Positions 1 to 64,000 of a stretch of DNA of 64,000 bases are shown here, in pieces. This DNA comes from Alphaproteobacteria bacterium (lineage in GTDB: Bacteria > Pseudomonadota > Alphaproteobacteria > Bin95): the NCBI GenBank assembly GCA_963665325.3, contig OZ224045.1:896001-960000 (forward strand). Direction: 5' to 3'. The notes beneath the pieces are model-generated. The model was not told the origin of the DNA and made no database searches. It saw nothing but the letters and a program-made list of their open reading frames with translations. The position numbers and the translations under genes were made by a program. How positions within the stretch are numbered: position 1 is the stretch's first letter; every line of letters begins with the position of its first letter.

Positions 1-1194
1 GCAGACCGGGCGGTCGCCATCGCCACGGAAGGCCGGCCCGGCCCGGTGCTGCTGGATGTGCCCATCGACGTCCAGACCCGCGAACAGCCCGCGCCGCCGC
101 CCCCGGAGCCCGCGCCCGCGCCGGTCGGCCCGGCCGAGGGCCCGGCGCTGGACGAGGCCCGGTCATGGCTTGCAGAGGCCCGCCGCCCGCTCGTCATCGC
201 CGGCCTCGACGTGCTGAACCAGGAGGCGGAGGCGGCCGTCGCGGCGTTCTGCCGGCGGTTCGGCGCGCCGCTCGTCACCAGCTACAAGGCGAAGGGCGTG
301 CTGCCGGAAGACGACCCGCTGGCGCTCGGCGGCGCCGGCCTCAGCCCGCGCGCGGACGGCCGCCTGCTGCCGGTCGTCGCGGCGTCGGACTGCGTGGTGC
401 TCGCCGGCTACGACCCTATCGAGATGCGCATCGGCTGGCGCGACCCCTGGGCGGACGGCGCGCGCGTCATCGACCTGCCGGCCGTCGCCGGCGGTCACGG
501 CATGCACCGGGCCCGGCTCGTGTTTCCGGGCGATGTCGCCGCCGGCCTGGAGGCGCTCGGCCGGGGGCAGGAGCCGCGCGAGACCTGGGCCGGGGGCGAG
601 CCGGCGGCGGCAAGCGCGGCGCTCCGGGCCGAAAGCCGGCTCGACGAGGACTGGGGCCCGGCGGCGGTCGTCGATGTGCTCCGCCGGTCGCTACCGCGCG
701 ACGCCGTGGTCACCACCGACAGCGGCGCGCACCGGATCGTGCTGAGCCAGCTCTTCGAGTGCTACCGCCCGCGCGGCCTGCTCCAGTCCACCGGGCTCTG
801 CACCATGGGCTGCGCGGTGCCGCTCGCCATCGGGCGCAAGCTGGCGGAGCCGGACCGCGCGGTGGTGGCGACGATAGGCGACGGGGGCCTGGAGATGTTC
901 CTCGGCGAGCTCGCCACGCTGCGCGACCTGAAGCTCGCCATCCCCATCCTCGTCTTCGTGGACACGCAGCTCGGCCTGATCGAGCTGAAGCAGCGCACAT
1001 CCCAACTCCCGAACCTCGCCGTGGACTTCGGCGCCACAGACTTCCCCGCCGTCGCAAGGGCGCTCGGCGGCGAAGGCGTCGCCGTCAGCGACCGCGCCGG
1101 CCTCGCGCGGGAGATGGAGGCGGCGTTGTCGCGAGACCGCTTCACGATTATCGCTGCCGAGATCGGCCGGCGGGCTTATGACGGGCGGATTTGA
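1..1194 (+). CDS. Thiamine pyrophosphate-dependent enzyme (acetolactate synthase large subunit-like), 5'-partial
   Basis: Frame open from base 1 (ADRAVAIATEGRPGPVLLDVPID); TPP-binding GDGG motif; TMGCAVPLAIG. Confidence 0.9.
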   Translation, partial: ADRAVAIATEGRPGPVLLDVPIDVQTREQPAPPPPEPAPAPVGPAEGPALDEARSWLAEARRPLVIAGLDVLNQEAEAAVAAFCRRFGAPLVTSYKAKGVLPEDDPLALGGAGLSPRADGRLLPVVAASDCVVLAGYDPIEMRIGWRDPWADGARVIDLPAVAGGHGMHRARLVFPGDVAAGLEALGRGQEPRETWAGGEPAAASAALRAESRLDEDWGPAAVVDVLRRSLPRDAVVTTDSGAHRIVLSQLFECYRPRGLLQSTGLCTMGCAVPLAIGRKLAEPDRAVVATIGDGGLEMFLGELATLRDLKLAIPILVFVDTQLGLIELKQRTSQLPNLAVDFGATDFPAVARALGGEGVAVSDRAGLAREMEAALSRDRFTIIAAEIGRRAYDGRI

Positions 1195-1292
1195 CTGGTG
1201 GCGGGGTGACCGCGGTCAAGGCGGCTTCGGTTCAACGTGGATGGTGTAGGGTGGGACAAACCGGAGTCAACAGGCGATGTACGGAAGAGGGT

Positions 1293-1739
1293 ATGGTTGA
1301 CATTGTGGACAGCAAGCGGCGCAGTGAACTTATGGCCGGGATCCGCGGCCGCGACACCGCTCCCGAACTCGCTGTCCGCCGCATCGCCCACCGCATGGGC
1401 TTGCGTTTCCGTCTCCACCGGAAAGGCCTACCTGGCCGCCCCGACCTTGTTTTCCCGAAGCACCGTCTCGCCGTCTTGGTGCACGGCTGTTTCTGGCACC
1501 TGCATGAGGGCTGCCCATTCTCCCACATTCCCAAAACGCGTACGGCCTATTGGGCCGACAAGTTTGAACGGAATGTCGCTCGCGACAAGCGCAACCGGGA
1601 AGCGTTGCAGGGCCTTGGATGGCGGGTTGTCCTTATTTGGGAATGCGAAGTCGGTGACGAAGAAGCGGTACGGCAGCGGTTGGCGGCGGCGACCGGACGC
1701 GGGGAATCGGGCTTTGCCGCTGCCGTCGCAATATGCTAG
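1293..1739 (+). CDS. vsr: Very short patch repair endonuclease
   Basis: MVDIVDSKRRSELMAGIRGRDTAPE, LPGRPDLVF, VHGCFWH, GWRVVLIWECE; adjacent to a C5 methyltransferase. Confidence 0.95.
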   Translation: MVDIVDSKRRSELMAGIRGRDTAPELAVRRIAHRMGLRFRLHRKGLPGRPDLVFPKHRLAVLVHGCFWHLHEGCPFSHIPKTRTAYWADKFERNVARDKRNREALQGLGWRVVLIWECEVGDEEAVRQRLAAATGRGESGFAAAVAIC

Positions 1740-1751
1740 GAGGCGCTGCTC

Positions 1752-2993
1752 ATGGAAGCGCCCGCGCAACCCGATTCGCGCCCGTCCTTCGTAGATGCGT
1801 TCGCAGGCTGCGGCGGCTTGAGCCTCGGCCTCAAGCGCGCAGGGTGGCAGGGGCTCTTTGCTATCGAGAAAGACCCCAACGCATTCCAAACCCTGTCGGC
1901 GAACTTCCCCACGGGCGACGGCCCGCTCTCCTATGCATGGCCTGAGGGAATAGAACGGCAGACTTGGGACATCCGAGAGTTGCTGTCGCAGCGCCAGCAG
2001 GTATTGAAGGGCCTTGAGGGCAAGGTGGACCTACTAGCGGGCGGGCCGCCTTGTCAGGGGTTTTCGCAGGCCGGACCGAGGCAGGCGGGCGACCCCCGAA
2101 ACACCCTCTTCGAGGCTTATCTGGAACTTGTCGAACTGCTGCGCCCGCGTTTCGTGCTCGTGGAGAATGTCCGGGGGTTCGCATCGGATTTCAAAGCGCG
2201 GGAATCCGGACCCGTCGAGAACTTTGCCGAGGCGCTGAAGCGAGGCCTTGAAGGGCAATATGACATTATGCCGGCATTCATCCGGGCCAGCGATTTCGGG
2301 GTGCCGCAGATGCGGCCCCGTTTCTTTCTGGTCGGGGCCCTCAAGGGAATGGAGGTGAGCGGAGGAATCGAAGCCTTTTTCGGTGACCTGCGGGAAGCAG
2401 CCCCTGGTTTCCTGTCAGAACGGGGGCTTCCAGAAAAGCCTAATGCCAAGGATGCAATCGGCGACCTTGAGACAGAGATAAACGGCACGATACTTTGCGA
2501 CGAATGCAAGGGATTCGAGAAGATCGGCTACAAAGCACCACGTACGGCCTACCAAAAGGCCATGCGCGACGGCTACAAGGGTGTCCCCTCTTGCACGCGA
2601 CTGGCCCGCCACAGGCCACATATCCGCGAGCGTTTTGCTTCCATCATTGCAGCGTGCAAGGAAGAGAAACGCCTCAATACATCGCTTTCGGCCAAGATGC
2701 GGTCCGACTACGGGCTCAGCAAATCAGGCCTCAGAGTCATGGACCCGAAAGCGCCTACACCAACTATTACCAGCCTGCCCGACGACCTTCTGCACTATTC
2801 CGAGCCGAGAACCCTAACCGTACGCGAAAATGCGCGGCTCCAATCCTTTCCCGATTGGTTTGAATTCAAGGGCAAATACACGACTGGTGGCGAACGGCGG
2901 CGCAACGAAGTCCCTCGGTTCACGCAAGTAGCAAATGCAGTTCCTCCCTTATTGGCGGAGCAAATTGGCCTAGCTCTCTTGCGAATACGCTAA
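1752..2993 (+). CDS. dcm: DNA (cytosine-5)-methyltransferase
   Basis: Motif I FAGCGG, motif IV GGPPCQGFS, motif VI ENV, motif VIII QMRPR, RENARLQSFPD, QVANAVPP. Confidence 0.95.
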   Translation: MEAPAQPDSRPSFVDAFAGCGGLSLGLKRAGWQGLFAIEKDPNAFQTLSANFPTGDGPLSYAWPEGIERQTWDIRELLSQRQQVLKGLEGKVDLLAGGPPCQGFSQAGPRQAGDPRNTLFEAYLELVELLRPRFVLVENVRGFASDFKARESGPVENFAEALKRGLEGQYDIMPAFIRASDFGVPQMRPRFFLVGALKGMEVSGGIEAFFGDLREAAPGFLSERGLPEKPNAKDAIGDLETEINGTILCDECKGFEKIGYKAPRTAYQKAMRDGYKGVPSCTRLARHRPHIRERFASIIAACKEEKRLNTSLSAKMRSDYGLSKSGLRVMDPKAPTPTITSLPDDLLHYSEPRTLTVRENARLQSFPDWFEFKGKYTTGGERRRNEVPRFTQVANAVPPLLAEQIGLALLRIR

Positions 2994-3937
2994 AGGCTTG
3001 GAGACCCGAGTTCATTCCGCAACACTTCACAAATGGCCTCCAACGCTCGCCGATGGATGCGGAGCTTCTTTCGAAAGCTCTGCATCCATTCGTCATCGAT
3101 TACTTCGACATCGCCTCGCCGTGTAGGACGTAAAATAATCTGACCATCGCTAGCAAATTCCTCGTTAGCATGCGCTAACAGGTTTCGATTGTCTATAATG
3201 TCTTGCTTGTACGACTGCAGGAAAGTATCTTCTTTCTCGAAATCTGCGTCTACTACTTTAGTCATCCTTACAATGGCACGGTATCTGTCGTAGGATGAAA
3301 ACAAACCAGTGTCCAAAACAACAGGAATTAATCCGTCCACTAATTTACCTCTTAACCGAGCAGAACGGCCCTCCATATTTTTGACAAGTTTCTCCGTCGT
3401 CCTCCTCTCCACTCGTAACACTCTCGGATTATTCAAGTTCAAAATAAATACAATCGCTTTTTCCATAATTATATCCATCTCCGCAACTTCTGCCATAGCA
3501 ATACCCCGCATCAGTGTAAGGTCTACCGCCTTTCCAATCACAGTATCTGCAATTCCTTTAAGAGGATCACTCAAATATCGCCTCTCTTCTACAAAAACTC
3601 CCGAAACTCCGTGTTCCAGAAGCTCTTTTTGCAACTCCCTGGTCGGAATTCCGGAATAAAACACCATATCTGTATACGGTAGAGTAACCCTTAGGCGTCT
3701 CGCCACCTGAGCACCATCAATGTCGTCATGGCCGAGATTGTAGTCGATCATAACGAGATTGAAACTCTTCCCCTTCCCCTTTTCGAGCTCCTGCAGTGAC
3801 TCTTCGGATATTTCATCCAAGTAACGCGAACTCAGGCTAAATCCCTTCGAGTCTAGGTGCTCTTCGAGAGTTCTGATTGCTTGTTGAAGACCTTCGGGAT
3901 TATCGTCCACAATCAAAAGAGAAAAATCGAGCTTCAT
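2990..3937 (-). CDS. Response-regulator receiver domain fused to a helical C-terminal domain with a HEPN-like RxxxxH motif
   Basis: LLIVDDN, phosphoacceptor-like MIDYNL, FYSG; C-terminal RNLLAH; start overlaps the kinase stop (ATGA). Confidence 0.75.
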   Translation of the reverse strand: MKLDFSLLIVDDNPEGLQQAIRTLEEHLDSKGFSLSSRYLDEISEESLQELEKGKGKSFNLVMIDYNLGHDDIDGAQVARRLRVTLPYTDMVFYSGIPTRELQKELLEHGVSGVFVEERRYLSDPLKGIADTVIGKAVDLTLMRGIAMAEVAEMDIIMEKAIVFILNLNNPRVLRVERRTTEKLVKNMEGRSARLRGKLVDGLIPVVLDTGLFSSYDRYRAIVRMTKVVDADFEKEDTFLQSYKQDIIDNRNLLAHANEEFASDGQIILRPTRRGDVEVIDDEWMQSFRKKLRIHRRALEAICEVLRNELGSPSL

Positions 3938-6207
3938 GTCGGTATCCTAAGCACCATGTGGGCACCGCTAAGCAGTTCGGACTGAGGCTCCTTTGGTGCC
4001 TCAACAAGCCCGCCCATGCCCTCCACCACCTGCTTGACGTGGTAAAGGCCAAGGCCAGAGCCATCTGTAGTTGTAACACCTTTTTCGAAGACGCGGCTTA
4101 CGGGCTCCATGGAAGACGGCCAGCCGGGTCCGTTGTCGCCAACGGAAATCCTGAGTTCAGGTTCTGGGCCTTTCCCGACATCTAAGGCAAATCCAATGTT
4201 GGTCGCGCGCGCTTTGGCCGCATTCGAAACGAGATTGTCGATAACAATACCGATCTCGATTGGGCGGAACGAGCGCGAGAAAGGCTTGCTATCACTTCCA
4301 AATTCCACCGCGATGCCCTGTGGAGCCCACAGAGCGGACACTGTTTCGATATAGTCGCGTATAAAGGCGGTGAGATCGGCTTTCACTTTCGCCGATTGCT
4401 GCCGGTATCCGCCTTTGGTTGCAAACCGCGCGGCCGTCAGGATTTGGCTGTTCCTGAATGAGACCTGCTCTAGGAAGTCCACCCAGTCGCCTTTTGTGAG
4501 GGCCGCACCGTTCCTAAGCTTAGCCATCATCCGGCGCACGCCCTCGTGGACATCCGAGGCATGCATAATGATCTGGTGGTGGAGATTGAGAATCGTGTCT
4601 TGGTCTAGGGACGAAACGGCTACTAGGAACTCGCTGCGTTTGCGTTCCTCCGCATATCTGGCCTCCGCAACTGTCTTAGCCCTAGATGCCGAGGCTGCTC
4701 TTCCCTCCGCCCGGCGTTCGGCCTCCCGTGCTTCTGCTTCAGCAGCTTGAAGAGCCTTGATACGCTTCTTGGCGTCGTCCACGCGAGCAAGAAGGACGTT
4801 GTCACCGGTTCTCTCGGCCAACAGTTCGAGGGCTTTTAGAGATGTTTCAAACGCTGACGACTTCGCGTCCACAATGCGCACAATATCTGGATTGTACTCC
4901 ACAAGGTCAATGCCATCGGTAGCAGCTAATCTGGACACCAGTTGTCCTATTTTAGCGCTGCTCTCGTCGAGCATCATCCGCGAAGTGTCTTGAATGTCTT
5001 TATCAAATTTATCCGCCCAAGAGATATCTACGACATATCGTTCAAGGCGTCTAATGCATTTCGCTATAAAGCAGTCTATCAGCTCTTCGACTTGTTGTGT
5101 GCGGATAAGCCCCTGGTCCCGGCTCGTTGCCTCGACAAACCCATCGACGCCTTTGATTTGTACGTGGCCAATCAGGTCCCGAGTTCCCAGAAATCGTCTC
5201 ATCCCTTGCTGTTTTCGATGAAGCAAGCGAAAAAAGTCGTCTGTTTGATCTCCAATTGGAAATACCCGAAAGCCATTACGAAATAGGAAAATTGATCCGA
5301 AGGCAACACTTTGTATTCCCATCCGATGGGCGAATAACGTTTTGGCTCCACGGTTCAAGAAATAGATTTCTGAAGTGAATTGCGACTTTGTCAATTTTTC
5401 GTACTGATTCTTTTCCCTGATTCTATAAATTGTTTCGCCGCGATCCGTGAGATGGGTTTGGATGATTGCGCCGTTGTCTACTATTTCTACCTTTATTGTG
5501 GTTGTTCGTTGTTTCAACACATTAAGAATTTCGTTAGTAACCTCACCACTCAGGGATGATTTTCCTTTGATGTGCAAATTTATGCGAAACTTGGTCTCTT
5601 CGTCAGAAAATGGATTGATTAACTTCGCAAGTTCCCGGCGCAATTTTTGAAAATCCTCGTCGCTCCATGCGTGCCGCAAAGAGGTAATTTCAAGTATCGT
5701 TCCTTTCTTGGTGTGCGGAAACATGTCGAATGAGGGAAGGTTGACGTCTTCCCGAATTTCGACTTCGATATCCCCAAATTCTTGCTTGGAATTTTGTTCG
5801 TATCTTGTCCAGTCAATGTCCAATACTTGTACGGGGCCAATATGAGAGCGAGAATTGAGTACTAGACGACTTCCAAGGCGATCACACGAAAACCTCCCGA
5901 TGCCCTTAGCGCCGGCAAAAGGGCGACTTCGGTCTGCAACCTTGTCACGGTAGTCTTGATCCTCAGTGCCGTCTCGCTTTGCGGAATAGGCAACAAATAG
6001 CCATTTGTCGAGAATGTCGCGTCGGGACATTCCCTTGCCGTTGTCCGCGATGACAATCCTGTCATCCTCAAAGCAAATGTGGACAGAGTCAGCATGGGCG
6101 TCAAAAGAATTCTTGACCAGTTCAAAGACGGCTACGAAGTCGTTGGTGATCAGCTCACGTCCGATCAGGTCCTTCAACCCGGTACTGACCCTGAACGCTT
6201 TCTGCAT
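3934..6207 (-). CDS. MORC/MutL-like GHKL ATPase fused to a C-terminal histidine kinase
   Basis: N-terminal ELVKNSFDA, DNGKGM, GAKGIGRFS; coiled coil; then H-box-like LHHQI, N-box DNLVSNA, DNGPG, VFEKGVTT, GSGLGLY. Confidence 0.88.
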   Translation of the reverse strand: MQKAFRVSTGLKDLIGRELITNDFVAVFELVKNSFDAHADSVHICFEDDRIVIADNGKGMSRRDILDKWLFVAYSAKRDGTEDQDYRDKVADRSRPFAGAKGIGRFSCDRLGSRLVLNSRSHIGPVQVLDIDWTRYEQNSKQEFGDIEVEIREDVNLPSFDMFPHTKKGTILEITSLRHAWSDEDFQKLRRELAKLINPFSDEETKFRINLHIKGKSSLSGEVTNEILNVLKQRTTTIKVEIVDNGAIIQTHLTDRGETIYRIREKNQYEKLTKSQFTSEIYFLNRGAKTLFAHRMGIQSVAFGSIFLFRNGFRVFPIGDQTDDFFRLLHRKQQGMRRFLGTRDLIGHVQIKGVDGFVEATSRDQGLIRTQQVEELIDCFIAKCIRRLERYVVDISWADKFDKDIQDTSRMMLDESSAKIGQLVSRLAATDGIDLVEYNPDIVRIVDAKSSAFETSLKALELLAERTGDNVLLARVDDAKKRIKALQAAEAEAREAERRAEGRAASASRAKTVAEARYAEERKRSEFLVAVSSLDQDTILNLHHQIIMHASDVHEGVRRMMAKLRNGAALTKGDWVDFLEQVSFRNSQILTAARFATKGGYRQQSAKVKADLTAFIRDYIETVSALWAPQGIAVEFGSDSKPFSRSFRPIEIGIVIDNLVSNAAKARATNIGFALDVGKGPEPELRISVGDNGPGWPSSMEPVSRVFEKGVTTTDGSGLGLYHVKQVVEGMGGLVEAPKEPQSELLSGAHMVLRIPT

Positions 6208-6359
6208 TCCTAACGATGTTCCAACCGTTGATTAAGAAACGGCAGGGAAGGCCCTGCTGCCTGCATTCATGCTGGTCGCTGCGGGCTGTTCCGTCAAGCC
6301 TTCGTTGCTACGCGGCCGGTTGCTGGTTGCGAGGAGAGCGGAGAAGCGACCCAGCCGGG

Positions 6360-6408
6360 GAGTACCGCAAAAGAGGTTGAATCCGTCCACATGGACGAAC
6401 CTGCGCAC
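6360..6408 (-). pseudogene. N-terminal relic of an NYN (LabA/DUF88) PIN-like nuclease
   Basis: GTG start then (M)RRFVHVDGFNLFCG, resembling the NYN YVDGFNLYYG motif; similarity is lost afterwards. Confidence 0.5.
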
Positions 6409-6424
6409 CGGAACCTGCCAAGAA

Positions 6425-6480
6425 AGCAGAGGCCTCCGAAGAGGCCCCGCGCCGGGCGGTCGAAACCGCAAGGAGTGTTG
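6425..6480 (-). ncRNA. Candidate structured leader RNA with two UUCG hairpins
   Basis: Minus strand reads GCGGT-TTCG-ACCGC then GGCCTC-TTCG-GAGGCC immediately upstream of the NYN relic. Confidence 0.4.
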
Positions 6481-6527
6481 ACGGCAATCTATACCTTCCC
6501 TCCTAGACTATCGAGCGGACTCGAGGA

Positions 6528-6923
6528 TCAGACCCGCCGCCCCCGCGCAAGGCGTTCCTTCCGCTGCAAGCCGTGGCGCTCCAGGAAGCGCTGTACCGTG
6601 GCGGCGCTGACGGTCAGGCCCTCGACCGCCAGCGCGGCCCGCAGCGCCGGGATGGTTAGCTTCGGGCGCTGCTTCAGCAGGCGGAACACCAGTGCGCGCG
6701 CCGGCTCGATCCGAGACGGCGGGCGTCGGCGCGGGTCCGCCCGGACATTGCCGCGCTGGCGGTAGCGCTGGACCCACCGATGGACGCTGGTCTGGGCGAC
6801 CTCGAATTTCAGCGCCGCTTCGCGAAAGCTCATGCCCCGCTCGAGCACCGCCGCCACCGCCCGGCGGCGCAGGTCCTCGCCTACCGCCTTGCCCGGCTTC
6901 GGCCCCGCCAATTCGTCCGCCAT
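6528..6923 (-). CDS. IS630-family OrfA-like HTH protein without the DDE domain
   Basis: DLRRRAVAAVLERGMSFREAALKFEVAQTSVHRWV...PKLTIPALRAALAVEGLTVSAATVQRFLERHGL; no catalytic ORF follows. Confidence 0.65.
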   Translation of the reverse strand: MADELAGPKPGKAVGEDLRRRAVAAVLERGMSFREAALKFEVAQTSVHRWVQRYRQRGNVRADPRRRPPSRIEPARALVFRLLKQRPKLTIPALRAALAVEGLTVSAATVQRFLERHGLQRKERLARGRRV

Positions 6924-7314
6924 CCTGTCCGCCCTCCTTTCCATCGCCGTTTCCGCCGGCCGCCGTTCCAGCCTGTTTGCGTTGTCTGCGCGGGCCGCGG
7001 GCCGCTGCCGTTCCAGGCCCGACGATTTAATGCCCTCCGCCGCGCGCACCTGTCCGGTTGAGCGTCCGCCCCTCGATACAGCTCCCAAATCCCTCGCGAG
7101 GCGCCGCCCGGCGCCCCGGCTCACGTCCACGTCATCGCCTCGTTTCCTCGCGGTTGGCACGGGTATTGGGGGTATATAGGGAACAAACAGGCAAGATGCA
7201 AGGAATTTGAGGAATTTATGCCGGATTTCGGGGTGCGAGACTCCGTCCGCCGCTTCCGCCGGGGCGCTGCGTCACGCTCCGCCCCCAATGTCGCCAGGCC
7301 TGTTCCCGTCCTTT

Positions 7315-7401
7315 CCGTCATGCCCGGACTTGTTCCGGGCATCTCCCTCGGGGCCACTGCGATGGCGGAAATGGATGCCCGGATCAAAGCCGGAGCATGT
7401 C
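7315..7401. repeat. REP/REPIN-like palindromic doublet
   Basis: GTCATGCCCGGACTTGTTCCGGGCATC (7317-7343) and degenerate inverted GATGCCCGGATCAAAGCCGGAGCATGTC (7374-7401). Confidence 0.7.
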
Positions 7402-7659
7402 GTGATCGAATCTCGTAACTGACTAGACTCATTGAAGAATTCACCCTTGAATTGATGGTGTGGAAGCCATAATCCTAAATCAGTCATCAAGTCGAAAGCA
7501 GAATTTTTCAATATCAGGTCGGCCGTCGGCAGCGTCTGGCAACGCATTACCATTTTCGAGCGTCGAGGCCAATGTAACCGTTCGGGTCCCGGGGGATCGT
7601 AGCCTCCCACTGATTTTTCTCACTGGTAACTAAGTCGCGCATGCGCTACCGTCTCGCGC

Positions 7660-9825
7660 ATGGCGGTTCTCGAGGCGGATTTCGTCACCGACCTGACGCC
7701 GGCCGAGGGCGGCGACATGCTGTGGTCGCTTCCCGTCGTGGCGCCGGCGCGCGAGCCGCTCGACTGGGCGTCTCTGCTTGAAGAGGCGGAGGCGCGCGTC
7801 AAGGAGGAACGGGGCCGCGCGGCTGTGGCGGAGTTGCGCCGCGAGGAACTGCGCCGGTCGGAGAGCGATGCCCGAGCGCTTGCGGACTCGCTGACGAGGC
7901 AGCTCGACACCTGCCGGTTCAAGCTCAAGACGGCGACCTCGAAGACCGCGTCGCGGGCCGCGAAGGGGTTGGAGCGCAGGGTCGAGTCCCAGGACGACGA
8001 AATCGCCGATCTTCGCCTCACGCTGCGCAGGTCTCACGAGCGCCAGGAGCGGATCGAAAAACGCCACCAGGACGAGATCAACTGGCTGAAGCAGGACATC
8101 GACCGGGAGCGCTCGCGGATCGCGAAGGTGTACCGCAAGGGCGAGCGCGTGGCCGGGTCGCTGCGCAAGCAGTTCGACCGGCAGCTCGCGGCGGCCAGGC
8201 GGCTGGTGGAGACCCGGGAGGGCACGATCGCATGGCTGCGCGAACGCAACGCCCGGATGCGGGCGGCGATCGTGCGGGCCACGGAGCTGATCGCCTCGCT
8301 GCGGGAGAAGAATACCCGGCTGCGCGCCGAGGTGCGGGATCTGAAGGACGAGAACGCGGCGCTGGCCTCGCAGGTCGAGACGCTGCAAGCCCAGCTCGAC
8401 AAGCTGCGCTCGACCCGGAGCGTCCTGTCGAAGGCGCTCTACGGCAGCAGGAGCGAGCAGCAGAAGAGGCCGGGCACCGGGCGCAAGCGCGGCCAGCAGC
8501 GCGGCGCCGCCGGGCACGGCCGCACCCAGCGCCCCGGGCTCGGGCAGAAGAAGGAACCGCGCGACCCGCCTGAGGAAGCGCGTGTGTGTCCGCGTTGCGG
8601 CAAGCCCTACGCCGCCAACGGCGAGCGCTGCACCACTCTCTTCGAGATCGATGTCGAGGCCTACGAGAACACCATCGTGCGGTCGCGCTGGCGCCACAGT
8701 TGCGACTGCGCCTCCGCGCCGCGGGAGGTGACCGCGCCGCCGGTGACGCGGCTGTTCGAGACCACGCCCTACGGGATCAGCGTATGGACGTGCATGCTCT
8801 ACGAGCGCTTCGTCTGCTGCCGTCCCCTGCATCGGGTCGCGGCCTGGCTGGCCGACATGGGGCTGGCGATCTCGCCGGGGACCCTGGCCGACAGCATCAA
8901 GCGCTTCGTGCCGCTGTTCGAACCGTTGGCCGAGGCGATCCTCGCGCACCAGAACGAGGCCGCGCTGCGCCACGCCGACGAAACATCCTGGCGCGTTCAG
9001 GCGTATCGCGAGAAAGGCCGGTCGAGCCGCGCCTGGTTGTGGATCTCGGTCAGCAACGATGCCGTCTACTTCCACATCGACCCCTCGCGCAGCGCCGAGG
9101 TCGCGATGAAGCTGTTCGGTTCGGTCAAGGATACCGTGGTCCTGGTCTGCGACCGGTTCAGCGCCTACAGGAAGCTGGCTCGCGAACTCGCCGGCAAGGT
9201 GATCCTGCAATGGTGCTGGGCACATCAAAGGCGCTCGTTCATCGACCGTGCCGCCGGTCATGTGCGGCTCAGGCGCTGGTGCCAGAGATGGATCGAGCGG
9301 ATCGCGCTGATCTACCGGCTGAACGACGATCGGCTGGAGCATTACGACCCCGCTCACCCCCTCGAACGACAGTCGCCGGCGTTCGATATCGCGCACGCCA
9401 AGCTGAAGAAGGAGGTCGACGAGCTGTTCGCAGCCGCCGAAGCGGAACTGGCCGGGCTGACGGACAGGGCGCGCAGGGCCAAGCCGCTGCGCTCGCTTCT
9501 CAACCACCGCGGGGGGCTGTGCGTCTTCGTCGACAAGCCGTTCGTGCCCATGGACAACAACCGCGGCGAGCTCTCGTTGCGCTTCGCGGTTATCGGACGA
9601 CGGCTCTCGTTCGGCTCCGACAGCGAGAAAGGCGCCGGGTTCACGGCGACGATGTACTCGGTGGCTGGCACGCTGGCGATCAACGGCATCGACGTCCGGC
9701 GCTGGCTCAGGGAATGGCTGACCGCGTGCGCGGAAAACGGCGGCAATCCGCCGGACGACCTCTCGCCCTGGCTGCCGTGGTCGATGAGCGAGGAGCGCCG
9801 GCGCGAACTCACGGCGTCGGGATGA
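7660..9825 (+). CDS. IS66-family DDE transposase (TnpC-like) with long N-terminal coiled coil
   Basis: YGSRSE, Zn finger CPRC...HSCDC, HADET, LVCDRFSAY, CWAHQRR, DNNRGELSLR. Confidence 0.93.
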   Translation: MAVLEADFVTDLTPAEGGDMLWSLPVVAPAREPLDWASLLEEAEARVKEERGRAAVAELRREELRRSESDARALADSLTRQLDTCRFKLKTATSKTASRAAKGLERRVESQDDEIADLRLTLRRSHERQERIEKRHQDEINWLKQDIDRERSRIAKVYRKGERVAGSLRKQFDRQLAAARRLVETREGTIAWLRERNARMRAAIVRATELIASLREKNTRLRAEVRDLKDENAALASQVETLQAQLDKLRSTRSVLSKALYGSRSEQQKRPGTGRKRGQQRGAAGHGRTQRPGLGQKKEPRDPPEEARVCPRCGKPYAANGERCTTLFEIDVEAYENTIVRSRWRHSCDCASAPREVTAPPVTRLFETTPYGISVWTCMLYERFVCCRPLHRVAAWLADMGLAISPGTLADSIKRFVPLFEPLAEAILAHQNEAALRHADETSWRVQAYREKGRSSRAWLWISVSNDAVYFHIDPSRSAEVAMKLFGSVKDTVVLVCDRFSAYRKLARELAGKVILQWCWAHQRRSFIDRAAGHVRLRRWCQRWIERIALIYRLNDDRLEHYDPAHPLERQSPAFDIAHAKLKKEVDELFAAAEAELAGLTDRARRAKPLRSLLNHRGGLCVFVDKPFVPMDNNRGELSLRFAVIGRRLSFGSDSEKGAGFTATMYSVAGTLAINGIDVRRWLREWLTACAENGGNPPDDLSPWLPWSMSEERRRELTASG

Positions 9826-10703
9826 CCGGCGCGGTCGAGTGCCGCTACCACGGCCGAGACTTCACCGCCGAGGAAATGGCGCTGCTGCGCGCGCTCATCG
9901 CCGGTCCCGCATCGCTCTCCCGCCGCGCCCTGTCGATCGAGTTCTGCCGGCGCATCGGCTGGATCAAGCCCGACGGCGGGCTCAAGGATATGATGGCCCG
10001 CGTCACCATGCTCGCCATGCACCGCGACGGCCTCATCGAACTGCCGCCGCCCAGGTGGCAGCGGGGACGGCCCAGGCCCATCGTCTTCGGACCCGACACC
10101 GAGCCGCCGCTGTTCCCCGCGCCCACGACCCTCGACGAGGTCCGTCCGCTCGACTTCCGCGCCGTCGTGCACAGCACCCGGGAAGGCAGGCTCTGGAACG
10201 AGTTCGTCGCCCGCTACCATTATCTCGGATACAAGACCCTGGTCGGCGCCCAGATGCGCTACGCCGTCCACGACCGAAACGGCTGGCCCGTCGCCATGCT
10301 CGGCTTCTCCACCGCCGCCTGGAAGCTCGCCCCGCGCGACAACTTCATCGGATGGTCGCCCGAAAAGCGCGAGAAGAACCTCCCGCTCGTGGTCGACAAC
10401 CCGCGCTTCCTGATATTGCCGTGGATCCAGATCCCCAACCTCGGATCGCACATCCTCGCCATCGTGCGCCGGCGCCTGCCCACCGACTGGACCGAGCGCT
10501 ACGGCACCACCCCCGTGCTGATCGAAACCTTCGTCGAGACCCCGCGATACACCGGCGCCGTCTACAAGGCGTCGGGCTGGACCCGCGTCGGGACCACCCA
10601 GGGCCGTGGCCGCTACGACAGGCATACCAAACGAGCTCAGCCGAAAAAGGACATCTGGCTCCGCCCCCTCCGAAAAGATTGGCAACGCACCCTCAATCGG
10701 TAG
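9822..10703 (+). CDS. DUF4338 (DruA-like, Mom/GNAT-like) protein inside IS66
   Basis: RYHYLGY, RDNFIGW, NPRFLILPW, NLGSHIL, ETFVETPRYTGAVYKASGW, GTTQGRGR; ATGA-coupled to the transposase stop. Confidence 0.85.
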   Translation: MTGAVECRYHGRDFTAEEMALLRALIAGPASLSRRALSIEFCRRIGWIKPDGGLKDMMARVTMLAMHRDGLIELPPPRWQRGRPRPIVFGPDTEPPLFPAPTTLDEVRPLDFRAVVHSTREGRLWNEFVARYHYLGYKTLVGAQMRYAVHDRNGWPVAMLGFSTAAWKLAPRDNFIGWSPEKREKNLPLVVDNPRFLILPWIQIPNLGSHILAIVRRRLPTDWTERYGTTPVLIETFVETPRYTGAVYKASGWTRVGTTQGRGRYDRHTKRAQPKKDIWLRPLRKDWQRTLNR

Positions 10704-10838
10704 AATCACACCCGGTCGCGACCAGGTGCGGGTAAGCATGCCAACAAGCGGATAACCTCCTCCTCATCCCCCGGGACCCGAACGGTTACAGGCCAATTCG
10801 AGGCCGAATTGGGTGAGAACCGATTCATTCGTATACGT

Positions 10839-11669
10839 TCACGTCTCGTCCAGAGCGATCCTTACGCTGTTTTCTCCATGGGTGATGAGCTTTCTGTCCT
10901 CTTGGGGCCCTTCGGCGAAGACGACGCCCTGGAGGATCAGAGCCCTTCTCGCGCTGCCGTCCATCGGTAACTCGATTGTCCAGACCGCACTGCCGCTTAC
11001 GCCACCATGGGTCCGGGGAATCCACGGATCGTCGCTCGTAATGGCGTACTCACCGTAGTCCCAACCATCCTCGTCTGTCGCCTGTTCTGCTGTCCTGCCT
11101 ATCAGCATGCCGTGGGCGACCACCATGTTCTCGCCCAGGTCGCTCGCGGCGTGGACGAATCCGAAAACAATTCCGATCTGGCATACTTCGCCCTCGAACG
11201 CATCGCGCGGTCTCGCCCTGTTGCGGAAGACGGCACCAAGTGCCTCCATCCTCTCCACATCTTCTCCCGACAAGGGCATCCAGCCGATATCCGGACCCAA
11301 CGGCCCTTGGTTGGCTTCTCCCCGGCCTGTCATGCCCGCGCCTTCAATCCTGATCCAGTTGACCAGTTCTCGGTCCTGGGCCGGGAGCACGAGGATGTTC
11401 TGCCTGGCCTTGACGGCGCCGATGACGTGCCCGGCCGTCAGAATGCCATGCTGGCCATCGGTTCTTCTGACAAACGTTCCGGAACCGATTGGTGTCAGCT
11501 GCCCCTCCGCGCCGTAACCGATGATCGTCGTGTATCGGCGTACGAGATCGGCCAGGATCCGCGGCGCAGTCTCGGGATTCAACTGGTCCTCCTGGAAGAT
11601 ACCGGTCCTCGCAAGGTAGCCCGAAACTTCGGACCAGCCGGCGGTCACGATCGCGGGTTCTGGAGCCAT
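10839..11669 (-). CDS. Trypsin-like serine protease domain protein
   Basis: GSGTFV, ILTAGHVI (His), PDIG (Asp), GGVSGSAV (Ser); no signal peptide seen. Confidence 0.6.
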   Translation of the reverse strand: MAPEPAIVTAGWSEVSGYLARTGIFQEDQLNPETAPRILADLVRRYTTIIGYGAEGQLTPIGSGTFVRRTDGQHGILTAGHVIGAVKARQNILVLPAQDRELVNWIRIEGAGMTGRGEANQGPLGPDIGWMPLSGEDVERMEALGAVFRNRARPRDAFEGEVCQIGIVFGFVHAASDLGENMVVAHGMLIGRTAEQATDEDGWDYGEYAITSDDPWIPRTHGGVSGSAVWTIELPMDGSARRALILQGVVFAEGPQEDRKLITHGENSVRIALDET

Positions 11670-11975
11670 GATGCATTCCGTTCTGTTCGGTGGCGGGTCA
11701 TACTGGGAGATGGTGGGCGATTGGAAATCTGAGGCCGGCGGGTTTGGGCGAAGTCTATAGGGATGCGGTGCTCTTCGGGCGGCGATGGCGTTGTGCAACG
11801 TGATGTGGCGGGATGGGCATGGTCTAGCCGGATGTATTCACGTCGATTAAATCGGAGGGTTTGGAGCGCGCAGGGGTGGGCGTTCGGCGCCGCTACGGTG
11901 CCGGGATCTGAAGTTTTCGAAGTCGAAGTTGAGGGTTGAGCCGGCTCGGGTTGGTGGGGCACGCCGCCCCGTCGG

Positions 11976-12855
11976 TCAGGGTCCCGAGGTCGCGAACCGG
12001 CCCGCCAGCAGCCGGAACAGGGCGGCGTCGGGGCAGGCCGAGGTGAAGTGGATGCGGATGCGCGCGGCCTTCTCGACGACGCGCGCGCCTATCTTGAGCA
12101 GTTTCTGGCGGAGGGCTGCGAACTCGGCCAAGTGGAGCGGCATCCTGCGCGGCACGGCATCGCGGAGCGCGAGCATCAGCCAGTAGGCGGCGATGTGCAG
12201 GACCAGCCTGAACTGGTTGGCGAGCGGGCCCTGGCAGGAGGTGCGGTCGGAGGCGAGCTGGGCCTTGTGCAACTTGATGAGGTTTTCCGCCTGGCCGCGG
12301 GCGCAGTAGATCCCTTCGTAGAGATGGCGGGGCTCGCCGGTGAGCGAGGTGACGATGTAGCGCGCGTCGAAGCCGCGGGTCGTCGCCTCCAGCCGGGCGA
12401 CCACGCGGCGCGCGCGGTTCCACGAGCCGGCGGCGTAGGCGAAGTCGTCGAAGCCGCGGACCTTGTCGCCACCGGCTTCGGCGTGGCGCGCCCGGACCTC
12501 CTCGCCGGACTCGTCGGCGAGGCGGTGCAGCACCGCATTGCCGGCCAGGCCGAAGATATAGTCGACGCCGTTGTCCTCGCACCATGCCATCGCCTCGGTC
12601 CGACCGTAGTGGCTGTCGCCCCGGAAGGTGAGCCGGGTGCGCGGCCAGTGCCGGCGGATGCGCCGCGTCAGATGCTTGAGCATGGTGCGGACCTCGACCC
12701 CCGACGGCGTCTTGCCGGGGCGCGGGAGAACCGCCACCGGCCTGCCGCTCTCGACATGGTAGACGTGCACCGGGAGGAAGCAGCGGGTGTCATGGAAGCC
12801 GTTGAACAGCGAGAGTTGCTGGTGGCCGTGCACCGCGTCGCAGGTCTCGTCGATG
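11976..12855 (-). pseudogene. IS1380 transposase, 3' part
   Basis: HGHQQLSLFNG, FRGDSHY, YCARGQAENLIK, DRTSC, ANQFRL. Confidence 0.9.
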
Positions 12856-12941
12856 GTAACCGTTCGGGTCCCGGGGGATGAGGAGGAGGTTATCCGCTTG
12901 TTGGCATGCTTACCCGCACCTGGTCGCGACCGGGTGTGATT

Positions 12942-13823
12942 CTACCGATTGAGGGTGCGTTGCCAATCTTTTCGGAGGGGGCGGAGCCAGATGTCCTTTT
13001 TCGGCTGAGCTCGTTTGGTATGCCTGTCGTAGCGGCCACGGCCCTGGGTGGTCCCGACGCGGGTCCAGCCCGACGCCTTGTAGACGGCGCCGGTGTATCG
13101 CGGGGTCTCGACGAAGGTTTCGATCAGCACGGGGGTGGTGCCGTAGCGCTCGGTCCAGTCGGTGGGCAGGCGCCGGCGCACGATGGCGAGGATGTGCGAT
13201 CCGAGGTTGGGGATCTGGATCCACGGCAATATCAGGAAGCGCGGGTTGTCGACCACGAGCGGGAGGTTCTTCTCGCGCTTTTCGGGCGACCATCCGATGA
13301 AGTTGTCGCGCGGGGCGAGCTTCCAGGCGGCGGTGGAGAAGCCGAGCATGGCGACGGGCCAGCCGTTTCGGTCGTGGACGGCGTAGCGCATCTGGGCGCC
13401 GACCAGGGTCTTGTATCCGAGATAATGGTAGCGGGCGACGAACTCGTTCCAGAGCCTGCCTTCCCGGGTGCTGTGCACGACGGCGCGGAAGTCGAGCGGA
13501 CGGACCTCGTCGAGGGTCGTGGGCGCGGGGAACAGCGGCGGCTCGGTGTCGGGTCCGAAGACGATGGGCCTGGGCCGTCCCCGCTGCCACCTGGGCGGCG
13601 GCAGTTCGATGAGGCCGTCGCGGTGCATGGCGAGCATGGTGACGCGGGCCATCATATCCTTGAGCCCGCCGTCGGGCTTGATCCAGCCGATGCGCCGGCA
13701 GAACTCGATCGACAGGGCGCGGCGGGAGAGCGATGCGGGACCGGCGATGAGCGCGCGCAGCAGCGCCATTTCCTCGGCGGTGAAGTCTCGGCCGTGGTAG
13801 CGGCACTCGACCGCGCCGGTCAT
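12942..13823 (-). CDS. DUF4338 protein, copy 2
   Basis: Translation identical to 9822-10703. Confidence 0.85.
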   Translation of the reverse strand: MTGAVECRYHGRDFTAEEMALLRALIAGPASLSRRALSIEFCRRIGWIKPDGGLKDMMARVTMLAMHRDGLIELPPPRWQRGRPRPIVFGPDTEPPLFPAPTTLDEVRPLDFRAVVHSTREGRLWNEFVARYHYLGYKTLVGAQMRYAVHDRNGWPVAMLGFSTAAWKLAPRDNFIGWSPEKREKNLPLVVDNPRFLILPWIQIPNLGSHILAIVRRRLPTDWTERYGTTPVLIETFVETPRYTGAVYKASGWTRVGTTQGRGRYDRHTKRAQPKKDIWLRPLRKDWQRTLNR

Positions 13824-15985
13824 CCCGACGCCGTGAGTTCGCGCCGGCGCTCCTCGCTCATCGACCACGGCAGCCAGGGCGAGAGGTCGTCCGGCGGATT
13901 GCCGCCGTTTTCCGCGCACGCGGTCAGCCATTCCCTGAGCCAGCGCCGGACGTCGATGCCGTTGATCGCCAGCGTGCCAGCCACCGAGTACATCGTCGCC
14001 GTGAACCCGGCGCCTTTCTCGCTGTCGGAGCCGAACGAGAGCCGTCGTCCGATAACCGCGAAGCGCAACGAGAGCTCGCCGCGGTTGTTGTCCATGGGCA
14101 CGAACGGCTTGTCGACGAAGACGCACAGCCCCCCGCGGTGGTTGAGAAGCGAGCGCAGCGGCTTGGCCCTGCGCGCCCTGTCCGTCAGCCCGGCCAGTTC
14201 CGCTTCGGCGGCTGCGAACAGCTCGTCGACCTCCTTCTTCAGCTTGGCGTGCGCGATATCGAACGCCGGCGACTGTCGTTCGAGGGGGTGAGCGGGGTCG
14301 TAATGCTCCAGCCGATCGTCGTTCAGCCGGTAGATCAGCGCGATCCGCTCGATCCATCTCTGGCACCAGCGCCTGAGCCGCACATGACCGGCGGCACGGT
14401 CGATGAACGAGCGCCTTTGATGTGCCCAGCACCATTGCAGGATCACCTTGCCGGCGAGTTCGCGAGCCAGCTTCCTGTAGGCGCTGAACCGGTCGCAGAC
14501 CAGGACCACGGTATCCTTGACCGAACCGAACAGCTTCATCGCGACCTCGGCGCTGCGCGAGGGGTCGATGTGGAAGTAGACGGCATCGTTGCTGACCGAG
14601 ATCCACAACCAGGCGCGGCTCGACCGGCCTTTCTCGCGATACGCCTGAACGCGCCAGGATGTTTCGTCGGCGTGGCGCAGCGCGGCCTCGTTCTGGTGCG
14701 CGAGGATCGCCTCGGCCAACGGTTCGAACAGCGGCACGAAGCGCTTGATGCTGTCGGCCAGGGTCCCCGGCGAGATCGCCAGCCCCATGTCGGCCAGCCA
14801 GGCCGCGACCCGATGCAGGGGACGGCAGCAGACGAAGCGCTCGTAGAGCATGCACGTCCATACGCTGATCCCGTAGGGCGTGGTCTCGAACAGCCGCGTC
14901 ACCGGCGGCGCGGTCACCTCCCGCGGCGCGGAGGCGCAGTCGCAACTGTGGCGCCAGCGCGACCGCACGATGGTGTTCTCGTAGGCCTCGACATCGATCT
15001 CGAAGAGAGTGGTGCAGCGCTCGCCGTTGGCGGCGTAGGGCTTGCCGCAACGCGGACACACACGCGCTTCCTCAGGCGGGTCGCGCGGTTCCTTCTTCTG
15101 CCCGAGCCCGGGGCGCTGGGTGCGGCCGTGCCCGGCGGCGCCGCGCTGCTGGCCGCGCTTGCGCCCGGTGCCCGGCCTCTTCTGCTGCTCGCTCCTGCTG
15201 CCGTAGAGCGCCTTCGACAGGACGCTCCGGGTCGAGCGCAGCTTGTCGAGCTGGGCTTGCAGCGTCTCGACCTGCGAGGCCAGCGCCGCGTTCTCGTCCT
15301 TCAGATCCCGCACCTCGGCGCGCAGCCGGGTATTCTTCTCCCGCAGCGAGGCGATCAGCTCCGTGGCCCGCACGATCGCCGCCCGCATCCGGGCGTTGCG
15401 TTCGCGCAGCCATGCGATCGTGCCCTCCCGGGTCTCCACCAGCCGCCTGGCCGCCGCGAGCTGCCGGTCGAACTGCTTGCGCAGCGACCCGGCCACGCGC
15501 TCGCCCTTGCGGTACACCTTCGCGATCCGCGAGCGCTCCCGGTCGATGTCCTGCTTCAGCCAGTTGATCTCGTCCTGGTGGCGTTTTTCGATCCGCTCCT
15601 GGCGCTCGTGAGACCTGCGCAGCGTGAGGCGAAGATCGGCGATTTCGTCGTCCTGGGACTCGACCCTGCGCTCCAACCCCTTCGCGGCCCGCGACGCGGT
15701 CTTCGAGGTCGCCGTCTTGAGCTTGAACCGGCAGGTGTCGAGCTGCCTCGTCAGCGAGTCCGCAAGCGCTCGGGCATCGCTCTCCGACCGGCGCAGTTCC
15801 TCGCGGCGCAACTCCGCCACAGCCGCGCGGCCCCGTTCCTCCTTGACGCGCGCCTCCGCCTCTTCAAGCAGAGACGCCCAGTCGAGCGGCTCGCGCGCCG
15901 GCGCCACGACGGGAAGCGACCACAGCATGTCGCCGCCCTCGGCCGGCGTCAGGTCGGTGACGAAATCCGCCTCGAGAACCGCCAT
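13820..15985 (-). CDS. IS66-family transposase, copy 2
   Basis: Translation identical to 7660-9825. Confidence 0.93.
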   Translation of the reverse strand: MAVLEADFVTDLTPAEGGDMLWSLPVVAPAREPLDWASLLEEAEARVKEERGRAAVAELRREELRRSESDARALADSLTRQLDTCRFKLKTATSKTASRAAKGLERRVESQDDEIADLRLTLRRSHERQERIEKRHQDEINWLKQDIDRERSRIAKVYRKGERVAGSLRKQFDRQLAAARRLVETREGTIAWLRERNARMRAAIVRATELIASLREKNTRLRAEVRDLKDENAALASQVETLQAQLDKLRSTRSVLSKALYGSRSEQQKRPGTGRKRGQQRGAAGHGRTQRPGLGQKKEPRDPPEEARVCPRCGKPYAANGERCTTLFEIDVEAYENTIVRSRWRHSCDCASAPREVTAPPVTRLFETTPYGISVWTCMLYERFVCCRPLHRVAAWLADMGLAISPGTLADSIKRFVPLFEPLAEAILAHQNEAALRHADETSWRVQAYREKGRSSRAWLWISVSNDAVYFHIDPSRSAEVAMKLFGSVKDTVVLVCDRFSAYRKLARELAGKVILQWCWAHQRRSFIDRAAGHVRLRRWCQRWIERIALIYRLNDDRLEHYDPAHPLERQSPAFDIAHAKLKKEVDELFAAAEAELAGLTDRARRAKPLRSLLNHRGGLCVFVDKPFVPMDNNRGELSLRFAVIGRRLSFGSDSEKGAGFTATMYSVAGTLAINGIDVRRWLREWLTACAENGGNPPDDLSPWLPWSMSEERRRELTASG

Positions 15986-16071
15986 GCGCGAGACGGTAGC
16001 GCATGCGCGACTTAGTTACCAGTGAGAAAAATCAGTGGGAGGCTACGATCCCCCGGGACCCGAACGGTTAC

Positions 16072-16540
16072 CGTCGATGTCGAGCGTGATCGCCGCCGGC
16101 GGGGACGCGAAGGAGCGGCAGAAGATGTCGACCAGGGCGGCCGTCAGGCGCCCCGTCTCGCTACTGGACGGCGCGTTCTCCAGCCGGCTCATGGTAGGCT
16201 GCGAACAGAGATCGCGGCCGCTCTCCGGCGCCCGGCCGACCGCCAGCTTGAACAGCGGATCGGCGCGCAGGTCGTCGCAATCGTCGGCGTCCTCATACCC
16301 GCAGGCGATCGCGAACATGCGGAACCGAAGCATCGCCGGCAGGCTGTGGACGACCCGGTCGGGGTCGCGCCATTCCCGGATGCAGCCGGCCAGCGTCTCG
16401 GCCAGGCCGAGCCGGCGCTCCGCCCCGCGCAGCAGGACCAGCCCACCGTCCGACGAGATCGAACCGCCGGCGAAATCGGCAGTCACCTTCTTGCGGCTTA
16501 CGGCTGGAAGATCGAACGGGAGAAGGGTATCATCGGTCAT
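16072..16540 (-). pseudogene. IS1380 transposase, 5' part
   Basis: FAGGSISSDGGLVLL, GYEDADDCDDLRADP, SQPTMSRLEN, ITLDID; rejoins in frame as LDID-ETCDAVHG when one TSD copy is removed. Confidence 0.9.
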
Positions 16541-16865
16541 GGCGGGCGTGGCGCTTTCGTTGCTTCGGCAGAAATGCGCTGGGAAACGAATTTCTACCCG
16601 AATCCAACGGGTTACGCCACGTTCGCCACCATGCCTTCAGACCCTGATGAATACATCAGGTTAGACCGGTTGCCGGGGCAGGTCAATGGCGAGTACTCGA
16701 CATGGCGAGTACTCGGCTGTATTCCGTCTGACACTTCTGTCCGACGCCCAGCAAGAGGATTATCTCGACGATGTTTGGCAGGTCTCGCATATTTCTGCCA
16801 TCGTTGAAAACCGTATTAGAAGGCTAATGACAACTGGGCTCCGAACAACAAAGGACTAATGGTAA

Positions 16866-17519
16866 ATGCCATCAAGCGCACTAAGGAAGTTCGAAGGCCC
16901 AATGATGCGGGATGTTGAGCGCATTATTGCGACGCATGCGGATATGCAGGCAGGGAGCCCTGGGAACATGGGACTTGGGCATCTGACAAGAGCAGGCGTT
17001 CTTTTCCTATGCGCCGCATGGGAATTATACATTGAGGAAGTGCTGAATGAAAGTATCAAACACTGCATCCAGAAGAGTTCGTCACCTGAAGATCTCCCAA
17101 AAACGGTAAAGAAGACAATTTCCCAATACGTACGTGATTCCAAACATCAACTCAAGCCAATCGGTATGGCAGGAGACGGCTGGAAAACGATTTACTCTGA
17201 AATCGCTAGCGAATGGGTCGTCGGACTCAATACACCCAAATCTCACAATATCGATCAAGGTTTTCGTACACTCGTGGGTATTGAAAAATTATCTGAAAAC
17301 TGGTCTTTAGGGGCCGCCGTAGTGAATAGCTTCGTCGAAGTTAGAGGGGATATAGCGCACCGTGGATCGGATGCAGGCAACGTTCATATGAGTACGTTGA
17401 AGAATGCCTATAAAGAACAAATTACAAAATGTGTCCTTGAAACAGATAATGCTTTATCGAATTACATCAGGAATGCGTTTTCTCCTACAAGCTATCCATG
17501 GAACCGGCGTCAAATATAG
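16866..17519 (+). CDS. HEPN-domain protein (RiboL-PSP/MAE_28990-like)
   Basis: RAGVLFLCAAWELYIEE, LNTP, and RGDIAH (Rx4H); AT-rich. Confidence 0.7.
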   Translation: MPSSALRKFEGPMMRDVERIIATHADMQAGSPGNMGLGHLTRAGVLFLCAAWELYIEEVLNESIKHCIQKSSSPEDLPKTVKKTISQYVRDSKHQLKPIGMAGDGWKTIYSEIASEWVVGLNTPKSHNIDQGFRTLVGIEKLSENWSLGAAVVNSFVEVRGDIAHRGSDAGNVHMSTLKNAYKEQITKCVLETDNALSNYIRNAFSPTSYPWNRRQI

Positions 17520-17819
17520 TCTTCGTATTCGTTACTTGGGCAGATCGGCTAATTGCAGTCTGCGGTCGGGTTCTGTAGTCAAGCAGCATACTAAGATCCA
17601 CGCTGGGGCAGGATCATGCTTCTGTATACGGTTAGCCCGGTGGCCGCCGGTAGCTTGGGTCAAGCGCGGGGGGGCGGGTCAATCCAGCGGTCGGGCTCAC
17701 GAGGTGGCTCAGCAATTTTCTCGACCTCACCCATTTCGGTTTTCCCTGGCCTCGGGACATCTGCTACGCGGGTTCTTCTAAGTGATCGCTCGCAGCTGCC
17801 TTTTGCTCGCCGGGGGGCG

Positions 17820-17907
17820 GCGGAAGACGTGATGGCCCGTCCATATCCTGTGAAGCATGATCGCCAGCTTCGTGGTGACCGCGAATACGGCTCTCTTCTG
17901 TCGCCGG
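17820..17907 (-). pseudogene. Degenerate IS110-family transposase C-terminus
   Basis: Manual translation RRQKRAVFAVTTKLAIMLHRIWTGHHVFR resembles the IS110 AVARKLAVILHRMW motif. Confidence 0.5.
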
Positions 17908-18599
17908 CGCCGCGCTACGCGAATTCCGCAGCTCTTGTGGACCGATGGCCTGGCGCGGTGCCCGGAACCACCCCAAGCTTGTGTCCCGGCCGCAAAGCGG
18001 GAGCGGTCGCTGTCTCGGATCGGTGCACCCCGCGCCCCCTACGGGCGCGCGGGGTGGCCGCAGTTCGTCTCCCGGCCCCAAAGTCGGAGCGGTTGTCGTC
18101 CTCGGTCTTACGGGGGATCGCAACAGCGCGGCGGACGTCCTGATCCATCGGGCGTCTCGGCGGGTCGTGGATTGCTTCGGTTCTGCGGGCACCTGATGAA
18201 TGAACGCCGACCGGTCATCAAATCGAATGCGGGTGTTTTCAATACCGGGACTTGGGCGGGCGACACATGGCGCTGAAACACCATTTTGGCGCGCGGGGGC
18301 AAGGTCCAGGCTGCTATCGGCAGCAATTCAGCGGAGCGGCATCCAGCCGCCACAGGAAATCGCTCCGGACTCGCTGACCGCAAGCAGGCCCTCCGGAAGA
18401 GCATGGGGGCGGCGACAACGGTGTTGCGGTACGCACTGGAACGCAGCGCCTCGAATTCCCATATCGACGATAGTGAGCATGCGGCCGGCCGACCGCATGC
18501 GGCTGGCGCTGGACGGCTCGCGCGTCTTCCGGCTCGGGCAGCGGCGCAGCCTGGCGGCGTCGCTGGGAGGCAGTTTCGTCCGCGACGGAGGGGACGGCG

Positions 18600-18841
18600 G
18601 TGCGGGGACGGGCGTTGGGCTCGCCGCGTCGATGCGCCACGCATCGCCGGGACACGCGATATACGCCAGCGTGGATCTGTTCGACGGCGGGCGCGAATAC
18701 ACGATCGGCTGGCGGATGGAGCCGGCCCGCCGCACCGTGCCGGGTCTCCGCCTGGGCCTCCAGGCGGCGCGGCGCGAGCATACGGCCGCATACGGGGACA
18801 CGGAGTACGCGATCCGTCTCGGCGCGATCGTGACCTGGTAG
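18600..18841 (+). pseudogene. C-terminal relic of an autotransporter-like beta-barrel
   Basis: GREYTIGWRM...LGLQAARRE...EYAIRLGAIVTW, ending in W and resembling the C-terminus of the 49930-53496 protein. Confidence 0.5.
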
Positions 18842-18889
18842 GCGGCAGGCCGGGCCGCGCAGCTTCGGAGCGGCATGGCGCGGCTCGCT

Positions 18890-19420
18890 CCGGGCACCCG
18901 CTCCGGGTCGACGGGCGCGCGCTCGGCGGGATCGACGACCAGCACGAGCGCGCCGACGCCGCCCGGGCCGGATTCGACGCCCTCGCCGTGCACCGGGCTG
19001 ACATGCACGACCAGCCGGGACCGGGCCTCCGGGCGGCCGAGCGGCATCGAACCGCCGACGCCGGGCCCGTCGCGGGACGGCAGGGCGCGCGCGATCAGCC
19101 GCTGGAGCGCCGCATCCTCCCCGGGCAGCGCGGCGCGCAGGCGGCCGCCCTCGTCCCGGAGCCCGTCGCCCCGGCGCAGCAGCGCCAGGGCACGGTCGTT
19201 GGCCGCCACCACCCGGCCGCGGCGGTCGAGCCGGACGACGCCGGCGCGGACGTTGTCGAGCAGGTCGAGCAGCGAGGCGCCGAGCGCCCCGCTCTCGAGC
19301 AGCGCGTGCCTGACAGCCACGAAGTGGCGCAGATGCGGCAGCAGCCGCTCGATCGTCCCGACCCGCTCGGACGTCCAGCCGTCCCGGTCGACGGGGTCGC
19401 CGATCTCCGCCACGACGGAA
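18890..19420 (-). pseudogene. Internal fragment of a PAS/LuxR-type regulator
   Basis: LLPHLRHFV, VVRLDRRGRVVAANDRA, LVLVVDP; N-terminus and HTH missing. Confidence 0.55.
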
Positions 19421-19531
19421 TGGCTTTCCCCGCGCCGTGGAACTGCCTGTCCATGGTCCGGTTGGCGGCCCGTCCCGCGGTCGGCGAAGGTCGTGCGGGG
19501 TCGGCCCGGGCGGATGGACAGGGAAACGGCC

Positions 19532-19922
19532 ATGACGCGAAAGCCAGCAACCGGATTCACCGGACGGCAGCGGCCGGGGCTCGCCCTGCCGGTCGATTTG
19601 GACCGGTCCCTTCGTATGCTGGACGACGATGGGCTCGACCGGCTCGCGAAGGCCGTGGCCGAAGGTCCGGCGGCGGGGCCGTGGCCTGCCCGGTGGGTCG
19701 TCCGCGTCAGGGCGGAAGACCGAAATGCCCGGCACGGCAAGGCCGGCAAAGGCGAAACCGGCAACAGCCGGCGGCGCCGCTTCGGTGACACCGGGACAGG
19801 AGCGTCCGATCCTCGCCGCCTTCGAGGCCGGCCCGACCCCGGCGGCGATCGCAAGGGAATTCCGCCTCGCACGGGCAACCGTGCAGCAGGTTGTCGCTGC
19901 CGCCCGGCGCGGTCGCCCGTGA
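19532..19922 (+). pseudogene. Frameshifted small HTH protein
   Basis: MTRKP...LPVDLDRSLRMLDDDGLDRLAKAVAE continues in another frame to ILAAFEAGPTPAAIAREFRLARATVQQV. Confidence 0.4.
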
Positions 19923-19998
19923 GGCGGAGCGGCAGTTAGCCAGGCGTTGGCGGCAGAACGGTTGAGCCTCGCGAACGAAAGCGACTACAAGGCGCACC

Positions 19999-20892
19999 AT
20001 GGGTTCCGTTGCCGACAAAATGGCGAAGAAGATCGCCGCGTCCCGCGGATCGAAGGTTGTCGATCTGGCGAACTGGCGGGAGGGCAGGGAGATGGCCCTC
20101 GAAGCCGGTTTGGACGGCGAGGGTCCGATTCCGGCGAAGTTCGCGGACCATGACCCCTGCCACGGGATCTACGCTTTGACGCAGAACATCGCCTCCCTCA
20201 TGTCGGAATCCATGTCCACGATGAAAGAGGCGAAGGGCTTCGTCAGGATCGCCGGCGAGGCCGAGGACGAATACATGCCGTCCGGGCCGCCGATGAGCCC
20301 GCTGACGGTCAGCTACTTCACCATGTGGGCGCTGTTCGACGTCCGGTTCGGGAGCAGCCGGGAGACCATGGGCAGCTGCATCCTGCGCATCGCCCCTGAG
20401 TTCGACTCCCCGTCCTGGCTGACGGACACCGTCGGGCTGATGCAGCGGTCACGGATGGGCTTCTACGTACACTGCGGCAGCGAGGACGACGGCGTTCTGC
20501 TGCGCGAGGTCGGCACCCGGGAAATCGTGTCCTGTACGGTTCCGGCCGGCTATGCCGGCAGCAAGGGCCAGGTCTGGTTCGTGCGCGTGCTGCCGCCGCC
20601 GCATCCCTTGTGCCGCCGGCATGTGGTGTTCAACACGCCCTACGTCATCCGGGACTGGCCCGAAGAGGCCTTTGTCGACTATCTGGAGCGCGAGCTCGCG
20701 CGGATGAAGGCGCAGAAGAGACCGCCCCGGACGGATGACCTGCACGGTCATCTGATGAAGTACGGTCCGGAGCCGAACCACTGGAACGAATTCATCTTCA
20801 GCGCCTATTCGGGGCACCGGCAGGAGGCGATCTTTCTGACCGGTATCCCCGATATCCGGGAGAGTCTTCCCCACGCCTCGGCCGATCGGTAG
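19999..20892 (+). CDS. Hypothetical protein
   Basis: 297-aa ORF with normal protein composition (YMPSGPPMSPLTVSYF); no recognised motif. Confidence 0.75.
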   Translation: MGSVADKMAKKIAASRGSKVVDLANWREGREMALEAGLDGEGPIPAKFADHDPCHGIYALTQNIASLMSESMSTMKEAKGFVRIAGEAEDEYMPSGPPMSPLTVSYFTMWALFDVRFGSSRETMGSCILRIAPEFDSPSWLTDTVGLMQRSRMGFYVHCGSEDDGVLLREVGTREIVSCTVPAGYAGSKGQVWFVRVLPPPHPLCRRHVVFNTPYVIRDWPEEAFVDYLERELARMKAQKRPPRTDDLHGHLMKYGPEPNHWNEFIFSAYSGHRQEAIFLTGIPDIRESLPHASADR

Positions 20893-20935
20893 TTCAACAA
20901 TCGCGCATCGGCGCCGCAACGACAGGAAACCGGAG

Positions 20936-21700
20936 ATGAGCTTCAGCTGCGCGGACAACGAGCGGCTCAACGATGCGCTCGTGGCTATGGCGGAGGGCAA
21001 GTACGATGCGCTGGTTGCCGCCTATGCCGCCAGGCGCTTCGAGAACGAAGCCGCGCGGACGTTCGCAAGCCGGGGTTTCCCCCGCCGGCTCGAACTCATG
21101 AAGCAGTGCCTCCTCGGATCGATGGAGCCGTTTCCGCCGCGTATCTCCTGGGCCCCCAGCCGGTTCGACATTCTCGACGCGGCGATCCATCTCCAGGCAT
21201 TCGCGGTAAACGCGCGAGGCTGCATCGACAATCTCGCTCATGTCTGGGTCCGGGAGAAGGAGCTGACGGGAGAGGACGACGCGCCGCTCGCGGACGCGGA
21301 AGTGGGGTTCGCGCCGGGCAACGAGGCCGTGCTCGACTCGCTCTCACCGGAATTCGCGGGCTACCTGAGAGACCTCGGTCCGTGGTTCGAGTATCTCGGG
21401 CGCTTCCTGCATGCGCTTGAGCATCGTGTGCCGCTCTACGTGCCGGGGGACACGGTTTCGCAGGAGACGCTGCGGACATTCGAGGAGATGGGCGGGCGGA
21501 TCGGGGACGCCGAGCTCCGCGGCGACCGTGAAGAGGCCGACAGGCTGACGCGCGAGCGGAGCGCGCTGGTTTCGTTCTTCCCGATCGTGGAACATGCGTT
21601 CGGCGAAGACGCGAAGAAAGGGGTCTTTCAGTTTCAGATGATGACGGACTTCGAGACCGTCGTGGAAATCGCCCAAAGACTGCTGCTGGAATTGGACTGA
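20936..21700 (+). CDS. Hypothetical protein, possibly a degenerate Cthe_2314-like HEPN
   Basis: GGAG RBS; helical; IHLQAFAVNARGCIDNLAHVW and RFLHALEHRVPLY. Confidence 0.55.
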   Translation: MSFSCADNERLNDALVAMAEGKYDALVAAYAARRFENEAARTFASRGFPRRLELMKQCLLGSMEPFPPRISWAPSRFDILDAAIHLQAFAVNARGCIDNLAHVWVREKELTGEDDAPLADAEVGFAPGNEAVLDSLSPEFAGYLRDLGPWFEYLGRFLHALEHRVPLYVPGDTVSQETLRTFEEMGGRIGDAELRGDREEADRLTRERSALVSFFPIVEHAFGEDAKKGVFQFQMMTDFETVVEIAQRLLLELD

Positions 21701-22109
21701 GGCGGCGACATGCGCCTTGCCGAATGATTGGGGGTCGATGTTGAATGCCGATCGACAGATCGGGCGGCGATTTCGGTGTCGCCCGGCAGGCGAACCTGCG
21801 GCCACAGCGGCTGGAACCGCCTCCGAAGAGGTGAAATGGAGCCCGCATCGCGCGGAGCGCGCTCCTGCGGCGTAAGGAATGCGCTCGATCCCGATGCCGG
21901 CTGTTTCGGCTCAGGGAACGCCGCCGCAATCTGCCGGCAATTCGATGCGGCGGTGTGTCTCGGCAATCGCTCGATCGGGTCGATTCGTGGTACGGGTTCT
22001 CCATGATTCGCCGGGCTGTGGATAGCGGGTCTCTTCGTCAACCGGACGATGGCGCGGGTTCGGCTTCGACTGTCGGGGGCCGGCGGCGAAAGGCGCCGGG
22101 AAGGCGGGT

Positions 22110-22449
22110 TGCATCGGACCTCGACATGGTTCTTGAGGCAGCGCTCCGCGAGATCGGCGACGGTGGGCGCGGGCGCCGGCGTCGGATCCTCGCCCCGCTT
22201 GATCCGGTCGATGACGAGGGCCGCCTCGCGCCGGTGCTTGTCGACCGGCTCGTCGCCGACCCGCCCCAGGGTGATCCGTTTCAGGCCGGCCGGCCCCCGG
22301 GACTGGACGATGTAGAGCTTGCGTCCGGTGGTGTGGACCCGCACGCCGAAGCCGGCGAGGTCGGCGTCCCAGAAGATCGCGTCCTTGCCGTCGGCCTTGA
22401 GCCGTTCCACTATCCGCTTGGTCAGTCTGAGCGTGCTGCGCTTCGGCAT
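22110..22449 (-). pseudogene. Truncated tyrosine integrase (arm-DNA-binding domain only)
   Basis: LTKRIVERLKADGKDAIFWDADLAGFGVRV...GRKLYIVQ...RITLGR...GEDP...PTVADLAER; catalytic domain absent; AGGAGG RBS. Confidence 0.8.
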
Positions 22450-22655
22450 CGCCCCTCCTTCGGTCGGCCCGAATGTCAGTCATCAAACCGCACACGAGCG
22501 ACATCAAATTCTGGGGTCAATGTGGACGATGCGTGGCGTCGATGCAAGGGGCAGGAAGCCGGTGGAGGGACGATTATTGCCGATTTACCAACAGCTTACC
22601 ACGAATCCGTCTCCAAACGTCGAGGCGCGTCATTGTGTGTCTTCGATACCCCTTC

Positions 22656-22682
22656 TGTCCGGATTAAGTCCGGGCATGACGG
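22656..22682. repeat. REP-like palindrome, inverted relative to the one at 7315
   Basis: TGTCCGGATTAAGTCCGGGCATGACGG. Confidence 0.65.
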
Positions 22683-22731
22683 TGGGGAAGCAGCCGCGTA
22701 TCGAGGGACCGCGACGATGGGCGCCCGCCGA

Positions 22732-23223
22732 TCAGCCCCCCGCCGGGCGCCGGTAGAGCCGGTAGCGCCCCGGCGCGACGCCTTCCGGCAGCGGCTCTTC
22801 CGTCCAGCCGGGGAGCGGCATGGGCTGGTCGCTGGCGAGGATGGCGCCGGGGGTTGTCAGGCGGGGCAGGAGGGGGGCGAGCGCGGCGGCGAGCGCCAGC
22901 GAGGCCTGCTTGTCGCCGGTGCCGATGTCGGCGTGGACGAGGGCTGCGGGGGCGGGCAGGCGGACATGGGGCAGCGTGTCGAGGAAGTCGCCGGCGATGA
23001 GCCGGTCTTCGGGCGGCGTGCAGTCCGGGTGGGCGGCGGGCTGGCGCTCGAACACGAAGATATCCCTGTCGGCCAGGCGGGCGCGGAGATGGTCGTAGGT
23101 GCGCCCGTTGCCAAGCCCTAGCTCCAGCACCGGGCCGGGCACGCCCTCGACCAGCGACGCCGCCCGGTCGAGGCAGGCGCGCTGGGCCTCAAGGCGGCGG
23201 ATGGCGCTGTCGAGCCGGGTCAT
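22732..23223 (-). CDS. Small class I SAM-dependent methyltransferase
   Basis: MTRLDSAIRRLEAQ, VLELGLGNGRTYDHLR, LVHADIG. Confidence 0.85.
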   Translation of the reverse strand: MTRLDSAIRRLEAQRACLDRAASLVEGVPGPVLELGLGNGRTYDHLRARLADRDIFVFERQPAAHPDCTPPEDRLIAGDFLDTLPHVRLPAPAALVHADIGTGDKQASLALAAALAPLLPRLTTPGAILASDQPMPLPGWTEEPLPEGVAPGRYRLYRRPAGG

Positions 23224-23233
23224 GCCGGGGCGC

Positions 23234-23692
23234 TCATCCGGCGGCCAGCTGCGCGCGGGCTTCGCGGAGGTCGTGGGTGGTCTTGTCGAGGCGCTGGGCG
23301 AGCTCGCGCATGATCTCGACCGCCATTTGCGGGAACTCCGCCACCAGGCGGAAGAACAGCTCCTTGGAGATGCGCAGCGCCGTCATCGCCTCCGTGGTGC
23401 GCACGGTCGCGGTGCGCGGCACATCGATCAGGATGGCGATCTCGCCGATGATGTCGTTCCTGCCCAGGTCGGCGACCTTGAGCGGGCCCTGGGGTGTGTC
23501 GACCAGCACCTCGGCCGCGCCCTCCAGCACGATATAGGCGGCATCGCCGATGTCGCCCTCGGTCACCACAAGGTCGCCCGGCTCGAAGCGCACCCGCTCG
23601 CTGGTGAAGGCGAGCAGGCGCAGCTTCGACGCCTCGATGCGCTGGAACAGCGGGATGGCGCGGAGCGCCTCGACTTCCTCGTTGAGCGCCAT
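23234..23692 (-). CDS. Cyclic nucleotide-binding domain protein
   Basis: IPLF, EGDIGDAAYIVLEG, GEIAILIDVPRTATV. Confidence 0.9.
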   Translation of the reverse strand: MALNEEVEALRAIPLFQRIEASKLRLLAFTSERVRFEPGDLVVTEGDIGDAAYIVLEGAAEVLVDTPQGPLKVADLGRNDIIGEIAILIDVPRTATVRTTEAMTALRISKELFFRLVAEFPQMAVEIMRELAQRLDKTTHDLREARAQLAAG

Positions 23693-23708
23693 GGTCCGTT
23701 CCTCCTCC

Positions 23709-26357
23709 TTACTGCCGCAGGAGCCGGGCGAACGGGCCGCCGGCCCCGCTCAGCTCCTCCCAGCTCCCGTCCTCCACCGTGCGCCCCTCCTCGACCGTGA
23801 CGATGCGGGAGAAGCCTTCCGCCAGCTCCGGCGATTCCAGCACCCAGACGATGCCGCGCCCGGCCATCGCCGTGCGGGCCGCCAGGAAGAGCATCTCGCG
23901 CGCCACGCGCTCGACGCCGGCGGTCGCCATGTTGACCACCAGCAGCGCCGGGCGCTTGAGCAGCGCGCGGGCGAAGGCGAGCTTCTGGCGCTGGGTTGCG
24001 GTCAGCCGGCTGCCGCCGATGCCGACCTGGAAGGCGAGCCCCGCCTCCATCACGGCTTCGCGGATGCCTACCTCGTCGACGACCTCGCCGAGCAGCGCGC
24101 TCATCCTGGCCGCGCCCTGCGCCTGGCCGTGGCGGATGCGCCCGAACAGGATGTTGTCCTGGAGGCTCGCCTGCGCCGCATAGCGCTCCGCGTCGAAGAA
24201 CTCGACCGAGCCGCGGTCCGCCTCCGGCAGGCGCTCGCGGAACAGGCTGCGGGCCGTGAGCAGGTCGCGGCGGATGTCGTCGTCGATGAGGCCGAGCCTG
24301 TGGCGCTCCGGGATCAGCAGGAAGGGCAGGCCGAGCAGCCGCTCGCGCTCGTCGGCCTCCAGCCCCTCCAGCCCCAGCCGGTCGGCGCGCGCGGCGATGG
24401 TGCGGAACTCCGGCAGGTCGTCGGCCCCGATGAAGCTGAACTGCTGGAAGAGCTCGTGGCCGGGGTCGATGTCGGCGAACAGCTCCACCATGATCTTCGC
24501 CACCTGGAGGCCGATACCCTCCAGCCGGTCGAGCAGGCCGGCTTCCTCCAGCACGCTGCGCACGAAGGGATGGCCCGCAAGGTTCTCCAGCGCGAAGGCC
24601 GGGCCGATGGGCGCGCCGAACAGGAGGTTCTCCGCGAGCGTGGCGTTGACATTGTAGGCATCCGCGTCGAAGGGCTCGATCGGCGCGGCGGCGCCCGGCG
24701 CGTCGAGGCGGGAGCGGAGCGCGGCCCTTGCTTCCAGCACCCGTTCGGCAAGGCCCGCATGGGCGCCCGGGTTGAGCACGCCGCGCAGGCCGAGCGTGTA
24801 GAGGTCGTCGTCGAGGCCGACGGCCGCCAGCACCTCCACCATCCGGCGCACCATCTCCTGGCCGGGCGCGGCGCCGGCGGCCTCGTAGTCCACCCAGTCC
24901 GCGCCAATGTCGGCGTCGCTGTTGCCGGAGCGCCGGGCCTCGGCGGCCCGGGCGTCGCGGCGGGCGGCCGCTTCCGGGCCGGCGTCGGCAGGCCGGAGCG
25001 GCCGGTGGCGCAGGCCGAACAGCAGGTTCTCGCGCACGGTCGCGTTGAAGAGGCTGGCGTTCGGCCCGACATAGGCCGCCCCGCGCCCGAAGGCCGCCTG
25101 CGGCAGCTCTTCGAGCGCCGCGCCGTCCAGATGCGCGCGCCCGCCGGTGACGGTGGCGAGCCGGGCCGCGAGCAGGCCGAGCTCCTCCTTGCCGCCGCCG
25201 CTCGGGCCGACGATGGCGACATGCTCGTCGAGGCGGGCGGAGAAGGTGGCGCTGCGCACGGGCTGGGAAATCTCGTCCTCGGCATAGGCGGCGTTCTCGA
25301 AGGCGAGCCGGCTGTCCGGCGTCAGGGCGGGCAGGGGCTCGGGCTCCTCCACCTGCAGCGCCTCGTCGATCATGCCGGGCGGGTCGAACTGCTGCGCCAC
25401 CTGGTCGTATTTGATGCGCGCGTCGGCCTGCTGCTGGTAGTAGGCGAGCAGCTCCTTCCAGGGCGCGGACATGTCCTTGTAGGCGGCGAGCACGGCGACC
25501 ATGGCGCCGAAGCTGAGGCGGCCCTCGATGATCAGGTAGCCGCCGATCGCGTAGAAGAAGAAGGGGGTGAGCTGGGCCAGGAAGTTGTTGAGGAACTTGA
25601 TGAAGAACTTGCGCCGGAAGATCTCGTAGCGGATGTCGTATATGTCGCCGAGGCGGTGGGCGATGTCGGCGCGCAGCCGGTTGGAGCCGTCGTCGGCGTG
25701 GACGGCCTCGATGGTGGAGATCGACTCGCCGATCCGGTCCGACAGCCGGCGCACATGCTGCACCCGCTCCTTCGCCAACGCGGTCACCCGGCGCTGCAAC
25801 TTCGGGATCGCATACATCTGGAAGGGGTAGAGCGCGAGCGCGGCAAGGCCCAGAATGGGCTCCTGGATGAGCATGAAGGCGCCGATGGTGACCAGTATGC
25901 CGAGTTGATAGACCGGCTGGGCCAGCGCATCGCCCATGAAGCCGCCGAGCGGCTCGACCTCCTGCGTCACCATCGGGATGATCTCGCCCTGGCCGGTGCG
26001 CTTGAAGACCGGGAGCGGGAAGCGCAGCAGGCGCGAATAGAGGTCGTAGCGCAGGCGGCGCAGCAGCCGTTCGCCGAGCCGGCCCTTGCCGGTGTTGATG
26101 GCGAATTTGAACGCGCCGTTCAGAAGCACGAGGCCCAGAAAGGCGAAGCTCAGCACCATCAGATATTCGATCTGCCCGAGCTCCAGCCCGAGCAGCGACC
26201 GGGGGAAGCCTTCGCCGCCGATGGCGTCGTTGATGATCTGCTTGGGCAGTTCGAGCGAAACGTAGAGCACCGGGAAAGACGCCACGGTAAGCGCCAGCAG
26301 GAACAACTGCTGCGGCAGGCTGTGGCGGAACACGAAGCCGTAGATCGTCTTTTCCAT
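23709..26357 (-). CDS. Fused ABC transporter (TMD + atypical NBD with large insertion)
   Basis: N-terminal TM helices; GPSGGGKEE; LFNATVRENLLFG; GGSRLTATQRQKLAFARALLKRP. Confidence 0.85.
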   Translation of the reverse strand: MEKTIYGFVFRHSLPQQLFLLALTVASFPVLYVSLELPKQIINDAIGGEGFPRSLLGLELGQIEYLMVLSFAFLGLVLLNGAFKFAINTGKGRLGERLLRRLRYDLYSRLLRFPLPVFKRTGQGEIIPMVTQEVEPLGGFMGDALAQPVYQLGILVTIGAFMLIQEPILGLAALALYPFQMYAIPKLQRRVTALAKERVQHVRRLSDRIGESISTIEAVHADDGSNRLRADIAHRLGDIYDIRYEIFRRKFFIKFLNNFLAQLTPFFFYAIGGYLIIEGRLSFGAMVAVLAAYKDMSAPWKELLAYYQQQADARIKYDQVAQQFDPPGMIDEALQVEEPEPLPALTPDSRLAFENAAYAEDEISQPVRSATFSARLDEHVAIVGPSGGGKEELGLLAARLATVTGGRAHLDGAALEELPQAAFGRGAAYVGPNASLFNATVRENLLFGLRHRPLRPADAGPEAAARRDARAAEARRSGNSDADIGADWVDYEAAGAAPGQEMVRRMVEVLAAVGLDDDLYTLGLRGVLNPGAHAGLAERVLEARAALRSRLDAPGAAAPIEPFDADAYNVNATLAENLLFGAPIGPAFALENLAGHPFVRSVLEEAGLLDRLEGIGLQVAKIMVELFADIDPGHELFQQFSFIGADDLPEFRTIAARADRLGLEGLEADERERLLGLPFLLIPERHRLGLIDDDIRRDLLTARSLFRERLPEADRGSVEFFDAERYAAQASLQDNILFGRIRHGQAQGAARMSALLGEVVDEVGIREAVMEAGLAFQVGIGGSRLTATQRQKLAFARALLKRPALLVVNMATAGVERVAREMLFLAARTAMAGRGIVWVLESPELAEGFSRIVTVEEGRTVEDGSWEELSGAGGPFARLLRQ

Positions 26358-26515
26358 GCCGTGCGGCTCCCGCGCCTCGACAAACGCCCGTATCATGGGC
26401 CTATCGGGTGCAATTGAAAGTGCGGCCTCGGCGCACGACATTCAATGGAGCAGCGTTCCCGGAAGCCGCAACCCGCGCTTCCGCGCCGCGCCGGAGATAT
26501 GCGATAGTCGGTCCC

Positions 26516-27721
26516 ATGCGAGGCAAGCGTATCCTCATATACAGCCATGACAGCTTCGGCCTCGGCCATCTGCGCCGCTGCCGGACGATTGCGCATGCGC
26601 TGGTCGGCCGGCGCCGGGACCTCTCGGTGCTGATCCTCTCGGGCTCGCCGATCATCGGCAGCTTCGATTTCCGCACGCGGGTCGATTTCGTGCGCGTGCC
26701 GGGCATGATCAAGCTGCGCAACGGCGACTACACGCCGCTCAACCTGAATATGGCGCCGGAAGAGACGCTGGCGATGCGGGCCTCGATCATCCGCCACACG
26801 GCGGAGATCTTCGACCCGGACCTGTTTCTGGTGGACAAGGAGCCGCTCGGCCTGCGCGGCGAGGTGGCCGAGACGCTGGAAATCCTGCGCCAACGGGGCA
26901 CGCGCCTCGTGCTCGGCCTGCGCGACGTGCTGGACGAGCCGGAAATGCTGGCGCCGGAATGGGAGCGCAAGAACGTCGCCCCGGCGCTCTCGCGGCTCTA
27001 CGACCAGATCTGGATATACGGCCTGCCGCAGATCTGCGACCCGCTGGACGGCCTCGGCCTGCCGGAGGCGGTGCAGCGCAAGGCGGTCTATACCGGATAC
27101 CTGCCGCGCAGCGTGCCGGATGCGCCGCTCTCGCCGGAAGCCGAGCGCGCGGCGGGCGAGCCCTTCGTGCTGGTGACGGCCGGCGGTGGCGGCGACGGCG
27201 ACGAGCTGATCGACTGGGTGCTGCGCGCCTATGAGCAGGCGGGCCCGATGCCGTGGCGGGCTGTGCTGGTGTTCGGGCCCTTCATGCCTTCGGAGCGCCA
27301 AGCGGAGTTCCGCCAGCGGGCGGCGGCGCTGCGGCAAGTCTCGACGCTGGTGTTCGACGCCCATCTGGAGGCGCTGATGGAGCGCGCCGCCGGGGTCGTC
27401 GCCATGGGGGGGTACAACACCTTTTGCGAGATCCTCTCGCTCGACAAGCCGGCAGTGATCGTGCCGCGCACCCGGCCCCGGCTGGAGCAGCGCATCCGCG
27501 CCGAGCGCGCACAGGAACTCGGCCTCGTGCGGATGCTGGACCCGGACTTCCTCGCCGACACCCGCGCCATGGCGGCAGCGATCCGCAACCTCGCCGTGCA
27601 GAACCGGCCGTCCGAGGTGGTCGTGCCGGGTCTGTTAGACGGCGTGGAGAGCATTGCGCGGCTCACGGATCGGGCGCTGGAGCGCCCGGCCGCCGAGTCG
27701 CTCAGGCTCGTGCAGCCTTGA
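26516..27721 (+). CDS. Glycosyltransferase (GT28-like C-terminus)
   Basis: YSHDSFGLGHLRR, TAGGGGDG, MGGYNTFCEIL. Confidence 0.88.
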   Translation: MRGKRILIYSHDSFGLGHLRRCRTIAHALVGRRRDLSVLILSGSPIIGSFDFRTRVDFVRVPGMIKLRNGDYTPLNLNMAPEETLAMRASIIRHTAEIFDPDLFLVDKEPLGLRGEVAETLEILRQRGTRLVLGLRDVLDEPEMLAPEWERKNVAPALSRLYDQIWIYGLPQICDPLDGLGLPEAVQRKAVYTGYLPRSVPDAPLSPEAERAAGEPFVLVTAGGGGDGDELIDWVLRAYEQAGPMPWRAVLVFGPFMPSERQAEFRQRAAALRQVSTLVFDAHLEALMERAAGVVAMGGYNTFCEILSLDKPAVIVPRTRPRLEQRIRAERAQELGLVRMLDPDFLADTRAMAAAIRNLAVQNRPSEVVVPGLLDGVESIARLTDRALERPAAESLRLVQP

Positions 27722-28947
27722 CCGTCGCGGTCGTCGTCAAGGGCTATCCGCGCCTTTCCGAAACCTTCATCGCACAGGAAATTCTGGGCCTTGAGGAGCG
27801 CGGGGTCGCCCAGCGCATCTTTTCGCTGCGGCACCCGACCGACCCAGCCCGCCACCCGATGCATGAGCGGATCGCGGCCCCGGTCCACTACCTGCCGGAA
27901 TATGTGCATGAGGAGCCGCTCCGGGCCTGGCGGGGCTGGCGAAGGGCGCGCCGCCTGCCGGGCTACCGCGCCGCCCGCGCCGCCTGGCTCCGAGATTGGC
28001 GGCGCGATCCGACGCCAAACCGGGGCCGGCGCTTCGCCCAGGCGGCCGTGCTGGCGACGGAACTGCCGCGGGATGTTGAGCGCCTGCATGTCCATTTCCT
28101 GCACACCCCGGCCTCCGTCGCCCGCTATGCCAGCCTGATGACCGGCCTGCCCTGGTCCTGCTCGGCGCACGCCAAGGACATCTGGACAACGCCCGAATGG
28201 GAAAAGCGCGAGAAACTGGCGGCGTGCGAGTGGCTGGCGACCTGCACCGGGTCCGGCGCAGAGCATCTGGAAGCGCTTGCGCCTGCGCCCGGGCGAGTGA
28301 AGCTGGTCTATCACGGCCTCGACCTGGAGCGCTTTCCTCCGCCGCCGGAGCGCGATGGGGCCGACGGCAGCGACCCGGAGCGGCCCGTCAACATCGTGTC
28401 GATCGGCCGCGCGGTGGAGAAGAAGGGCTACGACATCCTGATCGCGGCGCTGGGCCTGCTGCCGCCGGAGCTGCACTGGCGGTTCGTACATATCGGCGGC
28501 GGCAAGCTGGCTGGGCCGTTGGAGCGGGCCGCAGCGGACCTGCCGGCCTCATTTCTCGGCGCGCAGCCGCAGGACCGGGTGGTGGAGGAGCTGCGCAGAG
28601 CGGACTTGTTCGCGCTTGCCTGCCGGATCGCTCCCGACGGTGACCGCGACGGCCTGCCCAATGTGCTGATGGAAGCGGCGTCTCAGGGCCTGCCGGCCGT
28701 TTCGACGCGGGTTTCGGCCGTACCGGAGTTCGTACGGGCCGGGGAGTCCGGCCTGTTGGTCGAGCCGGAAGACCCCCACGCCTTCGCGGCGGCGCTCGCG
28801 GCGCTCATCCGCAATCCGGCGGAGAGGGCCGCGATGGGCCGGGCGGCCTATGCCCGCCTCCGCGCGGGCTTTTCCTTCGAGGCCGGCATCGACCGCCTCG
28901 CCGAGCGTTTCGGTGCGCCATGCGCATTGCGTTCCATGCACCGCTGA
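27718..28947 (+). CDS. Glycosyltransferase family 4
   Basis: TTG start overlapping the previous stop; KGYPRLSETFI, GRAVEKKG, DGLPNVLMEA. Confidence 0.88.
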   Translation: MTVAVVVKGYPRLSETFIAQEILGLEERGVAQRIFSLRHPTDPARHPMHERIAAPVHYLPEYVHEEPLRAWRGWRRARRLPGYRAARAAWLRDWRRDPTPNRGRRFAQAAVLATELPRDVERLHVHFLHTPASVARYASLMTGLPWSCSAHAKDIWTTPEWEKREKLAACEWLATCTGSGAEHLEALAPAPGRVKLVYHGLDLERFPPPPERDGADGSDPERPVNIVSIGRAVEKKGYDILIAALGLLPPELHWRFVHIGGGKLAGPLERAAADLPASFLGAQPQDRVVEELRRADLFALACRIAPDGDRDGLPNVLMEAASQGLPAVSTRVSAVPEFVRAGESGLLVEPEDPHAFAAALAALIRNPAERAAMGRAAYARLRAGFSFEAGIDRLAERFGAPCALRSMHR

Positions 28948-29963
28948 AGCCGCCCGACCATCCCGTGCCCTCCGGCGAGCGGCAGATCGCGCGCCTCATG
29001 CTGCGTGCACTGGAAGCGGCCGGCCACGAGGTGTTCCTCGCCTCGCGCTTCCGCCCGCTGGACAAGCGGGGCGACCCCTGCCGCCAGCAGCGCCTTTGCG
29101 CGCTCGGCGGACGGCTTGTCGAAAGACTGGAAGCGCGCCTGCCGGCCTTCGACGCTTGGTTTACTTACCACCTGTACTACAAGGCGCCGGACTGGCTGGG
29201 ACCGCGTCTGGCGGCGGCGCGCGGCGCGGCCTACTGGGTGGCGGAAGCCTCCCACGCACCGAAGCGCGCCGGCGGCCCCTGGGATCTCGGGCACCGTGCC
29301 GTCGCCGAAGCCATAGCCCGCGCGGACCGACTGTTCTGTCTCAACCCCAACGACCGCGCCTGCCTCGCGCAACTCGTCCCCCCGGAGCGTATGACCGATC
29401 TGCCCCCTTTCCTGGATGCGTCGGCCTGGCGGACGGCATCCTGCGGCGGCGACCCGCCCATGCTCGTGACCGTGGCGATGATGCGCGAGGGGGCGAAGCT
29501 CGCCTCCTACCGCCGGCTGGGCGCGGCGCTGGCAAAACTGGACGACCTGCCCTGGCGGCTGCTCGTGGTGGGCGACGGGCCGGCGCGCGAGCAGGTGCTG
29601 GCGGCGTTGCCGGCGGAGCGCATCTGCTGGCTTGGCAGGCGGGGCGAAGCGGAACTGCCGGCAATTCTGGCGAATGCCGACCTCTTCGTCTGGCCGGCGG
29701 AGCGCGAAGCCATCGGCCTGGCATTGCTGGAAGCCGCCGCTGCCGGCCTGCCCGTGGTAGCGGCCGAGACCGACGGTGTGCCGGCGGTAGTGGCGCATGG
29801 CGAGACGGGATTGCTGGCGCCGCCGGGTGATACTGGCGCCTTCGCCGGCTGCCTGCGCGCGCTGCTGACGGATCCCGCCCGGCGGCGGGCGATGGGCGCG
29901 GCTGCGCGGAAGCGCGTGCTCGCGCGCCACGACATCGTCCACGCGGCGGCGGTACTGGCATGA
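28920..29963 (+). CDS. Glycosyltransferase family 4
   Basis: APLKPPDHPVPSGER, EAIGLALLEAAAAGLPVV. Confidence 0.88.
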   Translation: MRIAFHAPLKPPDHPVPSGERQIARLMLRALEAAGHEVFLASRFRPLDKRGDPCRQQRLCALGGRLVERLEARLPAFDAWFTYHLYYKAPDWLGPRLAAARGAAYWVAEASHAPKRAGGPWDLGHRAVAEAIARADRLFCLNPNDRACLAQLVPPERMTDLPPFLDASAWRTASCGGDPPMLVTVAMMREGAKLASYRRLGAALAKLDDLPWRLLVVGDGPAREQVLAALPAERICWLGRRGEAELPAILANADLFVWPAEREAIGLALLEAAAAGLPVVAAETDGVPAVVAHGETGLLAPPGDTGAFAGCLRALLTDPARRRAMGAAARKRVLARHDIVHAAAVLA

Positions 29964-30547
29964 CCCTGCTTGCCGTCATCCGGCACGGGCCGACCGTCTG
30001 GAACCGGGAACGCCGCTTGCAGGGTCGGTGCGACATTCCGCTGGACGCCGAGGGCGTGGCTGAGGTTGCAGGGTGGAAGCTGCCGCCGGGCTTCTCCTCC
30101 TTCGACTGGACGGCGAGCCCACTTGCCCGCGCACGGCGCACGGCGGCGATTCTGGCCGGGGGCGCGGTCTCCTGCGCGCCGGCGCTCATCGAGATGGACT
30201 GGGGCGAATGGGAAGGCCGGCGGCTGGCGGAACTCCGCGCGGAACTCGGCGCGGTCATGACCCGGAACGAGGCGCGCGGCCTCGATTTCCTTCCGCCCGG
30301 CGGCGAGAGCCCGCGCATGGTGCAGCGCCGCCTCGCGCCCTGGCTGGCGGAAGTGGCGCGCCGCGGCAGGCCGATGGTCGCGGTCGCGCATCGCGGTGTG
30401 CTGCGCGCGCTTTATGCCGAGGCCGCCGGTTGGGACATGACGGGCCGTCCGCCGCGCGGGCTGTCCTCGCCGGCGGCGCATCTGTTCGAAATCGCAGCCG
30501 ATGGACGGCCCCGGCTGCGCAGCCTCGACATACAGGCGTTCCGATGA
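29960..30547 (+). CDS. Histidine phosphatase family protein
   Basis: RHG, SPLARARRTA, EMDWGEWEG, VAHRG. Confidence 0.9.
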   Translation: MTLLAVIRHGPTVWNRERRLQGRCDIPLDAEGVAEVAGWKLPPGFSSFDWTASPLARARRTAAILAGGAVSCAPALIEMDWGEWEGRRLAELRAELGAVMTRNEARGLDFLPPGGESPRMVQRRLAPWLAEVARRGRPMVAVAHRGVLRALYAEAAGWDMTGRPPRGLSSPAAHLFEIAADGRPRLRSLDIQAFR

Positions 30548-31674
30548 AGGTCTTTTTCTGGGTCCAGCACCTGCTCGGCATCGGCCATCTGCGCCGTACA
30601 CTGTCGCTTGCGAGGGCGACGGCCGCCGCCGGGCTCGAAACTGTGGTGGCCTCGGGCGGCATGCCGGTGCCCGGCGCCGACCCCGGCGGGGCCAAGCTGG
30701 TGCAGCTTCCGCCGGTGCGCGCCGTGGACCGCTATTTCAAGAAGCTCGTGGATGAGCACGACCGGCCGATAGATGACGCCTGGCGCAATCGACGGCGAGA
30801 AGCGCTGTTCGACGTTTATGAGGCGGCCCGGCCGGGTGCAGTGGTGACGGAGCTCTTCCCCTTCGGCCGGCGGCAATTGCGCTTCGAGTTGGAGCCGCTT
30901 CTGTGGCAGGCACGCGGGGATGGCTGCGCCGTCGTCTCCTCGGTGCGCGACATACTCGTGGAACCCGACAAGCCCGAGCGGATCGGCGAGATGATCGAGC
31001 GGATCGAGCAGTGGTACGACCTGGTTCTGGTCCACGGCGATCCGGAATTCGTGCCCTTCGATGTGACCTTTCCCGGCCTCGGCGAGATCGCGCCGCTCGT
31101 GCGCTACACCGGCTACACGGTGGACCGGGCCGCCGCGCCGCCCCCGGGCGACGGGGAGGGCGAGGTGCTGGTCTCGGCCGGTGGCGGGGCGGTCGGCGAG
31201 CCGCTCTTGCGCGCTGCGCTCGCCGCCCGTCCGCTCTCGACCGCCCGCGACCGGAGCTGGCGCTTCCTCGTCGGAGAAGGGCTACCGGAAGCCGTGTTTG
31301 CCGATCTCGTCCGCGTTGCCCCGCCCGGCATTGTCGTCGAGCGGGCGCGGCCGGACTTCCAGGCACTGCTCGGCCGCGCTCATCTCTCCGTCTCGCAGGG
31401 CGGCTACAACACGGTGATGGAAGTGCTGGCTGCGGGGCTCCGCGCCGTCGTCGCGCCCTATGCGGGCGGGCACGAAAGCGAGCAGACCTTGCGCGCGGGC
31501 GCCCTTGCCGAACGCGGCGCCCTGCAGGTGGTGAGCGAGGACGAGCTTTCCCCGGACCGGCTGGCCGCCGCCATCGACCGAGCGCTTGCCGGTCCGCCGT
31601 TGGGCGCCGCCGGCATCGACCTTGGCGGCATTCCGGCGACGGTAGCGTTGCTGCGGGACCTCAATGGCCGCTGA
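30544..31674 (+). CDS. Glycosyltransferase (GT28-like)
   Basis: VQHLLGIGHLRR, ELFPFGRR, SAGGGAVG, SQGGYNT. Confidence 0.87.
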   Translation: MKVFFWVQHLLGIGHLRRTLSLARATAAAGLETVVASGGMPVPGADPGGAKLVQLPPVRAVDRYFKKLVDEHDRPIDDAWRNRRREALFDVYEAARPGAVVTELFPFGRRQLRFELEPLLWQARGDGCAVVSSVRDILVEPDKPERIGEMIERIEQWYDLVLVHGDPEFVPFDVTFPGLGEIAPLVRYTGYTVDRAAAPPPGDGEGEVLVSAGGGAVGEPLLRAALAARPLSTARDRSWRFLVGEGLPEAVFADLVRVAPPGIVVERARPDFQALLGRAHLSVSQGGYNTVMEVLAAGLRAVVAPYAGGHESEQTLRAGALAERGALQVVSEDELSPDRLAAAIDRALAGPPLGAAGIDLGGIPATVALLRDLNGR

Positions 31675-32374
31675 CCCCTGGCAAGCGCTGGCGGAGGAAC
31701 TCGACCTCTGGCCGGAACCGGCGGATTTCTGGTGGCGCGACGACGATGCCCAGGCTTGGACGCCTGCGCTGAAGCGGCTGGTGGAGGCTCTGGACGGCGT
31801 GCCCTTTGCGCTTGCGGTCGTTCCGGCCGAGGCCGTCGCCGACCTGCCGGGCACGATCCTCCAGCATGGCTGGCGCCACCGGAACCATGCCGGACCGGAG
31901 GAGAAAAAGGCGGAGTACGGCCGCCACCGTTCCGTAGCGGCCATGCTGATCGAGCTCGAAGCCGGTCGCAAGCGGCTGCGGTCGCTTTACGGCCGGCGCT
32001 TCCTGCCGGTTCTGGCGCCGCCCTGGAACCGGATCGACCCGGTGCTGGCAGAACGACTGCCGGCGGCGGGCTGGCAGGGCCTCTCCGTCTTTCGCCCCCG
32101 CCTCAGGGCCTTCGAGTCCAACGCCCATGTCGATCCGATCGCCTGGCGTACGCACCGTCGCTTTCGCGGCGAGGCCGAGGTGCTTGGCGACATCGCCGCC
32201 CATCTCCGCGCCCGGCGCACGGGAACGGCAGACCGGAGCGAGCCGACCGGCATCCTCTCTCATCACCTGGTCGCCGACGAAGCCGGTTTCGCCTTCTTCC
32301 GCCGGCTCGTCCGCTTCACCGACGCGCACCCCCGCGCCCGCTGGCGAGACCCTGCAACCCTGTGGCCGAAGTGA
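31664..32374 (+). CDS. Polysaccharide deacetylase family protein
   Basis: WWRDDD, QHGWRHRNH, PPWNRI, GILSHH. Confidence 0.82.
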   Translation: MAADPWQALAEELDLWPEPADFWWRDDDAQAWTPALKRLVEALDGVPFALAVVPAEAVADLPGTILQHGWRHRNHAGPEEKKAEYGRHRSVAAMLIELEAGRKRLRSLYGRRFLPVLAPPWNRIDPVLAERLPAAGWQGLSVFRPRLRAFESNAHVDPIAWRTHRRFRGEAEVLGDIAAHLRARRTGTADRSEPTGILSHHLVADEAGFAFFRRLVRFTDAHPRARWRDPATLWPK

Positions 32375-32512
32375 ACGAAGCGGGGCCCCAAGCATCCTCG
32401 ACAAGTTGCAGTAGCATGCCGAACCGCTATATCTCTCGTCCTGTGCGTCGTCCTGCGGATAGATTGTCATTTGTCGGTCGGAACCGACGCCAAACCCGGT
32501 GAGGCGATCCCT

Positions 32513-32965
32513 ATGCAGTTGACGCGATACAGCGACTATTCCCTGAGGGCCCTCATCTATCTGGGCCTCAACCGGCACCGGCGCTGCACCATCCGGGAAA
32601 TCGCCGCCGCCTACGGCATTTCGGAAAACCATTTGATGAAACTGGTCCACGATCTGGGCCGGCGAGGTTTCATTGCGACCATTCGAGGGAAAAACGGCGG
32701 CCTTGAGCTCGCAAGGCCGGCGAGCGAAATCAATCTGGGCGAAGTATTCCGGGCGACCGAAGGGAATTTCCATCTTGTCGAGTGCTTTGCGGACACGAAT
32801 TCCTGTCCGATAGCAGGGCCCTGTGTGCTGAGCCGGGTTCTGGACGAGGCCCTGCAGGCCTTTATGGAGGTCCTCGACCGGCACACCCTCGATGACCTCC
32901 TAACGCCGACGGACGCCCTGAACCGCATATTCGCGACCGGGCAAACGGACGCGATTCGAGTGTGA
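32513..32965 (+). CDS. nsrR: NO-sensitive Rrf2-family repressor
   Basis: MQLTRYSDYSLRALIYL, ISENHLMK, RGKNGG, three Cys in VECF...CPIAGPC; next to nirK. Confidence 0.82.
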   Translation: MQLTRYSDYSLRALIYLGLNRHRRCTIREIAAAYGISENHLMKLVHDLGRRGFIATIRGKNGGLELARPASEINLGEVFRATEGNFHLVECFADTNSCPIAGPCVLSRVLDEALQAFMEVLDRHTLDDLLTPTDALNRIFATGQTDAIRV

Positions 32966-32980
32966 GGGACCGTCCGGGCG

Positions 32981-33787
32981 CTACAGGTCCCGGACGACCC
33001 GAAAACCGAAATTACCGGGCATGGGCTTGATCGAGCAGCCGCCGCTTCCGATGTCGCGCACGAAGGTCGGCATGTAGCTCCTGTGCTCGCCCTGCAGGAT
33101 CCGGGTGCCGCAATTCCGTCGGGAAATCCGGCCGTCCCGTGATTCGTAGGTCCGCTGCCAGCAACTGTCGGTCCACTCCCACACATTGCCTTCCGTGCCG
33201 AACACGCCGAATGCATTGGCCTTGCCGGAATCGACCGGCTTCGTCTTCTTCGTCTTCCTCGCCTCAAGCAGATAGGTCGCCGCCCAGGCCAGCCTCGGGT
33301 CGGTGAACAGCGGCGGCGGGCCGACCCGTTCGCCGGCGCCCGCCCGGGCCGCATACTCCCATTCGTCTTCGCTCGGCAGGCGGTAACGGCGGCCCGTCGC
33401 CTCCGAAAGCCAGTCGAGATATCGGGCGACATCGTCCCAGCTCACGTCGATGACGGGCCGGTTCGCGCGGCCCCACCCCCTGTCGTTGGGGCGGTGCGTA
33501 CATCCCCCGGCCCGGTGGCAGCGGTCCCACTGCTCGAACGTGACCTCGAACCTTCCGATCAGGAAGGGGTGCTCGAAGACGACATGGCGCGGCTCTCCGG
33601 TGCCATCGGGCCGGGCGACCGCTATCTCGCCGGCGGGGACGAGAACGAGCTCGGGCAGGTATTCGTCCGGAACCGCAGGTGCGAAGGATGCGCGGAGAGC
33701 CGGGCCGCTGAAGAACAGCAGCAGGGCCGCGAGCCCTGCCACGAACCCGGTCAGCACAGCAAGCCGGCCCGTCGATAGTCCGGACAT
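32981..33787 (-). CDS. nirV: NirV-like protein (FGE-sulfatase fold)
   Basis: FEVTFEQW, PVIDVSWDD, YRLPSEDEWEYAAR, GNVWEW, GFRVVRD; directly downstream of nirK. Confidence 0.8.
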   Translation of the reverse strand: MSGLSTGRLAVLTGFVAGLAALLLFFSGPALRASFAPAVPDEYLPELVLVPAGEIAVARPDGTGEPRHVVFEHPFLIGRFEVTFEQWDRCHRAGGCTHRPNDRGWGRANRPVIDVSWDDVARYLDWLSEATGRRYRLPSEDEWEYAARAGAGERVGPPPLFTDPRLAWAATYLLEARKTKKTKPVDSGKANAFGVFGTEGNVWEWTDSCWQRTYESRDGRISRRNCGTRILQGEHRSYMPTFVRDIGSGGCSIKPMPGNFGFRVVRDL

Positions 33788-33859
33788 CGGGCACTCCTGT
33801 CTGCTGCATCGCCCCGCCCGGTCCGGCCGGACCGGGAGCGGCCCGGATGCCTGTCGGGT

Positions 33860-34981
33860 CTAGGCCGGAATTGGGCCCGGCGCCTGGACCTGCGCCATCA
33901 GGTCGTCGTCCCAATCGCCGTCAACCACGACATGGGCAAGCGCGCCCAGCTGCACGGCCTCGATCAGGTTGTGGGAGAGGTACACATACACGCCCGACTG
34001 CCGGAAGGTGTAGAGCGCCGCACCCGCGGAGCCGCCCCGGATGAACCAGGTCTCGAGGCCTTCCATCGGCGGATCGACGAAGGAGCCCTGCTCCCAGACA
34101 TAGTCGCCGTGGCCGCCGATGAGATGCGGCCTCGAATCCCGGTTGGCCTGGGAGTGGACGAACAGCACGGACTCGCCGACCTTGGAGGTCAGGGCGTTGT
34201 CGCCGGTAAGCGCGCCGACCTTGCCGTTCATCACGACATGCGTGGGCGTGAGCGTGCGCATCAGGTCGAGCGTGTCGGCCATCGCGTCGCTGTGCGACTC
34301 GTATTCCATGTAGTCGCCATCGGCATTGCGCGGGACGTAGAAGTCCTGCTCGCCGACATAATAGACCTTGTCGTAGCTGAGCCGGTTGCCCTGGCGGTCC
34401 TTCAGCCCATCCCTCGGCAGCACCATGACCGCGCCGTTCATTCCGGAAACGACATGGTAAGGAATCATGATTCCCCCGGGCGCGCAGTGGTAGATGAAGG
34501 TGCCCGGCTTGGTCGCCTTCCAGCGGAGCACGACCTGTTCGCCCGGCTGGACGAGCGTAAGCCCGCCGCCGCCGAGAGCGCCCGTGGACGCATGGAAGTC
34601 GATATTGTGCTCCATGACGTTGGTTTCGGGGTTCTTCAGCGTGAGCTCGATATAGTCGCCCTCGTGGCAGACCATCAGCGGGCCGGGAATCGAGCCGTTG
34701 AACGACAGGGCGTTGATGACGGTCCCGTCATCGTCGATCTCGCGCTTCTCCTCGTGGACGGTCAGCTCCACCTCGACAATCTTCGGACCGCCCGTCGCGA
34801 CCTGCTCGTGTTCCGGCGCGAATGGCGGAGCAACGAGCTCCTGCTTGACACGCGGCAGGTTGGCGAGGTCGGCCTTGACCGCGGCGTTGCCCGTCGAGGC
34901 CTTCACGATGGGGCTCAAAGCCGAAATGGCGCCCAAGGTGCCGCCGGCCCCAAGAAGCTGGCGTCTGTTCAACTGAAGCAT
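33860..34981 (-). CDS. nirK: Copper-containing nitrite reductase with Tat signal
   Basis: NRRQLL; [37 protein letters not shown]. Confidence 0.96.
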
Positions 34982-35086
34982 GACTCGCGTCTCCTGTCTG
35001 CTTTTGCCTCACGGCCTGGGTCGATGCACCCAAACGCGGACCGTCGGTGCAACCGGCACATTCGCCGGTCCGAATATGGGGACTAG

Positions 35087-35109
35087 AAGATGTATCCTGA
35101 ATGAATGTT
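35087..35109. promoter_or_regulatory. Candidate NsrR operator upstream of nirK
   Basis: AAGATGTATcctgaATGAATGTT: a 23-bp imperfect inverted repeat resembling the AAGATGYAT-N5-ATRCATCTT pattern. Confidence 0.65.
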
Positions 35110-35252
35110 ATAGACTGTCAAGCAGGAACGGCCGCTTCGGTAGGCAGCGGAATTGCGGCGGCCAGCGGAATCGCGCACACTCGAACCGGTCCGGGTCAAA
35201 AGGGGGCCGCGCGATCTCGACGACGGCGGAATCGGCCGCACCCGGAGGGGGC

Positions 35253-35747
35253 GTGGCGCTGGGTTATCCGGCCAGGACGCTGTGGCCGGACTATGTGCGC
35301 GCGGGCATCGGGCTTTCCATCGCGCTCCTGCCGATGCCGTGGGTGCCACCCGGCAGTTTCGGCAATTGGCTGCTTGCTTTGCTTGCCCTGCTGTTCGGCG
35401 GGTTCGCCGCCATGACCTGGGTGAAACAGCGCTCCACGGTACGGATGAACCCGGACGGCATCCGCATCCATGGGCCGGTGGGGAAAGCCATTGCCTGGGA
35501 TACGCTCGACCGGCTTGCGCTGCGGTTCTATTCCACGCGCAGGGAACGCGGCCATGGCTGGATGCAAATGAAACTTGCCGGCGGCGGCACGACGATCACC
35601 GTCGATTCCAACCTTGATCGGTTCAACCTCGTGGCCGCGCGGGCGGCTCGGGCGGCGGCCGAAAACGCGCTCGCGCTTGACCCGACCACGCTTGCGAATC
35701 TGGAGTCGCTCGGTGTGTGGCCGGTCGATATGGAGGCCGCGCGTTGA
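35253..35747 (+). CDS. Small membrane protein (two TM helices + PH-like domain)
   Basis: GGAGG RBS + GTG; hydrophobic helices; LRFYSTRR...GWMQMKL. Confidence 0.65.
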   Translation: MALGYPARTLWPDYVRAGIGLSIALLPMPWVPPGSFGNWLLALLALLFGGFAAMTWVKQRSTVRMNPDGIRIHGPVGKAIAWDTLDRLALRFYSTRRERGHGWMQMKLAGGGTTITVDSNLDRFNLVAARAARAAAENALALDPTTLANLESLGVWPVDMEAAR

Positions 35748-35772
35748 GCGCGCGTGTGGAGAGGTCCGCGCG

Positions 35773-37656
35773 TTGAGCGCGCTGTTGGAAATCGACAATC
35801 TTGCGGTGGACTTCAACACGCCGGGAGGCGCGATCAGGGCCGTGGACGGGGTGTCCTTCTCGATCCCGCACGGTCGGACGGTCGCCCTGGTCGGGGAATC
35901 GGGCTCCGGCAAGTCAGTGACCGCGCAGGCCATCTTGGGCATCCTGCCGCGCGCCGCCGCCATTCGCTCGGGAGCTATCCGGCTGCGGCAGGAAGGGCGG
36001 CCCGAAGTGGACATCGCCGCTCTCGACCCGGACAGCCGACGGATGCGCCGCCTGCGCGGCGGCGCCGTCTCGATCATCTTCCAGGAGCCGATGACTTCGC
36101 TCTCGCCCTTGCACACCGTGGGCGACCAGGTCTCGGAAGCGCTGCGCCTGCACAGCGGCGCGGGGTCGGACCGCTTGCGCGCCGAAACCGCCGAAATGCT
36201 GCGCCTGGTCGGCTTCCCGGACCCAGAGCGCGCGCTCGACACCTATCCCTTCGAACTGTCGGGCGGCTTGCGCCAGCGGGCGATGATCGCCATGGCGCTG
36301 ATCTGCCGGCCGGCACTGCTGATCGCCGACGAGCCGACCACGGCCCTCGATGTGACCGTGCAGGCGCAGATCCTGAAGCTGGTCAAGGACCTCCAGCAAG
36401 AGCTCGGCATGGCGGTGCTGATGATTACCCACGACCTCGGCGTCGTCGCAAACATGGCCGACGATCTGGTGGTGATGTATCACGGTCGCATCGTCGAGGC
36501 GGGCAGCGCCGAGGATGTGTTCCGGCGTGCACAGCATCCGTACCTGAAGGCACTGCTTCGCGCCGTGCCGCGCTTCCATATGGCCGAAGGCGAGCGCCTG
36601 ACGCCGATTCGCGAGGTGCGGCCGGAAACCGGGCGGCTGCTCTCGGGGGATAACCGGGCGGCGCCTGACGTGCCTGCCGACCGTCCCTTGCTGGACGTCC
36701 GCGGCCTTACCAAGCGCTATGGCAGCCGCAAGGCCGGGATTCTCGGTGGCGGCGCCGACGAAGGCGTGCTCGCGGTGGACGATGTAAGCTTCAGCATCGA
36801 ACGCGGCGAATGCCTGGGCCTGGTCGGGGAGAGCGGTTGCGGCAAGAGCACGACGGCCAAGATCGTCATGCGCGCGCTGACGCCGGACCGGGGCGAGGTG
36901 CTGTTCGACGACAATGGCACATCGGTGGACCTGTTGCGGCTTCCGCAGAAGAGCCTGCTGCCTTACCGCCGGCGCATCCAGTACATGTTCCAGGACCCGT
37001 TCAGCGCGCTCAACCCGCGCATGACCGCATTCGACATCGTGTCGGAGCCGCTGGTGGTGCATCGGATGGCAGGGCCTGACGAACGGCGCGAGATCGTGCG
37101 CGAACTGATGCATCTGGTCGGCCTCGACGAGCGCCACCTCAGCCGCTATCCGCACAGTTTCTCGGGCGGCCAGCGCCAGCGGCTGGGCATTGCGCGTGCG
37201 CTGGCGCTCAAGCCGGAACTGCTGCTTTGCGACGAGCCCGTCTCGGCGCTCGATGTTTCGGTCCAGGCGCAGGTGCTGAACCTGCTGAAGGACCTGCAGA
37301 AGGCGCTCGGCCTCACCTACCTGTTCGTGTCGCATAACCTGGCGGTGGTCGATTACATGGCCGACCGCATCGCCGTGATGTGCGCTGGAAGGCTCGTGGA
37401 AGTGGCGCCGCGCGAGACCCTGTTCCGCGATCCGCGCCATCCCTACACAAAGGCTCTGCTCACAGCGGTGCCGGAACCCGATCTCGACTATCCGCTGGAC
37501 TTTCGCGCGCTCGCCGACGAGCGGGCCTCGGAGCCGGAGCTCTGGCCAGGCCCCTTCCGGCTGGGCGATGGCGCGAAAGGGCAACTCGCGGAAGTCGAGG
37601 AAGGGCATTTCGTCCGCGTGCGGGACGGCGCGGGTCCCGGCGAGATCGCGGCGTGA
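35773..37656 (+). CDS. Peptide/nickel-type ABC transporter, fused double ATP-binding subunit
   Basis: Two Walker A ([16 protein letters not shown]), LSGG/FSGGQ signatures, DEPT/DEPV. Confidence 0.93.
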
Positions 37657-39527
37657 GACTGCCGGCGATCCTGCTTGCGTTGTTTGCCCTCGTTCCGGGG
37701 GCATCGCTCGCGGCGACGGTCGAAACGCCCTCGTTGCTGGAACGGGTCCGCGCCGGGGCGCTGCCGCCGGTCGAACGGCGCCTGCCGGCCGTCCCCTATG
37801 TCGATCCGGAGGCCGGCCCCGGCCGGCATGGCGGCGACTTGCGCCTGCTGATGGCCAAGTCCAAGGACACGCGCCAGATGGTCGTGTACGGCTATGCGCG
37901 CCTCATGTGCTACACGCCGGACCTCGTGCTGGAGCCGGACATTCTGGAGCGTGTTGAAGCCGAGGAAGGCCGCGTCTTCACCCTGCATCTCCGGCCCGGT
38001 CACAAATGGTCCGACGGGCATCCCTTCACCGCCGAGGACTTCCGCTACTGGTGGGAGGATGTCGCCAACAATGCCGAGCTCTCGCCGACCGGACCGCCGG
38101 CAGCGATGCTCGTGGACGGCAAGCCGCCGGTCTTCGAGGTGCTGGACGAAAGGACACTCCGTTATAGCTGGGAGGCGCCGAATGCCGGCTTCCTGCCTGC
38201 GTTGGCAGGCGCGCGGCCGCTCTATATCTACCGCCCGGCGCACTATCTCAGGCATTTCCATGCCGCGCATGCTGCGCCCGAGGCCCTGGCTGAAGCCGTG
38301 GAGAAGGCGCGCCGGCGTTCCTGGGCAGCGCTGCACAACAAGCTGGACAGCCAATACAAGAACGACAATCCGGACCTGCCGACCCTGCAGCCATGGGCAC
38401 CGACCGTCCGGCCGCCCTCGGACCGCTTCGTCTTCACCCGTAATCCCTACTACCACCGGGTGGACGTCGGGGGCCGCCAGCTTCCCTATATCGACCGCGT
38501 GGTGATGAACATCGCCGCGAGCGGGCTCATCCCGGCAAAGACAGCCTCCGGCGCGAGCGATCTCCAGGCCCGCTACCTGCGGTTCGATAATGTGACGTTC
38601 CTGAAACGCGGCGAGGAACCGGGCGATTACAAGGTCCGCCTCTGGCGCACCGGCAAGGGCGCGCATGTGGCGCTCTACCCCAACCTCAATGCGAGCGACC
38701 CCGTCTGGAGGGCACTGTTCCGGGACCGCCGAGTGCGCCGGGCGCTGTCACTCGGCCTCTACCGCGAAGAGGTCAACGAGGTCATCTATTTCGGCCTCGC
38801 GCTCACCGGAAACAACAGCCTTCTGCCGGGAAGCCCGCTTTACGACGAAGCACTGAGGCAGCGTTGGGCGGCCTTCGACCCCGACGCAGCCAACGTCCTG
38901 CTCGACGAGGTGGGGCTTGCATGGGGCGAAGACGGGCTCCGCCTGCTACCCGACGGCCGCCCCGCGGAACTCATCGTCGAGACCGCCGGCGAGAGCACAG
39001 AAGAGACAGACATCCTGCATCTGGTCCACGACAGCTGGCTAAAGCTCGGAATCAAACTCCACGCCAAGCCGCTGCAACGGGAATTGCTGCGCAACCGCAT
39101 CTTCTCCGGGCAGGCATTGATGTCTGTCTGGTCCGGCTGGGAAAACGGCCTTGCCTCGGCGGCGATGTCCCCCGCAGAACTCGCCCCCACCAGCCAGCAA
39201 CAATTGCAATGGCCGAAATGGGGCCAGTATCACGAGACCCGGGGCGCTGCCGGCGAGCCGGCTGACATGGACGCGCCGCAGCGGCTCTACGCGCTGAACG
39301 ACGCCTGGCGCCATGCGGGCGGCCCGGAGGAACGCCGGCGTATCTGGCGCGAGATGCTGGAAATCCATGCCGAGGAGGTGTTCGTGCTCGGCATTGTCGG
39401 CGGCATCCGCCAGCCCGTGGTCGTGTCCGAGCGCCTCCGGGGTGTGCCGGAGGAGGGGTATTACAATTGGGAGCCGGGGGCGCATTTCGGCATATTCCGC
39501 CCCGACCGGTTCTGGCTGGCTGAATAG
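37653..39527 (+). CDS. ABC transporter substrate-binding protein (family 5)
   Basis: Signal peptide; LPPVERRLP; KWSDGHPFTAEDF; QLPYIDRV. Confidence 0.9.
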   Translation: MRLPAILLALFALVPGASLAATVETPSLLERVRAGALPPVERRLPAVPYVDPEAGPGRHGGDLRLLMAKSKDTRQMVVYGYARLMCYTPDLVLEPDILERVEAEEGRVFTLHLRPGHKWSDGHPFTAEDFRYWWEDVANNAELSPTGPPAAMLVDGKPPVFEVLDERTLRYSWEAPNAGFLPALAGARPLYIYRPAHYLRHFHAAHAAPEALAEAVEKARRRSWAALHNKLDSQYKNDNPDLPTLQPWAPTVRPPSDRFVFTRNPYYHRVDVGGRQLPYIDRVVMNIAASGLIPAKTASGASDLQARYLRFDNVTFLKRGEEPGDYKVRLWRTGKGAHVALYPNLNASDPVWRALFRDRRVRRALSLGLYREEVNEVIYFGLALTGNNSLLPGSPLYDEALRQRWAAFDPDAANVLLDEVGLAWGEDGLRLLPDGRPAELIVETAGESTEETDILHLVHDSWLKLGIKLHAKPLQRELLRNRIFSGQALMSVWSGWENGLASAAMSPAELAPTSQQQLQWPKWGQYHETRGAAGEPADMDAPQRLYALNDAWRHAGGPEERRRIWREMLEIHAEEVFVLGIVGGIRQPVVVSERLRGVPEEGYYNWEPGAHFGIFRPDRFWLAE

Positions 39528-39547
39528 CGGCGGGAAGGAGGCGAGCG

Positions 39548-40546
39548 ATGCTCACCTATATCGTCCGGCGCCTGTTCATCGCGGTCCCGACGCTCGCGGT
39601 CGTGAGCGCCATCATCTTCGTCATCATCCAGCTTCCGCCGGGCGACTACCTCACCACCTATATCGCCGAGCTACAGTCCCAGGGCGAAGCTGCGGACAGC
39701 GGCAAGATCGAGTTCCTCCGCCGGCAATACGGCCTCGACCAGCCGCTCTGGAAGCAATATGTCTTCTGGGTGGTCGGCATGCTCCAGGGCGATTTCGGCT
39801 ATTCCTTCGAATACGATCTGCCGGTGTCCGACGTCGTCGGCGACCGGATCTGGCTTTCGCTGCTGCTCAATTTCTCGACCGTCATCTTCATCTGGATCGT
39901 GGCCTTTCCGATCGGCTTCTACTCCGCCACGCATCAATATTCCTGGGGCGACCACGGGCTTACCTTCCTGGGTTTCCTCGGCCTCGCCACGCCTAATTTC
40001 CTGCTGGCCCTGGTGCTGATGTATTTCCTGCGGATCGAGTTCGGCGTTTCCATCGGTGGGCTCATGGATCCGCAATATGTCGAACAGTCCATGTCCTGGT
40101 CGAAGGTGGTCTCGATAGCCGAACACCTGATCGTGCCGGTCGTGGTGATCGGCACTGCCGGCACTGCCGGCATGATCCGCCGGCTGCGCGCCAACCTGCT
40201 CGATGAGTTGCAGAAACAATATGTCGTAACAGGCCGCGCCAAGGGTCTGCCCAATCTGCGCCTGCTGCTGAAATATCCCGTGCGGATGTCGCTCAATCCG
40301 TTCGTTGCGGATATCGGCAACATGCTGCCGCAGATCGTGTCCGGCTCCGCCGTAGTCTCCATGGTGATGAGCCTGCCGACCACGGGGCCGATGCTGATCG
40401 AGGCGCTGCGCAGCCAGGACATGTATCTCGCCGGCTCCTTCCTGATGTTCCTGTCCGTCCTCACCATCGTCGGGATGCTGCTGTCCGATCTGGCGCTTGC
40501 CCTGCTCGACCCGCGCATCCGGCTCGGGGGCCGCGCCCAGCGATGA
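39548..40546 (+). CDS. ABC transporter permease (OppB-like)
   Basis: QLPPGD, YGLDQP, GDFGYS, YVVTGRAKGL. Confidence 0.92.
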   Translation: MLTYIVRRLFIAVPTLAVVSAIIFVIIQLPPGDYLTTYIAELQSQGEAADSGKIEFLRRQYGLDQPLWKQYVFWVVGMLQGDFGYSFEYDLPVSDVVGDRIWLSLLLNFSTVIFIWIVAFPIGFYSATHQYSWGDHGLTFLGFLGLATPNFLLALVLMYFLRIEFGVSIGGLMDPQYVEQSMSWSKVVSIAEHLIVPVVVIGTAGTAGMIRRLRANLLDELQKQYVVTGRAKGLPNLRLLLKYPVRMSLNPFVADIGNMLPQIVSGSAVVSMVMSLPTTGPMLIEALRSQDMYLAGSFLMFLSVLTIVGMLLSDLALALLDPRIRLGGRAQR

Positions 40547-41703
40547 ACGACCGGCCCGAACATTTCGTCGATACCGCCCCCTGGGACCCGCATACCGTCG
40601 AAGCGCTGACGCCGGAACAGGAGCGCTACTACCTCGCGACGCAGTGGCAGTTGATGTGGTGGAAGCTGAAGCGCCACAAGCTCGCCGTCGCCTCCGGCAT
40701 CGTGCTTCTCCTGCTCTACGCCTCGGTCCTGATCTCCGAATTCCTGGCGCCCTACAACCTGCACAGCCGCAATATCCACCATATCCACGCGCCGCCGCAG
40801 ACGATCCACCTCTTCCATGAGGGCGGGTTCATCGGGCCGTTCGTCTATGGTTATTCCCGTTCGCTCGATCTCGCTCAATTGAAGCGGGTCTATGTCGAGG
40901 ATCCGGAAAAGGTCTATCCGCTGCGTTTCTTCTGCACCGGCGACGATTATCGCTTCTGGGGCCTGTTCGAGGCGGACCTGCACCTCGTTTGTGCGGCGGA
41001 TCGGGACGGAGCAACGCTCTTCCTGCTTGGCACGGACCGGCTCGGGCGCGATGTGCTCTCGCGGATTATCTACGGCGCGCGCATCTCGCTGACCGTGGGG
41101 CTGATCGGCATCCTGATCTCCTTCACGCTCGGCATCGTCATCGGCGGCCTTGCCGGATATTACGGCGGCTGGGTGGACAGCCTCTCGCAGCGGACCATCG
41201 AGATCGTGCGCTCCTTCCCGGAGCTGCCGCTCTGGATGGCGCTTTCGGCCGCCTTGCCGGTCACCTGGTCGCCGGTGCTGGTCTTCTTCGGCATTACGAT
41301 CATCCTGGGCCTGCTCGACTGGACGGGGCTTGCGCGCGCCGTGCGCTCCAAGCTGCTGGCGCTTCGGGAGGAAGATTTCTGCACAGCGGCGCAACTCATG
41401 GGCGCGAGCCCGGGGCGCATTATCGGGCGCCACCTGCTGCCGGGATTCGCGAGCCACCTGATCGCCTCGGCCACGCTCTCGATCCCGAGCATGATCCTCG
41501 GCGAGACGGCGCTCAGCTATCTGGGGCTCGGCCTCCGGCCGCCGGTCACGAGCTGGGGCGTGCTGCTGACGGAAGCGCAGAACATGAATGTCGTGGTGCT
41601 CTATCCCTGGCTGATGCTGCCGGTCGTGCCCGTCGTGGTGACGGTGCTGGCCTTCAATTTCCTGGGCGACGGGTTGCGCGACGCCGCCGATCCTTACAAG
41701 TAG
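40543..41703 (+). CDS. ABC transporter permease (OppC-like)
   Basis: LGTDRLGRDVLSRIIYGARISL, ETALSYLGLG, GDGLRDAADP. Confidence 0.92.
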   Translation: MNDRPEHFVDTAPWDPHTVEALTPEQERYYLATQWQLMWWKLKRHKLAVASGIVLLLLYASVLISEFLAPYNLHSRNIHHIHAPPQTIHLFHEGGFIGPFVYGYSRSLDLAQLKRVYVEDPEKVYPLRFFCTGDDYRFWGLFEADLHLVCAADRDGATLFLLGTDRLGRDVLSRIIYGARISLTVGLIGILISFTLGIVIGGLAGYYGGWVDSLSQRTIEIVRSFPELPLWMALSAALPVTWSPVLVFFGITIILGLLDWTGLARAVRSKLLALREEDFCTAAQLMGASPGRIIGRHLLPGFASHLIASATLSIPSMILGETALSYLGLGLRPPVTSWGVLLTEAQNMNVVVLYPWLMLPVVPVVVTVLAFNFLGDGLRDAADPYK

Positions 41704-41742
41704 AGGCGACGACAAGACGGGGCGGAACGACGGGAGGGACCC

Positions 41743-42540
41743 TTGGCGGAGATGGATGGAAAGGTCGTGCTGGTCGCGGGCGCCGGCGCGATGGACCCGG
41801 ACGGCATCGGCAACGGTCGTGCGGCGGCGATCCTGATGGCGGAGGCCGGCGCGCGCATCATGTGCGTGGACCGGGACTTGGCGCTCGCCGAGCGCACGGT
41901 CGAGATGATCGCCGAGCGAGGCGGCGAGGCGGTCGCCTGTGCTGCCGACATCACCGTGAACGAGGATTGCGCCGCCATGGTGGCCGCTACGCTGGAGCGG
42001 TTCGGGCGGCTTGACGGGCTTGACAACAATGTCGGTATTTCCTCGCGCGGCTCCGTGGTCGAGGAGACCGAGGAGGCTTGGGAGCGCGTCATGGAGGTGA
42101 ATGTGAAGGGCATGTTCCTCGCCGCCAAACACGCCATTCCGGCGATGGTTTCGACGGCGGGCGGCGGAGCGGTGGTCAATGTGTCCTCGATCTCGGCGCT
42201 CCGCCCGCGCGGCCTCACCGTCTATTCCGCGTCGAAGGGCGCCGTCATCGCGCTCACCCGCGCCATGGCGGTGGATCATGGCGGCCAGGGGGTGCGGGTC
42301 AACTGCGTGGCGCCCGGGCCGGTCTATACGCCGATGGTCTATGGGCGCGGGCCGGGGATGAGCGAGACCGCGCGGCGGGCGCGCGCCGACGCGTCGCTGC
42401 TGAAGACCGAGGGCACCGGATGGGACATCGGCGAGGCAGTGCGCTTCCTGCTCTCCGACCGCTCCAGCTGGATCACCGGGCACACGCTCGTAGTGGACGG
42501 CGGCGCCTCCGTGCGCGGCCCGGAAAGGGATACCGTCTGA
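41743..42540 (+). CDS. SDR-family oxidoreductase
   Basis: GIGNGRA, NNVG, NVSS, YSASK, VNCVAPG. Confidence 0.9.
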   Translation: MAEMDGKVVLVAGAGAMDPDGIGNGRAAAILMAEAGARIMCVDRDLALAERTVEMIAERGGEAVACAADITVNEDCAAMVAATLERFGRLDGLDNNVGISSRGSVVEETEEAWERVMEVNVKGMFLAAKHAIPAMVSTAGGGAVVNVSSISALRPRGLTVYSASKGAVIALTRAMAVDHGGQGVRVNCVAPGPVYTPMVYGRGPGMSETARRARADASLLKTEGTGWDIGEAVRFLLSDRSSWITGHTLVVDGGASVRGPERDTV

Positions 42541-43085
42541 TGGCCCGCATTCCCCTGCTCGAAGAAACCGACCTCGCGCCGGAAGACCGCGACCTGCTCG
42601 CGCGGCCGATCAACCTCCACAAGGCGCTCGCCCACAGCCCAGAGGGGGCGCGGGCGTTCGGGGGACTTGGAAGCTGGATCCGCTGGCAGTGCAAGCTCGA
42701 CCCGCGCCTGCGAGAACTCGCCATCCTGCAGGTCGGCTGCCTTGCTAAGTCCGCATATGAGTACAGCCACCACATCAAGATCGGCAAGGATTTCGGCCTC
42801 AGCGACGACGACATCTGCGCCGTCCAGGCCGAGACCCGGGGCGAGCCCGGTGGCCTCGGGCCCGTCGAGACGGCGGTGCTGAAAGGCGCGCGGGAAATGA
42901 CCCGCGGCCCCGCCATGTCCGGGGAGACCTTCGCCTTCCTGGAGCACGAGCTCGGCACGGCCCGCACCGTCGATCTGGTCCTTGTGGTCGCGTTCTATTG
43001 CGGCGTGGTGCGGCTGCTGGAGACGCTGGAAGTGGATGTCGAGCCCGACTACCAGCCCTGGCTGGACACTTTCCCGCTCGACTGA
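42540..43085 (+). CDS. Carboxymuconolactone decarboxylase family protein
   Basis: LAHSP, LDPRLRELAIL, AYEYSHH. Confidence 0.82.
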   Translation: MARIPLLEETDLAPEDRDLLARPINLHKALAHSPEGARAFGGLGSWIRWQCKLDPRLRELAILQVGCLAKSAYEYSHHIKIGKDFGLSDDDICAVQAETRGEPGGLGPVETAVLKGAREMTRGPAMSGETFAFLEHELGTARTVDLVLVVAFYCGVVRLLETLEVDVEPDYQPWLDTFPLD

Positions 43086-43102
43086 GCGATCGTTGATCGC
43101 CG

Positions 43103-44539
43103 TCAGGCAACCACCTTGCCGGGGTTCATGAGGCTCTCCGGGTCGAGGGCGCGCTTGACTGCCTGCATCATCTCGATCTCGGGGGCGGGCTTGTAGTGGG
43201 TGATCTCCTCCACCTTGAGCCGCCCGACGCCGTGCTCCGCCGAAACCGAGCCGTCGAGCGCATGGACGATGTCGTGGACGGCGGCGTTCAGCTCCTCCCA
43301 GCGCGCGAGATAGGCCTGCCTGTCGGCGCCGACGGGCTGCGAGACGTTGTAATGGATATTGCCGTCGCCGACATGGCCGAAGGGGCAGGGACGTGCGCCG
43401 GGAATGGTGCGTTCGACCGTCTTGTCCGCCGCCTCAATGAAATCTGCGACCCGGCTTACCGGGACCGAGACATCGTGCTTTATCGAGCCGCCTTCCGGAA
43501 TCTGCGCCTCAACCACAGCCTCGCGGATACGCCAAAGGGCGTTAGCCTGAGCACTGCTGTCAGCGAGGGTAGCATCCAGCACCAGACCATCCTCGAAGGC
43601 CCGGCCGAGCGCATCCTCGACGATCTCGCGCAAGCCCGAGCCCTCGCGGCCGGCATCGGCGCGCAAGAGCGCATAGTGGGTGTAGGCGCGGTCGAACGGG
43701 TCGCGCACGCCCGGCACATGCTTCAAGGCCAGGTCGATGCCGAAGCGCCCGATATATTCGAAGGCGGAAACCTGGTCGCCGGAGGCGGTGCGCAGGCGCG
43801 AGAGCAGTTCGATCACATGCGGGATAGACGGCAGCGCGGCGAAGGCTGTTACCTCCTCGCGGGGCCGGGGGAAGAGCTTGACGCAGGCCGCGGTCACGAT
43901 GCCGAGCGTGCCTTCGCCGCCGATGAAGAGTTGCTTCAGGTCGTAACCGGTATTGTCCTTACGCAGGCGCCTGAGGCCGTTCCAGACGCGCCCGTCCGGC
44001 AGCACGGCTTCCAGCCCCAGCACGAGTTCGCGCATGTTGCCGTAGCGCAGCGTGTTGATGCCGCCGGCATTGGTCGAGATATTGCCGCCGACGGTGCAGC
44101 TCCCCTCCGCGCCAAGGCTGAGCGGGAACAGGCGGTCGGCGTCGGCCGCCGCCGCTTGGACATTCTGGAGGATGCAGCCGGCCTCGACCGTCATGGTGTA
44201 GTTGAGCGCGTCGAGTTCGCGGATGCGGTTCATGCGGCCGAGGCTCACGAGGAGCTGGCTGCCGTCCTCGGCGGGTATGGCGCCGCCGCAAAGCCCCGTA
44301 TTGCCGCCCTGCGGCACGATGGCCACGCCGGCCTCGCGGCAAAGCCCGACGACGGCTGCCACCTGCTCGGTGGTCTCCGGCCGGGCGACGAATGGCGTGC
44401 TGCCGTGATAGAGGCCGCGCGGCTCGACCAGCAGGGGCGCCAGCTCGTCCGGGTCGGCAGAAAGTCCGCGCTCGCCCAGAAGCTCCCTGAGCGGCTCCGC
44501 CAGCGCCTCGGCCAGTGCCGTCCCCCGATTTCCCCTCAC
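43103..44539 (-). CDS. FAD-linked oxidase (D-2-hydroxyglutarate/D-lactate dehydrogenase-like)
   Basis: PQGGNTGL, STNAGG, RKDNTGYDL, FGHVGDGNIH, SAEHGVG, NPGK. Confidence 0.9.
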   Translation of the reverse strand: MRGNRGTALAEALAEPLRELLGERGLSADPDELAPLLVEPRGLYHGSTPFVARPETTEQVAAVVGLCREAGVAIVPQGGNTGLCGGAIPAEDGSQLLVSLGRMNRIRELDALNYTMTVEAGCILQNVQAAAADADRLFPLSLGAEGSCTVGGNISTNAGGINTLRYGNMRELVLGLEAVLPDGRVWNGLRRLRKDNTGYDLKQLFIGGEGTLGIVTAACVKLFPRPREEVTAFAALPSIPHVIELLSRLRTASGDQVSAFEYIGRFGIDLALKHVPGVRDPFDRAYTHYALLRADAGREGSGLREIVEDALGRAFEDGLVLDATLADSSAQANALWRIREAVVEAQIPEGGSIKHDVSVPVSRVADFIEAADKTVERTIPGARPCPFGHVGDGNIHYNVSQPVGADRQAYLARWEELNAAVHDIVHALDGSVSAEHGVGRLKVEEITHYKPAPEIEMMQAVKRALDPESLMNPGKVVA

Positions 44540-45594
44540 CCCGAAGCCTCCGCCAACTCCCAGGCGCGTTCGGCCATGAGCAGGCCGAGGCGCCCAACCT
44601 CCTCGGCATTGTCGGAGGCCGCATTGCCGGCGAGGCCGCGGGCGCGCACGCCGTCCAGGATCGAGGCGAAACGGAACATGGCGTGGACGTTGTGGACTGG
44701 CGTCAGCCCGTCGGGGCGGTCGGCTGCGAGGCGGTAAGTCTCCACGAATTCGTCCTGCTCGGGGATGCCGAGCGCGCGCCGGTCGAGGTCCCGCACGCCC
44801 CAATATTCGCCCGAGGTGGTGTTGAACAGGATGCAGAGATAGGCGACGTCGGAGAGCGGGTGTCCGAGCGTCGCAAGCTCCCAGTCGAACACGGCGACGA
44901 CCCGCGGCTCCGAGGCATGGAACATGATGTTGCCGACCCGGAAATCCCCGTGCGCCACTCGTGTCTCGTCGCCGTCCGGCATGCGCGGCGGCAGCCAGTC
45001 CATGAGCCGGTACATCTCCGGAATCTCGCGTGTGCGCGTCTCGCGGTAATTGCGCGCCCAGCGGTTGAACTGGCGCTCGAAATAATTGCCGGGACGCCCG
45101 AAATCGCCGAGGCCGACCGCTTCCGGATCGACGGTGTGCAGCGCTGCCAGCACCTCGGCGAGTGCGCGATACATCTGCCTACGTTCCTCCGGATCGACGC
45201 CCGGCATGGCGCTGTCGGTATAGACGCGGCCCTCCATCCGCTCCATGACATAGAAGGGCGTGCCGATGACGCTCTCGTCGTCGCAGTAGAGATATTGCTT
45301 CGCCACCGGCACGGGCGTGTCGGCCAGCGCCTTCTGCACCCGGTATTCCCGGTCCACCGCATGGGCCGAAGGGAGCAGTTCGCCGGGCGGCTTCTTGCGC
45401 AGCACATACTCGGCGTTGGGCCATGCGAGCACGAAAGTCGGGTTCGACTGGCCGTAGCCGAACTGGCGCACCTGCAGCCGACCCTCCGTGTCCGGCAGAC
45501 GGTCTTTCAGCCAGGCGTCCAGCGCCGCCTCGTCGAAGCGGTGCGCCTCGCGCACATCGGCAAGCCGCGTGCCTTCCCCCGGATCGATCACCAT
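44536..45594 (-). CDS. Phosphotransferase family protein (APH/ACAD10-like kinase)
   Basis: GQSNPT, SAHAVDREY, HGDFRVGN, DWELATLG. Confidence 0.88.
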   Translation of the reverse strand: MVIDPGEGTRLADVREAHRFDEAALDAWLKDRLPDTEGRLQVRQFGYGQSNPTFVLAWPNAEYVLRKKPPGELLPSAHAVDREYRVQKALADTPVPVAKQYLYCDDESVIGTPFYVMERMEGRVYTDSAMPGVDPEERRQMYRALAEVLAALHTVDPEAVGLGDFGRPGNYFERQFNRWARNYRETRTREIPEMYRLMDWLPPRMPDGDETRVAHGDFRVGNIMFHASEPRVVAVFDWELATLGHPLSDVAYLCILFNTTSGEYWGVRDLDRRALGIPEQDEFVETYRLAADRPDGLTPVHNVHAMFRFASILDGVRARGLAGNAASDNAEEVGRLGLLMAERAWELAEASG

Positions 45595-45725
45595 GGCCGC
45601 CCGCTCCGTCCTTCCCCTGCGGGGCACGATAAGGGCCGCCGTCCCCGCCCGCAACGCCCGCCAGGACGGTCGCGCGGGCCGCGCAGATGGGGCATGATGG
45701 TAGCCCGGGCAGGGAGATTGGACCG

Positions 45726-46664
45726 ATGAAGATAGCAGTGGCGCGCGACTATTACGAACGGGTGCATGAGGCGGCGGAGGCCATTTGCCCCGATATCGAA
45801 TGGGCGCTCTCGGATGCGAGCGGCGCATGGACGGTGCCGCCCGAAGGCTCGGATATCATTGTCTATGCGGGCACCGCCTATACGGACAGCTTCGTGGACG
45901 ACATGCTCTCGATCACGCCGCCGAAATGGGCGCATACGGAAGACGCGGGCATAGACGGGCGCTTCTATGACGGCATGCGCGCAAATGGCGTTCCCGTAAC
46001 CCACAGCCCCGGCGCCAATGCGCCGGAAGTGGCCGAGCTCGCCTTCGCCGGCCTCATGTGGGGCGCCAAGCGCCTTCGCGAACTCCGCGACCAGCAGCTG
46101 GCGCACAAATGGGGCAAGCTCATGCTGCCGGGCCTCAGCGCCACGACCGTGCTCATCGTCGGCCTCGGCAACATCGGCGGTCTCGTCGCACAGTATGCCA
46201 AGGCGTTCGGCATGACGGTCCACGGCATCAGGCGGTCGCCCGAGCCGGTGCCGAACGTGGACCGGCAGGGGACAATGGCCGACCTCGCGACGTTCCTGCC
46301 GGAGGCGGATTTCGTCGTGCTCGCGCTCCCGATTGCGGACGACACGGCCGGCATGATCGACCGCGCGGCGCTTGCCGCCATGAAGGATACGGCCGTGCTG
46401 GTCAATGTCGGGCGCGGCGCGCTCGTGGATATCGACGCGCTGCGCGATGCGCTCGGCTCGGGTGCCATCGCATCGGCCTTCCTGGACGTGCTGCCGGTCG
46501 AGCCCTGGCCCGCCGACAGCGACCTCTGGGATGTGCCGAACCTGTTCATCACGCCGCATAACGGCTCGCTCAGCCCGCTCTACGCCGTTCGCGTCGCGGA
46601 AATCTGGCTGGAGAACCTGAAGCGCTTCACCGCGGGCGAGCCGCTGCTCCACCGGGCGTTCTGA
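45726..46664 (+). CDS. D-2-hydroxyacid dehydrogenase
   Basis: GLGNIG, NVGRG, LDV, ITPHN. Confidence 0.9.
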   Translation: MKIAVARDYYERVHEAAEAICPDIEWALSDASGAWTVPPEGSDIIVYAGTAYTDSFVDDMLSITPPKWAHTEDAGIDGRFYDGMRANGVPVTHSPGANAPEVAELAFAGLMWGAKRLRELRDQQLAHKWGKLMLPGLSATTVLIVGLGNIGGLVAQYAKAFGMTVHGIRRSPEPVPNVDRQGTMADLATFLPEADFVVLALPIADDTAGMIDRAALAAMKDTAVLVNVGRGALVDIDALRDALGSGAIASAFLDVLPVEPWPADSDLWDVPNLFITPHNGSLSPLYAVRVAEIWLENLKRFTAGEPLLHRAF

Positions 46665-46674
46665 GGGCCCGCGC

Positions 46675-47079
46675 CTACCAGAAGGGCGTTTCGCTGACCG
46701 TGGAGACATGCGCGGCCACGACCTTCCAGCCGAGGTCCGGAAAGCGCGCCCAGGTCTGGCTCTGCCGACCGATCAGGTCCCGGCCGCGGACCTTGAATTC
46801 CAGGTTGACCACGGCCCAGTCGCGCCCGAGGGTCAGGATTTCCAGCCGCCGGCGCTCCTCCTTGATGCCCGGTCCCGGCGGGCGGGCGACGCGGTGCGCG
46901 TGGATCTCGGCAAAGCCGTAGCCGTTCTCGTGGAGCGCGTAGCGGATCGTGTGCGGGCTCTCCCAGAAGGTCGCGTCGAGGGTCTCGACATCCTTCGTCT
47001 CCAGCGCCGCCTCATAGGCTTCGAAGCGGTCGCGGACCTCCGCCACCACTTCCGGGATATTGGGCGTCATGTCGGTCAT
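46675..47079 (-). CDS. AtzH/HpxZ-like (DUF3225) protein
   Basis: YEAAL...LDATFWESPHTIRY, GRQSQTW, WKVVAAHVS. Confidence 0.85.
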   Translation of the reverse strand: MTDMTPNIPEVVAEVRDRFEAYEAALETKDVETLDATFWESPHTIRYALHENGYGFAEIHAHRVARPPGPGIKEERRRLEILTLGRDWAVVNLEFKVRGRDLIGRQSQTWARFPDLGWKVVAAHVSTVSETPFW

Positions 47080-48245
47080 CCTTCCCTCTCCATAGCCCGC
47101 GCCAGCGCCACGAGGCCAGCGTCGGTTCCGTGGCCGCCGAGTATGGAAAGCCCGACCGGCAGGCCGTCCACCGCCGCGCCCGGCAGGCTGACCTGCGGCA
47201 CGCCGGTGAGGCCGCCATGGCTCGCGAGCACCGAGATGCGGGTCCGCAGCGCCTCCTGTTCCGAGATGGACAGGCCCTTCGGCGGAGCGGGAAAGGGCGT
47301 TGTCGGCAGGCAGAGCACCGTGCCCGGCGGCAGCAGGTGCACGAGCCGGGCCCGCGCCTCCGTCCGCAGCATCGACGCCCAGAGCCGGTCGCCCTCGGAG
47401 ATGTCCGCACCCCGGACGAGATTGCGCGCGACCGAATACGCCATGCGCGGATTGCGCCGGTCGAGCCAGTCGCGGAAGGTGAGCCAGGCTTCCCAGGGCT
47501 GCAGCGTGCGCTGCGCCCTCGCCCAGGCGGACAGGCCCGGCGGCGCCATCGTCACTTCCTCCGATGCGCCGACGATCCGGCCGAGCCGCTCCACCATCGG
47601 CCGGAGCGCCTGCGCAACTTCCCCGTTAGCGAAGCCGAAGGCATCCACGGCGACCAGAAGGCGGCCCGGCAACGCCTCAGGGACCGCCTCCTGCAGCAGC
47701 ACGGCGGAGATGCGGGCGAAGGTTTCGGCGTCGCGGGCGAACCAGCCCGTCGTGTCCGAGCTCGGCGCCTGGGACATCATGCCCCGAAGATCGAGCCGGC
47801 CCCAGGTCGGGCGAATGCCGTAAAGCCCGCAGAAGCTGGACGGCACGCGCACCGAGCCGCCGGTGTCGGTGCCGAGCGCCGTGTCGCAGAGGCCGGAGGC
47901 GACGGCCGAGGCCGAGCCCGAGGAGGAGCCGCCCGGCACCCGGTCCGGCGCGGCGGGATTGACGGGCGTGCCGTAGAAGGCGCTCTCGCCGAGAATGCCG
48001 AGCGAGACCTCGTCGGTGACCGTCTTGCCGATGAAAGCCGCGCCCGCTTCCAGCAGCGCCTCGACCGCCCAGGCGTGGCGTTCGGCCGGGGCGTCGGCTC
48101 CCGGCCAGTCGGGATTGCCGCCGCCGGTCGGCAGGCCGGCCACGTCGAACAGGTCCTTCGCCGCGAAGGTCAGTCCGTCGAGCGGCCCGCCGGCGCGGCC
48201 CTCGATCCGGCGCTCCGTGCCCGGAACGAAGGCGCCGCCCGCCAT
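47076..48245 (-). CDS. Amidase-signature family enzyme
   Basis: KDLFD, GGSSSGS, GTDTGGSVRVP. Confidence 0.92.
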   Translation of the reverse strand: MAGGAFVPGTERRIEGRAGGPLDGLTFAAKDLFDVAGLPTGGGNPDWPGADAPAERHAWAVEALLEAGAAFIGKTVTDEVSLGILGESAFYGTPVNPAAPDRVPGGSSSGSASAVASGLCDTALGTDTGGSVRVPSSFCGLYGIRPTWGRLDLRGMMSQAPSSDTTGWFARDAETFARISAVLLQEAVPEALPGRLLVAVDAFGFANGEVAQALRPMVERLGRIVGASEEVTMAPPGLSAWARAQRTLQPWEAWLTFRDWLDRRNPRMAYSVARNLVRGADISEGDRLWASMLRTEARARLVHLLPPGTVLCLPTTPFPAPPKGLSISEQEALRTRISVLASHGGLTGVPQVSLPGAAVDGLPVGLSILGGHGTDAGLVALARAMEREG

Positions 48246-48629
48246 TTATTCCCTCTCGATGAGCTGGTAGAGCACGCCGTGGCCGTCGGCCGGATGGACG
48301 AAGACCATGCCGGTGGCCTCGATCAGCCGCGCGCCGTTCGCCGCCATCTGCGTCTTCGCGGCCTCGAGGTCGTCGACGGCGAGCGCCACGAGATGCAACC
48401 CTTCGCCGTTCTTTTCGAGGCTGCGCGCGATCGCGCCGTCGCCGAGCGGCTCGGCCAGTTCGATGAAGCGCCCGGAATCGCCGAGCGGCAGGATCGCACG
48501 CCGGAGCCCAAGGTCCGGCTCGTCCTTCGGCGGCGCCTCCGCTTTCAGCCCCAGCTTGCCTTCATAGTCTTCGAGGCTCCGGTTCAGGTCCTTCACCCGA
48601 ACGACGATATGGTCGATCCACTTGTGCAT
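48246..48629 (-). CDS. VOC family protein (methylmalonyl-CoA epimerase-like)
   Basis: IDHIVVRV, IELAEP, GEGLHLVALAVDD, FVHP. Confidence 0.82.
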   Translation of the reverse strand: MHKWIDHIVVRVKDLNRSLEDYEGKLGLKAEAPPKDEPDLGLRRAILPLGDSGRFIELAEPLGDGAIARSLEKNGEGLHLVALAVDDLEAAKTQMAANGARLIEATGMVFVHPADGHGVLYQLIERE

Positions 48630-48683
48630 GGCTCTTGGCCTTCCTTGCTTTGCGTTCGCCGTCTTCCACCGACGGGATGCAGG

Positions 48684-48803
48684 AGATATCCCGAAATGTC
48701 ACGATTTGTCATGAGGCCCGCCATCGATCCCGTCCCGTATCGCGACCCCGGCGCCGGGAGACCCCCCTGGCGAAATGTCGTGAGATGTCATGTTTTGTCA
48801 TGT
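48684..48803. repeat. Two clusters of 10-bp-period TGTCATG-like repeats
   Basis: GATATCCCGA-AATGTCACGA-TTTGTCATGA and AATGTCGTGA-GATGTCATGT-TTTGTCATGT. Confidence 0.6.
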
Positions 48804-49199
48804 TTCCCATACCGTCACCGACGCTCCACCGTCCGGTTCCTGCATATCTTGCCTCCATCGCGCTCCGCTCCGTTGCGCCGCCGCCGGGTCCCTTTGTCGC
48901 GCGTATCGCGGGCGGGCGGGGGCGCCCGTTGGCGCCGGCGCGGTTCGCACGCCTGATTGCGCCCGCGCGCAAGGCAGCCGCAGGGCGCACTTCTCCTGTC
49001 CGTTCCCGCCGGGGTTTTTTTCAGCCCCAGCCGCCGTTCTGCGCAGAAAAGGAAAAGGCGGCCCCCGCAAGCCGCCTCTCCCTGCACCCATCATACCACA
49101 TTTTCTCACAGGTCAAGCCATAATAGAGAAATATTTCAAAAGAATTGTGAACAAACTGCTGTCTTCCGATGGAAGCGCTGAAATGCGCCGTGATGCCCC

Positions 49200-49378
49200 C
49201 CGCGGCCGCCCGTCAGTCCCGGTAATCCGAAACCGCCTTCGGGTCGAGCCGGTCGGCCGGGACGAGGCGGTAGTGCCGCTCTTCCACGACCTTCATCTCG
49301 ACCGCGACTCGCTTCAGAGTGCCAGAGACAAGCGTAGCTGATGACGAGGCCCGGTTCGGGCTCAGGAACCGGCGCCAT
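49200..49378 (-). pseudogene. Decayed PemK-like toxin
   Basis: PEPEPGLVISYACLWHSE...GRDEGR followed by frameshift; overlaps the antitoxin end. Confidence 0.5.
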
Positions 49379-49650
49379 GCCCGCCGGTCAGTTCTTGATC
49401 GTACCGGGCGGCGTCGGGTGGCGGTTCCGCCTGCGCGATCGCTTCGACCTCGGCATCGGATAGCTCCTGGACGGCAAGAGCCTGACGGTCCCGCCGCTTG
49501 AGGCGGTCATATTCCTCGACCGACAAAATCACCAACCGGTCCCTGCCATTGCGGGTAATCGACAAGGAAGCCTTGAGCGCCTCGTCCTGAAAGCGGCCCA
49601 AATATGCATGGAAAATTCGAGCACGACGATATGCGGGACGAATAGTTCAT
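49362..49650 (-). pseudogene. Phd/YefM-like antitoxin with frameshifted 5' end
   Basis: GRFQDEALKASLSITRNGRDRLVILSVEEYDRLKRRDR; the upstream ATG is out of frame. Confidence 0.65.
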
Positions 49651-49666
49651 GCTCGTAATGCGTTCA

Positions 49667-49828
49667 GGGAAGCGCCGCCGCCCCCGCTTGCTGCAGCGCA
49701 ATCGCCGCCTAATTCCTCTTCCTCCCGCAGCCCTCCCGGAAACCCTGGGCCGCCTTCTTCCTGCCCGTGCTTGCCATGCTGGCGGCGTTCGGGCCGCTTT
49801 CCATCGACATGTACCTGCCGATCCTGCC
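49667..49828 (+). repeat. Copy 1 (most diverged) of the Bcr/CflA gene 5' end
   Basis: Near-identical to 55331-55498; encodes FFLPVLAMLAAFGPLSIDMYLP. Confidence 0.9.
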
Positions 49829-49929
49829 TGCAACGGCGTCCCGTCGGTCGCCGCGATATCCCCATTGTCGCTGGGTGAGCCGGCGGAGCGCGCGGGATCG
49901 GTTTCCGCGGCTCACCGGATTCCCCGCGG

Positions 49930-52900
49930 TCACCATCGCGCGGAAAGCGTAAGACCGATGCCGTGCTCCGGCCCGGTATTGTCGTTTGCGTGCTCGCGCC
50001 GGGTGGTCTGGACTTGCAGCGCGAAGGCTGTCGGTCCGTTCCTGACGAGATCCAACCGCGCGCCAAGACTGAAATCCTGCCGGTTGCTCGCGAAGCCCAG
50101 CCTGAGTTCCGGCGTCAGGGTGCAGCAGCCCTCCGCTACTCCGAATCCATAGGTCAACCGGAGCCCGAAAGTGCCATTCGAAAAGTCCTCGCGACCGCCT
50201 TGCGTCGTCAGTCCCGCCAGGGTTTCCCGCCGAAGCAGCGCGTCCATGCCGCCGGTGGCCGAGGCCCCCACGGTCCGGTCGAGCGCGAGCGAAGGCCCGC
50301 GGTCCGAGTCCGGCGCCGGGTCCCAGGCGAGCGAGGCGGAGAGGCCGCGGTCGCGGAAACCGCGCGAGTCGCCGGTCAGCAATCCGCGTCCCTTTACCTC
50401 CGCCGAGAGTCCGCTCTCCGGGTGCGACCAGGCGAGGCCGCCGCCGAGGTCGAGCCCGAGACCCGTCTCGGCGTCGCCGCCGTCATGGCGAACGCCAATC
50501 TCCAGCGTCGGTACCGGGTCGCCGGCGCGCGCGCCGCGCCATGACCCTTCCAGCCCCAGTCGCAGGCGTGTCGCATCCGCCTCCGCTGCCGCAAGCCTGC
50601 CGCCTGGCCCGCGCCCGGCGCCAGTGCTCGTGCGCACCGCCATGGCGTCGGTCGTCATTGCAAGCTCCGGGCCCCCCTCTTCGGGCGCCGCGACGACCGT
50701 GCCGCGCAATCCGAGAGCGCCCATCGCAAGGTCCATGTCCGCTCCGATGGGTGCGGCGGCCTTCGGGGTCAGCGTCAGGCGGCCCGAACCGTAGCCTGCG
50801 ATGCCCCAGACGCTCAGGCGTTCGCTCAACTCATAGCTTCCATAGGGGTAAACGCCGGTCAGCACGGACGAGACCTCCCCGTCGCCATCGGGCGCGCGGT
50901 AATCGCCCTTCCCGCGGGAATGCGCGACGGCAATCCCCGCCAACGCCTGTCCGAACGTCCAGTCCGCGCCGAGAAAGCCTGTCGCTACTTCGCCGTCGAG
51001 ATGGAGATCGCCCTCCCGTCCGCGGATGCGCGACACCGCCCCCTGGCCCCATAACGCGCCCGCGCCGCCGTCCGCGCCGCCGCCAGTAACGGCGAAGGAC
51101 AGACCGGTCAGGAAGGTGCGCTCCGTAAGGGCGCGCGAGGAATGCCGGCTCGCATCCTTGTCGTGAGCGCTAGCGCCTATCCGGTCTGTCCGAGGCCCGA
51201 GGCCGGCTTCCCTCGGGGCTGCGCTGATAAGGCGCTGGCCCGCGACGGTCGCCCGGACACCGGGCAGGCGGGACGCGCGCAGGCGCCCTTCCACCGCATC
51301 GATCGCCTGGTCGGCGACCGTGCGCCCGAAGCGGGAGAGCCAGGCCTGCGGCATGAGGTCGGTGTTCCGGATCGCGCCCGTCGCCTCGCCGTCCTCGATC
51401 CGGGTGCCCGGCGACGGGTTGGAGAGAGTCAGCGTTAGCGTCTCGAACTTCTCGTCGTGGCTGTCGTTCAGCACCGGGACGGCAACCGTCATCTCAGTCG
51501 CGCCTGCAGCGAAGGTGAGCGTGTCGGAGACGTGCGTGTAGTCGGCTCCGGCCGTCGCCGTACCGTCGCTCGTCGCATAGTCGACCGTGACGTCCCGGTC
51601 GAGCGTGCGGGAAAGGGTAACCTTGAAGTCGAGTGTCGCGCCCGTGGCTTCGCGAACTTCCGCATCGGCGACCGAGAAAGAGGCGGGTCCCGGCACGATC
51701 CTGGCGATCCCGTAGGAGAGAGGCGTTCCGCCCGCCGTACAGACCGCGCCGGCCGCTCTGCAATTGGTCCTCCGGGGCAACACCAGCGTCACCGGTTCGT
51801 GCGAAGAAGGCGCCACCCTGACGCTCCAGAGATCCCGGCGACCCTTCACCCGCCAAGCCTTTCTGACGGTTCCACCGGTCACTTGGATGGCCCTGTTCCG
51901 GAGCGCAACGTAACTGGTTGCGATCGGCTCGGTGAAGCGCAGCCTTACGGTGAATGTGCCCTTGCCGGTGTGCGCCTCGGGGACAGACTCCCAGGCGGCC
52001 ATCAGGCCGCCTCTCAGGGACCGCAGGCCGTCGCCGGCCGGGGCTTTGGAGGGTTGCACCACGAGGTTCGAGGCGGTGTTGTCCCGGGTGTAATTGTTGC
52101 CGCCCTCGTCGGTCAGGCCTTCGCCTACGCCCTTCACCGTGTTGGCGCGGAGCCGGATCGTCACCGGCATGCCCAGCGTGGCCGGCGTCGCGCGCACCTT
52201 GTAGGTTCCGCCATTCCAGACTTCGACGGCCGTCACGGTCCCGTTGGTGACATCGAAATCCGTTGGATCGAGGTCCTGCACCGCCTCCGTGGCGACTGCC
52301 CTCACATTCGGGTCGGTGAAATAGAGTTCCATCGCGAACGGACCCGTCACCTCTTCGATGGCGTGCCAGTCTTCCTCGTGGACAGCCTTCGACAGCGTGG
52401 CTTCCAGAACGCTCGAATTCCCGTTTGGCGCCTGCGCCTTCAGTTGCGGCGATACCGCCACCACCGCGTTGCCGAGGCGCATGCGCATCTCGGCCGTGAA
52501 GGCGGTTCCCCTGAACAGTCCGCCCTTGGTGAACTGGATGCAGGCGGTGCCGCCGGTGCATGACGTGTAGCTGTCCCCGCGCCCGACCTCCTTCCAGGGG
52601 CTGAACCGTTCGTCGGACGAGTCCCAGGAATATCTGGCGCGCTCTTCGATCACGACACTGTCTGCCGGAACCTCCACCGGGCGTTCCCAGCAGATATCGA
52701 GCGCCACCTCCCGCCTGTTGCGATCCAGCGATCCAAGCCGGGCCCCGCATTGTCTGATCGTCCCGGTCGGCCCCGGCCCGGATTCGCCGTCATATCCGCG
52801 CGCCGTGAACTTGACCGCGAGTTGGGAGGCGGCCGTGTTGGCTCCTTCCCCGTCCCATATCGCCTCGTTGTCGCTGAGGTGAGTGATCGTTTCGATGCTC

Positions 52901-53496
52901 CAACCGGTCTGACCGCTGCCGTCTTCACTATCGGAATATGTGCCTCGGAGCACGAACGCCTCGTCCGCCGTCGTCGCCGTGCTCTTTACGACGACGGAGT
53001 AGTCGGCATCCGGTTGCAGCACTACCGGGGTCTCTGCTTTGAAGGTCAGCGTACCCGTTCCCCGTGTCGGGTTGGCCAGGGTTGCGAGCGACGTCATGGG
53101 AATGCCCCGGAAATCCGCTTCGTAGATGTAGACGGTCGGAACGATTCCTGCCGGCCATTGTTCGATGCCCAGATCGACCTCGGTCAACAGCCAGGCGGCG
53201 TCGGACGGGCCCGTCACGAAGGAAATGGCAAGTACATAACTCTCCTGAGCCGTGAGTGCGTCCCTGTTTAGCGGCGCGTCGGTCGTCTGCGCCGTGTTGG
53301 ACACGAGCACGATCGGTGTCTGCGCCCACGCAGGCAGTGCTGTGAGGCATGCCCAAAGCACGGCTGCCGCAATTACCGGGAACCGGAGCAGATGGAAGAC
53401 AGCGCCCTGGCCTGCATCGATTGAGGCAACGAAGCCGGCGGTTCTGCCCGTGTTCCGGTCTATGCGGCGAGCGCATCGATGGCGGCGCGCTTGCAT
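49930..53496 (-). CDS. Large autotransporter-like surface protein with Ig-like and Calx-beta domains
   Basis: Signal-like AWA-Q; Calx-beta VTVDYATSDGTATAGADY...LTFAAG; QAWLSRFGRT linker; beta-barrel ending TLSARW; start uncertain. Confidence 0.82.
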   Translation of the reverse strand: MQARRHRCARRIDRNTGRTAGFVASIDAGQGAVFHLLRFPVIAAAVLWACLTALPAWAQTPIVLVSNTAQTTDAPLNRDALTAQESYVLAISFVTGPSDAAWLLTEVDLGIEQWPAGIVPTVYIYEADFRGIPMTSLATLANPTRGTGTLTFKAETPVVLQPDADYSVVVKSTATTADEAFVLRGTYSDSEDGSGQTGWSIETITHLSDNEAIWDGEGANTAASQLAVKFTARGYDGESGPGPTGTIRQCGARLGSLDRNRREVALDICWERPVEVPADSVVIEERARYSWDSSDERFSPWKEVGRGDSYTSCTGGTACIQFTKGGLFRGTAFTAEMRMRLGNAVVAVSPQLKAQAPNGNSSVLEATLSKAVHEEDWHAIEEVTGPFAMELYFTDPNVRAVATEAVQDLDPTDFDVTNGTVTAVEVWNGGTYKVRATPATLGMPVTIRLRANTVKGVGEGLTDEGGNNYTRDNTASNLVVQPSKAPAGDGLRSLRGGLMAAWESVPEAHTGKGTFTVRLRFTEPIATSYVALRNRAIQVTGGTVRKAWRVKGRRDLWSVRVAPSSHEPVTLVLPRRTNCRAAGAVCTAGGTPLSYGIARIVPGPASFSVADAEVREATGATLDFKVTLSRTLDRDVTVDYATSDGTATAGADYTHVSDTLTFAAGATEMTVAVPVLNDSHDEKFETLTLTLSNPSPGTRIEDGEATGAIRNTDLMPQAWLSRFGRTVADQAIDAVEGRLRASRLPGVRATVAGQRLISAAPREAGLGPRTDRIGASAHDKDASRHSSRALTERTFLTGLSFAVTGGGADGGAGALWGQGAVSRIRGREGDLHLDGEVATGFLGADWTFGQALAGIAVAHSRGKGDYRAPDGDGEVSSVLTGVYPYGSYELSERLSVWGIAGYGSGRLTLTPKAAAPIGADMDLAMGALGLRGTVVAAPEEGGPELAMTTDAMAVRTSTGAGRGPGGRLAAAEADATRLRLGLEGSWRGARAGDPVPTLEIGVRHDGGDAETGLGLDLGGGLAWSHPESGLSAEVKGRGLLTGDSRGFRDRGLSASLAWDPAPDSDRGPSLALDRTVGASATGGMDALLRRETLAGLTTQGGREDFSNGTFGLRLTYGFGVAEGCCTLTPELRLGFASNRQDFSLGARLDLVRNGPTAFALQVQTTRREHANDNTGPEHGIGLTLSARW

Positions 53497-53560
53497 GGCT
53501 CGCACTCTCCCCTTGCAAGGGAGCGAACATCCGGCAGGGGGGACCGGACGGCATCGCACG

Positions 53561-53590
53561 ATCTTGCTGTCCCACCGCCCTTTCCTGCTG
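53561..53590 (-). promoter_or_regulatory. Candidate AraC-family tandem half-sites
   Basis: ATCTTGCTG (53561) and TTCCTGCTG (53582), 21 bp apart, upstream of the autotransporter. Confidence 0.4.
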
Positions 53591-53643
53591 ATTCAGGGCC
53601 GGAGCGCCAGCCGGCGCCGTTCCCACGGGATCGGAGAAATTGC

Positions 53644-53895
53644 CCGGGTGCCAAGCCGGTAGTTCAGTCGCCCAGAGGAATGAATTCGACGCAGGACAAA
53701 CGTGACCGCTCGGCACGCCGGGACGATCGAGCACCGGGTGTCTGAAGCCTGTTATGCCATCGATGCATGCTCTCAATACTGGAAAGCATTATCGCTCCGG
53801 GCGCCTGGCCGGTAGTTCAGTCAGCAGGGGGAATCGATTCGACGCAGGACAATCGTGGCCGCTCGGCACACCGGGACGATCGGGCACCGGGTGTC
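53644..53895. repeat. Imperfect ~99-bp direct repeat (53644-53742 and 53797-53895)
   Basis: Shared GCCGGTAGTTCAGTC...ATTCGACGCAGGACAA..CGTG.CCGCTCGGCAC.CCGGGACGATCG.GCACCGGGTGTC. Confidence 0.85.
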
Positions 53896-53927
53896 CGGCG
53901 GCGGTACCGCCAGGGACGAGAGGAATC

Positions 53928-54824
53928 ATGGACCGCCTGGGGGAGCATGGGCGCGCGAAATACACGACCGGCACCCGGCTCGGGACCAGCGAGAGCCGGG
54001 GCTGGAAAGGTTTGCTGGCGGAACGCTGGCGCCATTCCGAGGGGGATCTCGGCGAGGTTCGGATCCGGGACACCGAAGTAATCGTGCTTCTGCGGGGCTC
54101 CCTGCATGTCAGGCGTCGGGGCGACGGCCGGCTCCAGCGCTGCGATGCAATTCCCGGCACGGTCTGGCTATGCCCGAGGGGCGTTCACGAAGACATGGTC
54201 CGTCTTTACGGTGAGGTCGAGGAGAGCATCCATCTCTTCCTTCCCGCTGCCCCCCTGTCGCAAACCGTGCTTCGGGAGTTCGACGTCGACCCCGCCAAGG
54301 CCGTGCTGCAGTACAAAGGGGGATTCCACGATCCGCTGATCGAGCGGATCGGGCGCGCCATCCGCAGCGAGCTGGTGGACCCTGCGCCGGGCGGATCGAT
54401 GCTGGCGGAAACCCTGGCCCTGGCGCTCGGCGTCCACATTCTGGGGCGCTATTCCGGTTTGCGGCCGGCATCCCTGCCGCTGCCGGTGGCCCGCGGCGGC
54501 CTCGATCCCCTTCGCCTCAAGCGGGTCGTGGAATTCATCGACGCCCATCTCGGCGAAGGCCTGACCGTCGAGGCGCTCGCGAACGAGGCCTGCCTCAGCC
54601 CGTTTCACTTCGCCCGCGCCTTCAAGGCGGCGACGGGGACGAGCCCGCACCGATATCTCACGGACCGCCGGGTGGACACAGCGAAGTCCCTGATTGCTGA
54701 GGGCCGGCTCCCTCTCGCCGAGATCGCCAATTTGTGCGGGTTTTCCTCCCAGTCCCACTTCACCCGCTGCTTCAAGCGGATCGTCGGCGCCACGCCGGGG
54801 ACCTATCGGGAAAGCTGCCTCTGA
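53928..54824 (+). CDS. AraC-family transcriptional regulator
   Basis: LSPFHFARAFK, LAEIANLCGFSSQSHFTRCFK. Confidence 0.92.
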   Translation: MDRLGEHGRAKYTTGTRLGTSESRGWKGLLAERWRHSEGDLGEVRIRDTEVIVLLRGSLHVRRRGDGRLQRCDAIPGTVWLCPRGVHEDMVRLYGEVEESIHLFLPAAPLSQTVLREFDVDPAKAVLQYKGGFHDPLIERIGRAIRSELVDPAPGGSMLAETLALALGVHILGRYSGLRPASLPLPVARGGLDPLRLKRVVEFIDAHLGEGLTVEALANEACLSPFHFARAFKAATGTSPHRYLTDRRVDTAKSLIAEGRLPLAEIANLCGFSSQSHFTRCFKRIVGATPGTYRESCL

Positions 54825-54883
54825 CCGGACAGGTCCCCGCGAGAAACTGTCCCGGCCCCACCTTGCTTCCCGCCGACAGCTGG

Positions 54884-55015
54884 CTAATTTCCCTTCCTCC
54901 CGCAGCCCTCTCCGGAAATCCTTGGCCGCCTTCTTCCTGCCCGTGCTTGCCATGCTGGCGGCGTTCGGGCCGCTTTTCATCGACATGTACCTGCCAAGCC
55001 TGCCGGCCATCGGGC
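54884..55015 (+). repeat. Copy 2 of the Bcr/CflA gene 5' end
   Basis: Near-identical to 55378-55509 (LAAFFLPVLAMLAAFGPLFIDMYLPSLPAIG). Confidence 0.9.
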
Positions 55016-55048
55016 CCTCATTTCCGCAAACAGCCAACGGAGTTAACC

Positions 55049-55327
55049 ATGGCCGACGCAATTCATCCGGGAGAGCATCTGGCGGAGATTCTCGATGAAC
55101 TCGGAATCAGCCAGTATCGCCTCGCCAAGGCCATCGGCGTCCCGCCGAGGCGCATCAATGAGATTGTGCATGCCCGCAGGGCGGTGACGGCCGATACCGC
55201 CTTGCGTATGGGCAAGGCTCTGGGAATGACGCCCGACTTCTGGCTCAACCTGCAGGCCATGTACGATCTGGACCGCGCCAGAAGCACGCTCAGCGTGGAG
55301 ACAATCGAGACCCTGGTCGCGGCCTGA
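55049..55327 (+). CDS. higA: HigA-family antitoxin (no adjacent higB)
   Basis: IHPGEHL, RINEIV, TADTALR, FWLNLQAMYDL. Confidence 0.9.
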   Translation: MADAIHPGEHLAEILDELGISQYRLAKAIGVPPRRINEIVHARRAVTADTALRMGKALGMTPDFWLNLQAMYDLDRARSTLSVETIETLVAA

Positions 55328-55415
55328 GCCGGGAAAGCAGTTCGCCGCCGCCAGCCTTGCCGCCGCGCAATCGCCGCCTAATTTCCGTTCCTCCCGCAGC
55401 CCTCTCCGGAAATCC

Positions 55416-56594
55416 TTGGCCGCCTTCTTCCTGCCCGTGCTTGCCATGCTGGCGGCGTTCGGGCCGCTTTCCATCGACATGTACCTGCCGAGCCTGCCGG
55501 CCATCGGGCGCGAGTTCGGGGCCTCGGCCGGCGACGTGCAGCTCACGCTTTCCGCTTTCTTCGTCGGCTTCGGCATCGGGCAGCTTCTCTACGGCCCGCT
55601 CTCGGACCGCTACGGGCGCCGGCCGATGCTGCTGTTCGGCGTGTCGGTCTATCTCGTGGCGAGCGCCGGGGCGGTTTTCGCGCCGGATATCGGGGCGCTG
55701 ACCGCGGCGCGCTTCTTCCAGGCGCTCGGCGGCGGGGCGGCCACGGTGATCGCGCGGGCCTCGGTGCGCGACCGCCATTCGGGCGCGGAGGCCGCACGGA
55801 TGCTCTCCACGCTCATGCTCATCATGGGCGCGGCGCCGCTGCTGGCGCCCTCGCTCGGCGCGCAGGTGCTGCAGTTCGCGGACTGGCGCGCGATCTTCAT
55901 GCTGCTGGCGGGCTGGGGCGGGCTGGCGCTGCTGGCGGTCGTCTTTCTGCTGCCGGAGACGCGCCCGCCGGAGATGCGTTCCCGCGCCGGCCTCGGCTCG
56001 ATCTTCCTCAATTACGGCCGCCTCGTCTCGGAACGGCAGACGCTCGGCTGCGCGCTGGCGAGCGGCGGTGCGTTTGCCGGCATGTTCGCCTATATCTCCG
56101 GCACACCCTTCGTGTTCATGGAGGTGTTCGGCGTCTCGCCCGAGACCTACGGGCTGCTGTTCGCCGTTCATATCGTGGCGATCATGGCCGGCGCCTTCAC
56201 CAATCGCCGGCTGGTCGGGCGCTTCGGGCCCGCCGGCATGATGGCGCGCGGCACCGCCCTGCTGCTGGCGGCGGGCCTCGCCCTCATTCTCGCCGTGCTG
56301 CTGCTGCCGGGAAGCCTCGTCGCCATCGTCGCAGCGCTGCTCTGCTTCATGTTCGCGCTCAACCTCATTGCCGCCAACACCATCGTCATCGCCACGGCCG
56401 ACAAGCCGGAGCTTGCCGGCACCGTCATCGCGCTCATCGGCGCGGGCCATTTCGCGCTCGGCACGATTTCGGGCCTGGCAGTCGGCCAGTTCCACGACGG
56501 CACCGCGCTGCCGCTGGCGCTGACGGTTGCCGCCTGCGGGCTGGTTTCCTTCTCCGCCCATCGCTGGCTCGTGCGGGCGCCGGACGCCGATTGA
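55416..56594 (+). CDS. Bcr/CflA-family MFS efflux transporter
   Basis: SIDMYLPSLP, GPLSDRYGRRP, LPET, FAYISGTPF. Confidence 0.92.
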   Translation: MAAFFLPVLAMLAAFGPLSIDMYLPSLPAIGREFGASAGDVQLTLSAFFVGFGIGQLLYGPLSDRYGRRPMLLFGVSVYLVASAGAVFAPDIGALTAARFFQALGGGAATVIARASVRDRHSGAEAARMLSTLMLIMGAAPLLAPSLGAQVLQFADWRAIFMLLAGWGGLALLAVVFLLPETRPPEMRSRAGLGSIFLNYGRLVSERQTLGCALASGGAFAGMFAYISGTPFVFMEVFGVSPETYGLLFAVHIVAIMAGAFTNRRLVGRFGPAGMMARGTALLLAAGLALILAVLLLPGSLVAIVAALLCFMFALNLIAANTIVIATADKPELAGTVIALIGAGHFALGTISGLAVGQFHDGTALPLALTVAACGLVSFSAHRWLVRAPDAD

Positions 56595-56671
56595 CACCGG
56601 ACGCCCGGCCCCGGAAGATTCCGGAGTTCGGCCCGGAGCCGGCGCAGCGATGACAAAAGGATACGCCCCCG

Positions 56672-57772
56672 ATGGAGATCGGCTTTTTCAGCATGCCTTC
56701 GCACCCGCCTGAGCGCGACCTGCGCGAGGGCCACGAATGGGACCTCCAGCATATGCGCTGGGCGGACGAACTCGGCTTTACCGAAGGCTGGATCGGCGAG
56801 CATCACACCGCGCCCTGGGAGCCGCATCCCGCGCCCGATTTCCTGGTCATCGAAGGCCTCCGGCAGACGGAGAACATCCGGCTCGGCCCCGGCGGCTTCC
56901 TGCTGCCCTACCACCACCCTGCGGAACTCGCCAACCGGATCGCGATGATGGACCGGCTGAGCCAGGGGCGGCTCAATTTCGGCGTGGCCGCAAGCGGGCT
57001 GCCGAGCGACTGGCAGATGTTCAATGTCGATGGCATGTCCGGCGAGAACCGCGACATGACGCGCGAGGCGCTCGACATCATCCTGCGACTCTGGTCGGAC
57101 GAGCCCGAGTTCGACTACAAGGGCAAGTTCTGGCATGTGACCAAGGGCGCGGAGATGTTCGGCTTCCTGCGCCCGCACCTGTTTCCCCTCCAGAAGCCGC
57201 ACCCGCCCATCGGCGTGGCCGGCCTCTCCAAGAACTCCGACACGCTCAAGCTGGCGGGCGAGCGCGGCTTCCTGCCGATGAGCCTGAACCTGAACCCGGC
57301 CTATGTCGGCAGCCACTGGGATGCGGTCGAGGAAGGCGCGCGCAAGTCCGGGCGCACGCCCAGCCGCAGGGAGTGGCGCATGGTGCGCGAGGTCTTCGTC
57401 GCCGAGACGGACGAGGAAGCCTGGCGGCTCTCGGTCGGCGACATGATGGGCCGGATGATGGGGGACTATTTCCTGCCGCTGCTCGGCAATTTCGGCTTCC
57501 TGGAGTTCCTGAAGCACGACCAGGACGTGCCGGACAGCGACGTGACGCCGGAATATTGCGCGAAGCACAACTGGCTCGTCGGCTCGCCGGCGACCGTCGC
57601 CGAGAAGCTGGAGGCGGTCTATGACGATGTCGGCGGCTTCGGGCAGCTGCTGCTGTTCTGTTTCGACTATGCCGACAAGCCGGAAGCCTGGCACACCTCG
57701 ATGGGGCTGCTGATGAACGAGGTGCTGCCGAAGGTGAGCCACCTCACCCCCGAGGCCGCCGTGGCGGCGTAA
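56672..57772 (+). CDS. LLM-class flavin-dependent monooxygenase
   Basis: FFSMPSHP, WIGEHH, LPYHHPAELA, QKPHPPI. Confidence 0.9.
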   Translation: MEIGFFSMPSHPPERDLREGHEWDLQHMRWADELGFTEGWIGEHHTAPWEPHPAPDFLVIEGLRQTENIRLGPGGFLLPYHHPAELANRIAMMDRLSQGRLNFGVAASGLPSDWQMFNVDGMSGENRDMTREALDIILRLWSDEPEFDYKGKFWHVTKGAEMFGFLRPHLFPLQKPHPPIGVAGLSKNSDTLKLAGERGFLPMSLNLNPAYVGSHWDAVEEGARKSGRTPSRREWRMVREVFVAETDEEAWRLSVGDMMGRMMGDYFLPLLGNFGFLEFLKHDQDVPDSDVTPEYCAKHNWLVGSPATVAEKLEAVYDDVGGFGQLLLFCFDYADKPEAWHTSMGLLMNEVLPKVSHLTPEAAVAA

Positions 57773-57869
57773 ACGGCGGTCCTGCCGTCCGGGGCCGGAA
57801 GGGCGGGGCCCCGCCCCGGTTGTCCTGCGCCGCCGGGCGGTCGCCCGGCTCGGTGCGCCAATTTGTCTC

Positions 57870-57941
57870 GATAATGCGAACCATTCGCATATTGTGCGCT
57901 GTTGTGCTAGCCTCATGCATGCGAATGACTATTAGTCGCAT
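57870..57941. promoter_or_regulatory. Fur-type iron boxes
   Basis: GATAATGCGAACCATTCGC (14/19 to GATAATGATAATCATTATC; palindrome ATGCGAA-N-TTCGCAT) and a second ATGCGAATGACTATTAGTCGCAT. Confidence 0.7.
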
Positions 57942-57961
57942 CGTGACGGGGAGTGGAACCC

Positions 57962-58969
57962 ATGCGAAATCGGCTCCTGGGACTCGCAGCGGCCGCGGGA
58001 ATTGCCGTCACCCCGGCCATGTCGGCAGAGGCAGCGGAAGTGAATGTCTATTCCTACCGCCAGCCGTTTCTCGTCAAACCGCTCTTCAAGGCGTTCACCG
58101 ACAAGACCGGCATCGAGGTCAATGTCATTTTCGCCAAGAAGGGACTGATCGAGCGCCTGAAAAACGAAGGTGCGGCCAGCCCGGCGGACCTGGTCTTCAC
58201 CGTGGATATCGGCCGGCTGCACGATGCGATGAGGGCCGACGTCGTCGAGCCCGTCAGGACCGACACGCTGGCCGCCAACGTCCCCGCCTCGCTCCGGGAT
58301 CCGGACGGCCATTGGTACGGTCTGACGACCCGCGCGCGCGTCCTCTTCATATCCCGCGACCGCGTTCCGGAGGGCGGCATCGAGACCTATGAGCAGCTCG
58401 CCGAACCCGAATGGAAGGGGCGCATCTGCACGCGCAGCGGCAAGCATGTGTACAGCATCGCGCTGACCGCCTCGATGATCGCCCATCACGGCAAGGAAAA
58501 GGCCGAGGAATGGCTGACCGGCCTGAAGGCGAACCTCGCCCGCCGGCCGCAGGGCAATGACCGCGCCCAGGTGAAGGCGATCCACGCCGGCCAGTGTGAT
58601 GTCTCCATCGGCAACCACTATTATTTCCGGAAGATGCTCGACGACCCGAAGCAGAAGCCCTGGGCCGATTCCGTGCGCGTCGTCTTCCCGAACCAGGCCG
58701 GCCGCGGCACGCATGTCAACATCTCCGGCGCCTCGCTGGTGAAGGGCGCGCCCAACCGGGCTAATGCCATAGCCCTGCTGGAGTTCCTGTCCAGCAGGGA
58801 AGGCCAGGGCATCTATGCCCACGTGAACGGCGAATATCCGGTGAGCGCCGATGTTGCGGGGCCCGAGAAGCTAGCCGCCTTCAAGGCCGACGCCCTGTCG
58901 CTTTCGCGCGTGGCGGAGCTGCGCGAGGAAGCCGGCCGGATGGCGGACCGCGTCGATTACGACGGCTGA
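57962..58969 (+). CDS. Fe(3+) ABC transporter substrate-binding protein (FutA/FbpA-like)
   Basis: Signal peptide; VNVYSYRQ, SPADL, GNDRAQ, NHYY, HVNISG. Confidence 0.9.
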   Translation: MRNRLLGLAAAAGIAVTPAMSAEAAEVNVYSYRQPFLVKPLFKAFTDKTGIEVNVIFAKKGLIERLKNEGAASPADLVFTVDIGRLHDAMRADVVEPVRTDTLAANVPASLRDPDGHWYGLTTRARVLFISRDRVPEGGIETYEQLAEPEWKGRICTRSGKHVYSIALTASMIAHHGKEKAEEWLTGLKANLARRPQGNDRAQVKAIHAGQCDVSIGNHYYFRKMLDDPKQKPWADSVRVVFPNQAGRGTHVNISGASLVKGAPNRANAIALLEFLSSREGQGIYAHVNGEYPVSADVAGPEKLAAFKADALSLSRVAELREEAGRMADRVDYDG

Positions 58970-59239
58970 GCCGACCGGGAGACCGAGTTCAGGTAACGGC
59001 GGGAAGGACCTCCTCCGTCCCTCCTTGCCGCTGCATGGGCGGCGCAACCGCGCAGCGCCGCCCATGCACTCCTTTTCCGCCCGCAGTTTTCCGCTCTGGC
59101 GGCCCGGAATCGACCTGGTGTAACATTCGCGGCTGTATCGCAGCCCGCCGGGGGCGTCGGTCGGGGCTCCGGGGGGCCTTGCCGACGGGCTCCGGATACA
59201 GCCCCGCCAATGGAAATGCTCCGAACCGAGGCTCCGGCC

Positions 59240-60160
59240 TCAGCTGTCCAGCCGGTAAAACCGGGCGGCGGTGTCGTGGAAGAGCGCGCGCCGGTCCGGT
59301 TCGGTCAGGTCCCGGACCATGCGCTTGTAGGCGCTCATCATGTCGCCATAGCCGATCCTGAGTCCGTCCACGGGGAAGTTGCTGGCGAACATGCAGCGGT
59401 CCGCGCCGAACAGGCGGACGGTTTCGCCGACGAGCGGGCCGTTCTCCTCCTCGCGCCAGGGCCCGTCCGGCAGGCAGAGGCAGGAGAGCTTGACGGAGAC
59501 ATTGGGGCAGGCGGCGAGCGCCGCCATGCCGCGCCGCCAGAGGTCGAGCCCTTCCGGCGAGCGGTCCCACGGAAAGCCGGTGTGGTTCAGCACGATGGCA
59601 ACGCCGGGGAAGGCGCGGGCCACCTCCGCCGCCTCCTCCAGGTGCCAGGCCGGCACGCGCAGGTCCCAGGAAAGGCCGTAGCGCTCCAGGAGCGCGAAGC
59701 CGGCAAGCCAGTTCCCGTCCTGCATCGAGCCCGGCTGGCCGCGCACCGAGAGGCCGGGCCGCGCGGCCGTCACCGGTTTCGAGCGCACGCCCCGGAAGCG
59801 GCGGGAGGCTGCAACGTGGCGCTCCAGCACCTCGGCGCAGTCCTCCCGGTGGAACCAAGCATGGCCGACGATGGCGGCCGGCATGCCGTGCTCTTCGGCG
59901 ATGCGGTCCACCCAGATCGTCTCCTCGACCTGGAGGCTCCGGTCGCACTCCGCCTCGACATGGACGGTCGCGACGACATTGTGGTCGGCGGCGTCGCGGC
60001 GATAGTCGGCGGGCAGGTAGTTCCGCTTGAGCGGGGCGAGGTCGCCGAGGAAGAATTCGTGCGGCTCCGGGTCGGAAAGCCAGGGATAGCGAAGCGCCTC
60101 CAGGTCCCAAAGATGGTGGTGGGCATCGACAATCGGCAGGTCGGCATCGTCGGCGGACAT
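59240..60160 (-). CDS. Amidohydrolase family 2 protein
   Basis: DAHHHLWD, VHVEA, LNHTG, MFASNFPVD. Confidence 0.88.
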   Translation of the reverse strand: MSADDADLPIVDAHHHLWDLEALRYPWLSDPEPHEFFLGDLAPLKRNYLPADYRRDAADHNVVATVHVEAECDRSLQVEETIWVDRIAEEHGMPAAIVGHAWFHREDCAEVLERHVAASRRFRGVRSKPVTAARPGLSVRGQPGSMQDGNWLAGFALLERYGLSWDLRVPAWHLEEAAEVARAFPGVAIVLNHTGFPWDRSPEGLDLWRRGMAALAACPNVSVKLSCLCLPDGPWREEENGPLVGETVRLFGADRCMFASNFPVDGLRIGYGDMMSAYKRMVRDLTEPDRRALFHDTAARFYRLDS

Positions 60161-60231
60161 CGGGGTCTCCCGGCTGCGGGCGGCACTCATCCTGCCCCGG
60201 CCGCAAGCTGCGCGGAAGGCGGGAGGCGCAT

Positions 60232-61011
60232 GTGACGCTCGCCGCCGGAGACCCGCCGCCCTTCGCATCGAGGCCTGGCCGGGCGGAGTCGCCGGTCGTA
60301 TTCGTCTGCGACCATGCGAGCCATGCCCTTCCGGCCCGCCTGGGCGACCTCGGGATTTCCGAGGCCAAGCTGCGCGACCATATCGGCTGGGACCCGGGCG
60401 CAGCCGACGTCTTCGAATTGCTGGCGGCGCGCTTCGATGCCCCGGCGGTCCGGTCCGGCTATTCGCGCCTCGTCATCGACTGCAACCGCGACCCGGAAGA
60501 CCCGACCTCGATCCTGGAAGAGAGCGACGGCGTGGCGGTGCCCGGTAACCGGGGCCTCGATGCGGCCGCGCGCGCCTGGCGGCGGGATGTGCTGTTCGAG
60601 CCCTACCACGCCGCGATAGAGGACATGCTGGACGGCTGCCTTGCGCCCCGTGCGTTCGTCTCCGTCCACAGCTTCACGCCGCGGCTGGCGGGCGGCGAGC
60701 CGAGGCCCTGGCATGTGGGCACCTTCTGGAACGAAAGCGAAGGACTTGCCCGGCCCTTCATGGCGGTGCTGGCGGCGGAGGACGGCGTCCTCGTCGGCGA
60801 CAATCTTCCCTATTCCGGCCGGTCCCGGCGCGGCTACACGACCCGGCGCCATGCCGAGCCGCGCGGCATCCCGCATATCGGCCTGGAGATCCGCAACGAC
60901 CTCATCCGCGACGAGGCCGGCGCCGCCCTCTGGGCCCGGCGCATCGGCGACGCGCTGGAGGCGGCGCTCGGGCTAGGCCGCCATGCCGAGCGCAATGGCG
61001 GCGAGCACTAG
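60232..61011 (+). CDS. N-formylglutamate amidohydrolase family protein
   Basis: CDHAS, HIGWDPG, SRLVIDCNR, HSFTP, EIRNDLI. Confidence 0.9.
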   Translation: MTLAAGDPPPFASRPGRAESPVVFVCDHASHALPARLGDLGISEAKLRDHIGWDPGAADVFELLAARFDAPAVRSGYSRLVIDCNRDPEDPTSILEESDGVAVPGNRGLDAAARAWRRDVLFEPYHAAIEDMLDGCLAPRAFVSVHSFTPRLAGGEPRPWHVGTFWNESEGLARPFMAVLAAEDGVLVGDNLPYSGRSRRGYTTRRHAEPRGIPHIGLEIRNDLIRDEAGAALWARRIGDALEAALGLGRHAERNGGEH

Positions 61012-61917
61012 CAGGCCGGCCAGGCGGTTGGACTTGAAGATGGCGAGGCAGCGGTCCGGATCGTCGATGTCGAGGCTGCAGACCTGCCAGGCGAACTGCG
61101 CGGCCACGACGGCCATGGCCGCGAAGAATGGCCAGGCGAGCCCGGCCAGCCAGCCCGCAAGCGCCAGCAGGACGAGCGCGGCGGCGTAGAATCCGGAGAC
61201 CCAGAACGGGGTCCGTGCGCCGAACAACAGCGCCGTCGATTTGACGCCCGCCAGCGCGTCGTCCTCCTTGTCCTGATGGGCATAGACCGTGTCGTAGCCG
61301 AGCGTCCAGGCGATGCCGGCGGCATAGAGCGCGTAGGCCGGTCCCGAGACCTCGCCCGCGACCGCCGCCCAGCCGACCAGCGCGCCCCAGTTGAAGGTGA
61401 GTCCGAGCCAGGCCTGCGGCCAGTGGTTCAACCGCTTCATGAACGGATAGGCCAGCACCAGGGGGATCGAGCCCAGGCCCACCAGGATGGCGCCCGGCTC
61501 CAGCGCCAGCAGTACAGCAAGCCCAACGGTGCCTTGCAGGACGATGAACGCCCAGGCGCGGAAGACGGTCGTATGCCCCGCCGGCAGCGGGCGGATCGCG
61601 GTGCGCGAGACGCGGGCGTCATAGTCCCGGTCCACGATGTCGTTATAGGTGCAGCCCGCGCCCCGCATTGCCAGGGCGCCGACCGCGAACAGCGCGACAA
61701 GCATGAGCGTGTCGAGCGCGGAGAAGCCGGGCGCGGCCGCTGCCGCCAGCGCCGTGCCCCACCAGCAGGGCAGCAGCAGCAGCCAGGCCCCGATCGGCCG
61801 GTCCCAGCGCGCGAGGCGCGAATAGGGCACGAGCCGAAGCGGGATCGCCCGCTCCCAGGCGCCCCGGATACGGATATCGGTTGCGGCAAGGGGGTCGCGC
61901 ACGGTCATGCCCGACAT
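60973..61917 (-). CDS. ubiA: 4-hydroxybenzoate polyprenyltransferase
   Basis: RWDRPIG, NDIVDRDYD, YPFMKR, YDTVYAHQDKEDD. Confidence 0.95.
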   Translation of the reverse strand: MSGMTVRDPLAATDIRIRGAWERAIPLRLVPYSRLARWDRPIGAWLLLLPCWWGTALAAAAAPGFSALDTLMLVALFAVGALAMRGAGCTYNDIVDRDYDARVSRTAIRPLPAGHTTVFRAWAFIVLQGTVGLAVLLALEPGAILVGLGSIPLVLAYPFMKRLNHWPQAWLGLTFNWGALVGWAAVAGEVSGPAYALYAAGIAWTLGYDTVYAHQDKEDDALAGVKSTALLFGARTPFWVSGFYAAALVLLALAGWLAGLAWPFFAAMAVVAAQFAWQVCSLDIDDPDRCLAIFKSNRLAGLLVLAAIALGMAA

Positions 61918-61990
61918 TTTCGCCCCCTCCCACCGGGGAGGCAAGGGCGGTCGTGCGGCCGGGCCGCCGTCCGGGCTATGATCCGGCCCC

Positions 61991-63436
61991 ATGAGCGATT
62001 CTTTCGATGTTGTGGTCGTCGGGTCGGGCATTGCCGGCCTCTCGGCAGCTGTTTCTGCGCTCGAGGCGGGCGCACAGGTGGCGGTGCTGGAGCGCGCGGC
62101 GCGCGAGGAGCGGGGCGGCAACACCCGCTACACGGAAAGCTTCTGGCGGATGCGGGACCATGACACGGTCTCGGAGGATTTCGACGAGAGGCTGGCGGGC
62201 AATGCCGGTGGGCATTTCGACCCGGAATTCGTGAAGGACGCGGGACGTCCGTACGAGGACTGGCCGCGCCCGCTCCGGGCCTTCGGCTTCACCGACCCGG
62301 AACTGATCCGCGTCTGGGGCGACGATGCTGGCCCGGCGCTCCGCTGGCTGGAGGGGTTCGGCGTGCGCTGGGACTTCCTGCCCACATATTTCCCCTACCA
62401 GTCCACGACCCGGATCGCACCGGTGGGCGGCGGCCTGGCGCTGGTGGAGGCGCTGGCGGCGGAAGCCGAGCGGCTGTCCGCCTCTATCTTCTACGAGACC
62501 GCCGCGCGGGGCCTGGTCCGCGACGACGAGGGAGAGATCGTCGGCGTGGAGGCCGTGCAGCGGGGCCGGCCCTGCCGCTTCATGGGCCGGGTCGTTCTGG
62601 CCTCGGGCGGCTTCGAGGGCAATCCGGAAATGCTCGCGCGCTATCTGGGGCCGAAGGCGCAATGGACGCGGCCGGTCGCGAAGGGCGGCTACTACAATCG
62701 CGGCGAGGGCGTGGCGATGGGCCTCGCAGCCGGCGCTGCGCCGGCCGGCGAGTTCGGCGCCTTCCACGCGCAACCGGTCGATCCGCGCTCGGGCGCCATC
62801 GAGCCGGTGGTGCTGCATTACGGCTACGGCGTGCTGGTGAATCGCGAGGGCGAGCGCTTCACGGACGAGGCGGCCGGGCCGGTGGATGCGGGCTATGAAC
62901 GGGTGGCGCGCGCCGTGCTGGAGCAGCCGCAGGGCCTCGCCTGGGCGGTGTTCGATGCCGGGCTCGACGCGGCACCCCACTGGCGGGTGACGGTGCGCAG
63001 CGACCGCGAGCCGCTGGAAGCGCAGAGTGTGGAGGCGCTTGCGGAGGCCGCCGGCCTCGACCCGGCGGCGCTCTCGGCGACGCTCGCCGCCTACAACGCC
63101 GCCTGCGCAGAGGACATATCGGCCTTCCGGCCGGACGGGCCGGACAGCCTCGCCACGCGGGGCCTGGCGCCGCCGAAGAGCAACTGGGCGCGGCCGCTGC
63201 TGAGGCCGCCCTTCCGCGCCTGGCCGGTGATCTGCGCCAATTGCTTCACCTTCGGCGGCCTGCGCATCGACATCCACGGGCGCGTGATAGACCTCGACGG
63301 CGACCCGATCCCCGGCCTCTACGCCGCCGGCGAGACCGCAGGGCTCTTCTACGGCGACTATACGGGCGCCACCTCCGTCATGCGCGGCGCAGTATTCGGC
63401 CGCCGCGCCGGCCGCCATGCGGCAGGGGCGCAGTAG
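61991..63436 (+). CDS. FAD-dependent oxidoreductase, tricarballylate dehydrogenase (TcuA)-like
   Basis: VVGSGIAG, RGGNTRYT, SGGFEGNPEM, FTFGGL, GLYAAGE. Confidence 0.82.
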   Translation: MSDSFDVVVVGSGIAGLSAAVSALEAGAQVAVLERAAREERGGNTRYTESFWRMRDHDTVSEDFDERLAGNAGGHFDPEFVKDAGRPYEDWPRPLRAFGFTDPELIRVWGDDAGPALRWLEGFGVRWDFLPTYFPYQSTTRIAPVGGGLALVEALAAEAERLSASIFYETAARGLVRDDEGEIVGVEAVQRGRPCRFMGRVVLASGGFEGNPEMLARYLGPKAQWTRPVAKGGYYNRGEGVAMGLAAGAAPAGEFGAFHAQPVDPRSGAIEPVVLHYGYGVLVNREGERFTDEAAGPVDAGYERVARAVLEQPQGLAWAVFDAGLDAAPHWRVTVRSDREPLEAQSVEALAEAAGLDPAALSATLAAYNAACAEDISAFRPDGPDSLATRGLAPPKSNWARPLLRPPFRAWPVICANCFTFGGLRIDIHGRVIDLDGDPIPGLYAAGETAGLFYGDYTGATSVMRGAVFGRRAGRHAAGAQ

Positions 63437-63454
63437 CGGGTCACCATGAGGAGG

Positions 63455-63475
63455 GCCGCCTTCCCGGCGGCTTTT
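63455..63475 (+). terminator. Candidate intrinsic terminator
   Basis: GCCGCC-TTCCC-GGCGGC followed by TTTT. Confidence 0.5.
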
Positions 63476-63479
63476 GCTT

Positions 63480-63800
63480 TCAGGCAATATCTGGCGTTTT
63501 GCCGCGAAGCCGGTCCAGCCCGGCCTGCCAGTAGCGCCCCAGCCCCGCTTCGTAATGGGGATCGTCGATACCTGCGCGGTAGGCATGGTCCAGGAAATGC
63601 GACCAGGGGGTGGCAGCGGGAATTTCGCCGCCGTACCAGGCGAGCGCCATCAGGTCGATGCGCTCTTCGTAGGACAGATCGCCGATGAGCTTCACCAGGC
63701 GCCGAAATGCGGGCGTCTTGAGATAGGCGTCCCGGTGTTCCGGGGCCGGGATTACGGGACCGCCGGGGCGGTGGGGTACTTGGTCGACGACATGATCCAC
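63480..63800 (-). CDS. DUF3775-like small protein (start uncertain; frame open to window end)
   Basis: LSYEERIDLMALAWYG...YWQAGLDRL. Confidence 0.5.
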   Translation of the reverse strand: MDHVVDQVPHRPGGPVIPAPEHRDAYLKTPAFRRLVKLIGDLSYEERIDLMALAWYGGEIPAATPWSHFLDHAYRAGIDDPHYEAGLGRYWQAGLDRLRGKTPDIA

Positions 63801-63899
63801 GGTGTCGCTGAAAATCGAGTGGGCGGCGATCAGGTCGTGGACAGTTGTTTCCCGAATGACGAGACCGGTAGCGGCGCTTGCTATACGCCTGCCCGTTTC

Positions 63900-64000
63900 G
63901 GAATCGGAGATAAGCCAGACTTCCGGGTCCGCCCGGTTCCGGGCGGCGTCGCGCAGCGCAGCCGGCGGTCGGCTGTGACCAGCGGCGCTTCCTCGACCTC
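63900..64000 (-). pseudogene. C-terminus of a VapC/PIN-like protein, apparently frameshifted, 5'-partial
   Basis: Manual translation from the window end: EVEEAPLVTADRRL. Confidence 0.4.

Follow-up and report, generated by a model that had tools for sequence, protein, structure and literature searches.

Which output does a soluble histidine kinase control when its gene lies beside a C5 cytosine methylase gene, and what fills the place of the missing restriction enzyme? This question was raised by a four-gene cassette in a 64,000-nucleotide stretch of alphaproteobacterial DNA (contig OZ224045.1, positions 896,001 to 960,000), here called the window. Two-component systems are usually seen as environmental sensors that drive transcription. 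For this cassette, we favor with moderate confidence a different reading, in which it constitutes a methylase-linked abortive defense gated by a phosphorelay.

Layout of the cassette and its conserved core

Re-reading of the sequence confirmed all four open reading frames (ORFs), with vsr and the C5-methylase gene on one strand and the kinase and receiver genes on the other (Table 1). The methylase and receiver stop codons overlap (CTAA at 2990-2993), and the receiver start overlaps the kinase stop (ATGA at 3934-3937). The absence of a restriction endonuclease, claimed in the preliminary description, also held: none of the four proteins matched a restriction-nuclease catalytic domain, and their matches to restriction enzymes were restricted to the N-terminal ATPase of the kinase. 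A contig from a public sequencing run was identical to the window over 1166-6873 (the window itself may derive from this run), and a run from a second study matched the window in pieces, e.g., 1451-4230. The cassette genes have a GC content of 45-63% versus 67% for the genome. IS elements are located near the cassette. No empty-site junction for the cassette was present in the contigs examined, and promoter and terminator scans returned chance-level signals only.

Table 1. Coordinates of the cassette genes and of the predicted features within their products, numbered along the window
Feature	Position	Strand	Properties
vsr, very-short-patch repair nuclease, accessory	1293..1739	+	148 aa from ATG; PF03852 E 7e-27; TIGR00632 E 2e-40, over cut-off
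C5 cytosine DNA methyltransferase, catalytic motifs intact	1752..2993	+	413 aa; PF00145 E 5e-52
Receiver-HEPN protein, predicted effector	2990..3937	-	315 aa; AlphaFold pLDDT 93.5; homodimer score 0.73
Receiver (REC) domain, aa 1-137	3527..3937	-	D11/D12, predicted phospho-acceptor D65 (3743-3745), S95, Arg119
Probable MtlR-like HEPN domain, aa 138-315	2993..3526	-	insertion of ~35 residues (aa 170-205); RNLLAH aa 251-256 (3170-3187)
Soluble paraMORC-type ATPase fused to histidine kinase	3934..6207	-	757 aa; two GHKL domains
N-terminal GHKL ATPase of kinase, about aa 1-220	5548..6207	-	NF050001; PADLOC REase_II
H544 codon, predicted autophosphorylated histidine	4576..4578	-	sole invariant His in kinase alignment, 65/65

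The two GHKL-type modules attributed to the kinase were both recovered, as HATPase_c_3 (aa 24-150, E 1e-20) and HATPase_c (aa 651-756, E 2e-19). Because the highest 19-residue hydropathy is 1.26, the protein is predicted to lack a transmembrane helix, as had been stated. Its LHHQI box is present as well, and the alignment refined the assignment to the second histidine, H544. E29, N33, D55, N658 and N662 are kept in 64 of 65 sequences; in the N/G1/G2 boxes, D691 is found in 63/65 and G716, G718 and G720 in 64/65. The model for BbrUII/HgiDII-family restriction enzymes, NF050001, matched aa 15-211 (E 3e-23, far under its full-length cut-off), and PADLOC REase_II covered the same N-terminal part (E 5e-10). 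These matches relate the N-terminal ATPase to that of BbrUII/HgiDII-family restriction enzymes. A hidden DNase within the kinase was ruled out, since there is no room and no match after the ATPase module.

The methylase is predicted to be active from its intact catalytic motifs, and P-C101-Q and E138-N-V were found in all 53 clade members. In the core genes, CCWGG was depleted more strongly than any other 5-mer (0.65 of the synonymous-shuffle expectation; 0.53-0.74 by gene). It was not called as the methylase target because neighboring genes were also depleted (0.82) and the sequences are related.

Comparison of homologous loci delimited the conserved unit. The kinase gene is immediately upstream of the receiver gene in 65 of 66 receiver groups, and a C5-methylase is present in all 39 fully flanked groups, which bears out the expected co-occurrence. 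Across 401 genomes, the receiver occurs in 4, all of them among the 7 that have this methylase clade; of the other three, two have the methylase beside a DndH-like trio or a McrB/McrC-like pair. The conserved core is thus methylase, kinase and receiver. Vsr was rejected as a core part, being present in 12 of the 39 fully flanked locus groups, and is accessory; of the four-gene arrangement first described, three genes are conserved and vsr is not. Gene trees agree in broad terms, with distance correlations of 0.51-0.62 versus permutation maxima of 0.13-0.27 over 44 loci. We take this congruence no further than being consistent with joint transfer, because shared descent alone can produce it.

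A probable HEPN domain behind the receiver domain

The ATGA-coupled partner had been described as a receiver domain joined to a helical domain with an RNLLAH motif. The first part was confirmed by structural similarity to REC domains (Z 15.2, rmsd 2.2, 123 aligned residues), and fold searches with the full-length model gave receiver-type folds alone. D65, which aligned with the beta-3 Asp of 3a0u, is present in 129/129 homologues and S/T95 in 126/129. The usual Lys after beta-5, described for canonical receivers in the cited part of PMC8011034, is replaced by Arg119 in 125/129 homologues, with Lys in 3; because of this replacement, receiver switching may be atypical.

In the tail, R251 and H256 are invariant among 129 homologues, whose identities are mostly 22-60%, so the conservation of Rx4H was borne out. 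N follows R251 in 125/129. R144 is found in 129/129 homologues and an upstream acidic residue in helix 1, D or E at position 155, in 127/129; in the alignment, the latter coincides with a D that MtlR-like HEPNs conserve. Rx4-6H, with a polar residue following R, is the RNase site of HEPN domains, according to the cited part of PMC3710099. When a tail profile was used for ranking, 12 distinct HEPN-clan proteins (MtlR-like, RiboL-PSP and MAE_28990) outranked all 28,440 genome ORFs except the tail's own, and 619 of these ORFs contain RNxxxH. With the motif masked, the best two non-self matches were still of the MtlR type. By hhalign, the tail aligned to six motif-bearing MtlR-like HEPNs with a probability of 80% (92.7% without the insertion; 0.3% when reversed), and the best of 40 column-shuffled controls scored 17.8 versus 44.5 for the real alignment; the HEPN comparison sets had been picked by hand once the MtlR resemblance was noted. 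E values against known HEPNs were weak, at best 0.02 and under the Pfam cut-offs. Among 147 family members, weak Pfam matches recurred to six HEPN-type families (Swt1, 14; RiboL-PSP, 8; MAE_28990, 7; ApeA, 6; Abi_2, 3; Cthe2314, 2), while unrelated families had three at most. Classical MtlR, RiboL-PSP, MAE_28990 and DUF4145 sets gave hhalign probabilities of 0.3-13% over short stretches only. The tail profile found no HEPN among PDB sequences (seven weak unrelated matches), and ESM Atlas matches of the tail were confined to unnamed clusters, under 0.9, which gave it no family name. When the tail profile was used for a word-seeded search, the best 120 of 197 matches apparently all belonged to one family, the tail's own.

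The AlphaFold model shows only helices in the tail, apart from a beta-hairpin that follows the motif. A monomer fold search with the isolated tail yielded helical bundles of a generic kind (Z 6.6 at best), none of them a HEPN, and Foldseek, which the preliminary description had suggested, gave no match at E 0.001 or better. As a homodimer, the protein reached the score given in Table 1, versus 0.00 for the best control; the mark set for this score is reached by 20 of 30 solved pairs and by 1 of 23 single chains. Contact agreement between runs was at least 87%, and pLDDT was at least 78. Helix 1 is swapped in the predicted dimer, and the modeled interface includes aa 250-251, 254-256 and REC aa 87-132. 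Such a swap would explain the failed monomer search. The invariant Rx4H, the profile tests and the predicted dimer support a HEPN-like C-terminal domain as had been proposed; the tail is very probably an MtlR-like HEPN domain with predicted RNase activity. By sequence comparison, MtlR is the nearest solved HEPN type.

Proposed mechanism and its alternatives

In the mechanism that we propose, self DNA would be marked by the C5-methylase, and the paraMORC ATPase, which carries a histidine kinase in the nuclease's place, would act as the sensor. It may clamp unmarked DNA or react to loss or inhibition of the methylase. Sensing would alter the phosphorylation of H544 and then of receiver D65, by a putative His-to-Asp phosphotransfer. 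Because the alpha4-beta5-alpha5 face of REC shares the modeled dimer interface with the helix-swapped HEPN domains, phosphorylation could bring the two R251-x4-H256 motifs into a new position in which they form a functional composite RNase site; we lean slightly toward phosphorylation switching the enzyme on rather than off. By analogy with PrrC, the RNase would cut host RNA (tRNA or rRNA), and the infected cell would be arrested or killed. In some loci, a Pnkp-type 3'-phosphatase might repair the RNA ends left when the system fires by accident. At 11 loci (10 of 78 groups), the operon contains an intact T4-Pnkp-like phosphatase (E 1e-30 to Pnkp1), and the A6 profile found no Pnkp-type phosphatase in the window's genome. 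No RNA holder was seen among the matches listed. Genes neighboring the loci include AbiH, AbiEii, AIPR, PtuAB-like and type I/III restriction-modification (R-M) genes, and a single-protein scan of genome contigs found 9 close loci.

The opposite polarity would turn the cassette into an addiction module, a reading that we consider unlikely. The kinase would then keep the receiver-HEPN protein phosphorylated and silent, and loss of the element or host shut-off would allow decay of the phospho-Asp and release of the RNase, so that a mobile island is maintained and defense is a by-product. The distribution is patchy enough to suit such a module: the receiver occurs in 4 of 401 genomes. The low GC content, the nearby IS elements, the five viral contigs that carry the cassette and the tight kinase-receiver coupling (65/66) fit as well, and the dimer model is silent on which state is active. 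However, an addiction module leaves unexplained why the methylase is retained in 39/39 groups and why the sensor still has an intact restriction-type ATPase, and the receiver, searched with a single query sequence, matched nothing in 72,556 plasmids. The same query found no match in 50,697 phages.

Nuclease genes near the cassette bear on a second alternative, a regulatory two-component system that does not kill. The tail would then act as a regulator of the MtlR type, binding RNA or protein, or as a narrow RNase, and would adjust how strongly the methylase or a separate restriction enzyme is expressed. A nuclease is encoded within two genes in 19 of 39 loci (16 by script plus L006, L057 and L076), and in some loci the pair may therefore control a nuclease or act as its backup instead of replacing it; moreover, the nearest HEPN branch, MtlR, is a regulator, and a regulatory role was proposed for a sister family in the cited part of PMC8011034. 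Nevertheless, we regard this reading as quite improbable, given that R and H are invariant here whereas non-catalytic MtlRs lose the motif (PMC3710099, in the part cited), that 20/39 loci have no recognizable nuclease within two genes and that a recurrent RNA-end phosphatase fits RNA cleavage. The earlier idea of an effector in place of a restriction enzyme agrees with these 20 loci. That the tail is no HEPN at all, with RNxLAH having a structural or ligand-binding role in a new helical fold that has another output, would suit the monomer and PDB searches without a HEPN and the missing family name in the ESM Atlas but is very unlikely in view of the profile ranking, the motif-masked and hhalign controls, the six recurring HEPN-type families and the predicted helix swap.

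Beyond abortive defense at this locus, we tentatively suggest, as something short of probable, a widespread form of immunity in which a restriction-enzyme-derived ATPase reads DNA methylation and, through a genuine His-Asp phosphorelay, controls a HEPN RNase fused to a receiver. Epigenetic discrimination of self from non-self would in this way be coupled to abortive infection via two-component signaling. The Pnkp-type phosphatase would be its built-in reset, and the system would be one branch of a larger paraMORC-kinase family with swappable receiver-borne effectors. If true, this would reveal the output of methylase-linked paraMORC kinases, which have been known from computational work since 2021, and would explain a class of apparently orphan C5-methylases. 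The compact three-gene system could help to identify the signal detected by bacterial MORC ATPases, a question also relevant to eukaryotic MORCs, and offers a single-residue handle for each step (E29, H544, D65, R251/H256 and C101). Synthetic biology might also make use of a methylation-responsive kinase as a sensor.

Comparison with known systems

Two-component-like pairs of HEF_HK (PF19191) and Response_reg_2 (PF19192) beside C5-methylases and Vsr were described computationally by Bellieny-Rabelo et al. (2021; PMC8011034). Statements on this and the other articles below refer to the parts cited. These loci share with the window cassette a soluble kinase composed of HATPase_c_3, a His box and HATPase_c, a receiver directly downstream and a C5-methylase alongside; Vsr or HNH often adjoins. 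Because this kinase-receiver-methylase-Vsr layout had already been described computationally, what is new here is confined to the HEPN output. Membership in the two families was rejected, since neither Pfam model matched the window proteins (E up to 1) and positive controls did match. PF19192 had no match in the window's genome, and weak matches to it were found in 10 of 147 receiver homologues. At four HEF_HK loci, the kinases (975-1078 aa) matched the shorter window kinase with E 1e-14 to 1e-20, and the receiver ORFs (587-721 aa) matched the window receiver in the REC part only and lack an R[NDH]x3-4H motif; the output domain is not named in the cited part of PMC8011034. PADLOC 2.0 gave no match for the receiver and only partial REase_II/TmtA ATPase matches for the kinase, and it assigned the two to no named system. 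Literature searches found no paper on a receiver-HEPN output and no anti-phage system with a His-Asp relay to a toxic RNase at its core.

MtlR-family HEPN domains (PF05068) have solved structures (PDB 3brj and 3c8g, cited in PMC3710099), and MtlR is a regulator that is often inactive (PMC3710099). The N-terminal RG...D helix and the RNxxAH helix of the tail are in register with motif-bearing MtlR-like proteins. Unlike the MtlR family, the window tail is fused to REC and carries the insertion, and PF05068 was absent among the matches listed.

In R-M loci, PrrC-EcoprrI and paraMORC-Ymh HEPN fusions were described by Anantharaman et al. (2013; PMC3710099), with the HEPN proposed or shown to fire upon restriction failure. 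The window cassette resembles them in placing a HEPN, here a predicted RNase, under ATPase control beside DNA modification. There, the HEPN is fused directly to the ABC ATPase or paraMORC, whereas the window encodes separate proteins with a putative His-Asp relay, and unlike those R-M loci, about half of the cassette loci lack a nuclease nearby. A REC-HEPN fusion is not listed in the cited part of PMC3710099. As in type II R-M systems, the methyltransferase motifs are present, but a cognate restriction endonuclease is not recognizable in the window cassette. The paraMORC ATPases of R-M systems were described by Iyer et al. (2008; PMC2292703), whose main text contains neither "receiver" nor "two-component". 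Like these ATPases and the BbrUII/HgiDII family, the window kinase has an N-terminal GHKL ATPase with intact motifs that is linked to cytosine methylases and Vsr; the C-terminal nuclease of the BbrUII/HgiDII family is replaced by a coiled coil, the His box and the kinase domain.

Composition and spread of the cassette

Re-reading of the sequence reproduced the four reading frames of the preliminary description, with their coordinates and both four-base overlaps, and hydropathy bore out its claim that the 757-aa kinase lacks a transmembrane segment. Pfam and NCBIfam identified Vsr and a C5-methylase; they also placed two GHKL domains in the 757-aa protein and, weakly, recognized a receiver domain. 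The cassette genes are single-copy in this genome and AT-rich for it (45-63% GC versus 67%), with a third-position GC of 0.46-0.70 compared to 0.93 in the upstream acetolactate-synthase-like gene. IS630-like, IS66 and DDE transposases follow the cassette, whose stretch is reproduced in public contigs. The cassette is real and horizontally acquired. Downstream, inverted IS66 copies flank a DDE transposase and an unknown gene in a composite-transposon-like arrangement, and a 319-aa ORF carries TAGHV and GGVSGS motifs that we take to resemble a trypsin-type serine protease.

Coordinates of the cassette and of related features
Feature	Location	Strand	Remarks
vsr	window 1293-1739	+	
C5-methylase	window 1752-2993	+	
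Receiver	window 2990-3937	-	315 aa
Kinase	window 3934-6207	-	
IS66-containing copies	window 7574-10789, 12856-16071		identical, 3.2 kb
319-aa ORF	window 10839-11798	-	no match in Pfam, NCBIfam or PADLOC
RiboL-PSP-HEPN gene	window 16866-17519	+	stand-alone; PF18735, E 6e-16
Stretch with this gene and an IS66 copy	window 12856-18282		5.4 kb; 99.3% duplicate at G000:C1:437326-442753 (same genome)
RNxxAH ORFs, same genome	G000:C3:1286527-1287105, G000:C1:2143490-2144242		weak tail-profile scores; may be unannotated HEPN proteins
Vsr and methylase in one frame	L004:8940-10688		582 aa; possible fusion
Other paraMORC-kinase branch	L193:4655-9447		Stenotrophomonas plasmid; methylase-kinase-212-aa receiver-226-aa ORF
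Other paraMORC-kinase branch	L194:4538-9505		Deinococcus plasmid; Eco57I-type methylase-kinase-215-aa receiver-HNH
Other paraMORC-kinase branch	L195:5974-10161		archaeal version

Receiver homologues numbered 343 among 3,402 scored candidates. Clustering at 50% gave 427 representatives at E <=1e-10 and 795 at E <=0.001, the weak ones of which may be ordinary receivers. The 97 receiver-bearing loci collected formed 78 groups at 90% identity. Conserved four-gene synteny held only in part: the kinase lies directly upstream of the receiver in 65 of the 66 groups having upstream sequence, and all 39 fully flanked groups have a C5-methylase no more than 4.8 kb away (a mere 91-aa fragment in locus L006), as the proposed co-occurrence required, but Vsr is present in just 12 of these 39. 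The methylase is either convergent, as in the window, or co-directional upstream. A nuclease was scored within two genes in 16 of the 39 groups by script, and in 19 after the addition of minus-strand neighbours in L006, L057 and L076; this count is based on 142 representative neighbours of at least 120 aa, and several of the nucleases are parts of separate R-M systems.

In a 401-genome sample of the phylum, the methylase clade occurred in 7 genomes and the receiver in 4, all among those 7. In the three genomes that have the methylase and no receiver, the methylase is paired with a DndH-like three-gene module in one and with an McrB/McrC-like pair in another, and in the third it lies at a contig edge. 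We infer that a self-marking methylase takes interchangeable restriction partners and that the kinase-receiver pair fills that slot. The trees of the three genes broadly agree with one another, as would be expected under joint transfer, though this is no independent proof. The three-gene system is real and widespread but patchy. Five viral contigs (L094-L098) carry methylase, kinase and receiver, two of them with a Pnkp-like phosphatase added, and a CI-type repressor upstream in L094 suggests prophage cargo. Three longer receiver homologues (P0006, P0167 and P0169, with 405, 431 and 846 aa), the first of which includes HATPase_c, could represent fusions of kinase and receiver or else result from frameshift artefacts.

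The receiver protein and its tail

A structure model search assigned residues 1-137 to the receiver fold (Z 15.2, rmsd 2.2, 123 aligned). Conservation was followed in 129 sequences, namely, the query and 128 of 150 listed representatives (288-335 aa). D65 is invariant, and Arg replaces the usual receiver Lys in 125. Within the tail (aa 138-315), R251 and H256 of the RNxxAH motif are invariant in 129/129, in line with the expected conservation, as is R144, and D/E155 is kept in 127.

The expected fold match did not materialize: the isolated tail matched no HEPN among solved structures and PDB sequences. Among weak Pfam matches of 147 homologues, six HEPN-type families recurred, and unrelated families appeared in at most 3 of these members. 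The RG...D helix resembles that of MtlR-type HEPNs, and MtlR-type proteins were then chosen for comparison. Using hhalign, MtlR-like HEPNs gave 80% probability, or 92.7% without the insertion at aa 170-205, with the first helix and the motif both in register; reversed and shuffled controls gave background levels, and other HEPN sets gave 0.3-13%. The tail profile was run against 28,440 genome ORFs together with 707 ORFs taken from HEPN loci. In this library, 12 distinct HEPN proteins (E 0.02-9.6) scored above the first genome ORF, and the two genome ORFs that follow it carry RNxxAH themselves. Masking the motif left a true MtlR and an MtlR-like protein in the top places, albeit weakly (E 0.28 and 3.6). 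The tail is very probably a HEPN domain, and it is likely to be catalytically active as a predicted HEPN RNase.

Structure prediction supports homodimer binding of the receiver, with a score of 0.73 versus 0.00 for the best control; 20 of 30 solved pairs reached the mark used, as did 1 of 23 single chains. Contact agreement was at least 87% and pLDDT at least 78. In the best modeled contacts, helix 140-168 packs against helices 204-228 and 285-311 of the partner chain; such a swap would account for the lack of a match in the monomer fold search. The motif and the receiver face at aa 87-132 share one dimer interface in the model.

Kinase, phosphatase and proposed mechanism

H544 is invariant across 65 kinase sequences, which also keep E29, N33, D55 and the glycine motif of the N-terminal ATPase and N658, N662, D691 and the G boxes of the C-terminal domain. 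Because residues 15-211 have their nearest relative in the ATPase of BbrUII/HgiDII-family restriction enzymes (E 3e-23), the kinase looks, from its sequence, like a paraMORC restriction enzyme with the nuclease exchanged for a kinase. The methylase catalytic motifs are intact in 53/53 clade members.

A HAD phosphatase of ~150 aa with invariant DxDGT and DDR motifs is the commonest noncore neighbour, occurring in 11 loci (10 of 78 groups). Its gene immediately follows that of the receiver or stands between the methylase and kinase genes. It resembles the Pnkp1 phosphatase (E 1e-30) and polynucleotide kinase. According to passages of PMC3710099, HEPN RNase cleavage leaves 2',3'-cyclic phosphates, and PMC4411300 places Pnkp1 in RNA repair following ribotoxin cleavage; the phosphatase fits RNA cleavage, or it could act on phospho-Asp instead. 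No Pnkp-like phosphatase was found in the window's genome.

Beyond the anatomy, conservation and linkage shown by computation, we infer an RNase activity, trigger, polarity, target and phenotype for the cassette. Abortive infection is the best reading and, as a whole, a reasonably likely one: the methylase would mark self DNA, the paraMORC ATPase would sense unmarked DNA or a disabled methylase, a relay from H544 to D65 would re-seat the HEPN dimer, and RNA cleavage would abort infection. An addiction module, silenced by phosphorylation through the same relay, is unlikely, and a nonlethal regulator is rather improbable. A tail that is not a HEPN is very unlikely, the HEPN-like character first read from its motif being supported by the profile ranking, the motif-masked ranking and hhalign with controls.

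Comparison with known systems

HEF_HK/Response_reg_2 pairs, as described in part of PMC8011034, have the same layout as the window's kinase-receiver cassette. However, the window pair matches neither Pfam model, and at four loci of that family the kinases have ~1,000 aa and the receiver ORFs 587-721 aa, without the putative RNase motif of the window's tail. The window's family is a sister branch. Compared with PrrC and the paraMORC-Ymh fusions in passages of PMC3710099, the cassette would work likewise, with a phosphorelay inserted. The receivers of other paraMORC-kinase branches (L193, L194 and L195) lack RNxxxH, which suggests swappable outputs.

The same C5-methylase clade adjoins a DndH-like protein of ~1,800 aa with ~500- and ~700-aa partners at L008, L016-L018, L030, L064 and L191, at L191 without the kinase-receiver pair and at the other loci together with it. 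DndFGH is treated as stand-alone in the relevant part of PMC10853773, and the link to the methylase may be new or a chance co-location.

No PADLOC model covers the receiver, and full-text searches of the open literature found neither a receiver-HEPN output nor a test of such a cassette. In the legend of DefensePredictor Fig. 6F, HATPase and REC are named in a set of predicted but unvalidated systems, and this entry may be the window's family or a sister family. The layout is already known computationally. The novelty lies in the HEPN output and the way it is predicted to couple to the receiver dimer, in a phosphatase for RNA ends and in the fact that the methylase has interchangeable partners.

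Follow-up and report, generated by a model that had tools for sequence, protein, structure and literature searches.

Insertion sequences are generally regarded as requiring little more than a transposase, and how members of the IS66 family transpose is not well understood. Canonical members of this family (IS66, IS679) carry tnpA, tnpB and tnpC between terminal inverted repeats (IRs) of ~20-30 bp that begin with GTAAGCG or a similar sequence, and their target-site duplication is 8 bp, while members of the ISBst12 group have no gene other than that of the transposase. In type I Druantia, DruA is encoded in an operon with druB-druE, where DruE is a helicase. Transposition of IS10 and IS50 is controlled by Dam methylation. 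Most characterized GNATs acylate proteins or small molecules, the toxins TacT and AtaT are GNATs that acetylate charged tRNA, and the canonical GNAT motif for binding the acetyl-CoA pyrophosphate, Q/R-x-x-G-x-G/A, follows strand 4. Mom of phage Mu (PDB 8bv8; PF25680) is described in the accessible parts of PMC13219725 as an enzyme that modifies the N6 of adenine in dsDNA, depends on Gly-tRNA(Gly) and shields phage DNA from restriction. The same parts report that the Mom active-site residues H58, Y59, R111, S124, D149, R151 and Y159 are important or essential and that an HTH-like insertion at about residues 175-209 is essential for activity (PMC13219725).

The 3216-bp element described here (positions 7574-10789 of the window, i.e., of the whole 64,000-nucleotide stretch of DNA that was analyzed) is intact and belongs to a widespread IS66 subgroup with two genes, in which a DUF4338/DruA-family gene follows the transposase gene. 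A second copy lies further along the window, and both copies comprise the following features:

7566-7573, no strand: left target-site duplication of copy 1 (AGGCCAAT); same octamer at 10790-10797
7574-7597, plus strand: left terminal IR of copy 1, 24 bp (GTAACCGTTCGGGTCCCGGGGGAT), perfect reverse complement of 10766-10789
7591-7608, plus strand: terminator-like hairpin and T-run just inside the left end (consensus scan)
7660-9825, plus strand: IS66-type DDE transposase gene, 721 aa (P0002; PF03050, NF033517)
9822-10703, plus strand: DUF4338/DruA-family gene, 293 aa (P0001; PF14236, AF2 model)
10679-10706, plus strand: outward-facing promoter-like site, TTGGCA-16-TAGAAT, ~60 bp inside the right end (consensus match)
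10766-10789, minus strand: right terminal IR of copy 1, reverse complement of the left IR
10790-10797, no strand: right target-site duplication of copy 1 (AGGCCAAT); same octamer at 7566-7573
12848-12855, no strand: target-site duplication of copy 2 (CGTCGATG), inside the interrupted DDE_Tnp_1_4 gene
12856-16071, minus strand: copy 2, 100% identical to copy 1, inverted
12942-13823, minus strand: DUF4338 gene of copy 2
13820-15985, minus strand: transposase gene of copy 2
16072-16079, no strand: second target-site duplication of copy 2 (CGTCGATG)

Direct reading of the ends confirmed the perfect 24-bp IRs and distinct 8-bp duplications that the initial annotation had reported for the two copies. 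Each copy starts with GTAACCGTTCGGGTCCCGGGGGAT and ends with its exact reverse complement, and the octamer flanking copy 1 (AGGCCAAT) is unlike the one flanking copy 2 (CGTCGATG); a match between random 8-bp flanks has a probability of ~1.5e-5 per element. The copies are inverted with respect to each other and 2066 nt apart. Insertion of copy 2 has split a DDE_Tnp_1_4 (IS1380-type) transposase gene, of which the ORF at 11976-12833 matched PF13701 (2.5e-98) over profile positions 151-429 only. A third copy, again 100% identical, was located elsewhere in the genome (G000:C1:437326-440541), where it has hybrid flanks and lacks a target duplication. Because the three copies are identical, and two of them carry distinct duplications, we infer that the element transposed recently, in agreement with its initial description as active. 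A composite transposon built from the two inverted copies was also considered and rejected because each copy retains its own intact duplication and the 2066-bp spacer is unique in the genome. Consensus scanning alone identified four terminator-like hairpins (2.2 expected in shuffles), and the one at the left end may block read-through transcription from outside; the single promoter-like site (0.2 expected in shuffles) is likewise a consensus match only. No credible RNA family was detected by Rfam between 7300 and 11000, where the sole match was a miRNA model (E 0.048) below its gathering score.

The two genes share an ATGA at 9822-9825, in which the transposase stop overlaps the DUF4338 start. 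The assignment of the element to the IS66 family is borne out by matches of the first ORF to PF03050 (2.1e-51) and to NF033517 “IS66 family transposase” (1.7e-73 over residues 281-689; score 247.9 bits, cut-off 180 bits), and the IRs and 8-bp duplication fit as well. The transposase features an N-terminal coiled-coil extension (residues ~1-270, with weak matches to coiled-coil families at 180-258), followed by a CxxC...CxC region (~310-350) and the DDE domain (372-659). Only 86 bp separate the start of the left IR from the transposase start, and another 86 bp lie between the ORF2 stop and the right end, which leaves no room for a further gene. Accordingly, tnpA and tnpB are absent from the element as had been claimed, the DUF4338 gene being the only gene besides the transposase. 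Canonical IS66 units with TnpB are present in the same genome on contig C4, and all TnpB (PF05717) matches in the genome (C4, C2 and C1:2284610) lie outside the element; the earlier phrase “replaces tnpA/tnpB” is a description of layout only. Complex prediction for transposase residues 270-721 with the DUF4338 protein scored 0.00 in two runs, which speaks neither for nor against binding.

The coupling of the two genes was then followed in other genomes. The 79 related loci were selected by likeness to P0001 (82-95% identity) and thus represent one clade; in every one of them the end of an IS66-type transposase frame overlaps the DUF4338 start by 4 nt (76 ATGA, 3 GTGA), which upholds the view that the DUF4338 gene is an integral, ATGA-coupled part of the element. 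The survey of IS66-DUF4338 pairs proposed in the initial annotation found IRs with at least 14 matched bases enclosing both genes in 62 of 82 loci, starting with GTAAGCG, GTAAGCC, GAAAGCG, GTATCCG or similar, and a perfect 8-bp duplication at distinct sites in 37 of the 82, all among the 62 with IRs. When 38 distinct elements were compared (703 pairs, not independent of one another), median dN/dS was 0.23 for the DUF4338 gene versus 0.44 for the transposase core, with median dS values of 0.43 and 0.51, respectively. By these estimates, purifying selection acts more strongly on the DUF4338 gene than on the transposase core, and the similar dS suggests that both genes evolve together with DUF4338 the more constrained. 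The close relatives (82-95% identity) occur in metagenome-assembled genomes (MAGs) labelled as different phyla, a spread that fits frequent horizontal transfer. A representative search (E <= 0.001) returned 8555 clusters at 50% identity, and among the best 120 transposase relatives listed only one carried a source name, the generic “IS66 family transposase”. Such elements are abundant in MAGs, where current annotation gives only “IS66 family transposase” and “DUF4338 domain-containing protein”.

The DUF4338 protein (P0001) matched PF14236 (DruA) with an E-value of 4.2e-39 over residues 108-268, and an NCBIfam search returned no family for it. AlphaFold 2 produced a model with a pLDDT of 92.2, in which a small helical domain at the N-terminus (~1-75) is connected by a linker to a GNAT-fold domain (~108-293). 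When compared to the PDB with Foldseek, at least 292 GNAT matches were obtained at E <= 0.001, and all matches listed were GNATs; Mom (8bv8_B) ranked second and had the highest TMq (0.43) among the matches listed, although ranking by E-value did not set it apart from ordinary GNATs, and the top matches included SpeG, RimL and protein acetyltransferases. Within a library of viral structures, ranks 1-3 and 5 were Mom-sized phage proteins (166-238 aa), annotated Mom followed at rank 6 (E 1.4e-7), and the first match named acetyltransferase appeared at rank 29 (1.8e-5); the nearest viral structures were Mom-like or nuclease-fused GNATs. Overall, the C-terminal domain is predicted with confidence to be a GNAT fold with Mom among its closest structures, and DUF4338 is independently called a GNAT domain in the accessible part of PMC10853773. 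Conversely, the N-terminal domain modeled alone (residues 1-105) reached a pLDDT of only 62. Foldseek found nothing in the PDB for it at E <= 0.001 (best E 1.8); its top matches were homeodomain-like three-helix DNA binders, including the I-gamma subdomain of the Mu transposase, and an ESM Atlas search with residues 1-100 gave no usable match. This may hint at an HTH-like domain, and any DNA binding by it would be speculative. A sequence-profile search of solved structures returned a plant defensin as its sole match, which is meaningless at an E-value of 1.1.

At the sequence level, similarity between DUF4338 and Mom was weak. Alignment of the DUF4338 and Mom family profiles with hhalign gave an E-value of 0.0032 and a probability of 9.8% (0.023 and 2% against the single Mom sequence), and in this weak profile alignment six of the seven Mom active-site residues align to conserved DUF4338 residues: H58/Y59, S124, D149, R151 and Y159 face H133/Y134, S209, E239, R242 and Y248. 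Among 57-61 diverse representatives, 50-59 retain each of these six DUF4338 residues. The remaining residue, R111, which is essential in Mom, falls in an alignment gap, with the invariant R195 of DUF4338 a few residues away. The Mom segment FADERCGRAGVVYQASNF, which includes D149, R151 and Y159, aligns with the TFV...GAVYKASGW stretch of DUF4338. In the Pfam searches, P0001 itself did not match Mom at E <= 10, and 16 of 33 aligned relatives did so weakly (best E 0.0023), making Mom the sole Pfam family besides DruA matched by more than one of the 33; acetyltransferase families were matched by none of them. Cross-searches with hmmsearch reached at most 10.3 bits (shuffles 1.5) and 9.4 bits (shuffles 6.2). 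The link between DUF4338 and Mom is therefore remote in sequence and, for P0001, lies below Pfam significance. Of the Mom likeness put forward in the initial annotation, the GNAT fold, the place of Mom among the nearest structures and the aligned TFV...GAVYKASGW segment stood, while the sequence similarity proved weak (hhalign probability 9.8%).

The DUF4338 module is also joined to other transposases. It was found at the C-terminus of IS66 transposases (P0074, P0080, P0045), at the N-terminus of Tn5-like/IS4 transposases (P0099, P0131, P0144, P0152, P0116) and fused to an IS630-type transposase (P0150) as well as to ISAs1-type transposases, of which WP_216644545.1 (annotated “ISAs1 family transposase”) is an example. 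In a phylum sample of 28 foreign PF14236 loci, eight were ISAs1 fusions, which retain only the GNAT part of the module, and three adjoined Tn5-like transposases; an IS4-type two-gene form with DUF4338 was found on a Thiodictyon plasmid. Among fusions of the module overall, the Mom-matching positions are kept in all eight that were examined. Together, these arrangements suggest that the module works with transposases in general and not with IS66 alone.

Our favored reading, held tentatively as possible if still short of probable, is that the DUF4338 protein is an enzymatically active accessory of the transposition machinery rather than cargo, and would acylate or aminoacylate DNA. Of the two proteins, the divergent IS66 DDE transposase with its long N-terminal coiled coil is translated first. 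Given the ATGA overlap of its stop codon with the next start, ribosomes would probably re-initiate on the DUF4338 gene, and both proteins would therefore probably be made together and in low amounts. The DUF4338 protein would then act beside the transposase on nucleic acid, placing an acyl or aminoacyl group, donated by acyl-CoA or, as in Mom, by a charged tRNA, on DNA within or close to the element ends or the target. By analogy with Dam methylation of IS10 and IS50, the resulting DNA mark could time, limit or direct transposition. A broader proposal, which seems somewhat unlikely at present, is that no fewer than five unrelated families of DDE transposases (IS66, Tn5-like/IS4, IS630, ISAs1 and the IS4-type two-gene form of the Thiodictyon plasmid) recruited the same Mom-like nucleic-acid acyltransferase, with covalent base (amino)acylation built into transposition control. 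If so, a transposon would write a chemical mark on its own ends or target and thereby sense replication, set immunity or choose targets, and DruA, by the same logic, would supply the self-marking enzyme that is missing from type I Druantia.

Alternatively, the GNAT could be a protein acetyltransferase that acylates the transposase, or a host nucleoid or replication protein, such that transposition is switched by the acetyl-CoA state. SpeG, RimL and protein acetyltransferases among the top PDB matches agree with this option, and a cis-acting protein modifier would be equally compatible with the transposase fusions. We nevertheless consider it rather unlikely, given the Pfam tallies among the 33 relatives (none for acetyltransferases versus 16 for Mom), the Mom-like or nuclease-fused character of the nearest viral structures, and the apparent replacement of the canonical CoA motif by R/Q-x-x-N-x-A/G-S in the corresponding stretch of the family alignment, as judged by eye. 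Furthermore, defence systems directed at DNA contain the module as well (Druantia by Pfam name; DndF fusions in the accessible part of PMC10853773).

A passenger with its own benefit, dispensable for transposition, would either shield the carrier replicon from restriction or defence by modifying DNA, or another target, genome-wide or provide DruA-like defence. The protection of phage DNA by Mom (accessible parts of PMC13219725), the naming of PF14236 after a Druantia component and the presence of close relatives in MAGs of different phyla (82-95% identity, fitting frequent horizontal transfer) are in line with such a role. However, cargo genes do not normally share a 4-nt overlap with the transposase gene, as is seen in all 79 loci, in-frame fusion to further transposase families (Tn5-like/IS4, IS630, ISAs1) is atypical of cargo, DruB-E genes are not found alongside, and all seven first-look PF14236 candidates in this genome were IS copies or fragments. 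Coupling to the transposase gene would also imply very low expression, ill-suited to genome-wide protection. Overall, a passenger role seems decidedly unlikely. We deem it very unlikely that the protein is a non-catalytic adaptor whose GNAT fold serves only as a scaffold for binding DNA, tRNA or a host factor, so as to tether or target the transpososome: the module is position-independent (N- or C-terminal fusions), like many targeting domains, and ISAs1 fusions keep only its GNAT part, but conservation of the Mom-matching set across the representatives and all eight fusions goes beyond what a scaffold needs. Lastly, a tRNA-directed toxin or addiction function of the TacT/AtaT kind, which would acetylate charged tRNA and stabilize the element by damaging any cell in which control of it fails, is highly improbable, as no antitoxin-like gene fits in an element with 86-bp non-coding ends and a free toxin is hard to square with in-frame transposase fusions, even though Mom, like the GNAT toxins, handles charged tRNA at its 3' end (accessible parts of PMC13219725).

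The IS66-DUF4338 pairing thus appears widespread, and our literature search found no published description of it and no paper linking DUF4338/DruA to transposases, the homologue lists in the supplements of PMC10853773 and PMC13219725 lying outside its coverage. DUF4338 is absent from the accessible parts of the Mom papers PMC7261163 and PMC13219725, where transposons appear only as a mutagenesis library; PMC13639185, considered as a possible DruA-transposase link, concerns Druantia III only. A conserved, selected Mom/GNAT-type enzyme joined to several unrelated transposase families would represent a novel type of accessory factor for transposition and, if DNA is what it modifies, the first transposon-encoded base-hypermodifying enzyme. 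These small two-gene systems would be suited to finding the donor and acceptor of the enzyme, and they offer a handle on DruA, the uncharacterized DUF4338 component that names the Pfam family.

Compared to known systems, the element shares with the IS66 family its type of DDE transposase (PF03050, NF033517), ~24-bp IRs beginning GTAA(C/G)CG (here GTAACCG) and the 8-bp target duplication. Unlike canonical IS66, it lacks tnpA and tnpB, has a DUF4338/Mom-like GNAT gene coupled downstream, and encodes a transposase with an extra N-terminal coiled coil of ~270 aa that scores ~180 bits against the Pfam transposase model versus 299-323 bits for canonical tnpC genes of the same genome. The absence of tnpA and tnpB is shared with the ISBst12 group, whereas the second gene, coupled in 79 of 79 relatives, conserved and apparently under purifying selection, is not. 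With DruA of type I Druantia it has the Pfam family in common (PF14236, 4.2e-39), and the PADLOC DruA model matched weakly (1.9e-5, 21.9 bits); unlike in type I Druantia, the element and all 79 relatives are without druB-druE neighbours, and the DUF4338 gene sits between the IRs of an IS. Mom and the DUF4338 protein have the predicted GNAT fold in common, and their H-Y, S, D/E-x-x-R and Y positions and C-terminal segments align, with an identity of only ~16%. In contrast to Mom, the DUF4338 protein has an extra N-terminal domain and is missing the HTH-like insertion (~23 Mom residues, roughly 171-193, face a gap), and its gene resides in a transposon rather than in a phage late operon with com. 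Finally, the Tn5-like, IS630 and IS66 fusions contain the same module as P0001, with 37-46% identity across residues ~7-291 and an unchanged set of conserved residues, but as one polypeptide and mostly with other transposase families, whereas here it is encoded by a separate, coupled gene behind an IS66 transposase.

A 3216-bp sequence occurs twice in the window, at 7574-10789 and at 12856-16071, the two copies being 100% identical and in inverted relative orientation. GTAACCGTTCGGGTCCCGGGGGAT opens each copy and its exact reverse complement closes it, giving a perfect 24-bp inverted repeat (IR). Copy 1 is bordered on either side by AGGCCAAT (7566-7573 and 10790-10797) and copy 2 by CGTCGATG (12848-12855 and 16072-16079). 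Direct reading of the ends and flanks reproduces exactly what the initial annotation described, in coordinates, in the perfect 24-bp IRs and in a different 8-bp target duplication at each copy. The following features were assigned to copy 1:

7591-7608, + strand: terminator-like hairpin just inside the left IR (consensus match only)
7660-9825, same strand as the second gene: IS66-type DDE transposase, 721 aa (PF03050, 2.1e-51; NF033517, 1.7e-73, residues 281-689)
9822-10703, same strand as the transposase: DUF4338 protein, 293 aa (Pfam PF14236, 4.2e-39)
10679-10706, + strand: outward-facing promoter-like site TTGGCA-16-TAGAAT, 10/12, overlapping the end of the DUF4338 gene (consensus match only)

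The two genes meet at ATGA (9822-9825), which contains both the start codon (ATG) of the second and the stop codon (TGA) of the first; the element is a two-gene insertion sequence, probably with coupled translation. The element has neither tnpA nor tnpB, as the initial annotation had noted: just 86 bp of non-coding DNA is left at either end. Canonical IS66 units with TnpB are present elsewhere in the genome, and their transposases score 299-323 bits against PF03050 versus approximately 180 bits for this element type. The roughly 270 extra N-terminal residues of the transposase matched coiled-coil families only. PF14236 is the DruA family, formerly DUF4338; the second protein matched the PADLOC DruA model weakly (1.9e-5) and matched no NCBIfam family. 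In a tandem or circular form of the element, transcription from the candidate promoter would enter the transposase gene that follows.

Relatives were sought in one genome per species, which yielded at least 450 matched stretches, with 358 confirmed DUF4338 relatives among the matches listed. The best 79 of these at least 358 relatives (L011-L089; 82-95% identical), chosen by DUF4338 protein similarity, were fetched with their surroundings, and derive from metagenome-assembled genomes (MAGs) labelled Alphaproteobacteria, Gammaproteobacteria, Bryobacterales, unclassified bacteria and others. The end of an IS66-type transposase frame and the DUF4338 start overlapped by 4 nt in all 79 loci (76 ATGA, 3 GTGA). 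When three loci from the window's own genome were included, IRs with 14 or more matched bases enclosed both genes in 62 of 82 loci, of which 37 carried a perfect 8-bp duplication, at a different site each time, and 25 had IRs without a duplication; in the remaining 20 an IR was undetectable or the flank too short. This survey of IS66-DUF4338 pairs within IRs, which the initial annotation had called for, upholds its view that the DUF4338 gene is an integral part of the element. The relatives span 3.08-3.79 kb, with IRs starting GTAAGCG, GTAAGCC, GAAAGCG, GTATCCG and similar. Of 81 loci examined, 59 had both frames intact, representing 38 distinct elements and 703 non-independent pairs. Over these pairs the DUF4338 gene had a median dN/dS of 0.23 and the transposase, taken over its last 440 codons, one of 0.44, with similar median dS (0.43 and 0.51, respectively). 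Within this set of loci selected by DUF4338 similarity and compared as non-independent pairs, the gene sequences clearly indicate a DUF4338 gene that is constrained, under purifying selection and co-diverging with the transposase.

Many of the source genomes hold 5-10 element copies each, which, together with the 82-95% DUF4338 identity across differently labelled MAGs, points to recent horizontal spread and transposition bursts. Head-to-tail tandem pairs were observed at L005/L006 (G000:C3:1012101-1017843, in the window's own genome), L030, L037 and L070, with paired matches also at L026 and L079. Right and left ends in the tandem pairs are spaced by 8-9 bp; L037 has one further junction, with a spacing of 0 bp. 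Tandem junctions occurred in 5 of the 62 loci with recognisable IRs, and resemble either what copy-out-paste-in IS families form as tandem dimers or circle junctions, or the outcome of an insertion preference for a resident copy's end.

The window's own genome contains three element copies at 100% identity, three copies of a 3415-bp relative (79% DNA identity) with the same two-gene layout, and element fragments on contig C2. The third identical copy (C1:437326-440541, within locus G000:C1:437132-442753) is without a target duplication. Its left flank consists of 194 bp identical to window positions 7378-7571, stopping 2 nt before the copy-1 junction. Its right flank consists of 2211 bp that share 98.4% identity with the DNA to the right of copy 2 (window 16072-18282), the join falling on precisely the same base as there. 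The 2066-bp stretch separating copies 1 and 2 occurs nowhere else in the genome. The flanks of the third copy suggest IS-mediated rearrangement, by adjacent deletion or by recombination on a duplicated segment. Within the window, copy 2 splits an IS1380-type transposase gene:

11976-12833, - strand: C-terminal 285 aa of the split IS1380-type transposase, left of copy 2 (DDE_Tnp_1_4, 2.5e-98)
16043-16540, - strand: ORF, perhaps encoding the N-terminal part of the same transposase, right of copy 2

Left of copy 1, a 210-aa ORF (6528-7160, - strand) with IS630/Tc3-type HTH domains only is probably a transposase remnant, making the whole neighbourhood rich in insertion sequences. Between copies 1 and 2, a 319-aa ORF (10839-11798, - strand) had no Pfam match at E <= 0.001; by eye, its TAGHV and GGVSGS motifs resemble those of a trypsin-like serine protease.

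When 1.84 billion representative proteins were searched for the DUF4338/DruA domain, 8555 clusters matched at E <= 0.001, of which 1025 reached E <= 1e-30. When ten long matches were scanned against Pfam, the domain was found C-terminal on IS66 transposases in three (P0074, P0080, P0045), N-terminal on Tn5-like/IS4 transposases in five (P0099, P0131, P0144, P0152, P0116) and N-terminal on an IS630-type transposase in one (P0150), with P0079 giving no Pfam match. An annotated ISAs1 family transposase of a Thiodictyon plasmid likewise carries the GNAT part at its N-terminus. PF14236 was present in 24 of 401 genomes sampled evenly from the phylum. Among the 28 foreign PF14236 loci returned, eight were ISAs1-type fusions, three lay next to Tn5-like transposases and one had a weak IS66-like match downstream; 11 were too short or contained the domain only, and five had no similarity to the transposase queries used. 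The fusions and neighbours across IS66, Tn5-like/IS4, IS630 and ISAs1 transposases show the domain pairing repeatedly with DDE transposases from several unrelated families, and the DUF4338-transposase association is broad. On a Thiodictyon plasmid (L090; NZ_CP020372.1 277572-288441), a DUF2235 gene is split in two, and its halves enclose a stand-alone DUF4338 gene and a transposase of the IS4 family, which are themselves separated by an inserted integrase and IS91 transposase. The arrangement resembles a two-gene DUF4338 + IS4 element that has since taken up a further insertion.

An AlphaFold 2 model of the DUF4338 protein, built from a 33-sequence alignment, reached a pLDDT of 92.2 and predicts a GNAT fold at residues ~108-293, preceded by a small helical domain in the N-terminal ~75 residues that received no family assignment from structure searches. 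DUF4338 is also, independently, called a GNAT domain in PMC10853773, where a fusion to DndF is reported. Foldseek returned at least 292 PDB matches at E <= 0.001, with Mom of phage Mu (8bv8_B) at rank 2 (16% identity; query TM-score 0.43, the best among the matches listed). In a viral structure library, Mom-sized phage proteins (166-238 aa) took ranks 1-3 and 5 and annotated Mom rank 6 (1.4e-7), followed by endonuclease-like-fused GNATs from rank 10 and the first match named as an acetyltransferase at rank 29 (~2e-5). Besides DruA, Mom was the only Pfam family matched by more than one relative (16 of 33, best E 0.0023); the element's own protein did not match Pfam Mom. Cross profile-to-sequence scores between DUF4338 and Mom were scarcely higher than those of shuffles, and hhalign aligned the family profiles over the whole domain with an E of 0.0032 and a probability of 9.8%. 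This weak match pairs Mom H58/Y59, S124, D149, R151 and Y159, important or essential residues according to PMC13219725, with H133/Y134, S209, E239, R242 and Y248. Among 57-61 diverse representatives, 50-59 retain the aligned DUF4338 residues, as do all eight fusions examined. Mom R111 falls in an alignment gap, with the invariant DUF4338 R195 nearby, and the essential HTH-like insertion of Mom is absent. The comparison with Mom and GNAT structures that had been proposed bears out a predicted GNAT fold whose polar residues include a conserved set resembling that of Mom; the sequence-level link to Mom is weak, R111 is unpaired and the HTH-like insertion is missing.

The DUF4338 protein may be an active enzyme working beside the transposase. 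Its substrate would be nucleic acid, by analogy with Mom and because of the family's DNA-directed contexts (Druantia, Dnd). We tentatively favour a model in which an acyl or aminoacyl mark on DNA, at the element ends or the target, controls transposition. Alternatively, the protein could be a protein acetyltransferase, or the gene a self-serving passenger with an anti-restriction or defence role; further alternatives to the DNA-marking model are an adaptor without catalytic activity and a toxin that targets tRNA.

A literature search covering article texts found no paper tying DUF4338/DruA to transposases. In its transposase, IRs and target duplication the element agrees with the IS66 family, but it differs from both the canonical three-gene IS66 layout and the single-gene layout of ISBst12. 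The second protein belongs to the DruA Pfam family but lies outside any Druantia system, and with respect to the Mom family it is a Mom-like non-member.
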